Below, in pieces: positions 1 to 64,000 of a stretch of 64,000 nt of DNA (position 1 is its first letter; every line of letters begins with the position of its first letter). The notes beneath the pieces were generated by a model. That model saw only the letters and a program-made list of their open reading frames with translations, had not been told where the DNA came from and did not search any database. Both the position numbers and the translations under genes were made by a program. Source of the stretch: Candidatus Avelusimicrobium gallicola (lineage in GTDB: Bacteria > Elusimicrobiota > Elusimicrobia > Elusimicrobiales > UBA9959). The stretch lies in contig DYLH01000003.1 in assembly GCA_020722185.1 (NCBI GenBank), forward strand, positions 4,377 through 68,376. The letters run 5' to 3'.

Positions 1-1
1 G

Positions 2-493
2 ACCACAACCATACAGTTTGACTTCAATATGTCTGAAAGATTTCAGCTGGAATACACCGGCGCTGATGGAAGAAAACACAGGCCTTATATGATACACAGG
101 GCTCTTCTTGGCTCTATTGAGAGATTCTTTGGGATACTGATAGAGCACTATGCTGGGAATTTTCCCCTCTGGCTTGCCCCAGTGCATGTGAAAATATTGG
201 ATATAACCTCTCAGGAAGAGGATTACGCAATCGAAATAGCAAACAAATTATCCGAGAAGGGGCTCAGGGTTAAGACCGATATTTCCAATGACACCATAAA
301 TGCAAAAATAAGAACCGCCTCTATGGAAAAGGTTCCTTACATAGTGATAGTTGGAAAGAAGGAAAAGGAAAATAAGTCAATATCTATAAGGCTTAAAGGC
401 AATAAAAATGTGTACGGAATATCCCTTGAGGAATTCGCTTCTCTATTGCTAAAAGAAATATCTGAAAAAAGTTTAGTTTCTTATTACAAGTAG
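2..493 (+). CDS. thrS: Threonyl-tRNA synthetase, C-terminal portion (gene starts upstream of the window)
   Basis: Frame is open from the window edge (nt 2: TTTIQFDFNMSERFQLEY...). Class-II core end (RPYMIHRALLGSIERFFGILIEHYAGNFPLWLAP) and anticodon-binding domain (VPYIVIVGKKEKEN) are recognisable. Confidence 0.9.
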   Translation, partial: TTTIQFDFNMSERFQLEYTGADGRKHRPYMIHRALLGSIERFFGILIEHYAGNFPLWLAPVHVKILDITSQEEDYAIEIANKLSEKGLRVKTDISNDTINAKIRTASMEKVPYIVIVGKKEKENKSISIRLKGNKNVYGISLEEFASLLLKEISEKSLVSYYK

Positions 494-508
494 GAATACT
501 CTACTTTA

Positions 509-531
509 TGCCTCAATTAAGAGATGAGGCA
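509..531 (+). terminator. Inverted repeat TGCCTCA-N9-TGAGGCA in the convergent thrS/glnA spacer; possible terminator hairpin
   Basis: Perfect 7-bp stem read directly, 16 nt after the thrS stop. No clean U-tract, so a weak call. Confidence 0.3.
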
Positions 532-616
532 ATATCTTCATCCTTTATGGGAAATACGCTTTTAAAAGAGTTAGCAGCTATCAGGATAGAAAAAATATTC
601 TCTTATTCATACTTTT

Positions 617-1939
617 TCACAGGAAAGAAAGATATCTTTTTAGCTCATAGTCTGTGACTGTTATTCTGTAATTGTCCCATTCTATTTTTTTATTTTCTAT
701 AAATTTGGAAAAGACATGCTCGCCAAGAGCTTCTCTCATAATTCTTGATTTTGAGAATTCTTCCACAGCCTCAAGCAAAGAGCCGGGCAAAGTGTTTATG
801 CTTTTTGCTTTTCTCTCTATTTCATTCATTTCATATATATCTGCTTCCACTGACTTTGGAAGTTCATATCCCTTTTTAATTCCTTCAAGACCAGCCTTTA
901 ACATAACTGAAAAAGCCAAATATGGATTAGCTCCAGGGTCTGGGAATCTGGCTTCTATTCTAGTTGATTTCTCATAGCCAACAATGGACTGAGGTATTCT
1001 TACAAGAGCAGACCTATTTCTTCTAGCCCATGCTATATAAACCGGCGCTTCATAGCCGGGCACAAGCCTTTTGTAAGAATTTACCCATTGATTTGTCACA
1101 GCGCAAATCTCTCTAACATGCTTTAATATCCCAGCAGAATATGCCTTGGCTGTTTTTGAAAGGTAGTTCTCATCTTTCCCGTCAAAAAACATATTTTTGC
1201 CTTTGCTAAAAAGGGACTGATGCACATGCATACCGCTTCCATTGAAGCCGTTTATCGGCTTTGGCATAAATGAGGCATAGATATTTCTCTTTGCCGCTAT
1301 CTGCTTGACTACAAGCTTATAAAGTATAACTTTATCAGCCATTTTCAAAGCATCATCATAGCGAAGATCTATTTCATGCTGGCTTGGGGCAGCTTCATGA
1401 TGGGAATATTCCACAGATATGCCCATCTCTTCCAGAACAAGGATGGTTTCCCTTCTCAAATCATTAGCTTCATCAACTGGTACGCTGTCAAAATATCCAC
1501 CCTCATCAAGTATCTGCGGTTTATCTGAACTTGAGAAATAAAAATACTCTAGCTCAGGACCAACCATAAACCTGTCAAATCCGGCCTTATTCATTTCCTC
1601 AAGATTTTTTTTCAAAATATATCTTGTGTCTCCCTCATAGTTCTTCCCTTCCGGAGTTATAATATCCCCAAACATCATTGCCGTTTTTGTTCCATCAAAA
1701 GCAATGGGCAGAACATTGAAAGTTTCTAGATCTGGTAGCAATCTCAAATCGGACTCATATATTCTGGCAAATCCCTCAACGGAAGAGCCATCAAATCCCA
1801 TTCCTTCCTCAAGCGCATGCTCAAGCTCTCTTCTTGTAATAGCAAAAGCTTTCAGCCGGCCAAGTATATCCACAAAACAGAGTTTTATGAATTGTATATT
1901 TTCTTTCTCAATTCTTTTTAGAATTTCTTTTTTAGTCAT
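617..1939 (-). CDS. glnA: Glutamine synthetase, type I
   Basis: 440 aa. GS beta-grasp plus catalytic domain motifs (FDGSSVEGF, GPELEYFYF, NGSGMHVHQSLF, NRSALVRIP, ANPYLAFSVML). Confidence 0.95.
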   Translation of the reverse strand: MTKKEILKRIEKENIQFIKLCFVDILGRLKAFAITRRELEHALEEGMGFDGSSVEGFARIYESDLRLLPDLETFNVLPIAFDGTKTAMMFGDIITPEGKNYEGDTRYILKKNLEEMNKAGFDRFMVGPELEYFYFSSSDKPQILDEGGYFDSVPVDEANDLRRETILVLEEMGISVEYSHHEAAPSQHEIDLRYDDALKMADKVILYKLVVKQIAAKRNIYASFMPKPINGFNGSGMHVHQSLFSKGKNMFFDGKDENYLSKTAKAYSAGILKHVREICAVTNQWVNSYKRLVPGYEAPVYIAWARRNRSALVRIPQSIVGYEKSTRIEARFPDPGANPYLAFSVMLKAGLEGIKKGYELPKSVEADIYEMNEIERKAKSINTLPGSLLEAVEEFSKSRIMREALGEHVFSKFIENKKIEWDNYRITVTDYELKRYLSFL

Positions 1940-1990
1940 ATAAACCTCCTTAGGGATAAAACTTAATAAGAATGAAATGAAATTGTAGAC

Positions 1991-4318
1991 TTATACATTT
2001 TTTTTCTTTCCAAGTTCTCTAAGCACTTTATCTGGAGTAAATGGCGCTTCATATAGTCTAATCCCGACAGCATTATAAAGAGCATTATTTATTGCTGGCA
2101 ATGGTCCATTTATTCCTATTTCAGACACTGATTTAGCGCCAAAAGGGCCATTGGGCTCATATGTAGGTATGAGTATAGTCCTTATATTTCCTATATCCTT
2201 TGTTGTAAATATTTTATAGCGTCTGAAATTTGCATTAAGTGGGGTGCCATTTGAAGAAAACTCAAGACCTTCAGAAAGGGTATGACTTATCCCATTTACT
2301 ACCGCTCCATCATTTTGACCCTCGGCAAGTGTAGGATTCACAGCCGTGCCACAATCTATGCAAGAGACATATTCTTTAACACTTATTTCCCCGGTTCTTG
2401 TGTCCACTTCTATGTCAGCGAAATGAGCGGAAAAGGGCGGAGGGGAAGTATGCGCAATATGTGAAGCGCTGGCTATTATCTGATGTTGATTGTAGTAATA
2501 AAGAGATGTATTGGCAATTTCGCTAAAAGACACTTTCTTTCCATTCTTTGAATAAACACTTTTATCTTTTAGGTACAAGTTCTCCTTTTTTTCATCAAGT
2601 ATCTTAGCAGCCACTTCTATTATCATATCTCTTACTTTCTCCGCAGTTTTTCTCACTGCATTTCCTGAAATAAAAGTGGTGCTTGACGCATACGCTCCCA
2701 CATCAAATGGGGTGAGATCTGTATCCGAGGAGTATGGAATTATATCAGTATTTGGCACGCATAGAACTTCCGCGGCTATTTGAGCAAGGATAGTGTCTGA
2801 ACCTGTGCCAAGGTCAGTGGCGCCCATAAGCAAGTTAAATGAGCCGTCTTCATTCATTTTTATTGTGGCGCTGGCCATATCTATTTCTGGGATTCCAGAC
2901 CCCTGCATAAGACAACACATACCAAGACCTTTTTTAATATGTGAATTCACTGCATTCCACTTAGAGTACTCTTTCTTTTTTTCATACCATTTAATCTCTT
3001 TTAGACCTCTTTCTATCGCCTCATCAAGTCCTATTGAAGTAATGACTTGCTCCACGCCTTCTCTCCCCTCCCCCATAGCCTTAAAAACAGGAGAGCCTTC
3101 GCCAAGTTTTATATAATTTTTCTTCCTAAATTCTACAGGGTCCATACCTATCTTTTCAGCCATTATATCCATCTGTGTTTCCCACCCATAAAATCCTTGC
3201 GTAGCGCCATATCCGCGATAGGCGCCGGCCACTGGCATATTTGTATAGACGCTTTTTCCAGAAAATTTTATGTTATTTTTTATTTTATACATAGGTATTG
3301 TGTGAGACCCCGCACACATCATAACAGTTAGAGCATGCGAACCATAAGCGCCTGTATTTAGGACTATCTCCATATCCGCATCTGTTATAGTTCCATCTTT
3401 TTTAACTCCCGTTTTAAGCCTCATAAAAGCTGGATGTCTGGTTCTAGAAGAAATAAAAACCTCTTTTCTGCTATATTCAAGTTTTACCGGCCTCTTTGTT
3501 TTCAAGGCAAGAGCTGCCACTATATCTTCAAGCACCTCTTGTTTGGACCCAAAGCCGCCGCCTATTCTAGGCTTTATCACTCTTATGTTTTTGACTGGAA
3601 TATTCAAAGCCTGAGCGACAATTCTCCTGACATGGAATGGCACCTGAGTCGAAGTTCTTATGACAAGACGGCCTTGAGGATCAAAATAGCATATAGATGT
3701 ATGAGGCTCTATGGCGCAATGTTGAAAATACGGTATTCTATATGTATTTTCTATGACATAATCAGCTTCGCCAAACCAATCTTTGTTCTTAACTTCAAAA
3801 TCAAATTTTGCCGCTATATTTCTTTTTGCGTCTGGAATATTTTTAGAGTCTTTCTCGTCATGTATTATCGGGGCTTTGTCTTTCATCGCTTCCAATTGAT
3901 CAAAAACAGCTGGAAGAATTTCATACTCCACTTCTATGGCTCTGACTGCCTCATTGGCGGCCTGTAAAGTTTCAGCGGCTACAGCAGCAACTCTGTCTCC
4001 GACATATCTAACTTTATTGTCAAGGATGTATGTGTCATAAGGAGAGGGTTCTGGATATCCCTGTCCAGCCGTTGTGTGTGGAATTCTCGGCACATCTTTA
4101 TATGTAATCACGGCTTTTACACCATTTATTTTTAGGGCTTTTGAAACATCTATGTTTTTTATTCGAGCGTGAGCGTGAGGGCTCCACAATATCTTTGCAT
4201 ATAGCATATCTTTTATGTCAATATCGTCTGTAAACATCGGCTCTCCGCAGGCAAGGGCAAGAGAATCTATTTTTTTTACCCTTTTGTTTACAACCTTAAA
4301 ATCTTTATTTTCTGGCAT
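1991..4318 (-). CDS. Xanthine dehydrogenase-family molybdopterin-binding large subunit (set 2, 775 aa)
   Basis: a/b-hammerhead and MoCo-binding domains (IGGGFGSKQE, AGAYRGYGATQG, FGAKSVSEIG). Start placed at ATG 4318, which has AAGGAGAG 4 nt upstream; the ORF-track extension to 4408 overlaps the FeS gene. Confidence 0.9.
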   Translation of the reverse strand: MPENKDFKVVNKRVKKIDSLALACGEPMFTDDIDIKDMLYAKILWSPHAHARIKNIDVSKALKINGVKAVITYKDVPRIPHTTAGQGYPEPSPYDTYILDNKVRYVGDRVAAVAAETLQAANEAVRAIEVEYEILPAVFDQLEAMKDKAPIIHDEKDSKNIPDAKRNIAAKFDFEVKNKDWFGEADYVIENTYRIPYFQHCAIEPHTSICYFDPQGRLVIRTSTQVPFHVRRIVAQALNIPVKNIRVIKPRIGGGFGSKQEVLEDIVAALALKTKRPVKLEYSRKEVFISSRTRHPAFMRLKTGVKKDGTITDADMEIVLNTGAYGSHALTVMMCAGSHTIPMYKIKNNIKFSGKSVYTNMPVAGAYRGYGATQGFYGWETQMDIMAEKIGMDPVEFRKKNYIKLGEGSPVFKAMGEGREGVEQVITSIGLDEAIERGLKEIKWYEKKKEYSKWNAVNSHIKKGLGMCCLMQGSGIPEIDMASATIKMNEDGSFNLLMGATDLGTGSDTILAQIAAEVLCVPNTDIIPYSSDTDLTPFDVGAYASSTTFISGNAVRKTAEKVRDMIIEVAAKILDEKKENLYLKDKSVYSKNGKKVSFSEIANTSLYYYNQHQIIASASHIAHTSPPPFSAHFADIEVDTRTGEISVKEYVSCIDCGTAVNPTLAEGQNDGAVVNGISHTLSEGLEFSSNGTPLNANFRRYKIFTTKDIGNIRTILIPTYEPNGPFGAKSVSEIGINGPLPAINNALYNAVGIRLYEAPFTPDKVLRELGKKKNV

Positions 4319-4344
4319 ATTGCTCTCCTTGTAGAAAACTGCTT

Positions 4345-4845
4345 TTATTTTTTTATTTTTTTTGACGCTATATTCACAGCCTCTATCTGCTTCACATATC
4401 CAGTGCATCTACATAAATTTCCATCAAGAGCATGTTTAATTTCTTCATCACTGGGCGAACCATTTTCATCGAGAAGAGCCTTTGTTGACATAATCATGCC
4501 TGGAACGCAATACCCGCACTGAACGGCCCCAGCTTCAACAAAAGCTTCCTGTATTGGGTGAGGATTGGAAATGGATCCTATCCCCTCTATAGTGGTTACT
4601 TCGCATCCGTCAACTAAAAAAGCTGGGATTATACAAGAAAGTGTGGCCTTTTTGTTCACAATTACAGTACATGAACCACAGTCTCCGGTGTCACAACCTT
4701 TTTTGGTCCCTTTGTAGCCAAGTCTTCTAATTAATTCCAAAAGGGTTTCATCTCCGGAAATTTTGACTTTCAGCTCTTTCGCATTAAGGACAAAAGAAAT
4801 ATCAAATTTGCCGTCCTTGTCTAGAGAAAGTTCTTTTTTCTTCAT
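4345..4845 (-). CDS. XDH-family [2Fe-2S] small subunit (set 2)
   Basis: Plant-type motif GCDTGDCGSCTV...SC and second-cluster motif QCGYCVPGMIM...LCRCTGY. ATG 4845 has GGAGG upstream and overlaps the FAD-subunit stop (TGATG). Confidence 0.92.
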   Translation of the reverse strand: MKKKELSLDKDGKFDISFVLNAKELKVKISGDETLLELIRRLGYKGTKKGCDTGDCGSCTVIVNKKATLSCIIPAFLVDGCEVTTIEGIGSISNPHPIQEAFVEAGAVQCGYCVPGMIMSTKALLDENGSPSDEEIKHALDGNLCRCTGYVKQIEAVNIASKKIKK

Positions 4846-5678
4846 CAATCCTCCATTAAACCAGATAAAAAATCTGTCGATAAATTTTTTGCAAGTGAAG
4901 CTCTATAAGAGTTTATTTCTGAATTTGCGTGAAGTGAAAGCACCCCTGATTCAAGGCGAGATGAGATATCTTTTATTAACTCGGTGTTTATTTCCTTTCC
5001 AATAACATCTTTTTCCAAAGCCTCATCAATATACGGCAAAGCTCTGACAGCCCCCACGGACAATCTCAAATCCTTTATCTTTTTTTTATATATATCTGCT
5101 CTAAAACAAACGGTTATATACGAATCCCATGAAGACTTTATTTTAGAAACTTTTTTAAAATAAAATTTATTACGGGATAAATTCAATGGGAAAAGCAATT
5201 CTGTAATTAGGCAATTTATACCAGGCTTATACCTCCCCAAGTAAAGCTCTTTCCATGAAATTATTTTAGAAAATCCTTTTAGCGAAATTCTCACATTGGC
5301 GTTGAGAGATGAGCATAAAACAGGAAATAAATTAAAAGCATTCAAGTGAGCCAAATTGCCGCCAACTGTGGCCATATTTCTTATAAGTTGGCTTGAACAA
5401 GCAGATGCCGCCTTTGACAATAATCCATCAAAAAGAGAAGAACAGAGCTTATTTTTTTCTATTTGATCAAATGTAGATCCCGCCCCTAAAATTAAATATT
5501 TTTGATCCTTTTTTATATAGGAGATGGGCAAATCCCTGCCGCAAATTGCTATTTCAGTATTTTCAGGGATATTTTTGAAAGAATAAGTGCTTCCAGCTAT
5601 ATATACTGAATTTTTTTTGCCAAGCAAAGACACGGCTTCCCTGACGGTGTTAGGGAAATAAATCTTTTTTATTTTCAC
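4845..5678 (-). CDS. XDH-family FAD-binding medium subunit (set 2, divergent)
   Basis: FAD_binding_5-like (ATVGGNLAH), but the N-terminal AGGTDL motif reads AGSTYS. GTG start at 5678 is preceded by GGGAGG. Confidence 0.8.
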   Translation of the reverse strand: MKIKKIYFPNTVREAVSLLGKKNSVYIAGSTYSFKNIPENTEIAICGRDLPISYIKKDQKYLILGAGSTFDQIEKNKLCSSLFDGLLSKAASACSSQLIRNMATVGGNLAHLNAFNLFPVLCSSLNANVRISLKGFSKIISWKELYLGRYKPGINCLITELLFPLNLSRNKFYFKKVSKIKSSWDSYITVCFRADIYKKKIKDLRLSVGAVRALPYIDEALEKDVIGKEINTELIKDISSRLESGVLSLHANSEINSYRASLAKNLSTDFLSGLMED

Positions 5679-5708
5679 ATTTCCTCCCTTCTAGATGATT
5701 ACATTGAT

Positions 5709-5714
5709 ATTATA
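5709..5714 (-). promoter_or_regulatory. Candidate -10 box TATAAT for the set-2 XDH operon
   Basis: Perfect TATAAT on the minus strand about 30 nt upstream of the GTG start. No convincing -35. Confidence 0.3.
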
Positions 5715-5718
5715 TAAA

Positions 5719-5738
5719 AAAAGCATAAGAAGGCTTTT
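5719..5738 (-). terminator. Weak hairpin AAAAGC-N8-GCTTTT followed by T-run, downstream of the PmbA-like gene
   Basis: 6-bp AT-rich stem plus TTT read on the minus strand. Confidence 0.3.
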
Positions 5739-5768
5739 AAAAAACTAAACAGGGTTCTCTGAATAGTT

Positions 5769-5782
5769 CTTAAGCGCTTAAG
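5769..5782. repeat. Perfect 14-bp palindrome CTTAAGCGCTTAAG
   Basis: Read directly. Lies 3 nt downstream of the PmbA-like stop codon, at the operon boundary. Function unknown. Confidence 0.9.
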
Positions 5783-5784
5783 CT

Positions 5785-7470
5785 CTACTTATTAAAAAAT
5801 GGATGATTTAGATAAGGTTTTTTTTCAGGTTTCGCTTCTGTTTTTTTAATTTCAATTTCTCTTATAAGAATAGCTGAGGGCGAAACTATTGAAGTCGGAA
5901 CTCTGGAATATGCGTAATTATAGGGAGAGCCTTGATAGAAGTTATAGACCATATCAATATCTGAAACTGCTTCTATATCTCTTAGTCCTCTAAGACCTAT
6001 TCCATCAAATTGAGATAAGTTAATTGGACTTTTTTCTCCATTTTTTAGATTCAGTTTGTAGGCTATAACCGGATCTCCTATCATTTTTTCATATTCCTTT
6101 AAAGTGGAAATCTTCTTTATGATCAAGACATAGTCGAGTTCTTGCTCCCTTCCTAAAGAAAAAAGCTGATCCAGTAAATCTTTGTATGGCAACTTTTTAT
6201 CAGAAACAAAAAACACATTTCCAGCTGAGGCAAAAGGGAAAAAATTAGTATCAGCTCTGCCATGTCCATTGGAATTGCTTGAATTTTTATCCGGTCTTCT
6301 ACTTGAATACAAAGCCTCAAGTTTTCCTTTCTTTACTAATTCAAGTTTATAAGGCTTTATGCCCTCAGAATCAATTGGGTAATAGCCCAATAGAGAAACA
6401 TCTCCATATTTCTTTACAAGGGGGTCATCGTAAACAGAAACAAAACCCGGCAAAACCCTCTTGCCAATTCTATCTTTAAGCTTAGGGATTTCATAGTAAT
6501 ATTTTAGCCATTCATCTCTCTCTGCCCATGGTTCAGGACTAAATGAGATATTTCTAACAAAAAGCTGGTTTATAAACTCAGCCGCAGCTTCATTTTCAAA
6601 TATTGCCGGACCGACATAGTAATCTATCTCCTCAGCTTTATAAGCGCTATTTATCAAAGCTGCATATTCATCTATAGCTTTTTCAATTTTATCCTCTTTA
6701 AGATCTTTCCATGATGCATAAATAAACTGTTTTGAATCCTCTAATTTATATCCAGATTCATTCTGCATTGAAACATAGACTATTACAGATGCCTCGCAAG
6801 AATGAATTCTATAAGAAGAGCCTTGAGAATCCACAAATCTATCTATATTTCTCGCAAACTTAACACTTACATTGGAATCATTTATTTTTGGATATTTTCT
6901 AAAAATTGAAGATAATTTTTTTGTCCATTTTACATAATGAGAACTGTCAATTCCTCCACATGACATATTCTCGTCATAGTATTCATTGGGGCCATCTTTG
7001 CTAAGATCTCCATAAGACTCTTTTATATCCTTTTTCTTTTTATAAGCCTCTTTCTGGGAATATTTTTCCAAAGCTGATTTATAAGCTTCATCAGACATAA
7101 GCCAAAGCGACTTTCGCAATAATTCATAGTTGTCTGATTCTGGCAAATTTCCAACAATAGGTTTATAATCTCTGAAATCAGATATATAAGCTGAATTATC
7201 AAAGTTTGAATTTCCCACACGAATGTCAATTTTCCCCAAACGATTAAAAGAGGAATTATTTTCCTTTATCGCTCCAAAAGATGCTGAAATGTATGTCTGA
7301 GAGCTATCTGATATATGGCAAGAAACAAAATATGGTTTGTCAAAATTCTCAAGTTTTATTTTTGAAACTGTTCTATCCACTTCATCTTTCATAGCTCTTA
7401 AAATTTCATCTGAACCATAAGAAAAAACGGGAACTAAAAGAAATATAATGCATATTAAAATTTTATTCAT
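5785..7470 (-). CDS. Exported TldE/PmbA-like protein (TldD/PmbA family, no metal motif)
   Basis: Family-typical length and C-terminal region (GHGRADTNFFPF...). Lacks HExxxH. Signal peptide MNKILICIIFLLVPVFSYG. ATG 7470 preceded by GGAGG. Confidence 0.8.
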   Translation of the reverse strand: MNKILICIIFLLVPVFSYGSDEILRAMKDEVDRTVSKIKLENFDKPYFVSCHISDSSQTYISASFGAIKENNSSFNRLGKIDIRVGNSNFDNSAYISDFRDYKPIVGNLPESDNYELLRKSLWLMSDEAYKSALEKYSQKEAYKKKKDIKESYGDLSKDGPNEYYDENMSCGGIDSSHYVKWTKKLSSIFRKYPKINDSNVSVKFARNIDRFVDSQGSSYRIHSCEASVIVYVSMQNESGYKLEDSKQFIYASWKDLKEDKIEKAIDEYAALINSAYKAEEIDYYVGPAIFENEAAAEFINQLFVRNISFSPEPWAERDEWLKYYYEIPKLKDRIGKRVLPGFVSVYDDPLVKKYGDVSLLGYYPIDSEGIKPYKLELVKKGKLEALYSSRRPDKNSSNSNGHGRADTNFFPFASAGNVFFVSDKKLPYKDLLDQLFSLGREQELDYVLIIKKISTLKEYEKMIGDPVIAYKLNLKNGEKSPINLSQFDGIGLRGLRDIEAVSDIDMVYNFYQGSPYNYAYSRVPTSIVSPSAILIREIEIKKTEAKPEKKPYLNHPFFNK

Positions 7471-7487
7471 TTTTCCTCCAAAATATT

Positions 7488-9176
7488 TCATTTATCAAAT
7501 ATAGGATTTTTAAGTATCGGCAACATCTCATTTGATTTTTTAACTTTTTCAGTCTCAATTTCACTAAAAAGAATGCTTGGACTGACAGCTGAAACGGGCA
7601 CCCAGCCAGACTCTGCGCCACAGGTTCCATTAAATACTCCGTCATCATCGCCAGAGGCTATTATTTTCTTAAAAGTCTGTAAAGGCGTGCCTATCATATT
7701 AAATCCGCGAACTACCTCATCAGGTCTGCCGTCGGGATAGACCCTTACAGCATATTTGACAAGTATTGTATAGCTTTGAGGAAGAGACCTTTGAGTTATT
7801 GTAAATCCGCCAGATATATCTTTTATTATGAGCCCATAAGGTTTACCGCTTTTTTTTATTTCCTCAATAAGTATATTGCGAAGCTCATTGTAAGAAACTT
7901 TTTTAGATGAGGAAGCAATCAAATTTCCCTGTCTAGCCACTGTCATATATCCTTGGCTTCTTCGGCCATGCCCATTGGAAAGCGGGAATTTCTCAAGAGG
8001 AACTCTTTGCATAAGAAAACCTTTGAGGATTCCATTTTCAACCAGAGAAGTTTTTTGGGCTCGCACCGCTTCATCATCATAAACATAATGGCCTCTTAAA
8101 AATTGGCCATTGAAGTAATGAATATTTGGATCATCATAAATGCTTAGGAAATCTGGCATAATCTTTTCGCCAATTTTTTTGGCAAAAGTCTGTCCTTCGT
8201 TTTCGCTTTTTTGTCTATGTCCCTCAATTCTATGTCCAAATATTTCATGCCAGAATACAGCTGCCGCTTGATTTTCAAGTATGGCTGGGCCGGTGTATGG
8301 CTCCTGTATGGGAGCATTTAGAAGGTTTTTTAGCTCTTCTATAGAATTATCTATATCCTTTGATATATCGCTTTCTTTTGGCAAATCTTTGATATCATCA
8401 AAATGATATGATTTGAAACGATTTAAGTCCATGCCATCGCTTGTCCTTGCTGAAAGGCTATAAGCTATACTCATATAATTATTTCCATTGACTATTCTGG
8501 CTCCGTCAGAATTTACTATGTATCTATTTTCTCCAGTCCAGCCAAAGCTTATGTCAGAATTAAGTATAAAATCATATTTCTTGAATTTTAAGGAAAGAGA
8601 CTCAAGCATTCCTTTTATTTTCTCTTTTTCAAAAGATGGCAAAATAGCTTTTGAATAAAACACATCTGTGGTTTTATCCATAGAAAAATCTCCAGACTTA
8701 TCCTCTTCCTGAGCCGTCACTTGCTTATTGGTTTCAACTTTCATATACTGATTCAAGGCATTTTTATACGCTGAATCTGTCAGATTCCACAATTTAGACT
8801 TTATTGCCCAAGAATCATCTGAGGGCAAAATTTCAGTTTCAATACTTTTTGAATTAGAATTTCCATTATAAACTTCTCTGCCTTTGATTTCATGTGTATT
8901 GTCTAGAATTCTTGAGCCTAAGCGCATATCAGCATTTACCACAGTTTGATCATATTCTCCCTCATCAGCCAATGCTCCCAAATTATAGTTTACCCAGTAA
9001 CCTTTCTCCTGCCAAGCTTCATATTGCATAAAATAAAGTGGAGTTTTTTCCGCAGAGGATAAGACTTTGAAAGATCTTTCCAATTCCTCAGACATTGAAT
9101 CAAGTAAAATATCTTTTTTTTCTGTCTGAGCAAAGGCCAATATTGGCCAAAGTAAAACAATCAAAATTTTTTTCAT
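7488..9176 (-). CDS. Exported TldD-like metallopeptidase (TldD/PmbA family)
   Basis: HExxxH motif in WHEIFGHRIEGH, plus SNGHGRR and GTCGAESGWVPV. Signal peptide MKKILIVLLWPILAFAQ. ATG 9176 preceded by GGAGG. Confidence 0.85.
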   Translation of the reverse strand: MKKILIVLLWPILAFAQTEKKDILLDSMSEELERSFKVLSSAEKTPLYFMQYEAWQEKGYWVNYNLGALADEGEYDQTVVNADMRLGSRILDNTHEIKGREVYNGNSNSKSIETEILPSDDSWAIKSKLWNLTDSAYKNALNQYMKVETNKQVTAQEEDKSGDFSMDKTTDVFYSKAILPSFEKEKIKGMLESLSLKFKKYDFILNSDISFGWTGENRYIVNSDGARIVNGNNYMSIAYSLSARTSDGMDLNRFKSYHFDDIKDLPKESDISKDIDNSIEELKNLLNAPIQEPYTGPAILENQAAAVFWHEIFGHRIEGHRQKSENEGQTFAKKIGEKIMPDFLSIYDDPNIHYFNGQFLRGHYVYDDEAVRAQKTSLVENGILKGFLMQRVPLEKFPLSNGHGRRSQGYMTVARQGNLIASSSKKVSYNELRNILIEEIKKSGKPYGLIIKDISGGFTITQRSLPQSYTILVKYAVRVYPDGRPDEVVRGFNMIGTPLQTFKKIIASGDDDGVFNGTCGAESGWVPVSAVSPSILFSEIETEKVKKSNEMLPILKNPIFDK

Positions 9177-9210
9177 CTTGCCTCCGCAATAAAACAATGG
9201 TATTAGTTTT

Positions 9211-10044
9211 TTAAATTGAGCAAAGCGCTCTAGAGAGAAAAACTGAAACTATTCTCATTCTATAATCAGAAGTGGAGCGAATATCAGTCAAAGGACTAAT
9301 CTCTTCTCTTATCAGCTGACAAGCCTTTGTCTGCGCCTTAGATGGATTTTTCCCTTCAAGATATTCCTCTGTTTTTTTAGCCCTAACTACAGATGGCGCC
9401 ACGGATGAAAGAGAAATTGAAACATCTCTAAGTTTCCCCTTTTCCAATTTATAGCACATACACAGGCCGGCTTTGGCTATGCCAAACCTTTTCCTGTGCA
9501 TCATCTTCATAAAAATTGATTTGCGTTCTTCCTTTGAAACTATAAAACCCTCGATAAGCTCGTCTTTTTTAAGGTCTATTTTTTTAGGTCCTTTGACTAT
9601 AGAAAGTATATCAACCACTCTCCTTTTGTCATAGAGATTGAGCATAACCTTGGCCCTTAAAGCGGCTAAAGCTAAAACGCCATCGGCGCAAGGTGAGGCA
9701 TTCGCATAATTGCCTCCAAGAGTGGCGGTATTCCTTATGGATGGCGAAGCATAGTATTTCACACATTCAGATAAAGCTGAAGCCCATTTTTTTATAAGAG
9801 GATTACTCTCAAGCTCGCTTATCTTGACGGCCGCGCCTATGAAAATATTCTTGCCATCTTCTTTTATTTCTTTCAATCTATCTATATCGCTTATGTCTAG
9901 CCATACAGATGATTTATCATTTCCACATGATAAAGAAATTACAAGGTCAGTCCCACCAGCCAAATATTTCCTGTCAGAAGGAAGTTTTTTGACAGATTTC
10001 CACAAATCTTTGAGGGTGTAATACTTTTCTATATATTCTGGCAT
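9211..10044 (-). CDS. XDH-family FAD-binding medium subunit (set 1)
   Basis: YLAGGTDLVISL, ATLGGNYANASP and a CO-dehydrogenase-flavoprotein-like C-terminus. ATG overlaps the FeS-subunit stop (TAATG). Confidence 0.9.
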   Translation of the reverse strand: MPEYIEKYYTLKDLWKSVKKLPSDRKYLAGGTDLVISLSCGNDKSSVWLDISDIDRLKEIKEDGKNIFIGAAVKISELESNPLIKKWASALSECVKYYASPSIRNTATLGGNYANASPCADGVLALAALRAKVMLNLYDKRRVVDILSIVKGPKKIDLKKDELIEGFIVSKEERKSIFMKMMHRKRFGIAKAGLCMCYKLEKGKLRDVSISLSSVAPSVVRAKKTEEYLEGKNPSKAQTKACQLIREEISPLTDIRSTSDYRMRIVSVFLSRALCSI

Positions 10045-10511
10045 TATTTCTTTCTTCTAGCTTTATCAATGGCCCTAAATATATTTTCATACCCCGTGCA
10101 TCTACAAAGATTTCCCGCAAGACCTTCCTTTATCTCATCTAAGGTGGCTTTGGGATTTTTTGAAAGTATTTCTTGGGCGGCTATTATAAATCCCGGGGTA
10201 CAGAAACCGCACTGAACTGCCGCTTCCTTGACAAATGACTCCTGCAATTGAGCTCCGTATTTATGCTTGTGTATCCCTTCTATGGTGACAATTCTTTTCT
10301 GATGGGCTTGCACAGCCATGACGAGACAAGAGTTTACAGCTCTGCCATCCATCAGAACCATACATGCCCCGCATTCTCCCTCGCCGCATCCTTCTTTGGT
10401 TCCTTTAAGACCAAGCACATCCCTTATAAAATCAAGCAAACGCAAGGACGAATCTATTTCAACTTTAACTTTCTTTCCATTCACTTCGCATTCAAGCTTA
10501 AACTTTTTCAT
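10044..10511 (-). CDS. XDH-family [2Fe-2S] small subunit (set 1)
   Basis: GCGEGECGACMV...SC and QCGFCTPGFII...LCRCTGY. Confidence 0.93.
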   Translation of the reverse strand: MKKFKLECEVNGKKVKVEIDSSLRLLDFIRDVLGLKGTKEGCGEGECGACMVLMDGRAVNSCLVMAVQAHQKRIVTIEGIHKHKYGAQLQESFVKEAAVQCGFCTPGFIIAAQEILSKNPKATLDEIKEGLAGNLCRCTGYENIFRAIDKARRKK

Positions 10512-10583
10512 ATCTTTTATTATTAAAACTTAGAACCAAGGCCTAGAACAAATCTGGAACCACTAAAAGTAAGCTTATTGCTT

Positions 10584-11681
10584 TCATCCGCTCACATTCC
10601 TTGAAAAAATAGTGCCATTTGCCTCAGCCCTGTATTCCATGAAAAAAGTGAGATTGTCCACATTAAATCTTATACCTATCGGCACCCTGAACATAATGCC
10701 CGGGGAGCTCTCGTTTAGTGATTTATTATAGGCATCCTTTATAGTGTTTGACTTTATATTGTTTATAGAAAGGCCAAGCCCTAAGCCGGCATAAAGATTG
10801 GCCTTAGGATTTGCCTTAGTTAGAGTTCTAATTAATAGGTCGCCACTTAATCCTATTGAAGTGGCGTCTATATAGCCAGAAGGCAAATTTAAAGGCCCAC
10901 CTGAGACATACACTTTCTGTGCGTCGCTGTAATGCTTTGAAACTGACAATTCAAAATCGCCGCCCAGTATGCCTTTTCCAAAACCACCGACTCTTATACC
11001 TATAGGACCGCCGCCAGTGGCTTTGAGCCCATTCATTTCAGCTCCGCCATATTTATTCTCATCCCATTTTATATCCATAGTTTGAGACCCAGCGCCTAAT
11101 ATCACATCAAAAAAACTATACCCATGCTCGCCCCCCACATAAGACTTTGAAACCTTATTAATGTTGGTGGTATTCTGCTGATATACTGGCTTTGACTGGG
11201 GGGCATCTCCACCAAGCCAGTCCTTAATAACATAAACACTAGATGCGCCAATTGCCTGAGCAGTTTCAGTTTTTATCAATCTGGCATTAACTTCTATTTT
11301 CCCATCATTTGTAGGGATAAGCGTGCCTGTTATAATAGCATCCACGCCGAGCACCTTCCCAAGATCTTTGGCGCTAGTTGGGTCTATGGCTCCGGAATTT
11401 TGCAGTTTTAGCTCATCTAAAACTTTATTTAAAACGCTTCTTTCTATTATTTCAAATTTTTGCATATTTATGAGCTTCATTGTAAGTCTTTCACTTATCA
11501 CAAAGCCATCTTTTGTGGAGGAGGTATTGTCTGCATATGAAAAAGGAATAACAGCTATTTTCTTAACGTCCTCCCCATAATTTGCCAATTCAGAAGCCAT
11601 TTTATCGTATGAGTCCTGAGAGTAGGAAAAAACAGACATCCAAGAAATGATGAAAAAAGACAGAAACATTCTTTTAGACAT
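10584..11681 (-). CDS. Putative outer-membrane protein: N-terminal CsgG/FlgO/LpoB-like domain plus Gly-rich beta-barrel-like C-terminal half
   Basis: Signal peptide MSKRMFLSFFIISWMSVFSYSQ. KIAVIPFSY...ERSVLNKVLDELKLQ...LGVDAIITGTL pattern. C-terminal half has alternating Gly/aromatic strands. Confidence 0.5.
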   Translation of the reverse strand: MSKRMFLSFFIISWMSVFSYSQDSYDKMASELANYGEDVKKIAVIPFSYADNTSSTKDGFVISERLTMKLINMQKFEIIERSVLNKVLDELKLQNSGAIDPTSAKDLGKVLGVDAIITGTLIPTNDGKIEVNARLIKTETAQAIGASSVYVIKDWLGGDAPQSKPVYQQNTTNINKVSKSYVGGEHGYSFFDVILGAGSQTMDIKWDENKYGGAEMNGLKATGGGPIGIRVGGFGKGILGGDFELSVSKHYSDAQKVYVSGGPLNLPSGYIDATSIGLSGDLLIRTLTKANPKANLYAGLGLGLSINNIKSNTIKDAYNKSLNESSPGIMFRVPIGIRFNVDNLTFFMEYRAEANGTIFSRNVSG

Positions 11682-11822
11682 GGAGAACCTCTAAAGAATA
11701 ATGATAGCATATTTCAGATAATCATAATCCTAGGAAACTGTCATTTTCTTCTTTTGAAAAAGCGCTTGTATTTAGAAAAAATAAACAGATAATAGTTGCA
11801 GAACAAATATAAAACTTTTTTC

Positions 11823-14093
11823 TCATATTTCTTCCCCTATTTTTTCTAAAACTATTTCTGGAGTCATAGGCGCAGAATTAATCTTCGCTTTGCAAGCCTT
11901 TTTTATCGCATTTCTAATGGCTGGAGCCACACCTATCAATGGCACTTCCCCCATACCCTTGGCTTTATATGGGCCATATTTGTAGAGCTTTTCCTTAAAA
12001 CTTATATCGTATTCTGGCGCATCTGTAGAAATGGGCAAAACATAATCGGTAAAATTTGGGTTTAACATAATGCCATTTTTTATTACCAGATTTTCATATA
12101 GCGCCCAACCCATGCCCTGAAGTATGCCTCCATGTCCTTGAGCTTGAGCAAGTTTTGGATTTATCAGCCGTCCTACATCATAAGCCGCATATATTTTTTT
12201 CACCTGAACTTCTCCAGTCTTTACATCAACTTCTACATCTGCCACATCCGCGCTATATGAATAGATAACATAGGCATCGCCCTGACCATTCTCTTTTTGA
12301 AAGCTTGTTTTGGGCGCCACATACCATCCCTGCTCGCTCATTTTAAGACGCCTGCCCCAACATTCTCTTATCACCTCGCTAAAAGAAACTTTTCTATCCT
12401 TGAAATAAAAGTAACCTCCGTAGGCAAACATCTTTTGACCGGAAGTTTTGAGCATATCTGCCGCAGTTAAAAATATTCTCTCTCTTAAAGGAGCGCAGGC
12501 CTCTATAATTGCATTACCGCTCATAAGAGTTGTTCTGCTGGCCACAGTAGGTCCACTGTCTGGGACTTTGGATGTGTCCACTTCTGAAATTCTTATATTT
12601 TCCATCGAAGCATTTAGTGTTTCAGCCGCTATCTGGCTTAAAACTGTAAGAGCTCCCTGTCCCATCTCAGTATTGCCAACATCAACTTTTACAGATCCAT
12701 CCTTGTAAATATTCACAAAAGCCCCAGCTCTATCTAAATATCTTCCCCCCGCTCCTAATCCCACCCCATAATATGTGCAAGAAAATCCAAGCGCTCTTTT
12801 CTTGTCTCCAATTGATGTGGGAGTATTTTTTATCCATTTTGATCTATCCCTAACAATTTCAATCAATTCTTTAATTCCGCAGGATGAATCAAGTTTCTGT
12901 CCTGTGGCGGTTTCGTCTTTGGTTTTGAGTATATTTTTCAATCTAAATTCAATAGGATCCATTCCTATTTTATCAGCGAGATCATCAATCAATGATTCCT
13001 GCGCAAAACATATCTGAGGCTGGCCAAAACCTCTATAAGCGCCGCAAGGGACTTTATTTGTGGCAACGGCTTTGGCCTCTATAAAAACATTTTCTATTTT
13101 GTATGGTCCCGCGGCATGCACTGCGCCTCGCCATAAAACTATGGGAGACAATGTGCTATAAGCGCCACCATCCAAGACATAATCCACTACGCAGGCTTTG
13201 AGCTTTCCATTTTTATCTGCGCCATATGAAACCTTGGCCCAAGAGGGATGCCTTTTAGACATACTCATAAAGTCCTCTTTTCTATCGTAGGCAAGGCGGA
13301 CAGGTCTTTCAAATTTCATTGCGCAAATTGCGGCATGAGAGGCCACAAGAGCAGGCACATCCTCTTTCCCGCCAAAGCCGCCGCCGGTCACAGTCTGTAT
13401 AACTTTTATTCTGTTGTTGGGAAGCCCTGTGGCCGCTGAAACAGCATCTAATACATAAAATGGACATTGAGTTGACGAATATACAGTTAAGCTTCCGTCC
13501 TTTTCAGGCACGGCTGTGGCAGTCTGAGTTTCTAGATAGCAATGAACTTGATAATTTGTCTTGAATTCTCCTTCCACAACAAAATCGCATTCTTTCAAAG
13601 CTTTAATGGCATTTCCTTTCTTTATCGTGTAAGATGAAAAGATATTGTCTTTGCCATATATTTTCAATGAATTTTTCTCCAGAGCTTTTAGTGGATCATC
13701 TATAAAAGGCAATTCTTTATAAGAGATCTCAATCAAAGATGCGGCTTTTTTGGCAGCTGAAAGTGTCTCAGCCACGGCCAAAGCCACAGTTTCAGAATGA
13801 AATCTGGCTTCCTTTTCCGGCAAAAATGGATAATCTTTCATCACCACTGGCCAGGCATTAACTCCCTTTATGTCCTTGTAAGTTACCACTCCAAGATAGC
13901 CGGTAATTTCTCTAGCTTTTTTATCGCTTATTTTTTTTATCTCAATTCTTGGTCTTGGATTTCTTACAGCCCTTGCATAAACCATACCGGGGAAAATCAA
14001 ATCATCTCCGTAAAAAGCTTCACCCCTGACCTTGGCTGTGGCATCCACTCTTTCAACTGGCTTTCCAATGAAAGAAAAAAACTTATTCTTCAT
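11823..14093 (-). CDS. Xanthine dehydrogenase-family molybdopterin-binding large subunit (set 1, 756 aa)
   Basis: TGGGFGGKEDVP, CGAYRGFGQPQ, YKAKGMGEVP. ATG overlaps the xdhC stop (ATGA). Confidence 0.92.
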   Translation of the reverse strand: MKNKFFSFIGKPVERVDATAKVRGEAFYGDDLIFPGMVYARAVRNPRPRIEIKKISDKKAREITGYLGVVTYKDIKGVNAWPVVMKDYPFLPEKEARFHSETVALAVAETLSAAKKAASLIEISYKELPFIDDPLKALEKNSLKIYGKDNIFSSYTIKKGNAIKALKECDFVVEGEFKTNYQVHCYLETQTATAVPEKDGSLTVYSSTQCPFYVLDAVSAATGLPNNRIKVIQTVTGGGFGGKEDVPALVASHAAICAMKFERPVRLAYDRKEDFMSMSKRHPSWAKVSYGADKNGKLKACVVDYVLDGGAYSTLSPIVLWRGAVHAAGPYKIENVFIEAKAVATNKVPCGAYRGFGQPQICFAQESLIDDLADKIGMDPIEFRLKNILKTKDETATGQKLDSSCGIKELIEIVRDRSKWIKNTPTSIGDKKRALGFSCTYYGVGLGAGGRYLDRAGAFVNIYKDGSVKVDVGNTEMGQGALTVLSQIAAETLNASMENIRISEVDTSKVPDSGPTVASRTTLMSGNAIIEACAPLRERIFLTAADMLKTSGQKMFAYGGYFYFKDRKVSFSEVIRECWGRRLKMSEQGWYVAPKTSFQKENGQGDAYVIYSYSADVADVEVDVKTGEVQVKKIYAAYDVGRLINPKLAQAQGHGGILQGMGWALYENLVIKNGIMLNPNFTDYVLPISTDAPEYDISFKEKLYKYGPYKAKGMGEVPLIGVAPAIRNAIKKACKAKINSAPMTPEIVLEKIGEEI

Positions 14094-14887
14094 TTTTCCC
14101 CCAAAATGCTCATATGCTTCCCGCTCTTGCCATAGTAAATCTTAAGTATTTCAGCAACGACACAAACAGCTATTTCCCCCGGAGTTTTTCCGCCAAGTTC
14201 CAGCCCTATGGGCGAGTAAACTCTGCTATCAATTTTAATGCCCTTCTTTTTGAGATCTGATATAATAGTTCTTACCTTTGAATCGCTTCCTATCATACCT
14301 ATATAATGCGCTTTTGTCTTGACAGCCTCTCTCAGGCACTCGGCGTCAAGGCTATGCCCTCTGGTCATTATCACCACATAAGTCTCACTGTCTATTTTTG
14401 CTTTTTTAAAAGCTTTATCTGGAAATTCGTTTATAATTTCAAAAGCCTCTGGAAAATTTTCCTTGCAGGCAAAATCCTTTCTATCGTCAGCAACACTATA
14501 TGGCAAACCTACTATGGAAAGGACTCTGCCCAATTGCTTTGCCACATGCCCGGCGCCACATATAAAAACTTTCAAAGGGGTTTTATAAACATCTATAAAA
14601 ACTTCAATTTTACCCATACACAAAGCGCCAATACCATTAGGCGTCAATTCAAAAGAAAATTTTCCGCTTTCACCTTTTTTTATGCACTCAACCGCTTTTT
14701 TTATGGTCAAGGACTCAATTTCTCCTCCACCTATGGTGCCATATATAGATCCATTTTCATAAACTATCATTTTTGAGCCAGATTCCCTTGGCGTCGATCC
14801 AGCAGAGGAAATTACTGTGACAAAAGCCACATTTTTTCTTTCGCTTATCGCATCGCTTAAAATTTTTATTATATTTTCTTCCATCAT
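14090..14887 (-). CDS. xdhC: XdhC/CoxI-family molybdenum-cofactor insertion accessory protein
   Basis: XdhC_CoxI N-domain (VTVISSAGSTPRESGSKM...GTIGGGEIE) and Rossmann-like C-domain (VFICGAGHVAKQL). Confidence 0.88.
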   Translation of the reverse strand: MMEENIIKILSDAISERKNVAFVTVISSAGSTPRESGSKMIVYENGSIYGTIGGGEIESLTIKKAVECIKKGESGKFSFELTPNGIGALCMGKIEVFIDVYKTPLKVFICGAGHVAKQLGRVLSIVGLPYSVADDRKDFACKENFPEAFEIINEFPDKAFKKAKIDSETYVVIMTRGHSLDAECLREAVKTKAHYIGMIGSDSKVRTIISDLKKKGIKIDSRVYSPIGLELGGKTPGEIAVCVVAEILKIYYGKSGKHMSILGEK

Positions 14888-14926
14888 AAAAACCTCTTTA
14901 TTGACTGGCTAAAGCAAAACCTCTAA

Positions 14927-14949
14927 AAGATTTTACAACTTAAAATCTT
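14927..14949 (-). repeat. 9-bp inverted repeat AAGATTTTA-N5-TAAAATCTT between the 66-aa ORF and xdhC
   Basis: Read directly. AT-rich hairpin with no strong U-tract; could be a weak terminator or an operator. Confidence 0.6.
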
Positions 14950-14973
14950 AAAAAGCACATTTATTATTTTATC

Positions 14974-15174
14974 TTAAAAAAAGCCAATATAGAAAACAAT
15001 TAATGTCAAAGGGGCGCCTATCCTGAAGAATTCCCAGAAAGGAATACTCTCTTTTCCCCTATTTTCTGCGTTCTGTATAAACATCACATTGCTGGCAGCC
15101 CCAACTCGTAAATATCGCGCTTGTCTTAGAGATATGAGGACCGAAACTGACAGCAATACTGCAATTTCTATCAT
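14974..15174 (-). pseudogene. 66-aa ORF resembling only the C-terminal end of an ArsB/NhaD/CitMHS-type anion permease (likely gene remnant; may still be translated)
   Basis: GAASNVMFIQNAENRGKESIPFWEFFRIGAPLTLIVFYIGFF matches the family C-terminal pattern as I recall it (G-S-x-A-N...I-x-F-x-x-F...G-x-P-x-T-L). ATG overlaps the upstream stop (ATGA). No upstream permease sequence. Confidence 0.4.
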
Positions 15175-15923
15175 TTTCTGCCAATCAGTCTGAGGATGCC
15201 ATCAAGTATTGTCATAGGATTTGGCGGGCAACCGGGGATGAAAAGGTCTGGTTTTATATTAGGTGGAAGGCCTGCCATCATTGGCATACCACGATAAATC
15301 CCCCCACCTATAGCGCAAGATCCCACAACTATGACAAGTTTAGGAGCTGGCACAGCATCATAAGTTTTTTGCAAAGCGGCATACATATTCCTTGTCACAG
15401 GCCCAGTGATGAGTATACCATCCGCATGCCTTGGCGAAGCGACAAATTGTATTCCAAATCGGGCCATATCAAAAACGGGAGTGCCAAGCACATTGCAATC
15501 TGCCTCGCAGGCATTGCATCCACCAGCGCTTACCTGTCTGAGCTTTAGAGATCTTCCAAAAATTTTTTTTATTTCTGGTTTTGCTACAACATTCTTTTTT
15601 TTAAAGCCGTCTTTTACTATCAAATCCTCTCTTGAAGAAACAGCCATAGACCATGTCTTTGAGAATTTTACAGCTTCAGGCATTTTAGCTGAACACAGTC
15701 CACAAAAGGTGCAATTCCCAAGATCCATACTCATCTGACTGCCATTCTTTGAGAAACAATCACATGGACAAATCTCTGAAAGCTGTTTTTTTTCTTCATC
15801 GCTTAGTTTAGAAAAATTAGTTTCTGGAAAGCCCCTGTATCTGCCTGAAAGCTTTATATTTCTGAAAGGGAAATGCGAAGTTTTATTGCCCTGTTTTATC
15901 CTTGCCAGTATTTCTTTTATCAT
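15171..15923 (-). CDS. Fused HycF-like (degenerate ferredoxin) plus HycG/HyfI/NuoB-like small subunit of a group-4-hydrogenase-type module
   Basis: N-domain parallels HycF (KQGNKTSHFPF...YRGFPE; CPCDCF; CTFCGLCSAKMP). C-domain is NuoB-like (GGCNACEADCN, SPRHADGILITGPVT, VVGSCAIGGG, IPGCPPNP). Start at ATG 15923 with GAGG 5 nt upstream. Confidence 0.85.
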   Translation of the reverse strand: MIKEILARIKQGNKTSHFPFRNIKLSGRYRGFPETNFSKLSDEEKKQLSEICPCDCFSKNGSQMSMDLGNCTFCGLCSAKMPEAVKFSKTWSMAVSSREDLIVKDGFKKKNVVAKPEIKKIFGRSLKLRQVSAGGCNACEADCNVLGTPVFDMARFGIQFVASPRHADGILITGPVTRNMYAALQKTYDAVPAPKLVIVVGSCAIGGGIYRGMPMMAGLPPNIKPDLFIPGCPPNPMTILDGILRLIGRK

Positions 15924-15930
15924 ATCAGCC

Positions 15931-17376
15931 TCACAAATCATGTCCGCAATAAGAAAGATTGAAACTCTTATTGCACAAAGGGAAATCTGAAATTTTGGCA
16001 TCTCTCAAAGCTATAGAAAGCCCCTGCCAATTGTGAAAAGATGGGTCTTTTATCTTGTAGAAAGAGATATTGCCATTTTCATCAGTTATACATACATGAG
16101 AAATCTCGCCACGCCAGCCTTCTGTAAGCGCCATAGCCAGAGAATTGGGCTTAAGCGATTTGCTCTCAACTGATATTGGGCCTGACGGCAAATTATTCAT
16201 CCAATTCTTTATCAATTTGTAAGACTTTTTTATTTCCATCCACCTCATATAGGCTCTGGCAAATACATCGCCATTTAATGTTAGTGGTTCAAGTTCATAA
16301 TCCTCATAGGGATAGATATGAAATAAGGCTCTTATATCAAATGGCACTGAAGATGCCCTTGCAACTGGCCCAACCAGTCTAAGTTTCAAAGCCTGTTCTG
16401 TTGTAACAGTTCCCGTTTTTTCAAATCTATCCAGAACCGACTTTTTATCCCACAAAAGAGAAATGGCAGAGACAGCGTCCTCATAGGCCTTATCAAACTT
16501 AGACATCATCTCTTCAGTTATTTTCTCATCCACATCAAAGGCCACTCCGCCGGGAACTATGAAATTTCTTCCAAAACGATTGCCGCACAAAATAGCCGTA
16601 GTATTGAGTATATCTCCTCTTATTCTCCCACAAAAAGACGAAGTTGGCAAATAGGCAACATCTCCGCTTAAAGCGCCGATATCTCCTACATGATTTGCCA
16701 TTCTTTCAAGTTCCAGAGCTATCCCTCTTAAACTCGCGGCTCTTGGCGAAATTTCACAAGAAGAGAGAGCCTCATAAACCTTGGCAAATGTCCACGCATG
16801 ACCTATGCTTGTGTCTCCCGCCACGGTCTCTATAAGAGGCAAAAATTTATTTTTTTTCACCTTTGGAATGGCATTTTCTATGCCTCTATGCTGATAGCCA
16901 AGTTCTATTTGCAAATTGAAAACATTTTCGCCAAGGCATTGAAAACGGAAATGCCCCGGCTCTATAACTCCGGCATGCACTGGGCCTACGGCAACTTCAT
17001 GTATTTCATCTCCGCCTAATCTGAAATATTTTCCGCTTGAAGCCGTTAAGCCATTTTCATATCTAACCGGATTTGGAAACGGATGACCGTCTATCTTTAA
17101 TCCTGTCTTTTCAGCTATTTCCCTTTCGAAAAGATGTAATTGTGGAAAAAAAGTGGAAAGAGAGGTTATTTTTTCTCGCACATTAGAGCAAATAATTTTT
17201 ATTTCACCGCTTTTAGACAAAAGACATGCAAATAGTTTAAAATCTGATCCCTGCGGCATGGCAAAATAAGAAGATATTCCACTCCCCTTTGAAAGCTCTG
17301 TGGAAAGCTCGCTAAAAAAATCTTTGCTTTCCAGAACTTCAATATTTTCAAGCGGCTCAACTATAAAATCTTTCAT
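15931..17376 (-). CDS. HycE/HyfG/NuoCD-like large subunit lacking [NiFe] Cys ligand motifs (Ehr-like)
   Basis: NuoC-like N-domain (LHLFEREIAEKTGLKIDGHPFPNP) and NuoD-like core (GPVHAGVIEPGHFRF, LGYQHRGIE). There is no CxxC anywhere in the 481 aa. Confidence 0.85.
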   Translation of the reverse strand: MKDFIVEPLENIEVLESKDFFSELSTELSKGSGISSYFAMPQGSDFKLFACLLSKSGEIKIICSNVREKITSLSTFFPQLHLFEREIAEKTGLKIDGHPFPNPVRYENGLTASSGKYFRLGGDEIHEVAVGPVHAGVIEPGHFRFQCLGENVFNLQIELGYQHRGIENAIPKVKKNKFLPLIETVAGDTSIGHAWTFAKVYEALSSCEISPRAASLRGIALELERMANHVGDIGALSGDVAYLPTSSFCGRIRGDILNTTAILCGNRFGRNFIVPGGVAFDVDEKITEEMMSKFDKAYEDAVSAISLLWDKKSVLDRFEKTGTVTTEQALKLRLVGPVARASSVPFDIRALFHIYPYEDYELEPLTLNGDVFARAYMRWMEIKKSYKLIKNWMNNLPSGPISVESKSLKPNSLAMALTEGWRGEISHVCITDENGNISFYKIKDPSFHNWQGLSIALRDAKISDFPLCNKSFNLSYCGHDL

Positions 17377-17377
17377 T

Positions 17378-18895
17378 TTATCCTCTCAAAAACCACAAGA
17401 ACAAGAAGGAAACAAACATAGAAGATAGGAAAAAAATTTGCGAAGGAATAAGCAGTTTTTTAAGCTGAGGAGACTCATCCTTTTCAGTTTCTTTTGAACC
17501 AAAAAGTGTAGAGAAAAATATTCTGCCGAGTCCACCGAATATGATTATAAAAGCCAATATTATGAAAATCGCAGTATAGTAATTCCCCGAAGAAAGGAAA
17601 GCTTTTATAAGGAAAAATTTTGGCAAAAATAAAGGCGATGGCGGCGCTCCGGAAAGAAGTATAAATCCTATAAACCACACAGCAGACATAGTCGGTGTTT
17701 TTTCAACCATAGATTCAATGTCTGAAAACTTTTTGCTTTTATATTGAAAAAAGACCAAACCAGCCAAAAAAAACATACCTGACTTTATCAAAGAATGTCC
17801 AATAGCATTTATAAAAATAAACTGTTTTGTGTTTTCATATCCGGCAATTGAGGATATGCCCAATAATAGGCACATCAAACCCATATTCTCCACACTTGAA
17901 TACGCAAGAGCCCTTTTATACTCTCGCTGATTTATTATGAAAACAGCAGAAATAAAAAGGGTAAATATACCGAAAACAACCATAATTGAAGATGAAAAAG
18001 ATTCAAGACCTGCTGATGAAACTATTAGATGAGATTTCCATATGGCCAAAAATGCGCAATTTAGCAATGCCCCGGAAAGAAGAGCAGAGACCATTGAAGG
18101 AGCTTCGCTGTGCGCGTCTGGAAGCCATGTGTGCATAGGCGACAGTCCCATCTTTGTCCCATATCCGACAAACAAAAATATAAAGGCAAGTTTAAGCCAA
18201 AGTGTATTAAAGGAATTTGTTGAATATAAATCAGATATATAGAGGGAACCGCCTGAAGAAGAAGCCGCAATAGAAAGAAAGAATGTGCCCAATAAAGCTA
18301 TGGCTATCCCTACTGAGCACACAACTAAATACTTCCATGTTGCCTCAAGGGATTTTCTGCTTCTGTGAAAATATATCAAGGGAGCAGAAAAAAGCGTGGT
18401 GGCTTCTATGGCTGCCCACAAAAGGCCCATATGATTGGAAAAGCACACAAGGGTCATCGAAGCAAGAAATAAAAGCATAAAACCAGAGAAAACCGTCTCA
18501 GGCTCATCATTTATTATAAATCCCTCTTCATCTTTCCTTATGTTTTTTTCTTCCATAGGCAAATATCCCATAACATAGTAGGATGCGCCTAGAAAAAGCA
18601 AGGATACTATCATAAGAAAAACTGCATTTTCAACATTTCCAGAAAAAGAGGAAATAAAAAGCGAATTTGAATTTGAAATAGAAATATTGTCAATGTATAA
18701 TTGAGGGAAAACAAGAAGGGCTGAAACAAGAAAGTGGAAAAATCCAGCAATAAATAGCACGCTTCTTTTCTGAGAATTAGATCTAAGTAAAAAGCAGATT
18801 ATACTGGCAATAATGGGCATGATGATTAAAAAAAGCGAAAATTCCTTAAAGCAAGATATAGAACAATCTCTCAATAAATCAATAATTGAAATCAT
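17378..18895 (-). CDS. hyfF: HyfF/NuoN-like antiporter-type membrane subunit
   Basis: 505 aa polytopic. Proton-conducting-membrane-transporter motifs (WLPDAHSEAPSMVSALLSGALLNCA). ATGA overlap with the upstream gene. Confidence 0.85.
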   Translation of the reverse strand: MISIIDLLRDCSISCFKEFSLFLIIMPIIASIICFLLRSNSQKRSVLFIAGFFHFLVSALLVFPQLYIDNISISNSNSLFISSFSGNVENAVFLMIVSLLFLGASYYVMGYLPMEEKNIRKDEEGFIINDEPETVFSGFMLLFLASMTLVCFSNHMGLLWAAIEATTLFSAPLIYFHRSRKSLEATWKYLVVCSVGIAIALLGTFFLSIAASSSGGSLYISDLYSTNSFNTLWLKLAFIFLFVGYGTKMGLSPMHTWLPDAHSEAPSMVSALLSGALLNCAFLAIWKSHLIVSSAGLESFSSSIMVVFGIFTLFISAVFIINQREYKRALAYSSVENMGLMCLLLGISSIAGYENTKQFIFINAIGHSLIKSGMFFLAGLVFFQYKSKKFSDIESMVEKTPTMSAVWFIGFILLSGAPPSPLFLPKFFLIKAFLSSGNYYTAIFIILAFIIIFGGLGRIFFSTLFGSKETEKDESPQLKKLLIPSQIFFLSSMFVSFLFLWFLRG

Positions 18896-19554
18896 TTCTG
18901 CGCCTCTTCTTCAAATACTTCTCTGAGCTCGCCCAGACTGTCGCTGTCAGAATCTTTGAACTCCCTACCTATATGGAAAACGGCCATACCCATCACGAAT
19001 ATCGCCACGAAAATATCAAGCAGTATGGCGGCCTCAACCATCAAAGGTTGATGAATAAAAATAGCCGTTCCAAAACAATAAATGCCATTTTCTAGGACAA
19101 TATATCCCGTTATCTGGGAAACAGTCTGACTTTTCAATATTATTGTCAGAAAACCGCAGAATATGGTCATAAAAGAAGCCGGCAATATCCACGCGGAAGT
19201 TTCAACATCAAAATTGAGTCTTGTTGACAGCCACACGGAAACAAAAAAAATTAAAAGATACATAGACCAAGAAATGTGACCGTAGTATTCCCTTCTTTTT
19301 TCTTCATAAGCCGAGTTTTTCACAATTATTTTTTTTAGTATTGAAGGGAAAAAAAATCCTTTAAGTATTATCACAATTAGTGCAAAAATGAATGGTTCAA
19401 AAAAGAATTCTCTTGAATTAAGCAAAGGAAGAAAGGCCGCAAGCACGCCCTGAATGGCCGCCAGATCCACCAGCCTCTTAGTTGAGTGTGAAAAGAGGAG
19501 AAAGAAATTGCAAAATATTATAGCCAGTATGAGAAATTGTGATATAGTCTCCAT
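18892..19554 (-). CDS. hyfE: HyfE-like membrane subunit
   Basis: 220 aa, NuoK-like repeats, TGYIVLENGIYCFG motif typical of hydrogenase-4 component E. Confidence 0.8.
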   Translation of the reverse strand: METISQFLILAIIFCNFFLLFSHSTKRLVDLAAIQGVLAAFLPLLNSREFFFEPFIFALIVIILKGFFFPSILKKIIVKNSAYEEKRREYYGHISWSMYLLIFFVSVWLSTRLNFDVETSAWILPASFMTIFCGFLTIILKSQTVSQITGYIVLENGIYCFGTAIFIHQPLMVEAAILLDIFVAIFVMGMAVFHIGREFKDSDSDSLGELREVFEEEAQK

Positions 19555-19556
19555 AT

Positions 19557-20477
19557 CTATCCTTTTAAACTCTGAAAGACAAAAGCCATAATCGCCACCG
19601 AAAAAGCCGCCAATAGAAACTGAGGAACTCGCAAAAGCCTAACCCTTGCCATAACAGATTCCACAACTCCGGCCGATATGGCAACAATAGCTAGGCCGCT
19701 TATATAAATCAAAGAATCCAGCCAGAAAATTTCGCTATGTCTTGGCATTATTATGGCAGATACGAAAGAGCCTAAAATCCACAATTTAATGGCAGAAGCG
19801 TAAAAAATCAAACCTAGATCTGGTCCAGAATTGTCCAGGACCATAACCTCATGTATCATAGTCAGTTCAAGATGTGTATCAGGGTCGTCAAATGGCACTC
19901 TGGAGGTCTCACAGAGCATAACAATAAAAAGGGAGAGAACTATTAAAAAAAGCACAGGAGCATTTTCAACCCATAGGACTGGGCTAAGTTTTGAAAAAAT
20001 TCCATGCACCGAACTTTCCCCAGTTATTTTTGACAGTGTCAGTATAGACATAAAAAAGACTGGTTCAGCAAATACAGCAAATTGCGCTTCTCTTGACGCG
20101 CCCATACCTTCGAAAGGCGAGCCAGTATCCATAGCAGATATTATCAGAAGAAAACGCGAAAGCGCCAAAAGATAGACTATAAGTATAAAATCCCCACTGA
20201 AACTCAAAAGCCCGCTTTGTCCTCCAAAAGGCATTATCAAAGCCGCAATACAAGAAAGCGCTGCCATAGCGGGAGCGGCTATCCTAAAAATCAAAGTTGT
20301 CGTATTAGAATACACTATGCCCTTATTAAAGAGTTTGTAAATATCAAAGTAAAGCTGAAAAATATTTCTCCCCTGTCTCCCGCCAAAAAATGCCTTAACC
20401 CTATTTATTATTCCGGGAAGAATAGGCGCGGCAAAAAGAATTATTACAGCCTGTAAAAAAAGTTTTATATTTTCCAT
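19557..20477 (-). CDS. hyfC: HycD/HyfC/NuoH-like membrane subunit
   Basis: 306 aa. NuoH-family pattern (CETSRVPFDDPDTHLELTMIHEVM). Confidence 0.85.
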   Translation of the reverse strand: MENIKLFLQAVIILFAAPILPGIINRVKAFFGGRQGRNIFQLYFDIYKLFNKGIVYSNTTTLIFRIAAPAMAALSCIAALIMPFGGQSGLLSFSGDFILIVYLLALSRFLLIISAMDTGSPFEGMGASREAQFAVFAEPVFFMSILTLSKITGESSVHGIFSKLSPVLWVENAPVLFLIVLSLFIVMLCETSRVPFDDPDTHLELTMIHEVMVLDNSGPDLGLIFYASAIKLWILGSFVSAIIMPRHSEIFWLDSLIYISGLAIVAISAGVVESVMARVRLLRVPQFLLAAFSVAIMAFVFQSLKG

Positions 20478-22387
20478 AAAATTAAAGCTAACAAAGACAA
20501 AAATATGTAAAGAACATACATCCTGAGGTTTCCGCCGTGAATAAAGGAGAAAAAGGATGCCATCTTTCTCATCTTATCAATAGATGGTTTATATAAAGTT
20601 TCATAGAAAAAAGCTCTTGGATGGCTTGAATAAGAATTGTCAGAAGGAAAATATCCTCTTATCGCAGGGTATGAAGCCGAGGGCGGATTTATTATTGAAA
20701 AGAATTCTATAAGAGGGTTGGCAAATGAAGAACCAGTATATTGTATTTTTGGCGAAGAGGCCAGATATCCGCAATCCCATGTAGGAGCTAAATCCACTCG
20801 ATTTTCAGATACTATCTTTCTTCTCATGAACATAAAAACTGCAAAAAAGAAAATAGCACATAGATAAGTCCCGGTAAAGAAGATAAAAATTCTAGATATT
20901 TCATGCCATACATGAGATTCAGTTAAAATGGGACTAAACTTACTAAACAGAAAATTAAACGAAAAGTACGGCAAAATGCCTATGAGTATAGAGAAAAAAG
21001 ACAGTATAGCCATACCCGCCCTCATATATTTTCCAGTTTCCACTACGCTTTCTGTTTTTATTTTTCTGGGCGAGCCTAAAAACATCACAGAAAAAGCTTT
21101 GGCAAAGCATGCAAGAGCCAAAGCTCCAGTTATGGAAAGCGCCAAAACTGAAAAAACAGTGAAAAGACTGTCTGAAGAAAGAGCTTTAAAGGAGCAATAA
21201 TAAATTATGAATTCGCTGACAAAGCCATTTAAGAAAGGAAGCCCTGAAATAGCGGCTGAAGCAATGAGAAAGAAAAAAGCTGTCTGAGGCATTTTCCTGG
21301 CAAGCCCGCCAAGTTCATCTATTTCCCCTATTCCAGATGCCTGCATTACAGATCCAGCAGACATAAACAAAAGAGATTTGAATATGGCATGATTTAATGT
21401 GTGCAAAAAAGCCGCGCAAAAAGAAAGCATTGAGAGTTCATTAAATCCTTTCAAATTAAGCAATATGCCAAGACCCATAGCTATCATTATTATGCCTATA
21501 TTTTCTATGCTGTGATAGGCAAGAAGCTTTTTTATATTGTGTTGAGCAAGAGCAAAAATTACCCCAAGTATGCTTGAAATTATCCCAATTAAAAGTATCG
21601 TCCAGCCCCACGACTGCTGCCATGGTGACAAGAGTGAAAGAGCCCTGAAAATCCCATAAATTCCCATTTTTATCATTATTCCACTCATCAAAGCAGAAAC
21701 ATTTCCGGGAGCGGCAGGGTGGGCCTCCGGCAGCCATATATGTAGAGGAATGAAACCAGCTTTCAAACCGAAACCCACAAGGAAAAAGAAAAAAGCCAAG
21801 GTAGAGCCTGACATTGCAGGCGCAAAATTAAAATATGAATCCGAGGTCAAGGAAAAGGCGGCTATAAGAAAAAGAGCCCCTGCGCCATTGGCGCAAAGAT
21901 ATATCAATCCGGCCTTTTGAACCTCCTTTTTTTTGTGGTCTGTCATAACAAGAAAGAAAGAGGAAAAAGCCATAAGCTCCCAAAAAAGCAGGAACAGAAA
22001 AGCATTCTTTGAAAGCAAAACTCCACACATAGAGAAGACCAAAATATGAAAATTCATCCAGAAAAAATTCAGCTGTTTTTTCTCTTCCATCTTTTTAAGG
22101 TAATCATTACCATATATTGAAACTGCGACAACAATCAAATAGAGCGCAAGAAGAAAAAAACAAGACACATAGTCCAAGCGGAAATAAGTTAGAAAAGATG
22201 AATTATTTATTGGGGAAAATTTACCACCATAGGAAAGTTCAGCTAAAGCTCCCCCAAAACCTATTAGAGAGGCAAAAAAAGAAATTACTGAATTGATGAA
22301 ATTTACTTTTCTATATTTTGAAAAAACTGATAAATTCAAAAAAGCGGCAAAAAGAAAAATCAAAGAAGATGCAATAATTATTGCCAT
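20465..22387 (-). CDS. hyfB: HycC/HyfB/NuoL-like antiporter-type membrane subunit
   Basis: 640 aa. WLPEAHPAAPGNVSALMSGIMIKMGIYG. C-terminal extension with WDCGY...QYTGSSFANP typical of HycC/HyfB. Confidence 0.87.
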   Translation of the reverse strand: MAIIIASSLIFLFAAFLNLSVFSKYRKVNFINSVISFFASLIGFGGALAELSYGGKFSPINNSSFLTYFRLDYVSCFFLLALYLIVVAVSIYGNDYLKKMEEKKQLNFFWMNFHILVFSMCGVLLSKNAFLFLLFWELMAFSSFFLVMTDHKKKEVQKAGLIYLCANGAGALFLIAAFSLTSDSYFNFAPAMSGSTLAFFFFLVGFGLKAGFIPLHIWLPEAHPAAPGNVSALMSGIMIKMGIYGIFRALSLLSPWQQSWGWTILLIGIISSILGVIFALAQHNIKKLLAYHSIENIGIIMIAMGLGILLNLKGFNELSMLSFCAAFLHTLNHAIFKSLLFMSAGSVMQASGIGEIDELGGLARKMPQTAFFFLIASAAISGLPFLNGFVSEFIIYYCSFKALSSDSLFTVFSVLALSITGALALACFAKAFSVMFLGSPRKIKTESVVETGKYMRAGMAILSFFSILIGILPYFSFNFLFSKFSPILTESHVWHEISRIFIFFTGTYLCAIFFFAVFMFMRRKIVSENRVDLAPTWDCGYLASSPKIQYTGSSFANPLIEFFSIINPPSASYPAIRGYFPSDNSYSSHPRAFFYETLYKPSIDKMRKMASFFSFIHGGNLRMYVLYIFLSLLALILWKI

Positions 22388-22574
22388 ACATGTCTATTAA
22401 GTTTCCTATATGACAATTGTACAATTTTTTAGAACTCTAGTTAAAGTAGAGCATAAGTTTGTTTGGGTTTGGTGGTTTGTCTTTTTTGCTCTTTTACACT
22501 TAAGCGCAGTGGAATCTTGTATCCATTCTCCTTTCAAGTCAAACCTTCAGCTAATTCTCTAATCCTCTGATTAT

Positions 22575-23168
22575 CTATTGAATTTTTTTATAGTCTGACA
22601 TTGTGTCAAAATCTCGAATTATTCCTTCATCCTCAACAATTATTTCTTTTATTTCCACATCAGGATGATGTGTGACCCAGTGCAATCCCTTTTCAAGTGC
22701 GCCTATCATGCAAAGCTTTCTAAATTTCTGAGGTATCACTATCGGATGACCTCTCTTATATTTTTGATCCCCCTCGAGTTTTTTTAGAAATTTAGGGATT
22801 ATTATTCGGTCTGGATTCTCAGCGGAAAAAGAGGCTATTTTCCAATATGTCTCTTCTTTTATTAGAGGTTGATCCACAAGACATATCATTATATCACCCT
22901 CTGGCATTGAAGAAGCTGCAATGCGGAGGGAATGAAGCTGTCCTAATTGAGGCTTGTCATTAAAAAAAATTTTTTCTCCTGAGGGCTGCCAGTATTTAAG
23001 GATTTCTTCTCTGTCTTTTCCAAGAACGACAGATATTTCTTTTACCCCCGCTTTTTTTATTGAGGAAATTATTATGTCAATAAATGTTCTGCCTTTTAAT
23101 TCAAGAATCGCTTTGGGTTTCCCCATTCTTGATGAATTGCCGGCGGCAAGTAATATGGCAGAAAGCAT
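22575..23168 (-). CDS. mocA: MobA/MocA/YgfJ-family molybdenum-cofactor nucleotidyltransferase (probable cytidylyltransferase)
   Basis: AILLAAGNSSRMGKPKAILELKG N-terminal NTP-transferase motif. 197 aa. ATG directly abuts the upstream stop. Confidence 0.8.
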   Translation of the reverse strand: MLSAILLAAGNSSRMGKPKAILELKGRTFIDIIISSIKKAGVKEISVVLGKDREEILKYWQPSGEKIFFNDKPQLGQLHSLRIAASSMPEGDIMICLVDQPLIKEETYWKIASFSAENPDRIIIPKFLKKLEGDQKYKRGHPIVIPQKFRKLCMIGALEKGLHWVTHHPDVEIKEIIVEDEGIIRDFDTMSDYKKIQ

Positions 23169-24542
23169 CTATCTAAGTCCCGCTTTTTTGTAAAGTTTCA
23201 CAGCTACTTTATCAGCTTTTCTTTTGAGTTCCAATTCATCTATATTTTTGAGCATTCCATCCTCCACTAAAATTTTGCCATTAACTATAGTGTATTTTGT
23301 TCTCTGTGATGTGCCGCAGAAAAGAAGTGAAGCGATAGGATCTGATATTGAGCCTGCGTAGTCCAGTTTATTTATATCAAATATAGCCAAATCCGCAGCC
23401 TTGCCAACCTCAATTGTTCCTATATCATTTCTCCCCAAAGTCTCAGCGCCGCCTTTTGTGGCAAGTTTCAAAGCCTCTCTGGCGCTCATTGAGGATACAC
23501 CAGACTTTACTCTTGAAACAAGCATAGCCTGTCTGGCTTCGGCAAGCATATTGGATGAATCATTGGAGGCAGAACCGTCCACTCCCAATCCAACAGGTAC
23601 GCCTTTGTCTAAAAACATTCTGATTGGAGCTATTCCAGAGCCAAGCCTGAGATTTGAGCAAGGACAATGGGCCACAGCAGTCTTGGTCTTAGCCATTTTA
23701 TCAGCCTCTTTTTCATTTATAAAAACGCTGTGAGCAAACCAGCTTCTCCCATTTTCAAGCCAGCCCACACTCTCCATATATTCAAGAGGCCTCATCTTAT
23801 AAACTTTTTTGCAGTATTCGTCTTCATCGGCTGTTTCAGCTAAATGAGTGTGCATTCTCACATCCATTTTCTCAGCCATTTCAGCTGTCAGCTTCAAAAG
23901 CTCTGTTGTAACTGAAAATGGCGAGCATGGGGCCATAGCGATATTTGTCATAGCAAATTTATTCCTATCGTGATATTTTGAGATAATCCTTTGACAGTCC
24001 TTCAATATGAAATCCTCTTTTTGAACCACTTCATCTGGCGGCAGTCCACCATTTGAGCGTCCGCGAGACATTGAACCTCTGGTAGCGGTAAATCTTATCC
24101 CGATTTCTTTCGCAGCTTCTATTTCCGCATCTATAAATCTGTCGCTTCCCTTAGCAGGGAAAAGATATAAATGATCTGAACTTGTGGTGCATCCTGTCAG
24201 AAGTAATTCTCCAAGTCCAGTCATTGCGCTTATATATATGGCGTCTTCGTCCACATATTTCCAAATATCATATAGATAAACCAACCAGTCAAAAAGCTTC
24301 GCATCCTGAACAGCTGGTAAATTTCTTGTCAGAGTCTGGTATAGATGGTGATGTGTATTCACCATGCCGGGCATTACAATACAATTTTTTGCGTCAATAA
24401 CCTTTTTTGCTTTGAGGCGAATATTCTTTCCTATTTTTTTTATCTCTGGACCTTCTATGTAAATGTCGCAATCTTTCAGCTCTCTTCCCTTATCATCCAT
24501 TGTAACCAAAAAGGAAATATTCTTAATTAGAATCGAATCCAT
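23169..24542 (-). CDS. ATZ/TRZ-family amidohydrolase (8-oxoguanine/guanine-deaminase-like)
   Basis: VMPGMVNTHHHLYQTLTRNLPAVQDAKLFDWL, HLAET, HCPCSNLRLGSG, LGVDGSASND. Confidence 0.8.
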   Translation of the reverse strand: MDSILIKNISFLVTMDDKGRELKDCDIYIEGPEIKKIGKNIRLKAKKVIDAKNCIVMPGMVNTHHHLYQTLTRNLPAVQDAKLFDWLVYLYDIWKYVDEDAIYISAMTGLGELLLTGCTTSSDHLYLFPAKGSDRFIDAEIEAAKEIGIRFTATRGSMSRGRSNGGLPPDEVVQKEDFILKDCQRIISKYHDRNKFAMTNIAMAPCSPFSVTTELLKLTAEMAEKMDVRMHTHLAETADEDEYCKKVYKMRPLEYMESVGWLENGRSWFAHSVFINEKEADKMAKTKTAVAHCPCSNLRLGSGIAPIRMFLDKGVPVGLGVDGSASNDSSNMLAEARQAMLVSRVKSGVSSMSAREALKLATKGGAETLGRNDIGTIEVGKAADLAIFDINKLDYAGSISDPIASLLFCGTSQRTKYTIVNGKILVEDGMLKNIDELELKRKADKVAVKLYKKAGLR

Positions 24543-24575
24543 AAGATCCTCCTTAAAAATTAAATCTGATCCAAT

Positions 24576-27032
24576 CTATTCTTTCAAAGCTTGCCTTTCT
24601 TTGGCTGTCCTTTCTCTCATAGTTAGCGCTCCAGTGAAACATTTCTGAGCGCATATGGAACATCCTACACATTTTGAAGGATCAAAATGAGGTATGCCCT
24701 TTTTATCAAGAGACACTGCCAGATATCCGCAATACGCGCAATTGCCACAATGAGCGCAAAGCTCTGCATTGACCTGAGGAATTTTCTTCTCGGCCGATAA
24801 ATCCATAAAACCTGTTACTATTTGAGGACGAGCTATACCTATCAACTGCTTTACAGAGGAAAGCCCCTTCTGCTCTAAGAGATGGCTTAAACCAGAATTT
24901 AACTCGTCTATTATGCCATATCCATATTTCATAACCACAGTACAAAACTGAACAGTTGAAGCTCCCATAGCAAGAAAATGAGCGGCCTCTTTATAGTCCA
25001 TAGCTCCGCCATTGCCTGAGATAACAATATCTATTTTTGACACTTTAGAAATTGTCAGATTACTTATGGGCGACACACCTTCGCCGCTCATACCTATTAC
25101 AATGCCCTCATCCCATTTTTTTTGTTTTCCAAAAGAAGGTCTAAATGCCAGAGCCGGAAAGGAATTAGCCAAAGTTATGCCTGCTTTCTTGTTGGGATAT
25201 TTATCATAAACTTTTTTTATTGCTTCAACTATCTGGTAAATTGAGGTAACAGCTCCGGTAAGCTTGAAAAGCTTTGGTATATCAGGACTTGAAACCTGCA
25301 TAACCCAATCTATTATTTTGGCGGACAATTCGGGGTCTTGGGAAACTATATCTCCCTTTGTGCCATCCCCCCCTTGAGGACAAGAAAGACTGTATTCTAT
25401 AACCATAGCTCCAGCTTTTTCAAGTTTGAGAGTGTTGTTCTGCCAGCCTTTTCTGTCAAAGTCATCATTGCCTGTCACCGGACCGCCTGTTGAAGCGCCA
25501 GTAAGCCTGTCTGGGAATTCTTCTCTCAGTCGCTTTATCTCTTCGCAAACTCTATCAAGGCTGTGGCCAGAAACATTGTCGCTATTGCCATATGTGGAGT
25601 CATTGAATTTAAACATATATTCGCCAGGGATATGTATGGGAACGCCATCAAAAGCAGTTTTCATTATTACGCCGGGCCAGCCAGCTTCATAGGCTTTTTT
25701 TACTTGCTCATATCCGTCTGAATGCGGCGCGGCTGAAATCAAAAAAGGAGATGACATTTTTATCCCAAAAAAATCAGTTTCAAGGCTAACTGGAAGCATA
25801 TCCCTACCCTCAAGGACATGCCTGCTCTTTACATTGTTCTCCACTTTTATGTTTTTGCCATTGATAAAAGCGTCAGCCTCGATAGCGGCATTTTTTCCAC
25901 TGGCAACGCATTCCACAACAGTTGAAGCCCCATTTTTCACATCGCCGGCATAAAAAATACCCGGTATTTTTTTAATATCAAAAACAGGCACATTTTTTAT
26001 CGCCAAAATCACAATATCAAAATCGTTTCTAATCTGTTCGCTTCCCTTAATATCTGCGGATTTTTCGTCAAGCCTTACCACTTTTATTCCATTGACCTTT
26101 CCACCTTTAAGCAATATAGCTATTATTCTGCTTTTCGCATTGATATTTATTCCTCTATAAAGTAAGTCTTGAAGCTCTTTTTTGGGCAATTGTATATCGC
26201 CTATATTTTTCCTCGTAAAGATTTCTGCTTTGACTGCGCCAGCATTCAGAGCTTCCATTGCGCAGTCAGCCGCCACCGCGCCACCGCCTATGACAGCGAT
26301 ATTTTTGCCTTTCAATTTCATTTTTTTAATATTGCGCAAAAATTCAAGACCTTCTATTCCCTTTTCTTCGTTGGGGATATTCAGCTTTATTTGCTTTTCA
26401 ACGCCAGCCGCTATTATCACAGCATCATATGAGGAGAGGAGTTTTTCAGGCTCTTTTACATCCTTTTTAAAGAATTTTATCTCACCAAGTTTCTGGATAA
26501 ATTCTAAATCTTTTTTAAGCATATCCTTGGGCAATCTTTCATCCGGAATAAGATTGGCAACACCGCCCATTTCTTTGCGCTTATCATATACATCCACTCT
26601 ATAACCTTTTTGCGCAAGCACTGCATAAGCGCCAAGTCCTGCCGCTCCAGAACCAATTACTGCAACTTTTTTCCCATTTAATTCAGGTTTTTTAAATTCT
26701 GGCATGACCCCCAATTCTCTGGCCTTTTTTATTATAGTGGCCTGCACTGGCTGTATCTCTATTGGATTGTCAAAAAGTTTTCTTGAACATGCTTTAACAC
26801 AAAACCAGTCGGGGCACACAGCTCCACAAACTCCACCCAGTGGATTGGCAGCCATTATGAGTTTAGCGGCTCTCTTAAAGTCGCCTTTTTCGCCATTTCT
26901 AACTGCCATGATGAAATCTGCAGGAGAACAATTTACAGGGCAAGCTTCCATACATGGTTTTTCTTTGCAATAAAGGCATCTATCAGCCTCAGATTTAAGT
27001 TTAGCCAAAGACAAAAATTCTTTCTTTTTCAT
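24576..27032 (-). CDS. Fused GltD/PreT-like NAD(P)H-flavin-FeS domain plus PreA/DHOD-like TIM barrel plus 2x[4Fe-4S] (dihydropyrimidine-dehydrogenase / YgfK-like)
   Basis: CLYCKEKPCMEACP; VAVIGSGAAGLGAY; IAVIGGGAVAADCA; FGIKMSSPFLISAAP; CAHCGNCAYC...CVGCSICAQKC. Start at ATG 27032 with GGAGAA upstream. Confidence 0.8.
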   Translation of the reverse strand: MKKKEFLSLAKLKSEADRCLYCKEKPCMEACPVNCSPADFIMAVRNGEKGDFKRAAKLIMAANPLGGVCGAVCPDWFCVKACSRKLFDNPIEIQPVQATIIKKARELGVMPEFKKPELNGKKVAVIGSGAAGLGAYAVLAQKGYRVDVYDKRKEMGGVANLIPDERLPKDMLKKDLEFIQKLGEIKFFKKDVKEPEKLLSSYDAVIIAAGVEKQIKLNIPNEEKGIEGLEFLRNIKKMKLKGKNIAVIGGGAVAADCAMEALNAGAVKAEIFTRKNIGDIQLPKKELQDLLYRGININAKSRIIAILLKGGKVNGIKVVRLDEKSADIKGSEQIRNDFDIVILAIKNVPVFDIKKIPGIFYAGDVKNGASTVVECVASGKNAAIEADAFINGKNIKVENNVKSRHVLEGRDMLPVSLETDFFGIKMSSPFLISAAPHSDGYEQVKKAYEAGWPGVIMKTAFDGVPIHIPGEYMFKFNDSTYGNSDNVSGHSLDRVCEEIKRLREEFPDRLTGASTGGPVTGNDDFDRKGWQNNTLKLEKAGAMVIEYSLSCPQGGDGTKGDIVSQDPELSAKIIDWVMQVSSPDIPKLFKLTGAVTSIYQIVEAIKKVYDKYPNKKAGITLANSFPALAFRPSFGKQKKWDEGIVIGMSGEGVSPISNLTISKVSKIDIVISGNGGAMDYKEAAHFLAMGASTVQFCTVVMKYGYGIIDELNSGLSHLLEQKGLSSVKQLIGIARPQIVTGFMDLSAEKKIPQVNAELCAHCGNCAYCGYLAVSLDKKGIPHFDPSKCVGCSICAQKCFTGALTMRERTAKERQALKE

Positions 27033-27290
27033 AGTTTTCTCCATTAAAACTCGCATTACCCACAAGCGCATGAGAGCGCCAATCACAGAAACTCAGTCAA
27101 ATTGAACTATGCTTTCTAATCACCGATTCAGACACTTAAACACCTGACAGGTATTTTTGCCACACTTTGCAGTGTTTGGGCGTCTGCAATTCTCTCTTCT
27201 CAACTTATTTTACATTTTTGTCATTGATAATTGAATTATTTTTTCTAATAATATAGATATGTCTTTTGGTTTTTTTACAAAGGAGACAAA

Positions 27291-28607
27291 ATGAAAAATG
27301 ATATTCTAATAAAGAACGCTCTTGTATGGAGCGAAGGGCGACTTCTCAAAGATCGCTTGATTTTCATATCGGAAGGGAAAATAAAAAAGATAGGCGCGCC
27401 CGGTTCAATCAAAGAAAAAGTTTCAAAAATCATAGATGCCGCAGGGAAAATAGTTCTCCCAGGATTTATAAACTCTCATATGCATTTTTACAGCACTTTC
27501 GCCCGCGGCATATACAATATAAAACCATCCACAAATTTCAATCAAGTCCTTGAAAATCTCTGGTGGAAACTGGACAAGAAACTGACGGATGAAGCAAATT
27601 ATTACAGTGCGCTTTTTCCATTAATAAATGCCATAAGGAAAGGTACAACCACATTTATAGATCATCAGGCAAGTCCATTTGCGATAAGAGGATCTCTTTC
27701 TAAAATAGAAAAAGCCGTCAGGGATACGGGGCTGAGAGCTTGTCTTTGTTATGAGGTTTCAGATAGAGATGGCTATGAAAAAGCCCAAGAGGGCATTGAG
27801 GAAAACATTGATTTTATAGAACGCGCGCAAAACAAGAAAGATAATTTTATAAAAGCTCTTTTTGGACTTCATGCTCAATTTACTATTTCAGATAAGACTC
27901 TTGAAAAAGCTTCCCATTACGGCAAAGAGTTAAACTGCGGCTTTCACATACACTGCGCTGAAGCCAAATCAGATCAAATAAACTGCCAAAAAAATCACAA
28001 GATGAGTGTGGTAAAGCGACTTAAAAAATTTAATATACTTGGCAATAAAACTATACTTGCTCATTGCGTTCATATAAGTGAAAAAGAAATGGACTTAATA
28101 AAAGAATCGCAGAGCGCAGTAGTCCACAATCCCCAGTCAAACGCAAACAATTCTGTGGGGATAGCCGACATAGTAAAAATGAGCAATAAGGGTATACTTC
28201 TTGGACTTGGCACAGACGCTATGACTGTAAATATGCTTGAAGAATTGAGAAGTGGATTATGGCTACAACATTTAAAAAACAATCCCTCAATGGGTTTTGT
28301 GGAAATCAGCAAAGCATTAATGGAAAATAATGCGAAAATAGCAAATAGATATTTTGAAAAAATAGGCATCATAAAGGAAGGATTTTGCGCGGATATAATT
28401 TTAATAGACTATTATCCACCCACACCCATTGAAACTGAAAATTTCTACGGCCATCTTATTTTTGGCATATCACAAAGCGAAGTTGACACCACAATAGTAA
28501 ATGGCAAGATCTTGATGGAAAATAAAAAGTTGAAAATAGGCATTGATGAAAGAGAGCTTTCAAAAGAATCTATAAAGTTATCTCGCTCAATCTGGAAAAA
28601 GCTCTAG
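27291..28607 (+). CDS. ssnA: SsnA-like aminohydrolase (amidohydrolase superfamily)
   Basis: VLPGFINSHMHFYSTFARG, HIHCAEA, AHCVH, LGTDAM. 438 aa. AAAGGAGA SD. Confidence 0.75.
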   Translation: MKNDILIKNALVWSEGRLLKDRLIFISEGKIKKIGAPGSIKEKVSKIIDAAGKIVLPGFINSHMHFYSTFARGIYNIKPSTNFNQVLENLWWKLDKKLTDEANYYSALFPLINAIRKGTTTFIDHQASPFAIRGSLSKIEKAVRDTGLRACLCYEVSDRDGYEKAQEGIEENIDFIERAQNKKDNFIKALFGLHAQFTISDKTLEKASHYGKELNCGFHIHCAEAKSDQINCQKNHKMSVVKRLKKFNILGNKTILAHCVHISEKEMDLIKESQSAVVHNPQSNANNSVGIADIVKMSNKGILLGLGTDAMTVNMLEELRSGLWLQHLKNNPSMGFVEISKALMENNAKIANRYFEKIGIIKEGFCADIILIDYYPPTPIETENFYGHLIFGISQSEVDTTIVNGKILMENKKLKIGIDERELSKESIKLSRSIWKKL

Positions 28608-28709
28608 AAGTAGTAAGCGGTGAAAAAGACATTACTCCGAAAGTTCAGAAGTTATATATAAAATTCCAACCTTTAAACTTAATATCTATGTCATTGTATT
28701 TTGAGAGGC

Positions 28710-30203
28710 TCAGTAATGTCTGAAATGCCTTAAATGTGTTAAAACCATAGATATGTTTCTCTTGTCGCAAAATTCTATACACTCTTCATCGGAAACAATG
28801 TTGCCGGGCTGAATTATAGCTGAAATATTAAAATAGGATAACTGCGATATAGATTTAAAATTCAAGGCTCCATTTGTGGCAAGGACAAATTTTTTGGATT
28901 CAAACACAGGACTTTTATATTTTAATTTTTCAACTAAAACCTTTATCGCGTCATACACAGAGGGCTGAGGCCCAGAAATAGCCAGAGTTGAATTTTCAGA
29001 AAATAAAACAGCAGAATATGCCCTTGAATATTTGGAAATCAAAGCCGCATAACTTAAATCTCTAACTTCTTCCATTAAAGGTTTTCTTTGAGTCACAATT
29101 TTATACTTGCTCATTATATCGGTATCATCCTTTTCTTCAATGGCAAACCCAGTTCCTAGATCAAAAAAATTCACATTGCCGGCTGTGGATATGAATACCG
29201 GCGTTTTTATGAGCTTTAAATCAGGCTTCTTTTTCAATATGTCGAGCGCGCTTTTTTGATAATCTGGAGCTGAAATGCATTCTATGTATTCTTCTGAAAT
29301 ATTTATAGCCGTTTTTTCATCAATTGACCTGTTAAAAGAGCATATGGCTGCATAGCTTCCCATTTTGTCGCTTTTCAGGGCTTTTTCAAAAGCTGATGAA
29401 ATTTTATCTGAGACTGAAAAAGCCACCAGATTACAATGTTTGGAAATAGCGCAGGCAGGCTCATTGACCGAAGAGAGCAATTCATTTAAAAGATAAAGGT
29501 CTAAATAGTGATTCAAGTTTAGGCATTCTCCTTTTATCAAGGAACTTTCAAAAACTCCCTTTTTATTACCAGAATCAAATGAATAAATTCCGGCCTTTTG
29601 ATGAGAATTTTCGCCATATTTTAGAGTCAAAAATTTTTCAAGTGGGAGGGCAATTTTTCTTTCTGAAAGTGAAATATTTTTAAACAAAGCTCTGGAAAGG
29701 CGCGCTTCATTATAGGCTAGAAGATTTAAAGCTTTTGATGCATAAAATTTTTTAATTTCTATGGGAATTTCTTCTCCGAAAATTTTTATTTTATCCATAA
29801 TAGCATCATAGTCTGAAATATCGGAGATTATTAGAATATTTTCATAGTGTTGAGCAGCAAATCTTATTAGATTGGCATTTTCCATGCCAAGAAATTCTAT
29901 TTTTTCGTCTATAATTTCTGGCAGATCAGATATTATTATGTCCGGGCTTTTTAAATAAAAATTTCCATAACTGTAATGCCCATTTTTTATGGCTTCTGTA
30001 ATGACAAGATGGATGCCACTTTTATCAACAATCTCATAGACATCTATGTTTTTCTTTTTAAGCTCTCTGGCGGAAGAACCATAGGCATATATTTCATAGT
30101 TTGATTTTTCAAGAAAAGACGCTATTTTCTCAAGATCTTTTTTTTCGTAAACACTTATGAAAGCTATTTTCTGCTTCATACCATTTCCCACTGCTCTATT
30201 CAT
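28710..30203 (-). CDS. Divergent PurH-like protein (MGS-like plus AICARFT/IMPCHase fold with many catalytic motifs substituted)
   Basis: Collinear with PurH (ISVYEKKD; LKYGENSHQKAG; SKHCN; IIQPGN; LTHLRHFRH) but lacks DGRVKTLHP, NPCG, KSNAI, GAGQMSRV and SDAFFPF. Alternative start at ATG 30179. Confidence 0.7.
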   Translation of the reverse strand: MNRAVGNGMKQKIAFISVYEKKDLEKIASFLEKSNYEIYAYGSSARELKKKNIDVYEIVDKSGIHLVITEAIKNGHYSYGNFYLKSPDIIISDLPEIIDEKIEFLGMENANLIRFAAQHYENILIISDISDYDAIMDKIKIFGEEIPIEIKKFYASKALNLLAYNEARLSRALFKNISLSERKIALPLEKFLTLKYGENSHQKAGIYSFDSGNKKGVFESSLIKGECLNLNHYLDLYLLNELLSSVNEPACAISKHCNLVAFSVSDKISSAFEKALKSDKMGSYAAICSFNRSIDEKTAINISEEYIECISAPDYQKSALDILKKKPDLKLIKTPVFISTAGNVNFFDLGTGFAIEEKDDTDIMSKYKIVTQRKPLMEEVRDLSYAALISKYSRAYSAVLFSENSTLAISGPQPSVYDAIKVLVEKLKYKSPVFESKKFVLATNGALNFKSISQLSYFNISAIIQPGNIVSDEECIEFCDKRNISMVLTHLRHFRHY

Positions 30204-32205
30204 CGCCTTCCATAGATATTAGTTTCATAAATTCTTCTTCATTTATTATTTTTATTCCAAGTTTTTTGGCTTTTTCAAATTTAGACCCCGGATTTTCACC
30301 CACCACGACATAGGAAGTCTTAGCAGATACGCTGGAGCTTTCTTTTCCGCCAAGAGATATAACTTTTTCGCCAGCCTGCTGGCGAGTCATAGATTTTAGT
30401 TCTCCTGTAAATACAAAGGTCATACCTTTCAGTTTTCTATTCTCTGACTGATTGGAGATATAACTCATATTGAGACCCATCTCTTTGAGCTTTAAAATTA
30501 AATTTTTGACACTTTCCTGAGAAAAAAATTTCACTATAGAATCAGCTATGATAGGGCCAACTTCTTCTATAGATGAGAGATTTTCAAATGAAGCTAAAAT
30601 CAAATTATCCATATTGAAAAATCTCTCTGCCAGTATAAGTGAAAGTTTTTCTCCAACATGTCTTATTCCAAGCCCAAAGATCAATTTGTCCAAATTTCTC
30701 TTTTTGCTTTCTTGAATCTCTTTCAGAATATTTTCAGCTTTTTTGTCTTTAAATAAAGGCAAAGTCAATAAATCCTCTTTTGTAAGATTGTAAATATCTG
30801 AAAAACTCAAAACCATTTTTCTATCTACTAAAATATTTATTATGCTTTCGCCAAGCCCCTCTATATTCATTGCGGCGCGAGAAGCAAAATGAAACAGAGC
30901 TCTCTTAATTTGAGCGGGACAGGATGGATTGATACATCTTAAAGCCACTTCATCTTGCGATTTATATACTCTAGAATTACACGAAGGACAAAACTCTGGT
31001 TCTTTTATTTCTATTTCCCCACCCTGTCTTTCCTCTTTTAGGACTCTTACAACTTTTGGTATGACCTCACCTGCCCTTTCAATTAAAACTATATCGCCTA
31101 TTTTCAAATTCAATCTTTTTACTTCGTCAAAATTATGCAAAGTTGAATTGGAAATTATTACACCGCCACATTTAACTGGTTCTAGTTCAGCTACGGGGGT
31201 TATAATCCCTGTTCTCCCAACTGAAAAACTTACATTTTTAACTTTTGTTTTAACTTGCTGGGCGGGATATTTGAAGGCAATGGCCCATCTTGGACTTTTG
31301 GCGGTAAAGCCAAGAGTATTTCTAAGTGAAGCTGAATCCACTTTGACTACAAGTCCGTCTATCTCGTATGGAAGTTCAAATCTCTTTGTTTCATATTCTA
31401 TGTAAAAAGAAATTATCTCATCTAAATTTTTACAAATCTTTCTAACTTTTGTAACTGGGAAACCAAGTTTTTGACAAAATTCAAGATATTCCCAATGTGA
31501 GGAAGGGATGTCAATTCCACGACAAGAGCCGCTTGAATGAACAAAAAACTTGAGACCTCTTTGAGCTGTAATTTCTGGAGATTTCTGCCTTAGCGATCCC
31601 GCCGCGGCATTCCTTGGATTGGCAAAGAGGGGCAAAGAAGAATTTGACTGCAAGGAATTGATTCGCTCAAATTCTTTTTTGTCCATATATACCTCGCCTC
31701 TAACTTCCAGATATGATCCCTTTGCAAGAGGTATAGATAAAGGAATACAATTAATAGTTCTAACATTGGCTGTTACATCTTCTCCAATCTTTCCATCCCC
31801 GCGCGTGGATGCCCTGAAAAATAAGCCGTCTTTGTATTCAATGGAGCAAGACAAACCGTCTATTTTTGCCTCAATAACGCAATCAAAATTCCCTATATTA
31901 GACAATATTCTTTCATACCATTTGGAAAACTCTTCCGGCGAATAGCAATTGTCAAGCGAAAGCATGGATATTTCATGCCCCACAGGAGAAAAATTTGAGA
32001 CTGCAATACCGCCGACTCTGGATGTTGGGGAATCAGGACTTACAAGGGAAGGGAATTGCGCTTCAAGAGATTTAAGCCTGTTCATGAGAGCATCAAATTC
32101 CGCATCAGTTATCTCTGGCGCGTCAAGAACATAATAGAGGCGCTCATGTTTTTTTATAAGCTCTCTGAGAGAATTTATTTCAGACGCAGCTTCTTTTTCT
32201 GTCAT
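30196..32205 (-). CDS. ligA: NAD-dependent DNA ligase
   Basis: 669 aa. Adenylation motif EAKIDGLS, Zn finger CPSCNS...C..C, HhH and BRCT regions. Confidence 0.97.
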   Translation of the reverse strand: MTEKEAASEINSLRELIKKHERLYYVLDAPEITDAEFDALMNRLKSLEAQFPSLVSPDSPTSRVGGIAVSNFSPVGHEISMLSLDNCYSPEEFSKWYERILSNIGNFDCVIEAKIDGLSCSIEYKDGLFFRASTRGDGKIGEDVTANVRTINCIPLSIPLAKGSYLEVRGEVYMDKKEFERINSLQSNSSLPLFANPRNAAAGSLRQKSPEITAQRGLKFFVHSSGSCRGIDIPSSHWEYLEFCQKLGFPVTKVRKICKNLDEIISFYIEYETKRFELPYEIDGLVVKVDSASLRNTLGFTAKSPRWAIAFKYPAQQVKTKVKNVSFSVGRTGIITPVAELEPVKCGGVIISNSTLHNFDEVKRLNLKIGDIVLIERAGEVIPKVVRVLKEERQGGEIEIKEPEFCPSCNSRVYKSQDEVALRCINPSCPAQIKRALFHFASRAAMNIEGLGESIINILVDRKMVLSFSDIYNLTKEDLLTLPLFKDKKAENILKEIQESKKRNLDKLIFGLGIRHVGEKLSLILAERFFNMDNLILASFENLSSIEEVGPIIADSIVKFFSQESVKNLILKLKEMGLNMSYISNQSENRKLKGMTFVFTGELKSMTRQQAGEKVISLGGKESSSVSAKTSYVVVGENPGSKFEKAKKLGIKIINEEEFMKLISMEGDE

Positions 32206-32639
32206 TTTAACTTGGCAAGATTTGCTACAGTATCTAAAACCCCGTTTATAAATCTGGGACCTTTTTCTTCATCTGGAGAGTAATACTTAGCTATTTCTAT
32301 AGCTTCATTTATTATTATAGGGACAGAGGCATGTTTAAGCACTGTCATTTCGCAGGTAGCCATTCTCAATATTGCTCTATCTATCGCATAAAGGCGAGAA
32401 GTATCCCAACGCTTTGAAGCATCAGAAATAGTTTCATCTACAAATTTTATATTTGTTACTGTTTTTTTGACAAGATCTTCGTAAAAAGAATATACCTTTT
32501 CTTCAGACATAACCCCCATATTATCCTGATATTTGATATACCCATCAAGTATGTCTTCTAAAGAGAATTTCCCGACATCGTATAGATACAGGGAAACCAT
32601 GCAGTGTATTCTAGCTATTCTTCTTTTTGAAAAATTCAT
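32202..32639 (-). CDS. nusB: Transcription antitermination factor NusB
   Basis: RRIARIHCMVSLYLYD...DRAILRMATCEM...IINEAIEIAKYY...FINGVLD. Start at ATG 32639 preferred because a TGcTATAAT promoter lies at 32679-32687; the ORF-track start is 32675. Confidence 0.88.
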   Translation of the reverse strand: MNFSKRRIARIHCMVSLYLYDVGKFSLEDILDGYIKYQDNMGVMSEEKVYSFYEDLVKKTVTNIKFVDETISDASKRWDTSRLYAIDRAILRMATCEMTVLKHASVPIIINEAIEIAKYYSPDEEKGPRFINGVLDTVANLAKLK

Positions 32640-32678
32640 TTCAATGACCTTGTTATAAATACCAACACTTCTCATTTA

Positions 32679-32687
32679 ATTATAGCA
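32679..32687 (-). promoter_or_regulatory. Extended -10 promoter element TGcTATAAT for nusB-ligA
   Basis: Exact TGnTATAAT on the minus strand in the divergent spacer. Confidence 0.5.
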
Positions 32688-32723
32688 AAAATCAAAGGTA
32701 TAACTGCAAAATATCCATATGTT

Positions 32724-32752
32724 TTGACTTTTGTATAAATTTACGCTAAAAT
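32724..32752 (+). promoter_or_regulatory. Sigma-70-type promoter TTGACT-17 nt-TAAAAT for the cyclophilin gene
   Basis: Read directly. The -10 ends 6 nt before the ATG at 32759 and there is no SD, so the transcript is probably leaderless. Confidence 0.55.
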
Positions 32753-32758
32753 TTTTCA

Positions 32759-33448
32759 ATGGACAAAAAATACTTTCTTGTTCTTTCATTAATACTCCCC
32801 CTCGCTTGCCAAACACAAAAAAGCGTTGGAGAAGCGACGACTGAGGTCTCGCTAAACCTAAAGGAGATAAAACCTGATATGGAAAAACTTATTAATCCGG
32901 AAAAAGCAAATGAGAAAGCCCCAGAGAAATTCCAGGTAGAGTTTAAAACAACCAAAGGCAATTTTACTATAGAGGTTCAAAGGGCATGGTCGCCAAATGG
33001 AGCTGACAGATTTTTCAACCTCGTAAAGGCCGGTTTTTTTAATGATATAGCTTTTTTTAGAGTACTCGACGGCTTTGTAGCCCAATTTGGAATACATGGC
33101 AATCCAGAGGTAAGCGCTGTGTGGAGAAATCAAAATATACCAGATGATCCTGTTATTGAATCAAATCTAAAAGGCACAATCAGTTTCGCCACAGCGGGAC
33201 CAAATACCAGAACAACTCAGTTTTTTATAAATTACGCTGACAATACACGACTTGACGATATGGGTTTTTCCCCATTTGGAAAAGTTGTCAAAGGCATGGA
33301 AGTTGTGGAAAAGCTTTATTCTGGATATGGGGAAGGCGCGCCCAATGGAGATGGGCCGAATCAAGGACAGATACAGATGTCCGGGAATCAGTACCTAAAA
33401 TCTGAATTTCCAAAACTTGACTATATAATATCAGCATCGATATTATAA
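32759..33448 (+). CDS. Cyclophilin-type peptidyl-prolyl cis-trans isomerase, lipoprotein
   Basis: Lipobox LILPLAC. Cyclophilin core (FFNDIAFFRVLDGFVAQFG, TTQFFINY). Confidence 0.92.
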   Translation: MDKKYFLVLSLILPLACQTQKSVGEATTEVSLNLKEIKPDMEKLINPEKANEKAPEKFQVEFKTTKGNFTIEVQRAWSPNGADRFFNLVKAGFFNDIAFFRVLDGFVAQFGIHGNPEVSAVWRNQNIPDDPVIESNLKGTISFATAGPNTRTTQFFINYADNTRLDDMGFSPFGKVVKGMEVVEKLYSGYGEGAPNGDGPNQGQIQMSGNQYLKSEFPKLDYIISASIL

Positions 33449-33465
33449 ACATTGATTGGGAAATA

Positions 33466-33495
33466 AATAAGCCCCGCTTTTAAGCGGGGCTTATT
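33466..33495. terminator. Bidirectional rho-independent terminator
   Basis: AATAAGCCCCGC-TTTTAA-GCGGGGCTTATT. 12-bp stem with a GC core, flanked by A/T runs, between convergent genes. Confidence 0.85.
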
Positions 33496-33511
33496 ATTTG
33501 AATTCTTATTT

Positions 33512-35149
33512 TTATGGAACTCTGTTTAGATGAGCAAAAAAGTACTTTTCTATTATGGAAGAAAACCAGCTCTGTTGAGGAACTAGCTGTTTTTCACTGG
33601 TTATTTTGACTGCTTGCGTATCTATATCTTTCTCAAAAACTCTGTCAAGATATGAAGCTGCTTCTTTATCTACGATATTGGCATTCAACTCGCTATCATA
33701 TCTCTCTCCTCTTGGATGAAGATTGTAAGAACCTATTGAAACAAATGTTCCATCTACAATCATAAATTTTGAATGCAGTGTATCTCCTTTCTTCAAATAT
33801 ATAGAAGCTCCAGCTTTGAAAAGAGGCAACATACTTTTCATTGATATATCACTGACAGATTTAGCTTCGGGATCTATGCTATCTTTGGAGTTTGTGAATA
33901 TATTTACTTCAACACCTCTGCTTCTTGCTTCAAGAAGAGCTTGAGTGAGAGCTGGTATCGGAACAAAATAGGCGTTTTCTATATTTATTTTCTTATTTGC
34001 GCCTCTTATTGCCTTTATTATTGAGGCGATGATATCTGTGCCCTGAGCTATTGGAGGATTTGAATATGAAAAAGACACCATAGCATTTCCAATCTGAGAA
34101 TTTGAGGTAATTATAGATTCAATTTTTTTGTAGTGTAGAGAGTTTTTCTCAACTTCCAAATTCCATATTTTCGAAAAAAATTCCCCCGCTTTTGAGACAG
34201 CAGGACCCATTATTAAAACATCTGTATCCCTCCATTTAAGACCATTCGGATCTTTGTGTGAATAAGGATCGCCAAAATTCATTCCTCCCATTATCACATA
34301 CTGACCATCAATCACTATCATTTTTACATGCCATATGTCGGCGCCACGTCCCTTTTCCCTGAACTTAATAATCTCAAGCCCAGCTTCTTCCATTCTCTTT
34401 ACCACTGAAACACCATGGCTGTTTATTACTTTTGCATCGAGGATTATTTTGACATCTACCCCCTGTTTTTTCTTTTCAACAAGCATGTTTAAAGCATCTT
34501 CGCCAGTTATGTCATCGTAAAAAGCCCATGTGGTTATATAAACGCTTTTTTTAGCGTTCTTTATTAGATAATCCTTGTACTTGAAAGATTCCTCCCCATC
34601 TACAAGAAACTTTATGCTATTGCCTGAAGTAAATGCTGACCCAGCAACCTTTTCCAATTCACTTAAAAAACCGCTAGATTCAAAAAGAGTTCTCTCTGAA
34701 GGATTGCCTGGCTTAAATTGTGTAGAATTTGTTCTTGCCAGAAGATTTTTAGAAATATCCTCAAACGATGGAGCCCCGCTTGAAAAGAATCCAGAATCTG
34801 CTATTTGCGCGCCGATTGTATTCCATATAGTTAAAACATATCCCCAATAGATATTGGCCTCTTCTGAAGTAGATAGGACAGGTGGTTTTGGGAAATTATT
34901 TGAATTGAGCGAAGGCTCCGGTATTGGAATATGTTTGGTTTTATCGACAAAAATATTAGAATCTAAAACAGGAGAAGGAAGATTCATTTCGGAAGAATAA
35001 TTTTTGGATGCAGGAAAATCTTCGTAAACGGAAACACCCATAGCTTCAGCTGTTTTCTTTATTCTAGTCTCTATATCCGCTTTTGGCTGAGCATGGGAAG
35101 TTGAGATTACTGATAAGATTATGGAAATGAACAATATGTTTTTTATCAT
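33512..35149 (-). CDS. Exported phospholipase D-family protein (two HKD motifs; cardiolipin-synthase-like fold)
   Basis: HVKMIVIDGQYVIMGGMNFGD and HSKFMIVDGTFVSIGSYNL. Signal peptide MIKNILFISIILSVISTSHA. Confidence 0.85.
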   Translation of the reverse strand: MIKNILFISIILSVISTSHAQPKADIETRIKKTAEAMGVSVYEDFPASKNYSSEMNLPSPVLDSNIFVDKTKHIPIPEPSLNSNNFPKPPVLSTSEEANIYWGYVLTIWNTIGAQIADSGFFSSGAPSFEDISKNLLARTNSTQFKPGNPSERTLFESSGFLSELEKVAGSAFTSGNSIKFLVDGEESFKYKDYLIKNAKKSVYITTWAFYDDITGEDALNMLVEKKKQGVDVKIILDAKVINSHGVSVVKRMEEAGLEIIKFREKGRGADIWHVKMIVIDGQYVIMGGMNFGDPYSHKDPNGLKWRDTDVLIMGPAVSKAGEFFSKIWNLEVEKNSLHYKKIESIITSNSQIGNAMVSFSYSNPPIAQGTDIIASIIKAIRGANKKINIENAYFVPIPALTQALLEARSRGVEVNIFTNSKDSIDPEAKSVSDISMKSMLPLFKAGASIYLKKGDTLHSKFMIVDGTFVSIGSYNLHPRGERYDSELNANIVDKEAASYLDRVFEKDIDTQAVKITSEKQLVPQQSWFSSIIEKYFFAHLNRVP

Positions 35150-35172
35150 AGTTTAAATTATATTAGTGAAAA

Positions 35173-35199
35173 AGGATTTTCAAAAGTGTCAAAAATCCT
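35173..35199 (-). terminator. Weak hairpin AGGATTTT-N11-AAAATCCT plus TTTT downstream of the 99-aa gene
   Basis: 8-bp AT-rich stem read directly. A TTGACA hexamer lies in the loop. Confidence 0.3.
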
Positions 35200-35276
35200 A
35201 TTTTTATTTGATTATTTGGACGATTTTTTATAGGACCTTAGACCCGCCACCTCAGGAGAGCATATTTCATTGACAC

Positions 35277-35576
35277 CTAATCTAGATCTAGCGGATTTAT
35301 GGGCTTGGATTTGTCCCCAGATTCTTCTATCTTTTTCTTATTTTCATCAAATTTCTTTTCCAGATCTTTCTGCCTTTCCTTAAGGTCATTTTGCGCGCTA
35401 TCGAAATAGCCATTGAGTTTTTCTTTTTCACTCTTCATTTTTTTCATCATTTCCTTTATTGGATCCGCTGTTTTTATATCTGGTTTTTCATAATGTTTAA
35501 TGACCTTGCCAGTTTTCCTATCTATCTCAATTCTCAATCCGCATTTAGGACAATCTATAAGAAAAGTTTCAGACAT
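35277..35576 (-). CDS. Hypothetical small protein: N-terminal CxxC knuckle plus Lys/Glu-rich coiled-coil tail
   Basis: 99 aa. DCPKCGLRIEID, then KEMMKKMKSEKEKL...KDLEKKFDENKKKIEE. Co-directional with the que genes. Confidence 0.5.
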   Translation of the reverse strand: MSETFLIDCPKCGLRIEIDRKTGKVIKHYEKPDIKTADPIKEMMKKMKSEKEKLNGYFDSAQNDLKERQKDLEKKFDENKKKIEESGDKSKPINPLDLD

Positions 35577-35600
35577 ACAATTCTCCTGTTTTCTAATTCC

Positions 35601-36302
35601 TTATTTTATATTCCATATTTTGTGAAGCTGTGGCAAAAGCCTAGCGCCCTTAAGATGATAAGCTTCTCTATAAAATTTGTCATAAGCTGAAAAATTCCTT
35701 TTTTTCAAAAATTCACCACTTTCCGGTTGTATAAAAAAGTTTGTTTCAGGCAATATCTTTTTTACAAGTCGAGCCGCTTTTTTAAATTCACTTATGGGTG
35801 TATTTAATGAAACTACCACCTTAACACAGGCTTTTTTCCCACACATAGAGATAAATCTCTCATGTATTTTCCACATATCAACTCCCGTTTGTGAAGGAAA
35901 TTTTATATCAGCCGATATATGATGAATATGCTTGATAACTTTTTTAAGATTTTCTGGCAAGGTGCCATTTGTCTCCAATCTAAATATAAATTTCTTTTTT
36001 AAAAGTTTTAGGCAAATTTCTTTTATAAAATCGCAATAAAGCAATGGCTCTCCTCCAGTAAACGAAATTGCTTTTGTCTTGTATTTAAAGGAAAGTTTTC
36101 TTATAATCGAAATGACATCAGAGATAGAAAGTTCTTTGCCTTTTTCTCTCGAGGCAGGCTCATCGCAATACGTACATCTCATATTACATCCAGAAAACCT
36201 TACAAAAATTTGCTTCTCCCCCGCAAAAAGTCCCTCCCCTTGCCATGAACAAAATATTTCGCTTATTGGCGCTTTCTTTTCTTTCATAGATATAACAATC
36301 AT
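35601..36302 (-). CDS. queE: 7-carboxy-7-deazaguanine synthase (radical SAM)
   Basis: CSWQGEG...FVRFSGCNMRCTYCDE, then FTGGEPLL. Confidence 0.88.
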   Translation of the reverse strand: MIVISMKEKKAPISEIFCSWQGEGLFAGEKQIFVRFSGCNMRCTYCDEPASREKGKELSISDVISIIRKLSFKYKTKAISFTGGEPLLYCDFIKEICLKLLKKKFIFRLETNGTLPENLKKVIKHIHHISADIKFPSQTGVDMWKIHERFISMCGKKACVKVVVSLNTPISEFKKAARLVKKILPETNFFIQPESGEFLKKRNFSAYDKFYREAYHLKGARLLPQLHKIWNIK

Positions 36303-36964
36303 AACTCTAGGGCTGGATCTTTGACACCTGCTTCTTCAAATCCCTTAGCTCTCAACTTACATGAATCGCAATATCCGCATGGTTTTTCCCCGCCACTATA
36401 ACAAGACCATGTGTATTTCAAAGGAACTTGAAGTTTCAAAGCAAGACGGACTATCTGAGCTTTGCTTTTGTGAATTATTGGGGTCAATATCTTTATCTTT
36501 TTCCCCAAAGTTGGATTTTTGGTCCCAAGATTTACAGCTTTATTTAGCACTTTATAGAAATCTGGACGGCAATCAGGATATCCTGAGTAGTCTATAGCAT
36601 TAGGACCCATAACTACAGCTTCAGCGCCTATAGCGTCTGCAAGTGAGATTCCTATGGAAGCAAACATCAAATTTCTTCCCGGAACATATGTAGAAGGAAT
36701 ATCTGTTTTTTTTATGCTTCCCTTAGGAATTTTCTTATTTTTGTCGACTAATGAGCTTGTCTTAAGCCATGGTAAGGAAAGGTTTAATTCAATGAGCGGC
36801 ACATTCAAAATAGAAGCTATTTTTTTTGCGGCTTTATTTTCTCTGTCATGTCTTTGTCCATAAAAAAAAGAAATGGCAGTGCATTTATATTCTTTACTTA
36901 TAGCCCAGGCAAGGCATGTGGATGAATCCAAACCGCCAGAAAAAAGAACAACAGCTTTCTTCAT
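36299..36964 (-). CDS. queC: 7-cyano-7-deazaguanine synthase
   Basis: VVLFSGGLDSSTC PP-loop. C-terminal Zn cluster WSCY...CGYCDSCKLR. Confidence 0.93.
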   Translation of the reverse strand: MKKAVVLFSGGLDSSTCLAWAISKEYKCTAISFFYGQRHDRENKAAKKIASILNVPLIELNLSLPWLKTSSLVDKNKKIPKGSIKKTDIPSTYVPGRNLMFASIGISLADAIGAEAVVMGPNAIDYSGYPDCRPDFYKVLNKAVNLGTKNPTLGKKIKILTPIIHKSKAQIVRLALKLQVPLKYTWSCYSGGEKPCGYCDSCKLRAKGFEEAGVKDPALEL

Positions 36965-37647
36965 TTTCCGTCCCCAATGACATTAAACACTCTGGCGCTT
37001 ATTCCTGAAAGCAGGGCAGATGGCAAAACTTCTAAATTTCCCATGTTCATTATTATCTCCAAGTCTTTTTTTGCAGTTTGAGGTTTAAAATTCATCAATT
37101 CAAGTATCCTTCCGGTTTTATGGATATCAAAAATTATTTCCCTATCAACAGAGTTTTCAATTATAGATTTATGGAAAGCCTCAGCCGCTATGAAATCCTC
37201 GACATGATTTCTGTTGTAGAAAATGCAAGCTGGAACTATGAGTATATCATCCTCTCTTTGACTTAGATAAGAAAGTAATTGAGGCAGATTATGAAAACCT
37301 GCTATAAGAATTTCTTTTGCTCTACTACAAGCCATAACAGCCCTAGAACCAGAATTAGTCACAACTATGGCTGGTTTAAGCGGATGAGATTCATTTAAAG
37401 CCTGGAAAGGAGAATTGTCGAATTTTTCAATATCTTCTATATTAATTTCAGAGAAAAATTCTGACTCTGGATTATTTCTATAAAACAATATAGCTTCTTC
37501 TTTAGACTTAAAAACTTTTATATCCTTTTTACCTGATTTAATAAGGCAGGCAATAGTGCATGAAAATCTGAAAAGATCTATGACTATGGCAGTAGATGTA
37601 AAATTAAAGACTTCTTCTTTGTCAAAGGCAATTCTAACTTTTTTCAT
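36961..37647 (-). CDS. ComB-like 2-phosphosulfolactate phosphatase-family protein
   Basis: 228 aa. AIVIDLFRFSCTI and VVTNSGSRAV resemble the family motifs (VIDVLRATTT, TTNGT). 4-nt overlaps with both neighbours. Confidence 0.6.
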   Translation of the reverse strand: MKKVRIAFDKEEVFNFTSTAIVIDLFRFSCTIACLIKSGKKDIKVFKSKEEAILFYRNNPESEFFSEINIEDIEKFDNSPFQALNESHPLKPAIVVTNSGSRAVMACSRAKEILIAGFHNLPQLLSYLSQREDDILIVPACIFYNRNHVEDFIAAEAFHKSIIENSVDREIIFDIHKTGRILELMNFKPQTAKKDLEIIMNMGNLEVLPSALLSGISARVFNVIGDGK

Positions 37648-38051
37648 ATTGGAGACCAGTTTTCCTCTACTGGTTTTTTATTTGCTTTATCTTTATCAAC
37701 ATATTTAATAGCCATTCCACTTAAATAACATTCCAAAGGCAGATCTGGATTGAGGTTTTTATCATAAGAGGAAATAGAGTAGACAAGAGCGTCTGCACCC
37801 ATCTTAGCCGATTTAGACAAGGCCAAATCAACTTGTTTAGCGTCTTCTTTTGGCGAACAAAAATATCTTTCACTATGAAGTATGGCTATGGCGCCAAAGG
37901 GCTTTTTCACTGCATTTCTATCAGTAAAAATTTCTATTTTTGATTTTTTAACTGGAGAAAACCATGGCCCAACCTGTATAACATCAATTCTCTGCATTGC
38001 GCAAGAAACAAAAAGAAAAAATATGAATCCCAAAAACTTATTCATTTTCAC
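37644..38051 (-). CDS. Small lipoprotein, unknown function
   Basis: Lipobox FLFVSC; 135 aa. Confidence 0.6.
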   Translation of the reverse strand: MKMNKFLGFIFFLFVSCAMQRIDVIQVGPWFSPVKKSKIEIFTDRNAVKKPFGAIAILHSERYFCSPKEDAKQVDLALSKSAKMGADALVYSISSYDKNLNPDLPLECYLSGMAIKYVDKDKANKKPVEENWSPI

Positions 38052-38236
38052 TGGGGCAGTTTTATTCCTAAGTCCTTACAAATTTTTTTAACTGAAAAAT
38101 CCGCTATTTCATTATGTCTTGTTACAGGTATCTCTTTTTTATTTGCCGGATTTAAAAAAATTGAATACTTACCGCCTTCTCTTACCAAAACACATCCTTC
38201 TTTAACAAGATGTCTTATAAGATCTTTCCTTTTCAT
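38048..38236 (-). CDS. HicA-family (YcfA-like) small protein with Tyr at the usual catalytic His position
   Basis: MKRKDLIRHLVKEGCVLVREGGKYSIFLNPANKKEIPVTRHNEI...ICKDLGI matches the REGxxHxxxxNP...PRHxEI...IxxxLGI type. ATG 38236 preceded by GGGAGG. Confidence 0.7.
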   Translation of the reverse strand: MKRKDLIRHLVKEGCVLVREGGKYSIFLNPANKKEIPVTRHNEIADFSVKKICKDLGIKLPQ

Positions 38237-38259
38237 ATAACCTCCCAATAGGGCTTTGG

Positions 38260-38778
38260 TCAATTTCTATCAAATTTGCCAGCTAATTTCCAAAAATAAA
38301 CTCCGTCCTTACCCTGGAATATTTGAAGAATATATATTGTTCCATCCTCATTTTCAAGCACAAGCAAACTTTTTCCGCCATCCATTAAGGTTCCCTTTAC
38401 TTTACCATAATAATTTGGGATAAAACTATCATATCCTTTTGACTGATCCTCATTACTGCTATAATCTAGATTGGCATAGGAGTCACTCTCCATAACATCA
38501 GTCATAACCTCAGAGTATTCATCATCCCCAACATCTTTGTTAGCATTTTTTGCTGAAATTGACGCCGTGCTGATGTTAATAGCAGAAGAAGTTTTATTTA
38601 CTCCTTTTTTATCGATTGCCAAAACATCCTTTTTATTATCAAAATCTGCCTGTGTATTTTTGACAGCCTCATTTTTTTTCACTATACTTGCGTTATTTTT
38701 TGTGGCAGAATCTTTTGTAGTTTGGGCGAAAGTCGACATAACTAAAAAAAGCATAAAAAAAGAAATAATTTTATTCAC
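38260..38778 (-). CDS. Exported protein, unknown function (low-complexity N-half, compact C-terminal domain)
   Basis: Signal peptide MNKIISFFMLFLVMSTFAQ; 172 aa. Confidence 0.55.
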   Translation of the reverse strand: MNKIISFFMLFLVMSTFAQTTKDSATKNNASIVKKNEAVKNTQADFDNKKDVLAIDKKGVNKTSSAINISTASISAKNANKDVGDDEYSEVMTDVMESDSYANLDYSSNEDQSKGYDSFIPNYYGKVKGTLMDGGKSLLVLENEDGTIYILQIFQGKDGVYFWKLAGKFDRN

Positions 38779-38786
38779 AAGACCTC

Positions 38787-39599
38787 CTAAAATCTTTTCA
38801 ACCTTACCGACTTTATATTTAGCCCCAGAAGCTTTCTAGCCAGATACTTAAACTTATCGGGAGCATCACTTACAACAAAAATTTCCTTTCCCTTCTTCTT
38901 TCTAGATAATATACCTTTTGCATATAGATCTTCCTTCAAAAATTTTGCAACACTTTCAGCTGAGTCTATTATCTTATATCCTGATAGGAAAGAGGAAATT
39001 TTCTTTTTGAGCATTGGGTAGTGAGTGCATCCAAGTATTAAAACACCGCGTTTTTTTTCTTTTAACTCGAAAAGGTATTCATATATAATTTCATCTGCTA
39101 TTTTTTTGTCTGACCATCCTTCTTCAACAAGCGGGACAAACAGCGGACAGGCCTTTTGAAAAACTTTAAAAGAAGGATTTATCCTTTTCAACTCTTTTTC
39201 ATAAGCTTTGCTATTTACCATAGCAGTGGTCCCTATTACCGATATATTGCCAGACACTGCGGCTCCGGCAGATTCTATGGCGCCCGGTTTTATAACCCCT
39301 ATGACTGGAACTTTTGAAAATTTTTCTACCTCTTTTAATGCTATTGCAGAAACTGTATTACAAGCTACAACTATGGCTTTTACATTGAGAGACTTAAACC
39401 AAACTGAAATTTCAGACGCAAATTTTTTCACTGCGAGTGGAGACTTTGTTCCATATGGAACTCTTGCCGTATCACCAAAATATATCAAATCTTCATTTGG
39501 CAGCATTCGCCTTATTTCTTTCAAAACAGTAAGTCCACCAATCCCAGAATCAAAAATTCCTATTGGGCGATTATTTAATCCATTCTTTTTTTCTCGCAT
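38787..39599 (-). CDS. murI: Glutamate racemase
   Basis: IGIFDSGIGGLTV, VVACNTVS, ILGCTHYP. Confidence 0.95.
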   Translation of the reverse strand: MREKKNGLNNRPIGIFDSGIGGLTVLKEIRRMLPNEDLIYFGDTARVPYGTKSPLAVKKFASEISVWFKSLNVKAIVVACNTVSAIALKEVEKFSKVPVIGVIKPGAIESAGAAVSGNISVIGTTAMVNSKAYEKELKRINPSFKVFQKACPLFVPLVEEGWSDKKIADEIIYEYLFELKEKKRGVLILGCTHYPMLKKKISSFLSGYKIIDSAESVAKFLKEDLYAKGILSRKKKGKEIFVVSDAPDKFKYLARKLLGLNIKSVRLKRF

Positions 39600-41124
39600 A
39601 TTCTTTTAACCCTTCATAAATGGCTTGTGCAACCTTTTTTCTGACTTTTGGATTATTCATATTCTTCTGATCTGTGGGATTAGTCATAAAACCTGTTTCC
39701 ACAAGTATGCCAGGGCAATAACTTCCTCTCAAAACATAGAAGGCAGCTTGTTTTATGCCCCTATTTTGAAAGGGAGTCTTTTTTTCCATAGCTTTTGAAA
39801 CATAGGACGCCAATAAACTTCCCTCATTTATATACTCATTGCGGGCAAGGGAATGCAAGATAAGAGCTGCCGAATCATACACTTTACTATCATCTTCAAG
39901 CGCTATAACAGAGTTTTCATAATCTGCGACTTCAGCAGACCACGGATCACTGGCTTTTTCGGAAAGAAAATATATTTCAAAACCTTTTTCTTTTGAGTGT
40001 CTCGAAGCATTGGCATGTATGGATATAAATATATCGGCATTCTTATCATTTGCTATACGAGATCTTTCATTTAGAGGAATGAATACATCATTGTCTCTAG
40101 TGATAATTGGTTCAAAATATTGATTCAACGATAACAGTTTATACAATTCTTTCGCTATACTTAAGTTTATGTCTTTTTCCTTCATACCGAAACATCTCTT
40201 TCCGCCCGGATCCTTGCCCCCATGACCCGGATCTATTATTATTATCTTTTTTGATCTATTCTTGATTTCAATACTATCCGGGAGCACCGCAACGGCTGTT
40301 GAAGCTGAAGCAGAAGAAACAGGCACCTCAGGAATTATAGTTGGGAGTGGATCTCCTATTCTATTTTCAATTTTTTTTTCTTCTGCTTTAAGGTCTAAAA
40401 CTATTCTATGTGGAGATTCCAGAGTAAATACTGAAGAATCTGAGTAGTTTTCAGTTAAGTCAAAATTGACTTTGACCGATTTACCTTCTTGAAAAACTGA
40501 GATTGAATTCAATACTCCGTCTTTTATTTCTATAGTTTCTTGCGCAACTGGATATGATCCGCCTATTATGGAAAGCACAAGCTTTCCGCCAGTTTGCCTT
40601 GAAACTGAATATTCAAGCGAATCATAAAGGTAGATGACAACTCTTGTTTTATCTTTATATGAAAAATACCTTATAGAACTTATATTTATTTTCTCATAAA
40701 GTTTAAGCAATGAATCTTCATTTGAATATTCCAATCTGAAGCCCAAAGTTTTGGAAAAAGATGGATGCAAAAAAATTTCTTCAGACAAAAAAAACTTCCC
40801 ACCCCTTACCAGCATAGGATTGGAAATCTCTTGAGAATACTCATTGTCATATTTTACAAGATCACTGTCTTTTTGTATGGAGATAGTATGAGATTTAAGC
40901 TGTATCAACATCTTTTTTGAAACCGAATACCAGTAATTCTTTCCGCCAAGCAATCTGGATATCTCTGAAGCATTGTAATATCTTTTTGAAGAAAATACAT
41001 AAACATTAAGTTTTGAAACATACTGATCATTTTTATAAAACTTAACCTTGAAAATAGAGGCTGATGAAGTAATGGGAAGAATAAACAACATTGTAAAAAA
41101 AATAACTTTTCTTATCATAGACAC
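39571..41124 (-). CDS. N-acetylmuramoyl-L-alanine amidase (Amidase_3) with N-terminal targeting/AMIN-like domains
   Basis: IIIDPGHGGKDPG, FISIHANA, GILVETGFMTN. Signal peptide present. Confidence 0.9.
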   Translation of the reverse strand: MSMIRKVIFFTMLFILPITSSASIFKVKFYKNDQYVSKLNVYVFSSKRYYNASEISRLLGGKNYWYSVSKKMLIQLKSHTISIQKDSDLVKYDNEYSQEISNPMLVRGGKFFLSEEIFLHPSFSKTLGFRLEYSNEDSLLKLYEKINISSIRYFSYKDKTRVVIYLYDSLEYSVSRQTGGKLVLSIIGGSYPVAQETIEIKDGVLNSISVFQEGKSVKVNFDLTENYSDSSVFTLESPHRIVLDLKAEEKKIENRIGDPLPTIIPEVPVSSASASTAVAVLPDSIEIKNRSKKIIIIDPGHGGKDPGGKRCFGMKEKDINLSIAKELYKLLSLNQYFEPIITRDNDVFIPLNERSRIANDKNADIFISIHANASRHSKEKGFEIYFLSEKASDPWSAEVADYENSVIALEDDSKVYDSAALILHSLARNEYINEGSLLASYVSKAMEKKTPFQNRGIKQAAFYVLRGSYCPGILVETGFMTNPTDQKNMNNPKVRKKVAQAIYEGLKEYARKKEWIK

Positions 41125-41152
41125 CTCTTATTATTATATTAAAAACTACGAG

Positions 41153-42604
41153 TTATTCGAGTATTATTCTATAATCTTCCCATAATAGCTGTGGATCTGT
41201 TAATATTTTAACGCTTCTATGAACATTTTTTTCTATTAAATCCTGCTTGCTTTTAAGAACCTCTGCAAGCAATGGATGAACAGCTATTCTCAAATTTCCG
41301 CCAGGCCTTCCCATCGTGAGATTTTGTATATCTCGCTGTATATTAAGTCTTATACTCTCGCTTGAGAGCACTCTGCCAGACCCATGGCATTGCGGGCATT
41401 GATCCGTCAGCATACTGAATGTGCTTTCCCTTTTTCTCTCCCTAGTCATTTCCACAAGACCAAGCCTTGTTATGGGAAGTATTCTTATCTTAGCCCTGTC
41501 TTTTTTCACAGCATCTTCAAGCGCTCTTACAACCTTGTGCCTATTAGATGCCTTTCGCATATCTATAAAGTCTATGACTATTATTCCGCCTATATTTCTA
41601 AGCCTTATTTGTCTTGCCACCTCGTAGGCAGCTTCTATGTTCGTTTGAGTAACGGTCTCTTCCTGAGATTTATTGCCTATATATCTTCCGGTGTTCACAT
41701 CTATAGCGCAAAGAGATTCAGCCTCCTGAATTATTATGCTCCCGCCATTTGGTAACTCAACTTTTATTTTTTTAAGTTCTCCAAGTTCGCTTTCTATTTT
41801 GAATGCCTTGAATATCGGCACTTTGCTGTCATAGTATTTAACTCTATCCTTAAGCTCCGGAGAAATTTTTGATATAAATTCCATCACATTCAAGTAATCG
41901 TCTTTATTATCAAGCATGTATATGCTCACATCTTTGGATAAGACATCTCTTGCCACTTGCATAGCAAGACTCATATCTTTCTTGAGCAGATGAGGAGATC
42001 TGACACTTTCATATTTTTTTGTTATTGACTCCCATAAACGCAGCAGATACTTTAACTCCTTATTCAACTCCTCTTCACTGGCTCCCTCGGCCTCAGTTCT
42101 AACTATACACCCCATCTTTTCAAGATTCACCTTTTCAGCCGCTTTCTTTATCATCTCGCTTAATCTTTTCCTCTCTTCCTCATTCTCTATGTTTTTAGAA
42201 ACTCCAACAAACTCCTGATATGGAGTTAAGACAATATATCTGCCAGGCAGGCTTATATCCATAGTCACCTTCATTCCTTTCGTGCTTATAGCGTCCTTGG
42301 TAACCTGAACCATAACATCCTGATCTTTCTTAAGCAATTTTTCTATCCCTTGCCTCTTGTCACCCAATACATCAGATATGTATATGTAGGCATTTTTATC
42401 AAGGCCTATATTTATAAAGGCGCTTGAAATCCCCGGAAGAACATTTTCTACCCTACCTTTGTATATATTTCCCACTATATTTCCTATTGATCTCCTTTCC
42501 CAGAATAGGTCAGAAAGCATACCATCTTCAAGCACAGCTATTCTGGTCTCCTCAAAAGAAGTATTTGCATAAATTTCTCTTTTAATCTCATTGTCTTTTT
42601 CCAT
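41153..42604 (-). CDS. rng: Rne/Rng-family ribonuclease (RNase G/E-like)
   Basis: S1 domain (GNIYKGRVENVLPGISSAFINIG), catalytic core (IDVNTGR, GGIIVIDFIDM), Zn-link CPQCHG. Start at ATG 42604 with GGAGA upstream; the ORF-track start is 42664. Confidence 0.9.
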   Translation of the reverse strand: MEKDNEIKREIYANTSFEETRIAVLEDGMLSDLFWERRSIGNIVGNIYKGRVENVLPGISSAFINIGLDKNAYIYISDVLGDKRQGIEKLLKKDQDVMVQVTKDAISTKGMKVTMDISLPGRYIVLTPYQEFVGVSKNIENEEERKRLSEMIKKAAEKVNLEKMGCIVRTEAEGASEEELNKELKYLLRLWESITKKYESVRSPHLLKKDMSLAMQVARDVLSKDVSIYMLDNKDDYLNVMEFISKISPELKDRVKYYDSKVPIFKAFKIESELGELKKIKVELPNGGSIIIQEAESLCAIDVNTGRYIGNKSQEETVTQTNIEAAYEVARQIRLRNIGGIIVIDFIDMRKASNRHKVVRALEDAVKKDRAKIRILPITRLGLVEMTRERKRESTFSMLTDQCPQCHGSGRVLSSESIRLNIQRDIQNLTMGRPGGNLRIAVHPLLAEVLKSKQDLIEKNVHRSVKILTDPQLLWEDYRIILE

Positions 42605-42627
42605 ATAATTCTCCATGGATTCAACAT

Positions 42628-43296
42628 TTACACGGGATTGAGCCCGCCTGAAGAATCCTTCCAATAAATATTTTTTTTAAGTACTCTTTTTATTTTAGGC
42701 TCTTCGCCGATAAGGCCTTTCAAAATTATTTCAGGTCTCAGCGTTTTGCCATTTACTCTCTTTACAAAAATCCTGAATATATCAAAATCAATATACGCTT
42801 TTTCAATCCATTTTATAATATCCACTGTTTCATTTACTCCTTCCTCACGAGAAAAACTCACTTTGAGCGAAACGGTCTTTAAATTTTCAATAAATTTTTT
42901 TTTAAACCTTTCATCTATCGTTTCAAGCTCTATCTCGTATTCATCCACATTGTCAAGCGATGTAATGGAAGGGAAAAAATTAGGGATGCTTTCAGCCTTC
43001 ATAAAGCGAAATCCCTCAGGAGGAGAACTGAGTATACTATTTAGTTCTCTTATTGAAATATTTTTTTCAAGCCACACATCCACATATTCGCACTCACTGT
43101 AATATCCGCGGGGCAGGGCAGGCCCAAAAGAGAACTTACCTCTTTTGCTTATTTGAGCCACAGGCAAAGTTTTTATAAAAAAATTTCGCAAAGAATATTG
43201 TCCCGACAAAAAACCCTTATCATAAGATTCAAAAGGGCTTTTTGAAAATCTGAGCCTGTACCTATGTGAAGAAATTTTTTCATTTTGAAGGCTCAT
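42628..43296 (-). CDS. DUF2344 / TIGR03936-type (radical-SAM-linked) protein
   Basis: HRYRLRFSK...KFSFGPALPRGYYSECEYVDVWL pattern. ATG 43296 overlaps the rodA stop (ATGA); the ORF-track extension to 43479 lies inside rodA. Confidence 0.7.
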   Translation of the reverse strand: MSLQNEKISSHRYRLRFSKSPFESYDKGFLSGQYSLRNFFIKTLPVAQISKRGKFSFGPALPRGYYSECEYVDVWLEKNISIRELNSILSSPPEGFRFMKAESIPNFFPSITSLDNVDEYEIELETIDERFKKKFIENLKTVSLKVSFSREEGVNETVDIIKWIEKAYIDFDIFRIFVKRVNGKTLRPEIILKGLIGEEPKIKRVLKKNIYWKDSSGGLNPV

Positions 43297-44624
43297 GTTA
43301 TAGAGTACCTCCTGGAATATACTGATTGAAGTAAACCTATTATTATAAAAATTGAAACCATATTTGATCCGCCATATGAAAGCAAAGGAAGAGGAACCCC
43401 AGCAACCGGCAAAAAGCCAAGTATCATGCCAAAATTTATAAGAAAGTAAGAAAAAAAGAGAGAGAAAAATCCTACACATATAAAATAGCCGTAATTGTCC
43501 CTTGCTAAATCAGATATAGTCTTTATTCTATACATTATTATTGCATAAAGACCCATGACTAAGAATATACCAACAAATCCAAGCTCCTCACCTACTACTG
43601 AAAGTATAAAATCAGTATGTCTTTCCGGCACAAACCCAAGCCTGGACTGAGTGCCTGAAAATATTCCTTTGCCAGTAAATCCTCCGGAACCTATAGCTAT
43701 TCTTGCCTGCAACAAATTATATCCCGCCCCTTTCGGATCCTTAGCTGGATCTAAAAAAACTTGCACTCGTTTATATTGATATGATTTTATCTGGTGTTTT
43801 ATGAATACTCCCGTAAGAAATCCCGCTATTAATACTACGGCAAATCCTGCGAAATAAAATCCGCTAATTCTCTTAAAATAATTTAATACTTTCCATGTCG
43901 CAAAAGATAAAAATGCGATGAGAATTATAAAGATCAATGTATTCCAACCTAAATCAGCTAATTCAAAAAATATGGAGATAAAAAAATTATCTGAAAGAGA
44001 TGGATTTAAAACTATTGCAGTCCACAGAAGAGGAAATAGGGAGCTTAAAAAAACATATGATAAAAAAATAGACACGTGGAAAGAAGAAGCTCCGGCCACA
44101 TAAAACATTGAGAAAATAACAGGAATAGTTATTAGTATCCCGGAAAAATCTGGTTGTTTAAGCATTAAAAACATAAATGGAAAAGTTATAAGAAGCCCTA
44201 AGAACAAATAGAAAAATTCAGATATCCTATTTAAATTTCTTTCAAGAAATGAAGACATAGTAAGTATAAGACCTATCCTTGCAAATTCACTTGGCTGAAT
44301 TGAAAAGAAAGTCAGTCTATACCACGATCTGGCTCCTTTTTCAACGCTCCCAAATATAAAAAGTCCAGCCAATACTATAATGGAAAGCGCATAAATATAT
44401 TTCCACTGATCATTAAAAATCTGATAATTTAGAATCCCAAAAAAGCTCATAAAGGCAATTCCGATAAAAAGCGCTATGAAATGAGTTCTTATTATTCTGC
44501 TTTGAGCTGGAAGCATATAGGTGGATGAAATAATGGCAATGGACCCTATGATTACAAGCGCAATAACAAAATAAAAAAGATACCAGTCAAAAACCTTTTT
44601 TTTGATAGTTCCACTTTGCATCAT
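43293..44624 (-). CDS. rodA: Rod-shape-determining SEDS glycosyltransferase RodA
   Basis: FtsW/RodA/SpoVE family (QPSEFARIGLIL, PERHTDFILSVVGEELGF, LPLLSYGGS). Located after mrdA. Confidence 0.93.
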   Translation of the reverse strand: MMQSGTIKKKVFDWYLFYFVIALVIIGSIAIISSTYMLPAQSRIIRTHFIALFIGIAFMSFFGILNYQIFNDQWKYIYALSIIVLAGLFIFGSVEKGARSWYRLTFFSIQPSEFARIGLILTMSSFLERNLNRISEFFYLFLGLLITFPFMFLMLKQPDFSGILITIPVIFSMFYVAGASSFHVSIFLSYVFLSSLFPLLWTAIVLNPSLSDNFFISIFFELADLGWNTLIFIILIAFLSFATWKVLNYFKRISGFYFAGFAVVLIAGFLTGVFIKHQIKSYQYKRVQVFLDPAKDPKGAGYNLLQARIAIGSGGFTGKGIFSGTQSRLGFVPERHTDFILSVVGEELGFVGIFLVMGLYAIIMYRIKTISDLARDNYGYFICVGFFSLFFSYFLINFGMILGFLPVAGVPLPLLSYGGSNMVSIFIIIGLLQSVYSRRYSIT

Positions 44625-46426
44625 TCAGTCACCACCGCTTGAATATTTTCCTCTTTCCCATCAGAAATATTTGTTGGATAAGCAGCCTTCACTATACTTT
44701 TAGCCACAGAAAGGGCGGAAGTAGATCCATGTTCTCCATGTTCCACAAGAACAGCTACAGCAACTTTTGGATCTTCTTTTGGTTTTTTTGCAAAACATAC
44801 AAACCATGCATGATCTTTGCCATGAGGATTTTGCGCTGTGCCAGTCTTGCCAAAAATTTCAAGCCCACTTATTTTCATAGCTTGACCCGTACCTGAGGAA
44901 ACCACTTCACCAAGCGCCTCATATAGTTTTTCCCATGTTTCTTCTTTCAACTTAACCTTTTTTTTAATTTTAGGAAAATTTTCCAATATTACATCTCCAT
45001 TTTTCTTAACTATCTTGTCCACATAATATGGCTTAAAAATAAGTCCCCTAGATGCTATAGCTGAAATGAAAACCGCCATTTGCATTGGCGTTACCAGTGT
45101 TTCTCCCTGTCCTATGGCTAAATTTAATGTGTCCCCTATGAACCAGTAACTTTTTTTCATCGCTCTTTTTTTGGGGCCAAACACATGCCCGGAGTTTTCT
45201 CCGGGAAAAGGCGACTCTGTTTTCTCTCCAAAGCCAAATTGTTCGGCTGTTTTTTCTATTTCAAGAGGTCCAACTTTAAGCGCCGCATTGTAAAAATAAA
45301 CATCGCAAGAATTAGCTAATCCATTTTTAAGATCCATATACTTGTGGCCTTTTTTTTCCCAGCATTTAAAAACTCTATTGCCTGCGTCAAAAAAACCGGG
45401 ACAAAAAAATTTCTCATCATAATGAGGTTTGCCCGACTCAAGAATAGCAATAGAGGTTATTATCTTGAAAGTCGAAGCGGGAGGATAAGTTCCCTGCACT
45501 CCTATATTAAATTCTTTGATATCGGGGCTTGACTCTTTTTTATCCTCACTGTAATCCACAAAAGAATTTAAATCAAAACCAGGTTTTACTGCATAGGCAA
45601 GTATTTTTCCACTATAAGGGTCAAGAGCTATGGCTGCCCCCTTTTTATATGGCAATTCTGACAGAGCTTTTTCAGCGGCTTCCTGCATTTTAAAATTTAA
45701 GGTAAGAATAATATCATTTCCAGCTTCCCCCTCTTGAGTATCAACTATCCTTATAAGCCTTCCTCTATTATCCACCTCCATATAAAGTCCGCCATCGCGA
45801 CCTTTAAGGTATTTTTCATACATCTTTTCAATTCCGGTCTTGCCTACCAAAGAATCCATAGAATATCCGAAAGAATAATAATTACTCCATTGAGTAGAGT
45901 CTATTTTCCCCATATAACCTATCAAATGACTAATCCATGCCCCATAAGGGTAATACCTAACTGCCTCAGATATCTGCTGAAAACCCGGAAAAAGATTTTT
46001 AAGTTCTGAAATTCTTATTATAGAATTTACCCCAAGATTGCCGGCTACTTTAAGCGGCTTTTGTGACGATATAGCCCTCTCAATTATTTTCTTTATTTTT
46101 TTTATATCTGAGTTGGTATATCTAGCCAAATAGAATGAGATCTTGTCTATTTCCTTACTTGAGTAACTTCTCTCTGGAAAGTATATCAAGCTATAAGATG
46201 GTTTATTGGAAGCAAGGACGACATTGTCGCTTGAAATAATTTTCCCTCTGGGAGCTGACTGATTTATCACCTGAGTTCTGTTTCTTTCAGCCAGTTCAAG
46301 ATAGTATTTATGCTTTATTATCTGCATATTCACAACTTTTATTAGAAAAATCACAAATACAAAATAAAAAGCTCCCAACAAAAAGTTAAATCTATCGAAC
46401 TTATTTTTAGACTCTATTAAAGACAT
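44621..46426 (-). CDS. mrdA: Penicillin-binding protein 2 (elongasome transpeptidase)
   Basis: STFK, SCD (SxN position) and KTGT motifs. N-terminal TM helix plus dimerisation domain. Confidence 0.93.
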   Translation of the reverse strand: MSLIESKNKFDRFNFLLGAFYFVFVIFLIKVVNMQIIKHKYYLELAERNRTQVINQSAPRGKIISSDNVVLASNKPSYSLIYFPERSYSSKEIDKISFYLARYTNSDIKKIKKIIERAISSQKPLKVAGNLGVNSIIRISELKNLFPGFQQISEAVRYYPYGAWISHLIGYMGKIDSTQWSNYYSFGYSMDSLVGKTGIEKMYEKYLKGRDGGLYMEVDNRGRLIRIVDTQEGEAGNDIILTLNFKMQEAAEKALSELPYKKGAAIALDPYSGKILAYAVKPGFDLNSFVDYSEDKKESSPDIKEFNIGVQGTYPPASTFKIITSIAILESGKPHYDEKFFCPGFFDAGNRVFKCWEKKGHKYMDLKNGLANSCDVYFYNAALKVGPLEIEKTAEQFGFGEKTESPFPGENSGHVFGPKKRAMKKSYWFIGDTLNLAIGQGETLVTPMQMAVFISAIASRGLIFKPYYVDKIVKKNGDVILENFPKIKKKVKLKEETWEKLYEALGEVVSSGTGQAMKISGLEIFGKTGTAQNPHGKDHAWFVCFAKKPKEDPKVAVAVLVEHGEHGSTSALSVAKSIVKAAYPTNISDGKEENIQAVVTE

Positions 46427-46893
46427 TTTTTCTCACTCAGATACCTTTGAGAAATCCTATAAAAAATTTCAAAAAAAATCAGATTAAAAAAAGGAGCTAT
46501 AAAAAAATCTTTCCACCCAAAAAACCATAACTTATAAATAGCAAAATAAAAAAATGAGTAGAATATAAAATTGAAATATAAAAACAGCAATAAAAACAAA
46601 TTCCTTGAAAATGTGGAATTCAAATCTGTTCTATTTTTGAGAACATTCAAAAAATATGAAATCAATACATAAGAAAGACAATATAGTCCAAAATGTCCCC
46701 ATGAAGAAAAGTCTGAAAAAAATCCTAGCATGAAAGAAAAAATCATTGAATGAGTAGGAGAAAACAAAGAAGTAGAAACAAATACCGCCATAAAAGGAAG
46801 GTCAAGAGAAACGCCAAAAATTTTAAAATGAGACGCGCTCCAATACTGTAGCGAACAAACTACAAAATAATACACTATACTTTTAATAATCAC
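46417..46893 (-). CDS. mreD: Rod shape-determining protein MreD
   Basis: 158 aa polytopic membrane protein between mreC and mrdA. Confidence 0.75.
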   Translation of the reverse strand: MIIKSIVYYFVVCSLQYWSASHFKIFGVSLDLPFMAVFVSTSLFSPTHSMIFSFMLGFFSDFSSWGHFGLYCLSYVLISYFLNVLKNRTDLNSTFSRNLFLLLFLYFNFIFYSFFYFAIYKLWFFGWKDFFIAPFFNLIFFEIFYRISQRYLSEKKCL

Positions 46894-46923
46894 CTAATAT
46901 CCTCCATAAACAAATTGAAAGAG

Positions 46924-47805
46924 TCATTGTTTATCCCCTGCCGTTATAGGAGATATATATTCTTCCACATAAACTTCTTTTACTTTTTCAATATCCACAT
47001 AAGGCTTTATGGCAGCTTGATAAAAATTCATGGCGAAGGAGCTATCCCATACATCTGAAACTGTTCCAACTGGCAAGCCTCCTGGAAAGGTTATTGAATT
47101 GTTTGAAGTGTATATTTTATCCCCTATCAATAGTTTATATTTTGACGGAATAAAATCTAATATAAGAGGCTTGTGACCATTTCCTCTTACCAAACCTTCC
47201 GCCTCATCTTTTCCTCCATATGCCATAAATGAAAATTCGGGATTTGATATTGAAATGATTTTTGAAAATTCGGGGTAAACTTCTAAAACTCTTCCAACAA
47301 CTGAAAAATTTGCCCCATCAAATCCCATCACTGCAAATCCTTCCCTAATTCCATCATTTGAGCCTTTGTCTATAAAAAAACCAGAATGACCGCCCATAGG
47401 AGTTCTGGAAACGACCAATGCAAAAATTCCCCTTGTGATATCTCTTTTAGGAAGTCCTAAAAGAGTCCTTAAACGAGCATTTTCCTCTTTTATGGAATTT
47501 AGCGAAGCCAACTCTCTTTCAAGCATCTTATTTTTTTCATCTCTTTCTCTAATAATGATGTCTGACTCTATAAGATTTCTTATGTTTTCTGGTATTCTTG
47601 AAATCTTCTTTTCATACTTATGAAAAAAAGAAAAATGGGGATTTATAGCATAAGAAAAAAAAAGTTTAGCTGAAATAACTAAGTTTGAAAGTGGAAGTAT
47701 TATAAAAGAAACTGAAACGAAAACAAGAAAAGAAAAGATGTATTTATTTACAGAATTACCGTCTCTCATAAGCATCGCGACGATGCGCTCTAAAAGATGA
47801 AACAC
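46924..47805 (-). CDS. mreC: Rod shape-determining protein MreC (start uncertain: GTG 47805, ATG 47775 or 47769)
   Basis: TM helix, coiled coil (ELASLNSIKEENARLRTLL) and beta-barrel domains. Follows mreB. Confidence 0.85.
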   Translation of the reverse strand: MFHLLERIVAMLMRDGNSVNKYIFSFLVFVSVSFIILPLSNLVISAKLFFSYAINPHFSFFHKYEKKISRIPENIRNLIESDIIIRERDEKNKMLERELASLNSIKEENARLRTLLGLPKRDITRGIFALVVSRTPMGGHSGFFIDKGSNDGIREGFAVMGFDGANFSVVGRVLEVYPEFSKIISISNPEFSFMAYGGKDEAEGLVRGNGHKPLILDFIPSKYKLLIGDKIYTSNNSITFPGGLPVGTVSDVWDSSFAMNFYQAAIKPYVDIEKVKEVYVEEYISPITAGDKQ

Positions 47806-48836
47806 TAAATAGCTTTAACAAAAGGAGCGCTGCGCACTTTATCCAACTCTTCAAGATACTTACCGCAGCCAAGAGCTACGCAACTGAGAGGATCGGCGGC
47901 ACGGTGGACAGGAAGCTCCGTTTCCTGCCTGAGCAGTTCAGGAATCCCCCTTAAAAGCGAGCCCCCGCCCGCTATTACCATGCCTCTATCTACCAAATCT
48001 GAAGAAAGTTCAGGAGGAGTCTCCTCCAAAACCTGTTTAACCACATCTATTATAAGCTGTATAGGCTCCATCAGAGCCTGTCTTATTTCCTCGCTAGTAA
48101 CGAGAACAGTCCTGGGAAGTCCCTTAGACTGATCCCTACCTTTGACTTCCATGTTTTTTTCTTCTTTTAATGGAAAAACCGATCCTATCTGCATCTTAAC
48201 TTCTTCTGCGGTTGATTCTCCTATGACTAAATTGTGCTTCCTTCTGAAATGTTGAACTATACATTCATCCATTTCATCGCCGGCTACATCCACAGACTTA
48301 GTGACAACCATTCCACCTAAAGAAACCACAGCCACCTCTGTTGTGCCTCCGCCTATATCACAAATCATACTTGCATGCGGCTCTGAAACCGGCAAATCAG
48401 AGCCTATAGCTGCAGCCATAGGCTCTTCTATAAGATAAACTTCCCTAGCCCCAGCCTGCTGGGCAGATTCCTGTACTGCCCTCTTTTCCACCTCAGTTAT
48501 TCCTGAAGGGATTCCTATCACTATGCGGGGTCTGAGCAAACCTTTTCTGTTGTGTACCTTTTGTACAAAATACTTTATCATCTCCTGAGTGACCTCAAAA
48601 TCAGCTATTACTCCATTTCGCAAAGGTCTCATGGCCACTATATTGCTTGGGGTTCTTCCCAACATTTGCTTAGCTTCGCTTCCCACAGCTAAAACTTTTC
48701 TCTTCGTTTTATCTATAGCCACAACAGATGGCTCCCTTAACACTATGCCTTTACCCTTAACATACACAAGCGTATTAGCTGTGCCGAGATCCATTCCTAT
48801 ATCATTTGAGAAAAGACTAAAAAAGTAATCAAACAT
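47805..48836 (-). CDS. mreB: Rod shape-determining actin homologue MreB
   Basis: [34 protein letters not shown]. Confidence 0.97.
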
Positions 48837-49180
48837 TAATCCACCAATTTTACAAGCGCCATCATCGAGGCATCGCCCCTTCTTTCTCCAACTTTCAAAA
48901 CAGATGTAAATCCACTTTTTCTCTCCTTATACCTTGGAGCTATAACCTCTACCATCTTTTTAAAGGCTTCCTTGTTTCTAAGAACAGATTTAAGAGAATC
49001 ATAATCTTGCTTTCTGGCAGTGTTTACTGTTCTATCAAAAAAACGCTTCAGCTCCCTGGCCTTAGGCATTGTTGTAATTAACTTCTCGTTCATTATGAGT
49101 GAAGAAAGCATATTGGAAAACATAGCTCTTCTGTGAGAGCCTGTTTTGGAAAGTTTTTTATCTCCGTAATTTTTTATCAT
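48836..49180 (-). CDS. rplQ: 50S ribosomal protein L17
   Basis: [24 protein letters not shown]. Stop TAA shares one nt with the mreB ATG. Confidence 0.95.
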
Positions 49181-49189
49181 AGTTACCTC

Positions 49190-50173
49190 TTATTTATTCA
49201 ACATTCCAAGAGAAAGACCGAGCTCGTCAAGTTTTTCCTTTATTTCATCTAAGGACTTTTGACCAAAATTCTTAACTGCTAAAAGTTCATCTTCTGTTTT
49301 TGAAACAAGCTCACGTATGGTCTGTATATTGGCCACTTTAAGACAGTTTGCCGCCCTGGAAGATAGCTCTATAACATCCACACTGCCTTCCAAAAGTTCA
49401 TTTAGCTCTTGATCTTCCGCATTGACCGCAGAAGATTCTTCTTTTTCATGAGTTTTTTTGCTTGAAGCCTCGCCAATAAAAGGATTGAGAGAAAATTGTA
49501 GAAGTCCTGCAGCTTTTTCCACAGCTTCTTTGGGAGAGATTGAACCATCAGTCCAAACCTCTAAAATGAGCTTATCAAAGTCTGTCTTCTGTCCCACTCT
49601 GGCATTTTCAACTGTATAATTGACTTTCGTTACAGGAGAAAACAAAGCATCTACAGGGATAAAATCCTGAGGAAGAGTGAGAGACTTCCTGATCTCATCG
49701 CTAGTCATATATCCCACACCCTTTACAACTTCAAGTTCTGCCTCAAAAACAGCGCCTGCCTCAAGTGTAGCTATTTCTAAATCCTTGTTGATGATTTCAA
49801 CTGAGGAATTTTCTTTTATATCGGCGGCAGTTACAGTCTTTTTTCCTTTTTGTGAAATAAAAAGAGTTATTCTTTCATCTTCTGAGTGAACTTTTAATCT
49901 GAGTTTTTTCAAATTAAGGATTATGTTTATAACATCTTCCTTTACTCCATCAAGCTGAGAATATTCGTGAGTGACTCCCTTTATTCTAACGGCAACAACC
50001 GCAGCGCCGTCTATTTGAGAAAGGAGCGTTCTTCTGAAAGAATTGCCCACAGTGTGTCCAAAACCTTCTTCATACGGCTCAGCTATAAATTTGCCATAGT
50101 AAGGAGTAGAGGTTTTTTCATCCAGCTTTATTTCAGAAGGTACAACTATATCTTTTACGAAGGTATTAACCAT
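49190..50173 (-). CDS. rpoA: DNA-directed RNA polymerase alpha subunit
   Basis: NTD (GHTVGNSFRRTLLS) and CTD (LSSRAANCLKVANIQTIRELV). ATG 50173 preceded by GGAGG; the ORF-track TTG 50185 is less likely. Confidence 0.96.
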   Translation of the reverse strand: MVNTFVKDIVVPSEIKLDEKTSTPYYGKFIAEPYEEGFGHTVGNSFRRTLLSQIDGAAVVAVRIKGVTHEYSQLDGVKEDVINIILNLKKLRLKVHSEDERITLFISQKGKKTVTAADIKENSSVEIINKDLEIATLEAGAVFEAELEVVKGVGYMTSDEIRKSLTLPQDFIPVDALFSPVTKVNYTVENARVGQKTDFDKLILEVWTDGSISPKEAVEKAAGLLQFSLNPFIGEASSKKTHEKEESSAVNAEDQELNELLEGSVDVIELSSRAANCLKVANIQTIRELVSKTEDELLAVKNFGQKSLDEIKEKLDELGLSLGMLNK

Positions 50174-50186
50174 TTTTTCCTCCAAT

Positions 50187-50813
50187 TTATTTGGAATAAA
50201 ATTCTACTATCAGTTGCTCATTGACATTTGTTGATACATCACTTCTATCAGGAATTCTGACAATTTTGGCTGTAAAATTTTCAGGATTATACGAGATAAA
50301 GCTTGGTCTAGAAGAAGTTTTATCAGCATTTTCTATTGACTGCTTAACGGCAACTTTCTCAGCCAAACGCGGATCAAGAGAAATTTCATCATTTTCCTTA
50401 ACTATATATGAGGGAATGTTCACAACCTTGCCGTTTACCTTTATGTGTCCATGTGAAACAATTTGTCTGGCCATTTTAATAGACTCAGAAAAACCAGCTC
50501 TGCGAACAACATTCTGTAAGCTCAATTCGAGAAGTCTTAAAAGAGTTTCTCCCGTTTTGCCTTTTGCCTTGGATGCCATGGCAAAAAAACGTCTGAATTG
50601 AGCTTCCCCTATATGATTTGATATTCTGGCTATTTGTTTTTCTCTGAGATGTTTTCCATAGTCTGACATTTTTTTAGGTCTGCTCTTTGATTTTTGAGCG
50701 TCCCTGTTTATCTTGTCAAAAATACAATTCGTCCTACACTTGTATCCTTTCAAAAAAAGTTTTTGTCCTAATTTTCTGCACTTCTTACAGCTGGCTTCTG
50801 TATATCTAGACAT
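50187..50813 (-). CDS. rpsD: 30S ribosomal protein S4
   Basis: MSRYTEASCKKCRKLGQKLFLKG, then the S4 RNA-binding domain. Confidence 0.96.
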   Translation of the reverse strand: MSRYTEASCKKCRKLGQKLFLKGYKCRTNCIFDKINRDAQKSKSRPKKMSDYGKHLREKQIARISNHIGEAQFRRFFAMASKAKGKTGETLLRLLELSLQNVVRRAGFSESIKMARQIVSHGHIKVNGKVVNIPSYIVKENDEISLDPRLAEKVAVKQSIENADKTSSRPSFISYNPENFTAKIVRIPDRSDVSTNVNEQLIVEFYSK

Positions 50814-50828
50814 TGTATAGCTCCTTTA

Positions 50829-51269
50829 TTATACTCTTCTGGGTTTTGGCGGCCTGCAACCATTATGAGGTATAGGCGTGACATCTTTTATTGATACAAC
50901 TCGTATCCCCGCAGCCCCCACAGCTCTTATGGCTGTCTCTCTTCCAGGCCCCGGTCCACTTATGAAAACCTGAGCCTGTTTCATTCCCATTGCCACTGCT
51001 TTTTCAGCAGCTTTAGAGGCAGTTATCTGAGCGGCAAATGGCGTTCCCTTCTTAGTTCCTCTGAATCCATTCCCGCCAGAAGTGGCCCATGCCACCACAT
51101 TTCCGTGCTCATCTGTTATTGTAACTATTGTATTGTTAAAACTACAAGTTATGTATACTCTGCCAAAAGAGACATTGTGGTGTTGTCTTTTTCTGCCCTT
51201 TTTGAAAGCATCTTTTTTAACTATAGCTCCCTGTTTTTTTTCTTCATTTTTTTTCTTTTCTTCAGCCAT
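50829..51269 (-). CDS. rpsK: 30S ribosomal protein S11 (Lys-rich N-terminal extension)
   Basis: [21 protein letters not shown]...[14 protein letters not shown]. Confidence 0.96.
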
Positions 51270-51287
51270 AAATTTATCTCCTGAATG

Positions 51288-51692
51288 TTATGCCGCCTTG
51301 GCTGGCGCCGCTGCGACCTTTGACGCTGAGCCGACTGTCTTTCTTCTTCCTCTTCTGGTCCTTGCATTTGTTCTTGTTCTTTGACCTCTAGCCGGCAGAT
51401 TCCTTCTGTGCCTGAACCCTCTATAACTGTTTATCTCGATATATCTTTTGAGATTTGAGTGGACTTCTCTTCTAAGCTCTCCTTCTACCTTATATGTCTT
51501 GGAAATTATAACATTGAGCTGAGCTATCTGATCTTCAGTTAAATCCTTAACTCTCGTTTCTGGCTTTATACTTCCACTGAGATCTTTTTCCAATATTTTT
51601 TTGGCCAAAGCTCTACCTATCCCATAGATATAAGCAAGCGCCACATCTATTCTTTTTTCTCTTGGTAAGTCAATCCCTACTATTCTTGCCAT
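51288..51692 (-). CDS. rpsM: 30S ribosomal protein S13
   Basis: [15 protein letters not shown]...[23 protein letters not shown]. Confidence 0.97.
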
Positions 51693-51703
51693 TGTTTCAC
51701 TCC

Positions 51704-51817
51704 TTATCCTTGTCTCTGTTTGTGTTTCGGATCTGAACAGATCACTCTAACTACACCTTTTCTTTTTACTATCTTGCACTTATCACATATTTTTTTAACG
51801 CTGGATCTCACTTTCAT
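51704..51817 (-). CDS. rpmJ: 50S ribosomal protein L36 (not in the supplied ORF track, below its length cutoff)
   Basis: Hand translation of the reverse complement gives [37 protein letters not shown] followed by a stop. Confidence 0.95.
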
Positions 51818-51827
51818 ATTATCTCCA

Positions 51828-52049
51828 TTATTTTCCTCTAAAAATAATTCTCCCTCGTGTCAAGTCATAAGGAGAAAGTTCTACTCTAACTTTATCCCCC
51901 GGCAAAATTCTAATATGATTCATTCTCATTTTTCCAGAAATCATTCCAAGTATGGTCTTCCCATTTCCTATATCAACTCTGAAGGAAGCATTGGGAAGAG
52001 CTTCTTTAACTATTCCTTCAAGCTCTATCTTTTCTCCGTTATTAGACAT
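51828..52049 (-). CDS. infA: Translation initiation factor IF-1
   Basis: [61 protein letters not shown]. Confidence 0.97.
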
Positions 52050-52057
52050 ATAGTAAG

Positions 52058-52063
52058 ATTATA
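52058..52063 (-). promoter_or_regulatory. Candidate -10 box TATAAT 8 nt upstream of the infA ATG
   Basis: Perfect hexamer on the minus strand. Poor -35 (TTTTAT at 17 nt). No SD before infA. Confidence 0.3.
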
Positions 52064-52127
52064 CAAAATTTTTCAAAATTATAAAATTTATTTTTTTAAA
52101 ATCCGCTCTACAAAAATGACAAGAATA

Positions 52128-52877
52128 TCACAGTTTTGTCAATATTTCACACTCTCCTTCTCTTATGAGAACTGTGTGCTCAAAGTGCGCGGACTTTAAG
52201 CCATCGCAAGTTACAACGGTCCATCCATCTGATAAAAATTTAACTTCTTCGCTACCAAGACAAAACATGGGCTCTATGGCAATAGTCATTCCATATTTTA
52301 AAACTGGACCAGTGCCTGCTATCCCGTAATTAGGTATTGCAGGTTCTTCATGAAGTCGTCTCCCTATTCCATGGCCTGTAAATTCTCGCACAACTCCAAG
52401 ATTCTTTTTAGACGCTACTTTTTCAATTGAGTTCGAGACATCTCCAAGCCTTGCCCCATCTCTGGCGGCATTCAATCCTTCATAAAGAGCTCTTTCAGTT
52501 GTTTCAAGAAGTTTTTTTTCGTCAGGTTTTATTGATCCCACAGGTATCGTCGTAGCTGCATCTCCATAAAAACCATTTACTATCGCGCCCATATCTACAC
52601 TTACCAAGTCTCCTTCTTTTATTATCTTTTTATCCGAAGGGATTCCGTGTATAACCTCTTCATTTATAGAAACGCAAACTGTCGCAGGATATCCTCTGTA
52701 ACCCAGAAAAGCTGGTTTGGCACCCATTTTTTCAAGTACAGAAACAGCTATGGAATCTATGTCAAGCGTGCTCATTCCAGGCCTTATCTTGTCCCTTATT
52801 TGCGCCAAACTTTCTGCCACAGCGCGTCCTGCAAGACGCATATTTTTAATTTCTTCTTCTGTTTTTATTTCTATCAT
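52128..52877 (-). CDS. map: Methionine aminopeptidase, type I
   Basis: DLVSVDMGAIVNGFYGD, FTGHGIG, IAIEPM, FEHTVLI. ATG 52877; the ORF-track TTG is at 52883. Confidence 0.95.
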   Translation of the reverse strand: MIEIKTEEEIKNMRLAGRAVAESLAQIRDKIRPGMSTLDIDSIAVSVLEKMGAKPAFLGYRGYPATVCVSINEEVIHGIPSDKKIIKEGDLVSVDMGAIVNGFYGDAATTIPVGSIKPDEKKLLETTERALYEGLNAARDGARLGDVSNSIEKVASKKNLGVVREFTGHGIGRRLHEEPAIPNYGIAGTGPVLKYGMTIAIEPMFCLGSEEVKFLSDGWTVVTCDGLKSAHFEHTVLIREGECEILTKL

Positions 52878-52915
52878 AAACAAAGTATGTATTGCGCTGA
52901 TAAGATTTATTGTTA

Positions 52916-53560
52916 TTATACGCCAACTTTTACAAGGACAGACTCTATCTGGGAATAAACTTCTTCGCTTGGCTTATCGGCTTTGATAATATGAAAAATA
53001 CCTTGAATCCTGTAATAAGAGATAAGAGGAGAAGTAAGATCTTTATATACATCTATTCTTTTTGATACGACATCCGGTTTATCATCTTCCCTTATAAAAA
53101 GAGTTTTACCGCAAGAGTCGCAAACTCCTTCTTTCAACGGAGGCGAAGTCAAAACATTATAAACTCTGCCGCAAGAGCATGACCTTCTTGCAGAAAGCCT
53201 TTTTACCACTTCAGCCTCATCCACTTCAAAAAACAAAACCGCATCAACTTGCCTTGAATATTTTTCAAGCATATTTTCCAATGCTTCGGCCTGTTCAACA
53301 GTTCTGGGAAATCCGTCAAAAATAGTGTCTTGTTTCAGAGAGGATATTTTATTCTCTATAACTTCAAGAACGATTTCATCACTGACCAGTTTCCCAGATG
53401 AGATTATACTTTTTACTTTTAGTCCAAGCTCTGACCCTTTTGCAATTTCTTCCCTGAACATATCCCCTGTGGAGAGATGAGCAAATTTTCTCCTCTCAGA
53501 AAGAATTTTCGCCTGAGTACCTTTCCCCGATCCGGGATAGCCTAAAAAAACTAAATTCAT
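52916..53560 (-). CDS. adk: Adenylate kinase (Zn-lid type)
   Basis: P-loop GYPGSGKGTQA. Lid CSCGRVYN...CDSCG. Confidence 0.96.
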   Translation of the reverse strand: MNLVFLGYPGSGKGTQAKILSERRKFAHLSTGDMFREEIAKGSELGLKVKSIISSGKLVSDEIVLEVIENKISSLKQDTIFDGFPRTVEQAEALENMLEKYSRQVDAVLFFEVDEAEVVKRLSARRSCSCGRVYNVLTSPPLKEGVCDSCGKTLFIREDDKPDVVSKRIDVYKDLTSPLISYYRIQGIFHIIKADKPSEEVYSQIESVLVKVGV

Positions 53561-53572
53561 TCCTCCCCCATT

Positions 53573-54898
53573 TTATTGCCCCACATTAAACCAACGACCT
53601 TTTATTTTTGAATTCTTTGAAAAACCTTCATAGTTCCTCATTAAGAGATGAGCTTCCATCTGAGCCATAGTATCTAGAGCGACTCCAACCACTATCAGAA
53701 GAGAAGTACCACCAAAATAAAATGGAACATTTAGCTTGGATTTCATGTAATCTGGAAGCACAGCTATAGCCGACACAAACAGAGCTCCTCCAAGAGTTAT
53801 TCTATTGAGCACGCCTTCAATATACTTTGATGTGGGTTCTCCCGGTCTAATACCAGGGATAAATCCACCCCACTTTTTCATATTTTCAGCAAGGTCTTTT
53901 GGGTTTATGCTGACCGAGTTATAAAAGTAGCAGAAGAATACTATCAAACCCACATAGATGATCTGATATAAAATACTTGAATGATTCATAAACTGCATCA
54001 CTTTTTGAGCTAATTCAGAGTTAGGCCTAAAGGTGGCAAATGTATATGGCAATCCTATGAGAGAAACCGCAAATATCACCGCAATTACTCCCGATTGATC
54101 AACTTTGAGAGGAAGGAATGTGCTAACCCCTCCATACATTTTTCGACCAACCATCCTTTGCGCGTATTGAACAGGAATCTTTCTTTGAGCTGTTTCCACC
54201 CACACCACAAGAGCCATTATCACGCCTACAACGGCAAGTATCAATATTGCTGTTATTATGCTTATTTCTTCGAGCTGTACAAGTTTGAGCATATCCATAA
54301 CGGCTTTCGGCGCTCTGTCCACTATTCCGGCAAATATTATTAGAGAAATTCCATTGCCTATGCCACGCTCTGTAATTTGCTCTCCAAGCCACATTATGAA
54401 TATGGTCCCTGTCGTAAGAGAAAGAACCGTTGTGAAATAAAAAGTAAAACTTGGATTAATAACAACGGGAACGCCTCCGGGAACAGGCATATTTTTAAGA
54501 GCTAATGTGAGGCCCAAAGATTGAAAAGCCGCAAGAAAAAATGTGAAATATCTTGTTATCTGAGTTATCTTTTTTCTGCCGCTTTCACCTTCTTTCTGCA
54601 AATAATCTAGGTAAGGAAAAACATGAGCGCCCTGAATCAAACTCATTATAATTGAGGCATTGATATACGGCATCACTCCTAAAGAAAAAATGGAAAATCG
54701 GCCCAAAGCTCCGCCTGAAAACATGTCCAAAAAATTCAAAATACCCATTTTGTTATTGAATAGATTGGACAAAGCAGAAGCATTTATGCCAGGTATTGGG
54801 ATAGATGCTCCCAACCTGTACACGGCTAAAGCTATAGCAACGAATATTATTCTCTTTTTCAAATCCTCAGCTTTCAAAACATTGGCGATGTTTTCCAT
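53573..54898 (-). CDS. secY: Preprotein translocase subunit SecY
   Basis: 441 aa, 10 TM segments. IFSLGVMPYINASII, GEQITERGIGNGISLIIFAGI. Confidence 0.97.
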   Translation of the reverse strand: MENIANVLKAEDLKKRIIFVAIALAVYRLGASIPIPGINASALSNLFNNKMGILNFLDMFSGGALGRFSIFSLGVMPYINASIIMSLIQGAHVFPYLDYLQKEGESGRKKITQITRYFTFFLAAFQSLGLTLALKNMPVPGGVPVVINPSFTFYFTTVLSLTTGTIFIMWLGEQITERGIGNGISLIIFAGIVDRAPKAVMDMLKLVQLEEISIITAILILAVVGVIMALVVWVETAQRKIPVQYAQRMVGRKMYGGVSTFLPLKVDQSGVIAVIFAVSLIGLPYTFATFRPNSELAQKVMQFMNHSSILYQIIYVGLIVFFCYFYNSVSINPKDLAENMKKWGGFIPGIRPGEPTSKYIEGVLNRITLGGALFVSAIAVLPDYMKSKLNVPFYFGGTSLLIVVGVALDTMAQMEAHLLMRNYEGFSKNSKIKGRWFNVGQ

Positions 54899-54927
54899 TT
54901 TTTCTCCGAAAATAACTTAAATGGCGC

Positions 54928-55383
54928 TTATTTTTTTTCTCTTAAGGAAGCCTTGCCACCAGCTTTCTCTATTTTTTCCTTGGCTGATTTAGAAAAAGCG
55001 TCAGCGACAACATTCAGAGATTTTTTCAACTCTCCATCCCCAAGTATCTTTACCGGGGAATCTTTCTTTACCAGTCCTTTTTTCAAAAGCGCCTCTAAAT
55101 TTACGTCCTCGCCTTTAGTAAAATATTTTTCAAGGGAAGAGACATTCACATACTGATACTCTGTTCTAAACTTGCTATTATTAAATCCGCTTTTGGGGAT
55201 TCTCCTCATAAGCGGCATTTGACCGCCTTCAAAACCCCACGGTTTGGATCCGCCACTTGTTGAGTTTTGGCCTTTCTGTCCTCTTGTAGAAGTCTGGCCA
55301 TGTCCAGATCCCTGTCCAGTGCCAAGCCTCTTTTTTCTGTGAGTAGATCCTTTTTTTGGTCTGAGATTGTTAAGCGAAATCAT
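54928..55383 (-). CDS. rplO: 50S ribosomal protein L15
   Basis: LNNLRPKKGSTHRKKRLGTGQGSGHGQTSTRGQKGQ. Confidence 0.96.
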   Translation of the reverse strand: MISLNNLRPKKGSTHRKKRLGTGQGSGHGQTSTRGQKGQNSTSGGSKPWGFEGGQMPLMRRIPKSGFNNSKFRTEYQYVNVSSLEKYFTKGEDVNLEALLKKGLVKKDSPVKILGDGELKKSLNVVADAFSKSAKEKIEKAGGKASLREKK

Positions 55384-55417
55384 AAACTCTCCTTTTTAGC
55401 GCCTCTAATAGGCAAAA

Positions 55418-55969
55418 CTATTTCCTCATATCCATCACATCTTCTTTTAATTTAAGTTTTTTTAGCGCTTCTATAGTTGCATATACTGAATTGAATGGGT
55501 TCCTAGAACCAAGATTTTTTGTCAGTATGTTTTTTATTCCCGCGGCCTCTAGAACAGATCTCATACCACCACCAGATATAAGTCCCGTTCCTTCCACAGC
55601 AGGCTTCATCCAAACATGTCCTGAGCAAAACTTACCCTCAACTTCATGAGGAATAGTTCCATTGAGTAAGGGGAACTTTATCTGATTCTTTCTGGCAGCA
55701 GAAGTAGCTTTGGCAATAGCCTCTTGAACTTCATTTGCCTTTCCGAGCGCCGCCCCCACAGATCCATTGCCATTTCCGACTACAACCAAAGCGTTAAAAG
55801 ACATTCTTTTTCCGCCCTTGACTACTTTGGCTACTCTGTTAATTGTAACAGTTAGAACGCTCTCTGCCTCAGATGCTTCCTCTATTTCGATATAAGAATT
55901 TTCAGGATTGTCATTGCCCTTTATAGACTCTTTCTCAGTTTTTATATCCTTTGAATTTTTTGTTATCAT
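55418..55969 (-). CDS. rpsE: 30S ribosomal protein S5 (N-terminal extension)
   Basis: [27 protein letters not shown]...[22 protein letters not shown] 55969 preceded by GGGAGA. Confidence 0.95.
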
Positions 55970-55979
55970 TTTATCTCCC

Positions 55980-56342
55980 TTAAAATTTAAGACCGCCTTT
56001 TCTGGCTCCATCTGCTAAAGCTTTTATTCGGCCAGAATAAATTCTTCCACCTCTGTCAAAAAATACTTCCTTTACACCTTTGGCCAAAGCTCTTTTTGCC
56101 AAGAGCTCTCCTATAACCTTGGAGGATTCCAAATTTTTCGAAGATTTTATCTTGCCTTTCAACTCTTTATCAATACTGCTGACATAAGCCAGAGTATGTC
56201 CCTTGGAGTCATCTATAACCTGAGCATAAATATGATTTGTTCCTCTATAGACACTTAACCTTGGCATAGAAGGTTGGCTCTTTAAAAGCTTCCTTCTAGT
56301 TCTCTCTTTTCTAAACTCATATCTTCTCTGTTTGCTTATCAT
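55980..56342 (-). CDS. rplR: 50S ribosomal protein L18
   Basis: [18 protein letters not shown]...[26 protein letters not shown]. Confidence 0.96.
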
Positions 56343-56354
56343 AAAAATCTCTCC

Positions 56355-56915
56355 TTATTTCTTGCCAGCTGAAGCTCCAGCGGCAGATTTGCCGGCCTTC
56401 CTTATTATTCTCTCACCCTGATATTTTATGCCAGTTCCCTTGTATGGCTCTGGGACCTTAATTTTCCTGATCTTTGAAGCGAAATTCCCAACAAGTTCTT
56501 TATCCGTCCCACTTACAGTTATTATGGGTTGTTTGGCATCTACATTCACCTTTATTCCCTGAGGTATGTCCACAAGGACTGGATGAGAAAAACCAACCGT
56601 AAGGCTGAGTTTATTCCCCTGCATAAGTCCCTTAAAACCCACTCCGCTTATCTCTAGATTTTTAGAAAAACCTTTAGACACGCCATTAACCATATTATTT
56701 ATCTTGGCGCGCGTAGTTCCAAAAATAGCAGAAAGGTCATTCCTATTTTCTGCTTTTGAAACATACACCTTTCCTTCTTTTACCTCAACTTTTATGCCAT
56801 CGACAAGTTTATAAGTCAGCTTGCCCAAGGGACCGTCCACAAGGACCATCCCGGCATCTACAGAAACTTTCACCTTTTCAGGTATGCTTACTGGCTTTTT
56901 GCCTATTCTGCTCAT
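56355..56915 (-). CDS. rplF: 50S ribosomal protein L6
   Basis: MSRIGKKPVSIPEKVKV...EPYKGTGIKYQGE. Confidence 0.96.
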   Translation of the reverse strand: MSRIGKKPVSIPEKVKVSVDAGMVLVDGPLGKLTYKLVDGIKVEVKEGKVYVSKAENRNDLSAIFGTTRAKINNMVNGVSKGFSKNLEISGVGFKGLMQGNKLSLTVGFSHPVLVDIPQGIKVNVDAKQPIITVSGTDKELVGNFASKIRKIKVPEPYKGTGIKYQGERIIRKAGKSAAGASAGKK

Positions 56916-56936
56916 ATTGTCTCCCGTTAAATAGAT

Positions 56937-57341
56937 TTACCAAACCTGACAAATCACCTCTCCGCCAACTCTTTCCTTCTTCGCGGTTTTATCGCTTATC
57001 ACGCCTTTAGGAGTTGAAACGATATTTACACCAAAAGCAGCTCTTACTCTAGGCATATTGTCGTAAGAGCGGTATATTCTAATACCTGGTTTTGAAATTT
57101 TTCTTATGCCATTTATTATGGGTGTTTTATTTTCCGTATACTTAAGAGTAACTCTTATATTCTGCTTTTTACTCTTTTTATCAGTTTCATCTTTCATAAT
57201 TCTATAATTTGAAATAAAGCCTTCTTCTTTAAGAACTTTTAGAATATTCGCCTTAAGTTTTGAGTAGGGAAACTCAACCTTCTCCTTATTTTTCATGTTG
57301 GCGTTTCTGATACTTGTAAGCATATTTGCTATAGTGTCCAT
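56937..57341 (-). CDS. rpsH: 30S ribosomal protein S8
   Basis: DTIANMLTSIRNA...GVISDKTAKKERVGGEVICQVW. Confidence 0.96.
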   Translation of the reverse strand: MDTIANMLTSIRNANMKNKEKVEFPYSKLKANILKVLKEEGFISNYRIMKDETDKKSKKQNIRVTLKYTENKTPIINGIRKISKPGIRIYRSYDNMPRVRAAFGVNIVSTPKGVISDKTAKKERVGGEVICQVW

Positions 57342-57368
57342 TAAAATCCTCCTCTATTTTTAATAAAT

Positions 57369-57554
57369 CTACCAACTGGACTTTTTAAGTCCAGGGATCA
57401 AACCTTCATGTGCCATTTTTCTCAAGCAAATTCTGCACAAACCGAAGTCTCTGTAATAGCCTCTCGGCCTACCACAAATTTGACATCTATTTCTCTGCCT
57501 CGTTGAATATTTAGGTGTTTTTCTGGCTTTAGCCATCCACGCATAGGTAGCCAT
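57369..57554 (-). CDS. rpsN: 30S ribosomal protein S14, short zinc-binding (type Z)
   Basis: 61 aa. [20 protein letters not shown]. Confidence 0.95.
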
Positions 57555-57557
57555 AAT

Positions 57558-58157
57558 TTAGTTCTCCTTTGTTTTTTGTTCTTTTTTGAAAGGCATGCCG
57601 AGATAATCCAGCAAAAGTCTAGCTTTGTCATTATCGGCGCGTTTTACCACAAAAGTTATATTCATTCCGCGAGATTTAAGAGATTTTTCCACATTTATTT
57701 CGGGGAATATTAAGTGATCTTTCAATCCCACATTGTAATTTCCTCTTCCATCAAAATGATTGACGGAAAAACCTTGAAAGTCTCTAATTTTTGGAGCGGC
57801 AAGAGAAATAAATCTATCCATAAACTCATACATTCTAAAGCCTCTCAAAGTAACCCTTAAAGCCACTGGCATACCCTTTCTCAACTTAAAGTTGGAAATT
57901 GATTTTTTAGCTTTTCTTATCTCAGGCTGCTGACCTGTGATAGCAATAAGGTCTTCTTTCGACTGTTCAAGAACCTGTATATTTTCTTTAGCCTCATTTA
58001 CTCCCATATTTATAACTATCTTTTCCAGCTTTGGCACAGCCATAGGAGACTTTACTTTAAGATCCTTAATTAAGGCCTGCACAACCTGATTTTCATAAAG
58101 CTTCTTTATTCTAGGTATATAGTCTTTTGGGATCTGATTGTCTTTTTTCTTTTCCAT
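57558..58157 (-). CDS. rplE: 50S ribosomal protein L5
   Basis: PKLEKIVINMGV...FDGRGNYNVGLKDHLIFPEI. ATG 58157; the ORF-track extension overlaps rplX. Confidence 0.95.
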   Translation of the reverse strand: MEKKKDNQIPKDYIPRIKKLYENQVVQALIKDLKVKSPMAVPKLEKIVINMGVNEAKENIQVLEQSKEDLIAITGQQPEIRKAKKSISNFKLRKGMPVALRVTLRGFRMYEFMDRFISLAAPKIRDFQGFSVNHFDGRGNYNVGLKDHLIFPEINVEKSLKSRGMNITFVVKRADNDKARLLLDYLGMPFKKEQKTKEN

Positions 58158-58171
58158 ATTGATGCACCTCT

Positions 58172-58480
58172 TTAAATTATAATCTCCCCACATTTTTTAC
58201 AAATTCTCACTCTTTCTCCGCCCTCGATTTTAATCCCAACTCTGGAAGGCTTGCCACATTTAGAGCATACCAACATGACATTTGAGATATGAATAGGGGC
58301 TTCTTTTTTCACTATTCCGCCCGGCTTATCTTTTTTAGGTTTTTCATGTTTTGAAATTATATTTACCCCAGTTACTACAACCCTATTCTCATCAGGGAAG
58401 ACTTCACGGACTTCGCCTTTCTTGCCTTTGTCCTTGCCGGAGATAACTACTACTTTATCTTTTTTCTTTAAGTTAACCAT
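58172..58480 (-). CDS. rplX: 50S ribosomal protein L24
   Basis: KOW motif [19 protein letters not shown]. Confidence 0.95.
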
Positions 58481-58491
58481 ATAAACCTTCC

Positions 58492-58860
58492 TTATAATAC
58501 CTCTGGAGCTAATGATATTATCTTAAGATAATTCTTAGCCCTCAATTCCCTTGCCACTGGACCAAATACGCGTGTGCCTCTCGGTTCGCCATTAGCGTCT
58601 ATCAGGCAAACAGCATTGTCGTCAAATCTTATGTAGGATCCGTCTTTTCTCCTTGCTTCCTTTTTAACTCTTACCACTACGGCTTTAACAACATCTCCTT
58701 TCTTGATAGCCCCTGTCGGGATGGCGTCCTTTACAGAACAAACAACCACATCGCCGAGGTAAGCATAGGTTCTAGTGCTCCCGCCGAGAACCTTGAAACA
58801 CATCAATTTCCTCGCGCCGGAATTGTCAGCTACATTCAACATTGTCCTTAGTTGGATCAT
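58492..58860 (-). CDS. rplN: 50S ribosomal protein L14
   Basis: [27 protein letters not shown]. Confidence 0.97.
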
Positions 58861-58887
58861 ATTTTTCTCCGCTTTCTGTGATTTTAT

Positions 58888-59154
58888 TTAGCTTTTTTTT
58901 CCCAGCACCCTAAAAACTCTCCACCTCTTGAGTTTTGACATAGGTCTGGCGCTCATTATTTCCACAACATCGCCAAGCTTTGACTGCTCGGATTCATCAT
59001 GAACATAATATTTTTTCTTTTCTTTAAGAGTTTTCTCATAAAGAGAATGTCTGAAAGTTCTCTCAACGCTTACAACTCTGGTCTTTGTCATCTTATCTGA
59101 GACAACTACTCCTCTTAAAACTTTCCTATCATTTCTTTCATTTTGATTCTGCAT
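58888..59154 (-). CDS. rpsQ: 30S ribosomal protein S17
   Basis: [29 protein letters not shown]...KRWRV. Confidence 0.95.
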
Positions 59155-59157
59155 TTT

Positions 59158-59376
59158 TTACCTCTCTGATGCGGAAACAGCCTTTTTTCTCTGAGAAATA
59201 AGGGTCTTCAAAACAGCTATTTTTCTCCTCAGAAGTCTGATTTCTATCGGATTTTCCAAGGGAGAAGTGGCCTTTTTGAAATTGAGCTGAAAAAGCTTTT
59301 TTTCAAGGTCCTTTATGGCAGCTTTCAGTTCGGCCTCTGCCATATTTCTGAAATTTTCTTTATCTTTTGTTTTCAT
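59158..59376 (-). CDS. rpmC: 50S ribosomal protein L29
   Basis: 72 aa. EAELKAAIKDLEKKLFQLNFK. Confidence 0.93.
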   Translation of the reverse strand: MKTKDKENFRNMAEAELKAAIKDLEKKLFQLNFKKATSPLENPIEIRLLRRKIAVLKTLISQRKKAVSASER

Positions 59377-59389
59377 AATTTACCACCGT

Positions 59390-59806
59390 TTAAAACTCTT
59401 CTCTCTTTACAAACTTTGTCTTTATTGGAAGTTTTGCAGCAGCTCTACTAAATGCCTCTTTCGCTGTGGCTTCATCTAGGCCTTCCACCTCAAACATCAC
59501 TCTGCCCGGCTTAACAACCGCTACCCAATGATCCGGAGCTCCCTTGCCCTTACCCATACGAGTTTCAGCGGGATGCTTTGTTATAGCCTTGTCCGGAAAT
59601 ATCCTTATCCATATTTTCCCTTTCTTTTTGAGATATCTTCCTATAGCAACCCTGCAAGCCTCTATTTGTCTGGCAGTTATCCAGCGAGGCTCCACAGCTT
59701 TAAGGCCAAATTCGCCAAGATGCAAAACTGTATTACCTTTGGCAATGCCCTTTATTCTAGGAGCTGAATGAGGTTTTCTGTATTTAACTCTCTTTGGCAT
59801 CAACAT
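59390..59806 (-). CDS. rplP: 50S ribosomal protein L16
   Basis: [11 protein letters not shown]...[24 protein letters not shown]. Confidence 0.97.
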
Positions 59807-59815
59807 ATTTTCTCC

Positions 59816-60571
59816 TTAGGATTCCTGCTCTTGAGATGTGTTTTCAGCAGAGGAATTATCTTGTTGAGATTTATCGGAAGCTGATTCAAAGGCTTCTCTC
59901 TCTTGAACTTTCTTCAATTCTTCTGCCAGATCTCTTTGTGTTCTGGCAAAGAATAATTTTTTGAAAATCCAAACCTTCACTCCAATCTTTCCCATAATCG
60001 TATTTGCTTCCGCAAATCCATAATCTATATCAGCAGATAGCGTGCCGAGGGGAACTCTACCTTTTCTAAACCACTCCCTTCTGGCTATTTCAGCGCCATT
60101 CAGACGACCTGAAACCATAATCTTCACACCCTGCGCTCCGCTTGAAAGAGTCTTTTCCATAGCCTTTTTACAAGCTTTTTTATAAGCAACCCTTTTTTCA
60201 AGTTGAACAGCTATTGACTGTGCCACAAGATTTGATTCCATTTCTGGAACTTTTATTTCGGCCACATTCACATAAACCTTTCTGGATGTGATTGCCTCTA
60301 TTTGATTTTTCAAAGCTTCTATATCCTGACCTTTTCTACCTATGACTATGCCGGGTCTGGCAGTGTGGATAGTAACCCTCAAATGCGTGCCAAGTCTCTC
60401 TATAGTGACTTTGCTGACAGCCGCCATTTCAAACTTTTCTTTTATAAGGTTTCTTATCTGAAAATCTTCCCTTATCAGCTCAGGCATATCTTTAAAGGAT
60501 GCCCACCATTTTGATTGCCAATCGTGTATATAGCCCAACCTTGTAGCATTAGGATGTATTTTTTGACCCAT
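59816..60571 (-). CDS. rpsC: 30S ribosomal protein S3 (acidic/polar C-terminal tail)
   Basis: [24 protein letters not shown] domain, [10 protein letters not shown]. Confidence 0.97.
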
Positions 60572-60574
60572 ATT

Positions 60575-60925
60575 TTACTCCCTTCCGTCCGTTACGGTTA
60601 CTGTAATGTGGCACATATTTCTTGTATAGGGCATAGCTCTGCCCTGAGGTCCGGCATTGTATCGTCTAAGCATTTTCATAGGACCGATATCAGCTTTGGC
60701 TTCTTTTACCCAGATAGACTTCAAGTCAACTTTTTGGCCGAGTTTTACAGAGAGATTGGCACCAGCAGACTTAAGCGCCTTCTTAACCACCTCTCTTGTA
60801 GGCGTCTTCATTGAACTGAGTATATACTGCGCTTCAAACAGGTTTTTGCCTCTGACGAGATCCATTAACCTGGCCACTCTAAGCATCGAATATCTCTGAT
60901 ATTTAAGTTTACAAGTAGCTTGCAT
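60575..60925 (-). CDS. rplV: 50S ribosomal protein L22
   Basis: LRVARLMDLVRGKN...GPMKMLRRYNAGPQGRAMPYTRNMCHITV. Confidence 0.95.
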   Translation of the reverse strand: MQATCKLKYQRYSMLRVARLMDLVRGKNLFEAQYILSSMKTPTREVVKKALKSAGANLSVKLGQKVDLKSIWVKEAKADIGPMKMLRRYNAGPQGRAMPYTRNMCHITVTVTDGRE

Positions 60926-60938
60926 ATTCCCTTCCTTA

Positions 60939-61226
60939 TTATGTCAAGGCTGTGGCTTCTTTGGTATGAGCCGCGCCATGTCCTTTGAATATTCTAGTGA
61001 AAGAAAATTCGCCAAGTTTGTGGCCTATCATTCTTTCATTCACATATACAGGCAAAAATTTCTTGCCATTGTGAACCATAAAAGTAACTCCAACAAATTC
61101 TGGCACTATAGTGCACGCCCTAGACCATGTTTTTATTGGCTTTTTATCTCCTGTTTTAATAGCTTTTTGAACTTTTTCCAAAAGCCTTTGGTCTATATAT
61201 GGTCCTTTTTTAGCAGATCTGCTCAT
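60939..61226 (-). CDS. rpsS: 30S ribosomal protein S19
   Basis: [12 protein letters not shown]...[23 protein letters not shown]. Confidence 0.97.
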
Positions 61227-61243
61227 TTTTCATCCCTCCATTA

Positions 61244-62086
61244 TTACAACTTAACACTAGATTTTCTTCTATCTTGAACTATCATCCAGCTCCAAATCTT
61301 ACTCTTTGTTCTGGTTTTAAATCCTTTTGAAGGCTGATTCCACGGGGATCTTGGGACATTGTTTCCTTTTGAATGTCCACGACCGCCACCGAGAGGGTGG
61401 TCTACAGCATTCATAGCTCCACCCCTGACTGTAGGCCTTATCCCAACATGCCTTTTTCTGCCAGCCTTGCCATAGCTTATTGTGTTATGCTCTATATTCC
61501 CAACCTGGCCTATTGTCGCCATACAATCTTTCAAAACCTTTCTTATTTCTCCAGATGGCATCTTAAGCAAAACATAATTGCCTTCCTTAGCCATTATCTG
61601 AGCCTGCGCGCCGGCAGATCTAGCGAATTGAGCTCCTCTTCCAGGCACCATTTCTATAGCGTGAACAAAAGTTCCGTCAGGTATATTTATCAAAGGAAGA
61701 GCATTGCCAGGCTTTATTGGAGAATCTTTTCCACTTATCAGTTCAGCTCCGACTTCAACTCCAACTGGAGCTATTATATACCTCTTTTCACCATCTTTAT
61801 AGTGAAGCAAGGCGATTCTGGCATTTCTGTTCGGATCATACTCTATAGAAACAACTTTAGACGGTATAGCGAATTTATCTCTCTTAAAGTCTATAACTCT
61901 GTATAGCCTTTTATTGCCACCACCGTGATGCCTCACCATAAGCATACCAGTGTTGTTTCTCCCGCCATTTTTTCTTAAGCCGAACGTTAAAGACTTCTCT
62001 GGTCTATCTCTTGTAATATCCGAATAATCGCTCATCGTCATAAACCTTCTCGATGGCGTATATGGTCTAAAAGATTTTATAGGCAT
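61244..62086 (-). CDS. rplB: 50S ribosomal protein L2
   Basis: [12 protein letters not shown]...[12 protein letters not shown]. Confidence 0.98.
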
Positions 62087-62097
62087 ATTTTTTCTCC

Positions 62098-62391
62098 TTA
62101 CACTTTAGGCGTATCGGTAAAATCGATTTTACCCTCTTTTAAAGTTACTATGGCTTTTTTCCAGTCGGCTCTTTTGCCCTCATATCTTCCAACTCTATGC
62201 CACTTGCCTAAAACATTTATTGTTCTAACATCAGCTACTTTTACTTTAAAAATTGTCTCTATAGCCTTCTTTATAGCTGTTTTATCAGATTTATTTGCCA
62301 CCTTGAAAACATATTGATTTTTTTCCTTAAGCGCTACACTTTTCTCAGTAATCAAAGGGGCTTCTATGACCTTGTATGGATTAAAACTCAT
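62098..62391 (-). CDS. rplW: 50S ribosomal protein L23
   Basis: [11 protein letters not shown]...[19 protein letters not shown]. Confidence 0.95.
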
Positions 62392-63017
62392 TTTGCCTCC
62401 AGTCTTTTTGAAAGCTTGTCTATAGCTTCCTTTTCGATGATGACGAAGTTACTCTTCATTACATCAAGAGCATTTACATCTAAAACTGTTTTCACAGAAA
62501 AATTCTTCACATTTGAGGACACTCTCAAAAGCTTTGCATTTTTCTGTGATGTTATAATCAGACTCTTCTTTCCAGCTATTTTGAGATTCTCCATAAGAGA
62601 CATAAAAGCCGCTGTCTTGGTTTCTCCAATTTCAAAGCTTTCCAAAGCTATAACAGCGCCATCTGCATGTTTATCTGAAAGAGCTTGAGCAAGCCCAATT
62701 ATTCTTTTTTTGCTTGGAATATCTATAGAGAAATCTCTTGGCTTAGGGCCAAACACCACGCCACCCTTTCTCCACAAAGGCGAGCGTATACTCCCAGATC
62801 TGGCGCGACCAGTATGCTTTTGCTTCCACGGCTTTCTTCCACCGCCAGACACTTCAGTCCTCGTTTTTGTAGAGGCAGTGCCAACTCTAGATGCCGCATT
62901 GTAGTATCTGACAAGCTCATGAAGAAAATATGGATCGGACTTCACTGAGAAAATGTTCTCAGGAAGCGACACAGAGCCTTTTTCTTCGCCATTAATATTA
63001 AAAAGTTTAGTTTCCAT
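62388..63017 (-). CDS. rplD: 50S ribosomal protein L4
   Basis: SGGGRKPWKQKHTGRARSGSIRSPLWRKGGVVFGPKPR. Confidence 0.97.
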   Translation of the reverse strand: METKLFNINGEEKGSVSLPENIFSVKSDPYFLHELVRYYNAASRVGTASTKTRTEVSGGGRKPWKQKHTGRARSGSIRSPLWRKGGVVFGPKPRDFSIDIPSKKRIIGLAQALSDKHADGAVIALESFEIGETKTAAFMSLMENLKIAGKKSLIITSQKNAKLLRVSSNVKNFSVKTVLDVNALDVMKSNFVIIEKEAIDKLSKRLEAK

Positions 63018-63035
63018 TTTTAAAACCTCTCTACA

Positions 63036-63815
63036 TTACTTTTTCTTAGCTGGAGCCTTTGCAGCCTCTTTCTTTGTTTTCGATTTCGGCTGAGCCACAA
63101 CTGGATTGGGAATCTTTTTTACAGTTTTAAGCATATACACTATACTGCCTTCCTTTCCAGGGACTGATCCATTGACAAGAACAAGATTTTTTTCAGCGAG
63201 CACCTTTAGTATCTGAACTTTATGAACAGTCACTCTTTCTTGTCCAAGATGCCCCGCCATTCTCTGCCCAGGCATAACCCTTCCCAAAGATCTTCTAGAG
63301 GCAAGCCCACCGGGAGCTCTCTCTCTGTCAGAAGCGCCATGACTTGCTGGTTGTCCTCTAAAATTATGTCTTTTCATTCCACCGGCAAAACCCTTACCTA
63401 TAGTAATACCCTGCAGATCCACCCAATCTCCATCCTTAAATCTTCCCGCCAAAGATACAATTTGGCCAGGTTCAAAGCCCTCTATTTTATCAACTCTGAC
63501 TTCTTTAAGATGTTTTAGAGGTTTAAGATTGTTCTTTTCAAATATACCCTTCAATGGTGAAGGGAAATTCTTTTCTTTACTGTGACCAAAACCAAGGCAC
63601 ACACTATTATATCCATCTTTCTCAGTGTTTCTTATATATGCTACTTTGCAGGGGCCGGCTTTAATAACAGTGACACCTTTTAATTCTCCGCTATCCGTAT
63701 AGATCTGAGTCATGCCGACTTTTTCGCCTATGATAAATTTAAAATCTGCGCTGACTTCTTTGGGGATCGAATCGGCAGGATTTTCCTTTTTTAAGTTTTC
63801 ATTTTCCTGTGTCAT
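63036..63815 (-). CDS. rplC: 50S ribosomal protein L3 (N-terminal extension of about 25 aa and Lys/Ala-rich C-terminal tail)
   Basis: IIGEKVGMTQIY...KGFAGGMKRHNFRGQPASHG...PGQRMAGHLGQERVTV. Confidence 0.96.
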   Translation of the reverse strand: MTQENENLKKENPADSIPKEVSADFKFIIGEKVGMTQIYTDSGELKGVTVIKAGPCKVAYIRNTEKDGYNSVCLGFGHSKEKNFPSPLKGIFEKNNLKPLKHLKEVRVDKIEGFEPGQIVSLAGRFKDGDWVDLQGITIGKGFAGGMKRHNFRGQPASHGASDRERAPGGLASRRSLGRVMPGQRMAGHLGQERVTVHKVQILKVLAEKNLVLVNGSVPGKEGSIVYMLKTVKKIPNPVVAQPKSKTKKEAAKAPAKKK

Positions 63816-63905
63816 AAGTATTCTCCGTCATCTTCTATTTTAAAAAAACAAAAAACACACACCGCTAAAACGGCTTTTATCTGAAATTTTTTTAGTCTCT
63901 ATAGG

Positions 63906-63934
63906 AGCGAAAGAATATTTTTTTCTCTTCCGCT
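63906..63934 (-). other. Hairpin in the untranslated region upstream of rplC (AGCGGAAGA-N11-TCTTTCGCT, one G-U pair)
   Basis: Read directly on the minus strand. Function unknown. Confidence 0.5.
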
Positions 63935-64000
63935 AAAATAACCTAGGTTTTACTGAAAAAAGTTTACATTGCATTACTGAGTAAGTTGAAAAGTTATTAA

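Follow-up and report, generated by a model that had tools for sequence, protein, structure and literature searches.

The window analysed here, that is, the whole stretch of 64,000 nucleotides, raises the question of what a complex does that is built on the skeleton of a formate hydrogenlyase, carries none of the canonical [NiFe] cysteines in its large subunit and is encoded within a purine-degradation cluster. The six genes of this operon (positions 15171-22387, in the order EhrA-B-C-D-L-S) are located between xdhC and mocA, and two Xdh sets, a YgfK-like reductase and SsnA belong to the same cluster. Judged from sequence comparisons, the six genes very probably encode a Geobacter-type Ehr (energy-converting-hydrogenase-related) complex and not a hydrogenase. 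The large subunit and the two sites that bear on this assignment are the following.

15931..17376, minus strand: EhrL, large subunit of 481 aa with a NuoC-like N-terminal domain and a HycE/NuoD-like domain, without [NiFe] cysteines
16798..16833, minus strand: IETVAGDTSIGH, EhrL residues 182-193, Ehr counterpart of the RxCGxCxxxH [NiFe] motif, with A186 and T189 at the cysteine positions
15934..15987, minus strand: DFPLCNKSFNLSYCGHDL, EhrL residues 464-481, Ehr counterpart of DPCxxCxxR, with S475 and G478 at the cysteine positions

The initial annotation had described the 481-aa protein as collinear with HycE and NuoCD, and both phmmer and the AlphaFold2 fold match agree. Among solved structures, HycE is the best sequence match of EhrL (1.4e-32, 116 bits). 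A Foldseek search with the AlphaFold2 monomer model (pLDDT 81, pTM 0.86) returned HycE (7z0s_E) as the best fold match (E 3.9e-24, TM 0.82, 496 columns); the E. coli NuoCD fusion came next (TM 0.75-0.80). The pocket loops 131-141 and 466-481 have a pLDDT below 50 in this model. The proposed NuoC-like N-terminal domain received a marginal Pfam score (22.7 bits, cutoff 22.5), and its assignment is supported by the full-length fold match. All EhrL strings quoted in the annotation were found at their residues, including LHLFEREIAEKTGLKIDGHPFPNP (residues 80-103), GPVHAGVIEPGHFRF (residues 131-145) and LGYQHRGIE (residues 159-167). Only the nucleotide positions given for two motifs were slightly off (16798-16833 instead of about 16807-16827, and 15934-15987 instead of 15934-15981). 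The count of nine cysteines (residues 51, 63, 147, 207, 249, 264, 429, 468 and 477) was also correct, and no CxxC or any other C-x(0-5)-C pair occurs in the 481 residues.

The ligand positions of EhrL were set by phmmer alignment to the solved structures of HycE, MbhL and Nqo4. The segments 'DRVCGICGFAHS' of HycE and 'ERMCGICSFSHN' of MbhL align over 'ETVAGDTSIGHA' of EhrL, which places A186 and T189 at the two N-terminal cysteines (VCGICGFAH and MCGICSFSH, respectively, opposite VAGDTSIGH). At the C-terminus, '..SLDPCY' of HycE lies over '..SFNLSY' and puts S475 at the first cysteine, while the second falls on G478 by ungapped extension of the phmmer alignment; C477 of EhrL is one position out of register (LDPCY(SC) opposite FNLSY(CG)). 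This numbering agrees with C241, C244, C531 and C534, which we take to be the [NiFe] cysteines of HycE. Both group 4 [NiFe] motifs, the N-terminal RxCGxCxxxH and the C-terminal DPCxxCxx(H/R), are absent from EhrL, which has A186, T189, S475 and G478 at the four ligand positions. The loss of the canonical ligands claimed in the initial annotation was thus borne out at all four positions, and of the non-hydrogenase modules that it named, the Ehr type is the one under which such proteins are published. EhrL ends at the residue aligned to the processing site of HycE, where the mature HycE protein ends, and therefore has no cleavable extension. The proton-relay glutamate (E139) and the arginine of the PRG-type motif (R422) are retained. 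The quinone-headgroup ligands of Nqo4, which we assume to be Tyr87 and His38 (T. thermophilus numbering), are replaced by G187 ('MDYLH' over 'VAGDT') and I138 ('PSTHG' over 'AGVIE'), and both replacements are invariant in the Ehr family. All NCBIfam NuoD models scored far under their cutoffs (NF004739, 170.8 bits versus 360; TIGR01962, 136.5 versus 459). EhrL thus shows neither the quinone ligands of NuoD/Nqo4 nor scores above the curated NuoD cutoffs.

Conservation of the altered site was analyzed in 120 EhrL homologues with 49-71% identity. The former cysteine positions hold alanine in 117/120, threonine in 116/120, and serine and glycine in all 120 sequences, and the same set contains G187, D188 and H193 without exception. 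Two family motifs, ET[LV]AGDT[TS]IGH and DFPLCNKSFNLSYCGxDL, show little or no variation; within the C-terminal 18-residue motif, 12 positions are identical in all homologues and 5 more in 115-119 of the 120, which leaves position 479 (H/R/F) as the sole variable site. C147, C249, C264, C468 and C477 are likewise invariant in the family, together with several His and Asp residues, and the motifs stay constant between phyla at approximately 45-50% overall identity. Since 120 homologues show the same replacements, the loss of the [NiFe] ligands is, to judge from the alignment, no chance event, no sequencing error and no decay. All six ehr open reading frames are intact, and their dN values range from 0.19 to 0.40 with saturated dS, a divergence at which dS is saturated or undefined and dN/dS serves as a qualitative sign of purifying selection only. 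All six genes are, as read from these comparisons, under purifying selection, which is a new observation for this locus. EhrL relatives were found at no less than 596 loci in species-representative genomes, and a metagenome scan for closer relatives returned, among the matches listed, identities of 49% or below.

The small subunit was then placed as follows.

15171..15923, minus strand: EhrS, 250 aa, HycF/NuoI-like ferredoxin domain fused to a HycG/MbhJ/NuoB-like domain (Pfam Oxidored_q6, 1.4e-24)
15180..15575, minus strand: NuoB/HycG-like domain of EhrS with four proximal [4Fe-4S] ligands in hydrogenase style (C136-x2-C139, C203, C232-PP)
15600..15905, minus strand: ferredoxin-like domain of EhrS, in which one [4Fe-4S] set (C52, C71, C74, C77) is kept and the other is lost (L40, K45, L48, M81)

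The start of EhrS was assigned to the ATG at 15923. The longest open reading frame, from 16001, is over-extended; homologues start with MIKEILARIKQG, and the counterpart in locus L090 is called at 250 aa. Among solved structures EhrS matched MbhJ best (7.2e-31), followed by HycG (2.4e-27) and, over residues 7-108, HycF (1.1e-6). C136, C139, C203 and C232 align to the ligands of MbhJ and HycG and are cysteines in 49-51 of 53 family members. The distal-cluster positions 40, 45, 48 and 81 are each cysteine in 45-48 of 53 family sequences, and the full distal set is present in 42 of 59 EhrS sequences. All six EhrS proteins of the Elusimicrobia clade lack the four ligands, as do those of loci L053, L074 and L080. 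Alignment thus indicates that EhrS of the present clade has lost exactly the four ligands of its distal ferredoxin-type [4Fe-4S] cluster, an observation that is new here. Because this outer cluster was lost cleanly several times, it is dispensable. In EhrL, the present clade carries A198, S426 and F197 where most members have Cys, Cys and Tyr, and no correlation was detected between the loss of C198/C426 and the loss of the distal EhrS cluster.

Four further genes encode the membrane arm.

20465..22387, minus strand: EhrA, HyfB/NuoL-type antiporter-like membrane subunit, 640 aa (Pfam Proton_antipo_M, 1.3e-47)
19557..20477, minus strand: EhrB, HycD/NuoH-type membrane subunit, 306 aa (Pfam NADHdh, 9e-31)
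18892..19554, minus strand: EhrC, HyfE-like membrane subunit with a weakly NuoK-like C-terminal half, 220 aa (NCBIfam HyfE, 7.8e-12)
17378..18895, minus strand: EhrD, HyfF/NuoN-type antiporter-like subunit, 505 aa (NCBIfam hydrogenase 4 subunit F, 2.2e-88, under the cutoff)

The best NCBIfam model of EhrA is hydrogenase 4 subunit B (520 bits, under the cutoff of 667), and its residues E137, K209, K240, K337, E392 and K430 are each conserved in at least 90% of 61 family members. EhrB has HycD (7z0s_D, 9.5e-30) as its best solved relative, shares with it a DTGSPF..GASRE motif and retains its acidic residues; its family-specific loop ETSRVPFDDPDTHLELTMIHE contains a 3-residue insertion relative to HycD. 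Conserved acidic sites were also found in EhrC (E85, E155 and E174), of which residues 126-210 match Pfam Oxidored_q2 at 0.0054. The best solved relative of EhrD is MbhH (6cfw_H); E164, K248 and K371 are conserved, and an asparagine stands opposite the lysine of 'SGLVIKIG' in MbhH. No Rfam family reached the gathering threshold across the window, and nothing was detected at E<=1 in the two gaps flanking the operon. A promoter and terminator scan around the operon gave counts near shuffle expectation; upstream of ehrA, a weak promoter-like site and a TATAAT-like element common to relatives were observed.

The name Ehr, credited in PMC6349859, PMC10284858 and PMC4758237 to Coppi 2005 and Marreiros 2013, is the published one for such modules, and the complex was previously reported in Elusimicrobia (bioRxiv 10.1101/765248). 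All published assessments treat it as a non-hydrogenase. The suggestion of the initial annotation that H2 evolution by the module is improbable agrees with the view now held in the literature. What it had missed is that Ehr has been described before, occurs very widely and is known from Elusimicrobia, which makes the surprise smaller than it implied. Among the loci compared, 60-80 of the 80 from genomes and most of the long ones from metagenomes contain the six-gene block. Two Geobacteraceae were among the carriers, Geomonas limicola (L028) and Geomonas sp. RF6 (L085); the latter encodes EhrA-1, EhrA-2, B, C, D, L and S, matching the published G. sulfurreducens genes GSU0739-45. The likeness to GSU0739-45 was drawn from published subunits and gene order, and sequences were compared with the Geomonas orthologues instead. 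EhrL is 48% identical to its Geomonas limicola orthologue and has the same signature motifs. When Geomonas EhrL was used as query, 120 Geobacteraceae-type matches were obtained, annotated only as 'hydrogenase' or 'NuoC'. A large subunit without [NiFe] cysteines, the gene order EhrA-B-C-D-L-S and an intact proximal [4Fe-4S] site together mark the present module as Ehr. Ehr is a known and widespread membrane complex that looks like an H2-producing enzyme. ORF clustering in the flanks of the 80 ehr loci gave an HTH_17-PTS_EIIA_2 regulator as the only recurrent partner gene; the remaining recurrent clusters in the flanks stemmed from antisense ORFs, an artefact of high-GC genomes, and were discarded. 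No hyp or hycI genes were found in the 64-kb window of the 70-kb contig, and none recurred beside Ehr in the 80 loci.

The purine neighbours suggest that Ehr might be the membrane partner of the Xdh-family enzymes, in a supercomplex like formate hydrogenlyase. Such a supercomplex would tie ion translocation to the redox reactions of purines or urate or, run in reverse, deliver low-potential electrons to a reductive uric-acid pathway. The position between xdhC and mocA, among components of the reductive 2,8-dioxopurine pathway, speaks for it, as that pathway needs four electrons and is reported in Elusimicrobiota (bioRxiv 10.1101/2025.05.19.654654), and so does the recurrence of the MocA...Ehr...XdhC arrangement in three genomes whose EhrL is 68-71% identical. 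Nevertheless, when all cluster proteins of the window were compared by tblastn with 80 genome and 80 metagenome ehr loci, an Xdh, XdhC, MocA, SsnA or YgfK-like gene lay within 10 kb of Ehr in only 0-1 of the 80 genome loci and in none of the 80 metagenome loci, and more distant Elusimicrobia-type relatives at 53-55% identity adjoin GlpA-like or AI-2E-type genes instead of Xdh. In the loci L082-L084 of a close relative, the Mo subunit is lost and Ehr is intact. Unrelated genes separate Ehr from xdhC in L081-L084, including an intact CitMHS gene at the position that corresponds to the 283-nt ehrS-xdhC gap of the present locus, and this gap is occupied by a pseudogene of the same transporter family, located with the L082 CitMHS protein by tblastn.

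14972..15138, minus strand: CitMHS-family transporter pseudogene remnant in the ehrS-xdhC gap (residues 347-396 match at 54% identity, and residues 398-408 follow in a different frame)

The ehr operon also has no HycB-like connector gene, the promoter-like element lies upstream of ehrA, and both the Xdh sets and the YgfK-like protein bear FAD/NAD(P)H modules of their own. On this evidence a partnership with Xdh is improbable; functional coupling of the two is treated as unsupported, there being no co-occurrence in the 160 loci, although in the present clade, given the flanking MocA and XdhC in three genomes, a lineage-specific link to purine metabolism may exist. Xdh-family genes stand beside Ehr only in this Elusimicrobia subclade, which is a new observation. 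Ehr is likely to work independently of them, its place between xdhC and mocA being lineage-specific synteny, and its occurrence among purine-degradation genes looks like a chance outcome of local gene order. Since the linkage is limited to the immediate subclade, the placement that had been presented as a puzzle largely dissolves.

Three other explanations concern the complex itself. A cryptic hydrogenase or other metal catalyst could use C147, C249, C264, C468 and C477 with D188 and H193 as non-canonical ligands, and the five invariant cysteines with several His and Asp residues, the retained E139 and R422, and the higher abundance of Ehr subunits in formate-grown Geobacter (PMC7894505) would suit it; the non-cysteine residues at the canonical positions in 116-120 of 120 sequences, the missing C-terminal maturation extension, the absence of nearby or recurrent hyp/hycI genes and the published non-hydrogenase assessments make it very improbable. 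Slightly less credible still is a non-functional hydrogenase relic drifting under relaxed selection, as Ehr is stated to be non-functional in G. sulfurreducens KN400 (PMC13194489). The catalytic centre is indeed lost, no phenotype is known, and the present clade has lost an EhrS Fe-S cluster together with the changes C198->A and C426->S in EhrL. The conservation pattern contradicts this explanation, with intact reading frames, motifs invariant across many phyla, dN far under saturated dS and hundreds of loci; every Ehr subunit was detected in Geobacter proteomes, and the EhrS cluster loss, which recurs independently, is clean in that one cluster has lost all four ligands while those of the other are untouched. 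More weight is due to a complex-I-like ferredoxin:menaquinone oxidoreductase, although we still consider it rather unlikely. Most of the taxa behind the 80 genome loci belong to respiring groups expected to make menaquinone, namely Geobacteraceae, Planctomycetota, Verrucomicrobiota, Desulfovibrionaceae, Acidobacteriota and Bacteroidota. Ehr has conserved counterparts of NuoH and NuoB, the subunits that make up the quinone chamber of complex I, and an interaction of Ehr with quinones is suggested in the literature. Against this stand the exchange of the quinone Tyr/His for Gly/Ile, the CxxC ligation of the proximal cluster as in hydrogenases instead of the CC of complex I, and the nearest relatives of every subunit, which are FHL/Mbh proteins and not known quinone users. 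Ehr is also present in some lineages reportedly without quinone biosynthesis (PMC6349859).

Our preferred reading is that Ehr is probably a redox-driven ion pump that makes no H2, uses a ferredoxin-type donor and a non-proton acceptor, and works independently of Xdh. It would retain the formate-hydrogenlyase/Hyf skeleton, with the [NiFe] site of EhrL replaced by a different, strictly conserved pocket. With no more than even confidence, we infer that EhrS is met by a low-potential donor, in all likelihood ferredoxin, at its HycF-like domain, which in the present lineage would hold the inner [4Fe-4S] cluster only. From here electrons would move on to the proximal [4Fe-4S] cluster in the NuoB-like domain of EhrS, whose ligands are present, and reach the non-proton acceptor in the remodelled pocket of EhrL where this subunit joins EhrS and EhrB, a pocket presumably lined by A186-G187-D188-T189, H193, E139, R422 and S475-Y476-C477. 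For the family, menaquinone is tentatively the best single guess for the acceptor, with a thiol or sulfur compound as the second; the quinone guess is weakened by the absence of the complex I quinone ligands and by the Ehr lineages reported to lack quinone synthesis. The conserved Glu and Lys residues suggest that the redox step would drive H+ or Na+ through EhrB/EhrC and the antiporter-like EhrA and EhrD. A bolder proposal, which we regard as a long shot, is that the EhrL pocket is a new catalytic site in which the C468/C477 pair, possibly with C147, C264 and D188, performs thiol/disulfide or sulfane-sulfur chemistry beside the proximal cluster, in the manner of ferredoxin:thioredoxin reductase or Hdr. 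If so, Ehr would be an ion-pumping ferredoxin:disulfide (or polysulfide) reductase, and the short Elusimicrobia form with the inner cluster only might balance electrons for reductive purine fermentation.

Ehr is among the most widespread relatives of complex I without known function and is often taken to connect hydrogenases with complex I in evolution. The very strong constraint on the site that replaced the [NiFe] centre argues for real chemistry and against the recent claims that the complex is non-functional. As Ehr is genetically autonomous and no redox-partner gene is conserved beside it, general pool molecules should serve as donor and acceptor. In annotation, neither hydrogenase nor NuoC or NuoD should be used as a label for ehr genes, nor should the surrounding purine cluster be read as a purine-driven hydrogenlyase.

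Compared with known systems, Ehr has subunits homologous to the core of respiratory complex I (NuoB, CD, H, I, K, L/M/N), with the same fold and antiporter Glu/Lys residues, but without the quinone Tyr/His, with CxxC in place of CC ligation at the N2-equivalent cluster and without NuoEFG, NuoA and NuoJ genes. The Mbx/MBS sulfane-sulfur reductase of Pyrococcus furiosus (PDB 6U8Y) resembles Ehr as a group-4-derived ion pump without H2 chemistry. It is much more distant in sequence, as MbsL scores 58 bits against 116 for HycE and MbsM 3e-9 against 9.5e-30 for HycD. The 13-subunit Mrp-type membrane arm of Mbx/MBS is missing from Ehr, which has only four membrane genes. Yu et al. in 2020 are said to have considered the proximal [4Fe-4S] cluster of MBS the site of acceptor reduction. 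Closer is the E. coli formate hydrogenlyase/hydrogenase-4 system (HycC-G, HyfB-I; PDB 7Z0S; group 4a), which provides the best matches for EhrL and EhrB; HycG and HycF match both EhrS domains, though MbhJ tops EhrS overall. HycE and EhrL have the same NuoC-like N-terminal fusion, and the EPGHFR motif is common to FHL and Ehr. In contrast to FHL, Ehr has no [NiFe] ligands, HycI-type extension, HycB connector or formate dehydrogenase partner, its HycF-like and HycG-like parts form one polypeptide instead of two, and the EhrB loop is altered. Geobacter Ehr differs from the present locus in having both EhrA-1 and EhrA-2 instead of a single EhrA, an upstream HTH_17-PTS_EIIA_2 regulator and the distal ferredoxin-type cluster of EhrS, and the present module in turn lies inside a purine/urate cluster. 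The G. sulfurreducens complex (GSU0739-45) nevertheless has the same subunit set and gene order as the present locus, a large subunit from which the [NiFe] cysteines are missing and a small subunit in which the proximal cluster is kept.

The large subunit EhrL lies within a six-gene module (ehrA-B-C-D-L-S, 15171-22387) composed of the following features.

15171-15923, minus strand: small subunit EhrS, a HycF/NuoI-like domain fused to a HycG/MbhJ/NuoB-like domain
15600-15905, minus strand: ferredoxin-like domain of EhrS
15931-17376, minus strand: ehrL, ORF of 481 aa
17378-18895, minus strand: HyfF/NuoN-like protein (EhrD position)
18892-19554, minus strand: HyfE-like protein (EhrC position)
19557-20477, minus strand: HycD/NuoH-like protein (EhrB position; best solved relative HycD, 9.5e-30)
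20465-22387, minus strand: HyfB/NuoL-like protein (EhrA position)

Taken at its longest, the small-subunit ORF (15171-16001) runs 71 nt into ehrL. The N-termini of homologues (MIKEILARIKQG) and a separate gene call of 250 aa both identify ATG 15923, 7 nt past the ehrL stop, as the true start. A cytoplasmic loop of EhrB (19860-19925, residues about 190-210) reads ETSRVPFDDPDTHLELTMIHE and differs from HycD (..LPFDLAEAEQEL---QE) by a 3-residue insertion and two His; this motif is at least 90% conserved within the Ehr family and maps to the loop region which in complex I links redox chemistry and pumping.

The initial annotation described EhrL as a HycE/HyfG/NuoD-type subunit that has lost the canonical [NiFe]-site cysteines. 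All strings quoted there were found in the ORF, while the motif coordinates were slightly displaced and are corrected here to nt 16798-16833 for IETVAGDTSIGH and nt 15934-15987 for the C-terminal 18 residues. Nine Cys are present (51, 63, 147, 207, 249, 264, 429, 468 and 477), and a scan of all 481 residues revealed no CxxC or tighter spacing. In a phmmer search of solved structures the top match was E. coli HycE (7z0s_E, 1.4e-32), with T. thermophilus Nqo4 and P. furiosus MbhL next. As HycE 'VCGICGFAH' and MbhL 'MCGICSFSH' overlie EhrL 'VAGDTSIGH', the N-terminal ligand positions are occupied by A186 and T189. The first C-terminal position is S475, since HycE 'SLDPCY' overlies 'SFNLSY', and ungapped extension of the HycE alignment places G478 at the second and the last residue, L481, at the processing-site Arg after which HycE is cleaved. 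The corresponding HycE residues C241, C244, C531, C534 and R537 agree with this alignment. The AlphaFold2 monomer model (pLDDT 81, pTM 0.86) has HycE as its best full-length match (TM 0.82) and the NuoCD fusion of E. coli as the next. This confirms that EhrL is collinear with these subunits and has an N-terminal NuoC-like domain; the loss of the ligands is likewise confirmed. The earlier reading, in which ligand loss marks Ehr-type, Mbx-like or complex-I-like modules and this module probably does not evolve H2, was judged correct. No hyp or hycI genes were found in the window, and none recur beside Ehr in 80 genome loci.

Among the 120 best homologues of EhrL (49-71% identity), the replacements at the ligand positions recur. 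Invariant or near-invariant motifs include GPVHAG[VI]IEPGHFRFQC, LGYQHRG[VI]E, ET[LV]AGDT[TS]IGH, ELER[LM]ANHxGD[LI]G and DFPLCNKSFNLSYCGxDL, and Cys147, Cys264 and Cys468 (120/120 each), Cys477 (119/120) and Cys249 (117/120) are kept. EhrL also retains the hydrogenase proton-relay Glu (E139), the first-motif His (H193) and the 'PRG'-motif Arg (R422, in the form WRG). In comparison with the close relatives' loci L081 and L082, dN lies at 0.19-0.40 for each of the six ehr genes, and dS is saturated. These patterns indicate that the [NiFe] site was remodelled and then held fixed and did not decay. One 2026 paper labels Ehr non-functional (PMC13194489), a claim that the conservation data contradict.

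The ferredoxin-like domain of EhrS carries eight Cys, two clusters' worth, in most family members, and the full set is present in 42 of 59. The window EhrS and all five other Elusimicrobia-clade sequences (loci with this loss include L081, L082, L086, L088 and L089) lack C40, C45, C48 and C81 and keep C52, C71, C74 and C77. Under the ligand-swap rule for 2x[4Fe-4S] ferredoxins, the missing Cys correspond to a single complete [4Fe-4S] cluster, and the other is left intact. By analogy with Nqo9, it is the outer (N6a-like) cluster that was lost, and the cluster adjoining the proximal one was kept. The same clean loss arose independently in three unrelated lineages (L053, L074 and L080), and this recurrence shows that the outer cluster is dispensable and that electrons from the donor can enter at the inner one.

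The EhrS wire remains intact, with two clusters in the window and three in most relatives. A conserved pocket occupies the former place of the [NiFe] site in EhrL, and ion-translocation residues are conserved, including Glu/Lys and acidic residues of the antiporter-like and NuoH-like subunits. In the proposed mechanism, a low-potential donor such as ferredoxin would reduce EhrS, the proximal cluster would pass electrons to an acceptor other than protons, located in the EhrL/EhrS/EhrB pocket, and its reduction would drive H+ or Na+ export via EhrA and EhrD. Menaquinone as this acceptor fits the taxonomic spread of Ehr, but EhrL has neither of the quinone ligands of complex I (in the Nqo4 alignment Tyr is replaced by G187 and His by I138), each subunit has its closest relatives among FHL/Mbh proteins, and quinones are reportedly missing from some organisms that carry Ehr (PMC6349859). 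The most interesting alternative is a thiol or sulfur acceptor, which might engage the invariant C468 and C477 beside the cluster. The monomer model is unreliable precisely in the pocket loops.

Ehr is situated between xdhC and mocA and is surrounded by purine-type genes.

1991-14887 and 22575-28607: purine-type genes (two xdh sets, XdhC, MocA and others)
1991-5678: xanthine-dehydrogenase-family set 1
9211-14093: xanthine-dehydrogenase-family set 2
14972-15138, minus strand: C-terminal remnant of a CitMHS-family transporter gene, 54% identical along 50 aa before the reading frame shifts

This cluster also encodes an 8-oxoguanine-deaminase-like amidohydrolase, SsnA and a YgfK-like GltD+PreA fusion (836 aa). 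[quoted passage not shown] A CsgG/FlgO/LpoB-like putative lipoprotein gene (10584-11681, minus strand) interrupts the second xdh set, where it separates the Mo and 2Fe-2S subunit genes, and a homologue occupies the same place in L081 and L082. An unusually long PmbA/TldD-like pair (5785-9197, minus strand; 568 and 569 aa), with no obvious tie to purine catabolism, separates the two sets. At the cluster edge, a PurH-like protein (28710-30203, minus strand; 497 aa) aligns with AICAR transformylase/IMP cyclohydrolase models at residues 99-496 alone, with scores below cutoffs, and may be a divergent paralogue. No Rfam elements were found across the window.

Flanking by xdhC/mocA-type genes is confined to the nearest relatives. 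In L081 the order is Ehr, three unrelated genes, XdhC and Mo subunit, and in L082-L084 it is MocA, two radical-SAM genes, Ehr, CitMHS transporter and XdhC. The Xdh Mo subunit following xdhC has 756 aa in the window and L081 and is a 36-aa ORF remnant in L082-L084 (about 12545-12655 in L082); despite this reduction, these three loci (68% EhrL identity) keep XdhC, Ehr and the long PmbA/TldD pair. In relatives at 53-55% identity, Ehr adjoins GlpA-like genes and an AI-2E-type transporter. Of 80 genome and 80 metagenome loci, none has an Xdh-family, XdhC or MocA gene within 10 kb of Ehr, and matches resembling SsnA or YgfK occur in no more than one locus each. The CitMHS remnant lies in the 283 nt that separate ehrS from xdhC; as L081-L084 keep an intact 408-aa gene at the equivalent position, the gene was lost recently in the window lineage. 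Given this restricted linkage, the remnant in the gap, a promoter-like element upstream of ehrA, the purine enzymes' own FAD/NAD(P)H modules and the absence of a HycB-like connector from the window, we regard the adjacency as lineage-specific synteny. The placement of Ehr in the purine cluster is probably incidental, and a functional link specific to this clade is quite improbable.

No conserved redox-partner genes were found among the neighbours of Ehr. The only recurrent neighbour elsewhere is a HTH_17-PTS_EIIA_2 (PtsN-like) regulator gene about 0.1-0.5 kb upstream of ehrA in several phyla (23/80 genome loci and 15/31 metagenome loci with a length of 12 kb or more; 1764-2453 in Geomonas sp. 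RF6, L085). It is absent from the window and may offer a lead to the physiological role of Ehr.

The literature defines Ehr by exactly such loss of [NiFe] ligands (PMC6349859, PMC10284858, PMC4758237) and reports it in Elusimicrobia, its role being stated as unknown (bioRxiv 10.1101/765248, PMC6349859). At least 596 loci encode an EhrL relative (scan of one genome per species). Each of the five other subunits is present in 60 to 80 of 80 loci retrieved from these, which cover Planctomycetota, Verrucomicrobiota, Geobacteraceae, Desulfovibrionaceae, Spirochaetota, Acidobacteriota and further groups. The closest named EhrL relatives, at 71% and 68% identity, come from Elusimicrobiota MAGs. Gene order and composition agree with Ehr of Geobacter sulfurreducens (GSU0739-45: NuoL-like EhrA, EhrB, HyfE-like EhrC, EhrD, EhrL and EhrS; PMC7894505); orthology to this type system is drawn from Geobacteraceae relatives and gene order. 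In Geomonas sp. RF6 the module takes the Geobacter form of seven genes, EhrA-1 and EhrA-2 included. The window module is a new member of the known, widespread Ehr family and no new kind of system.
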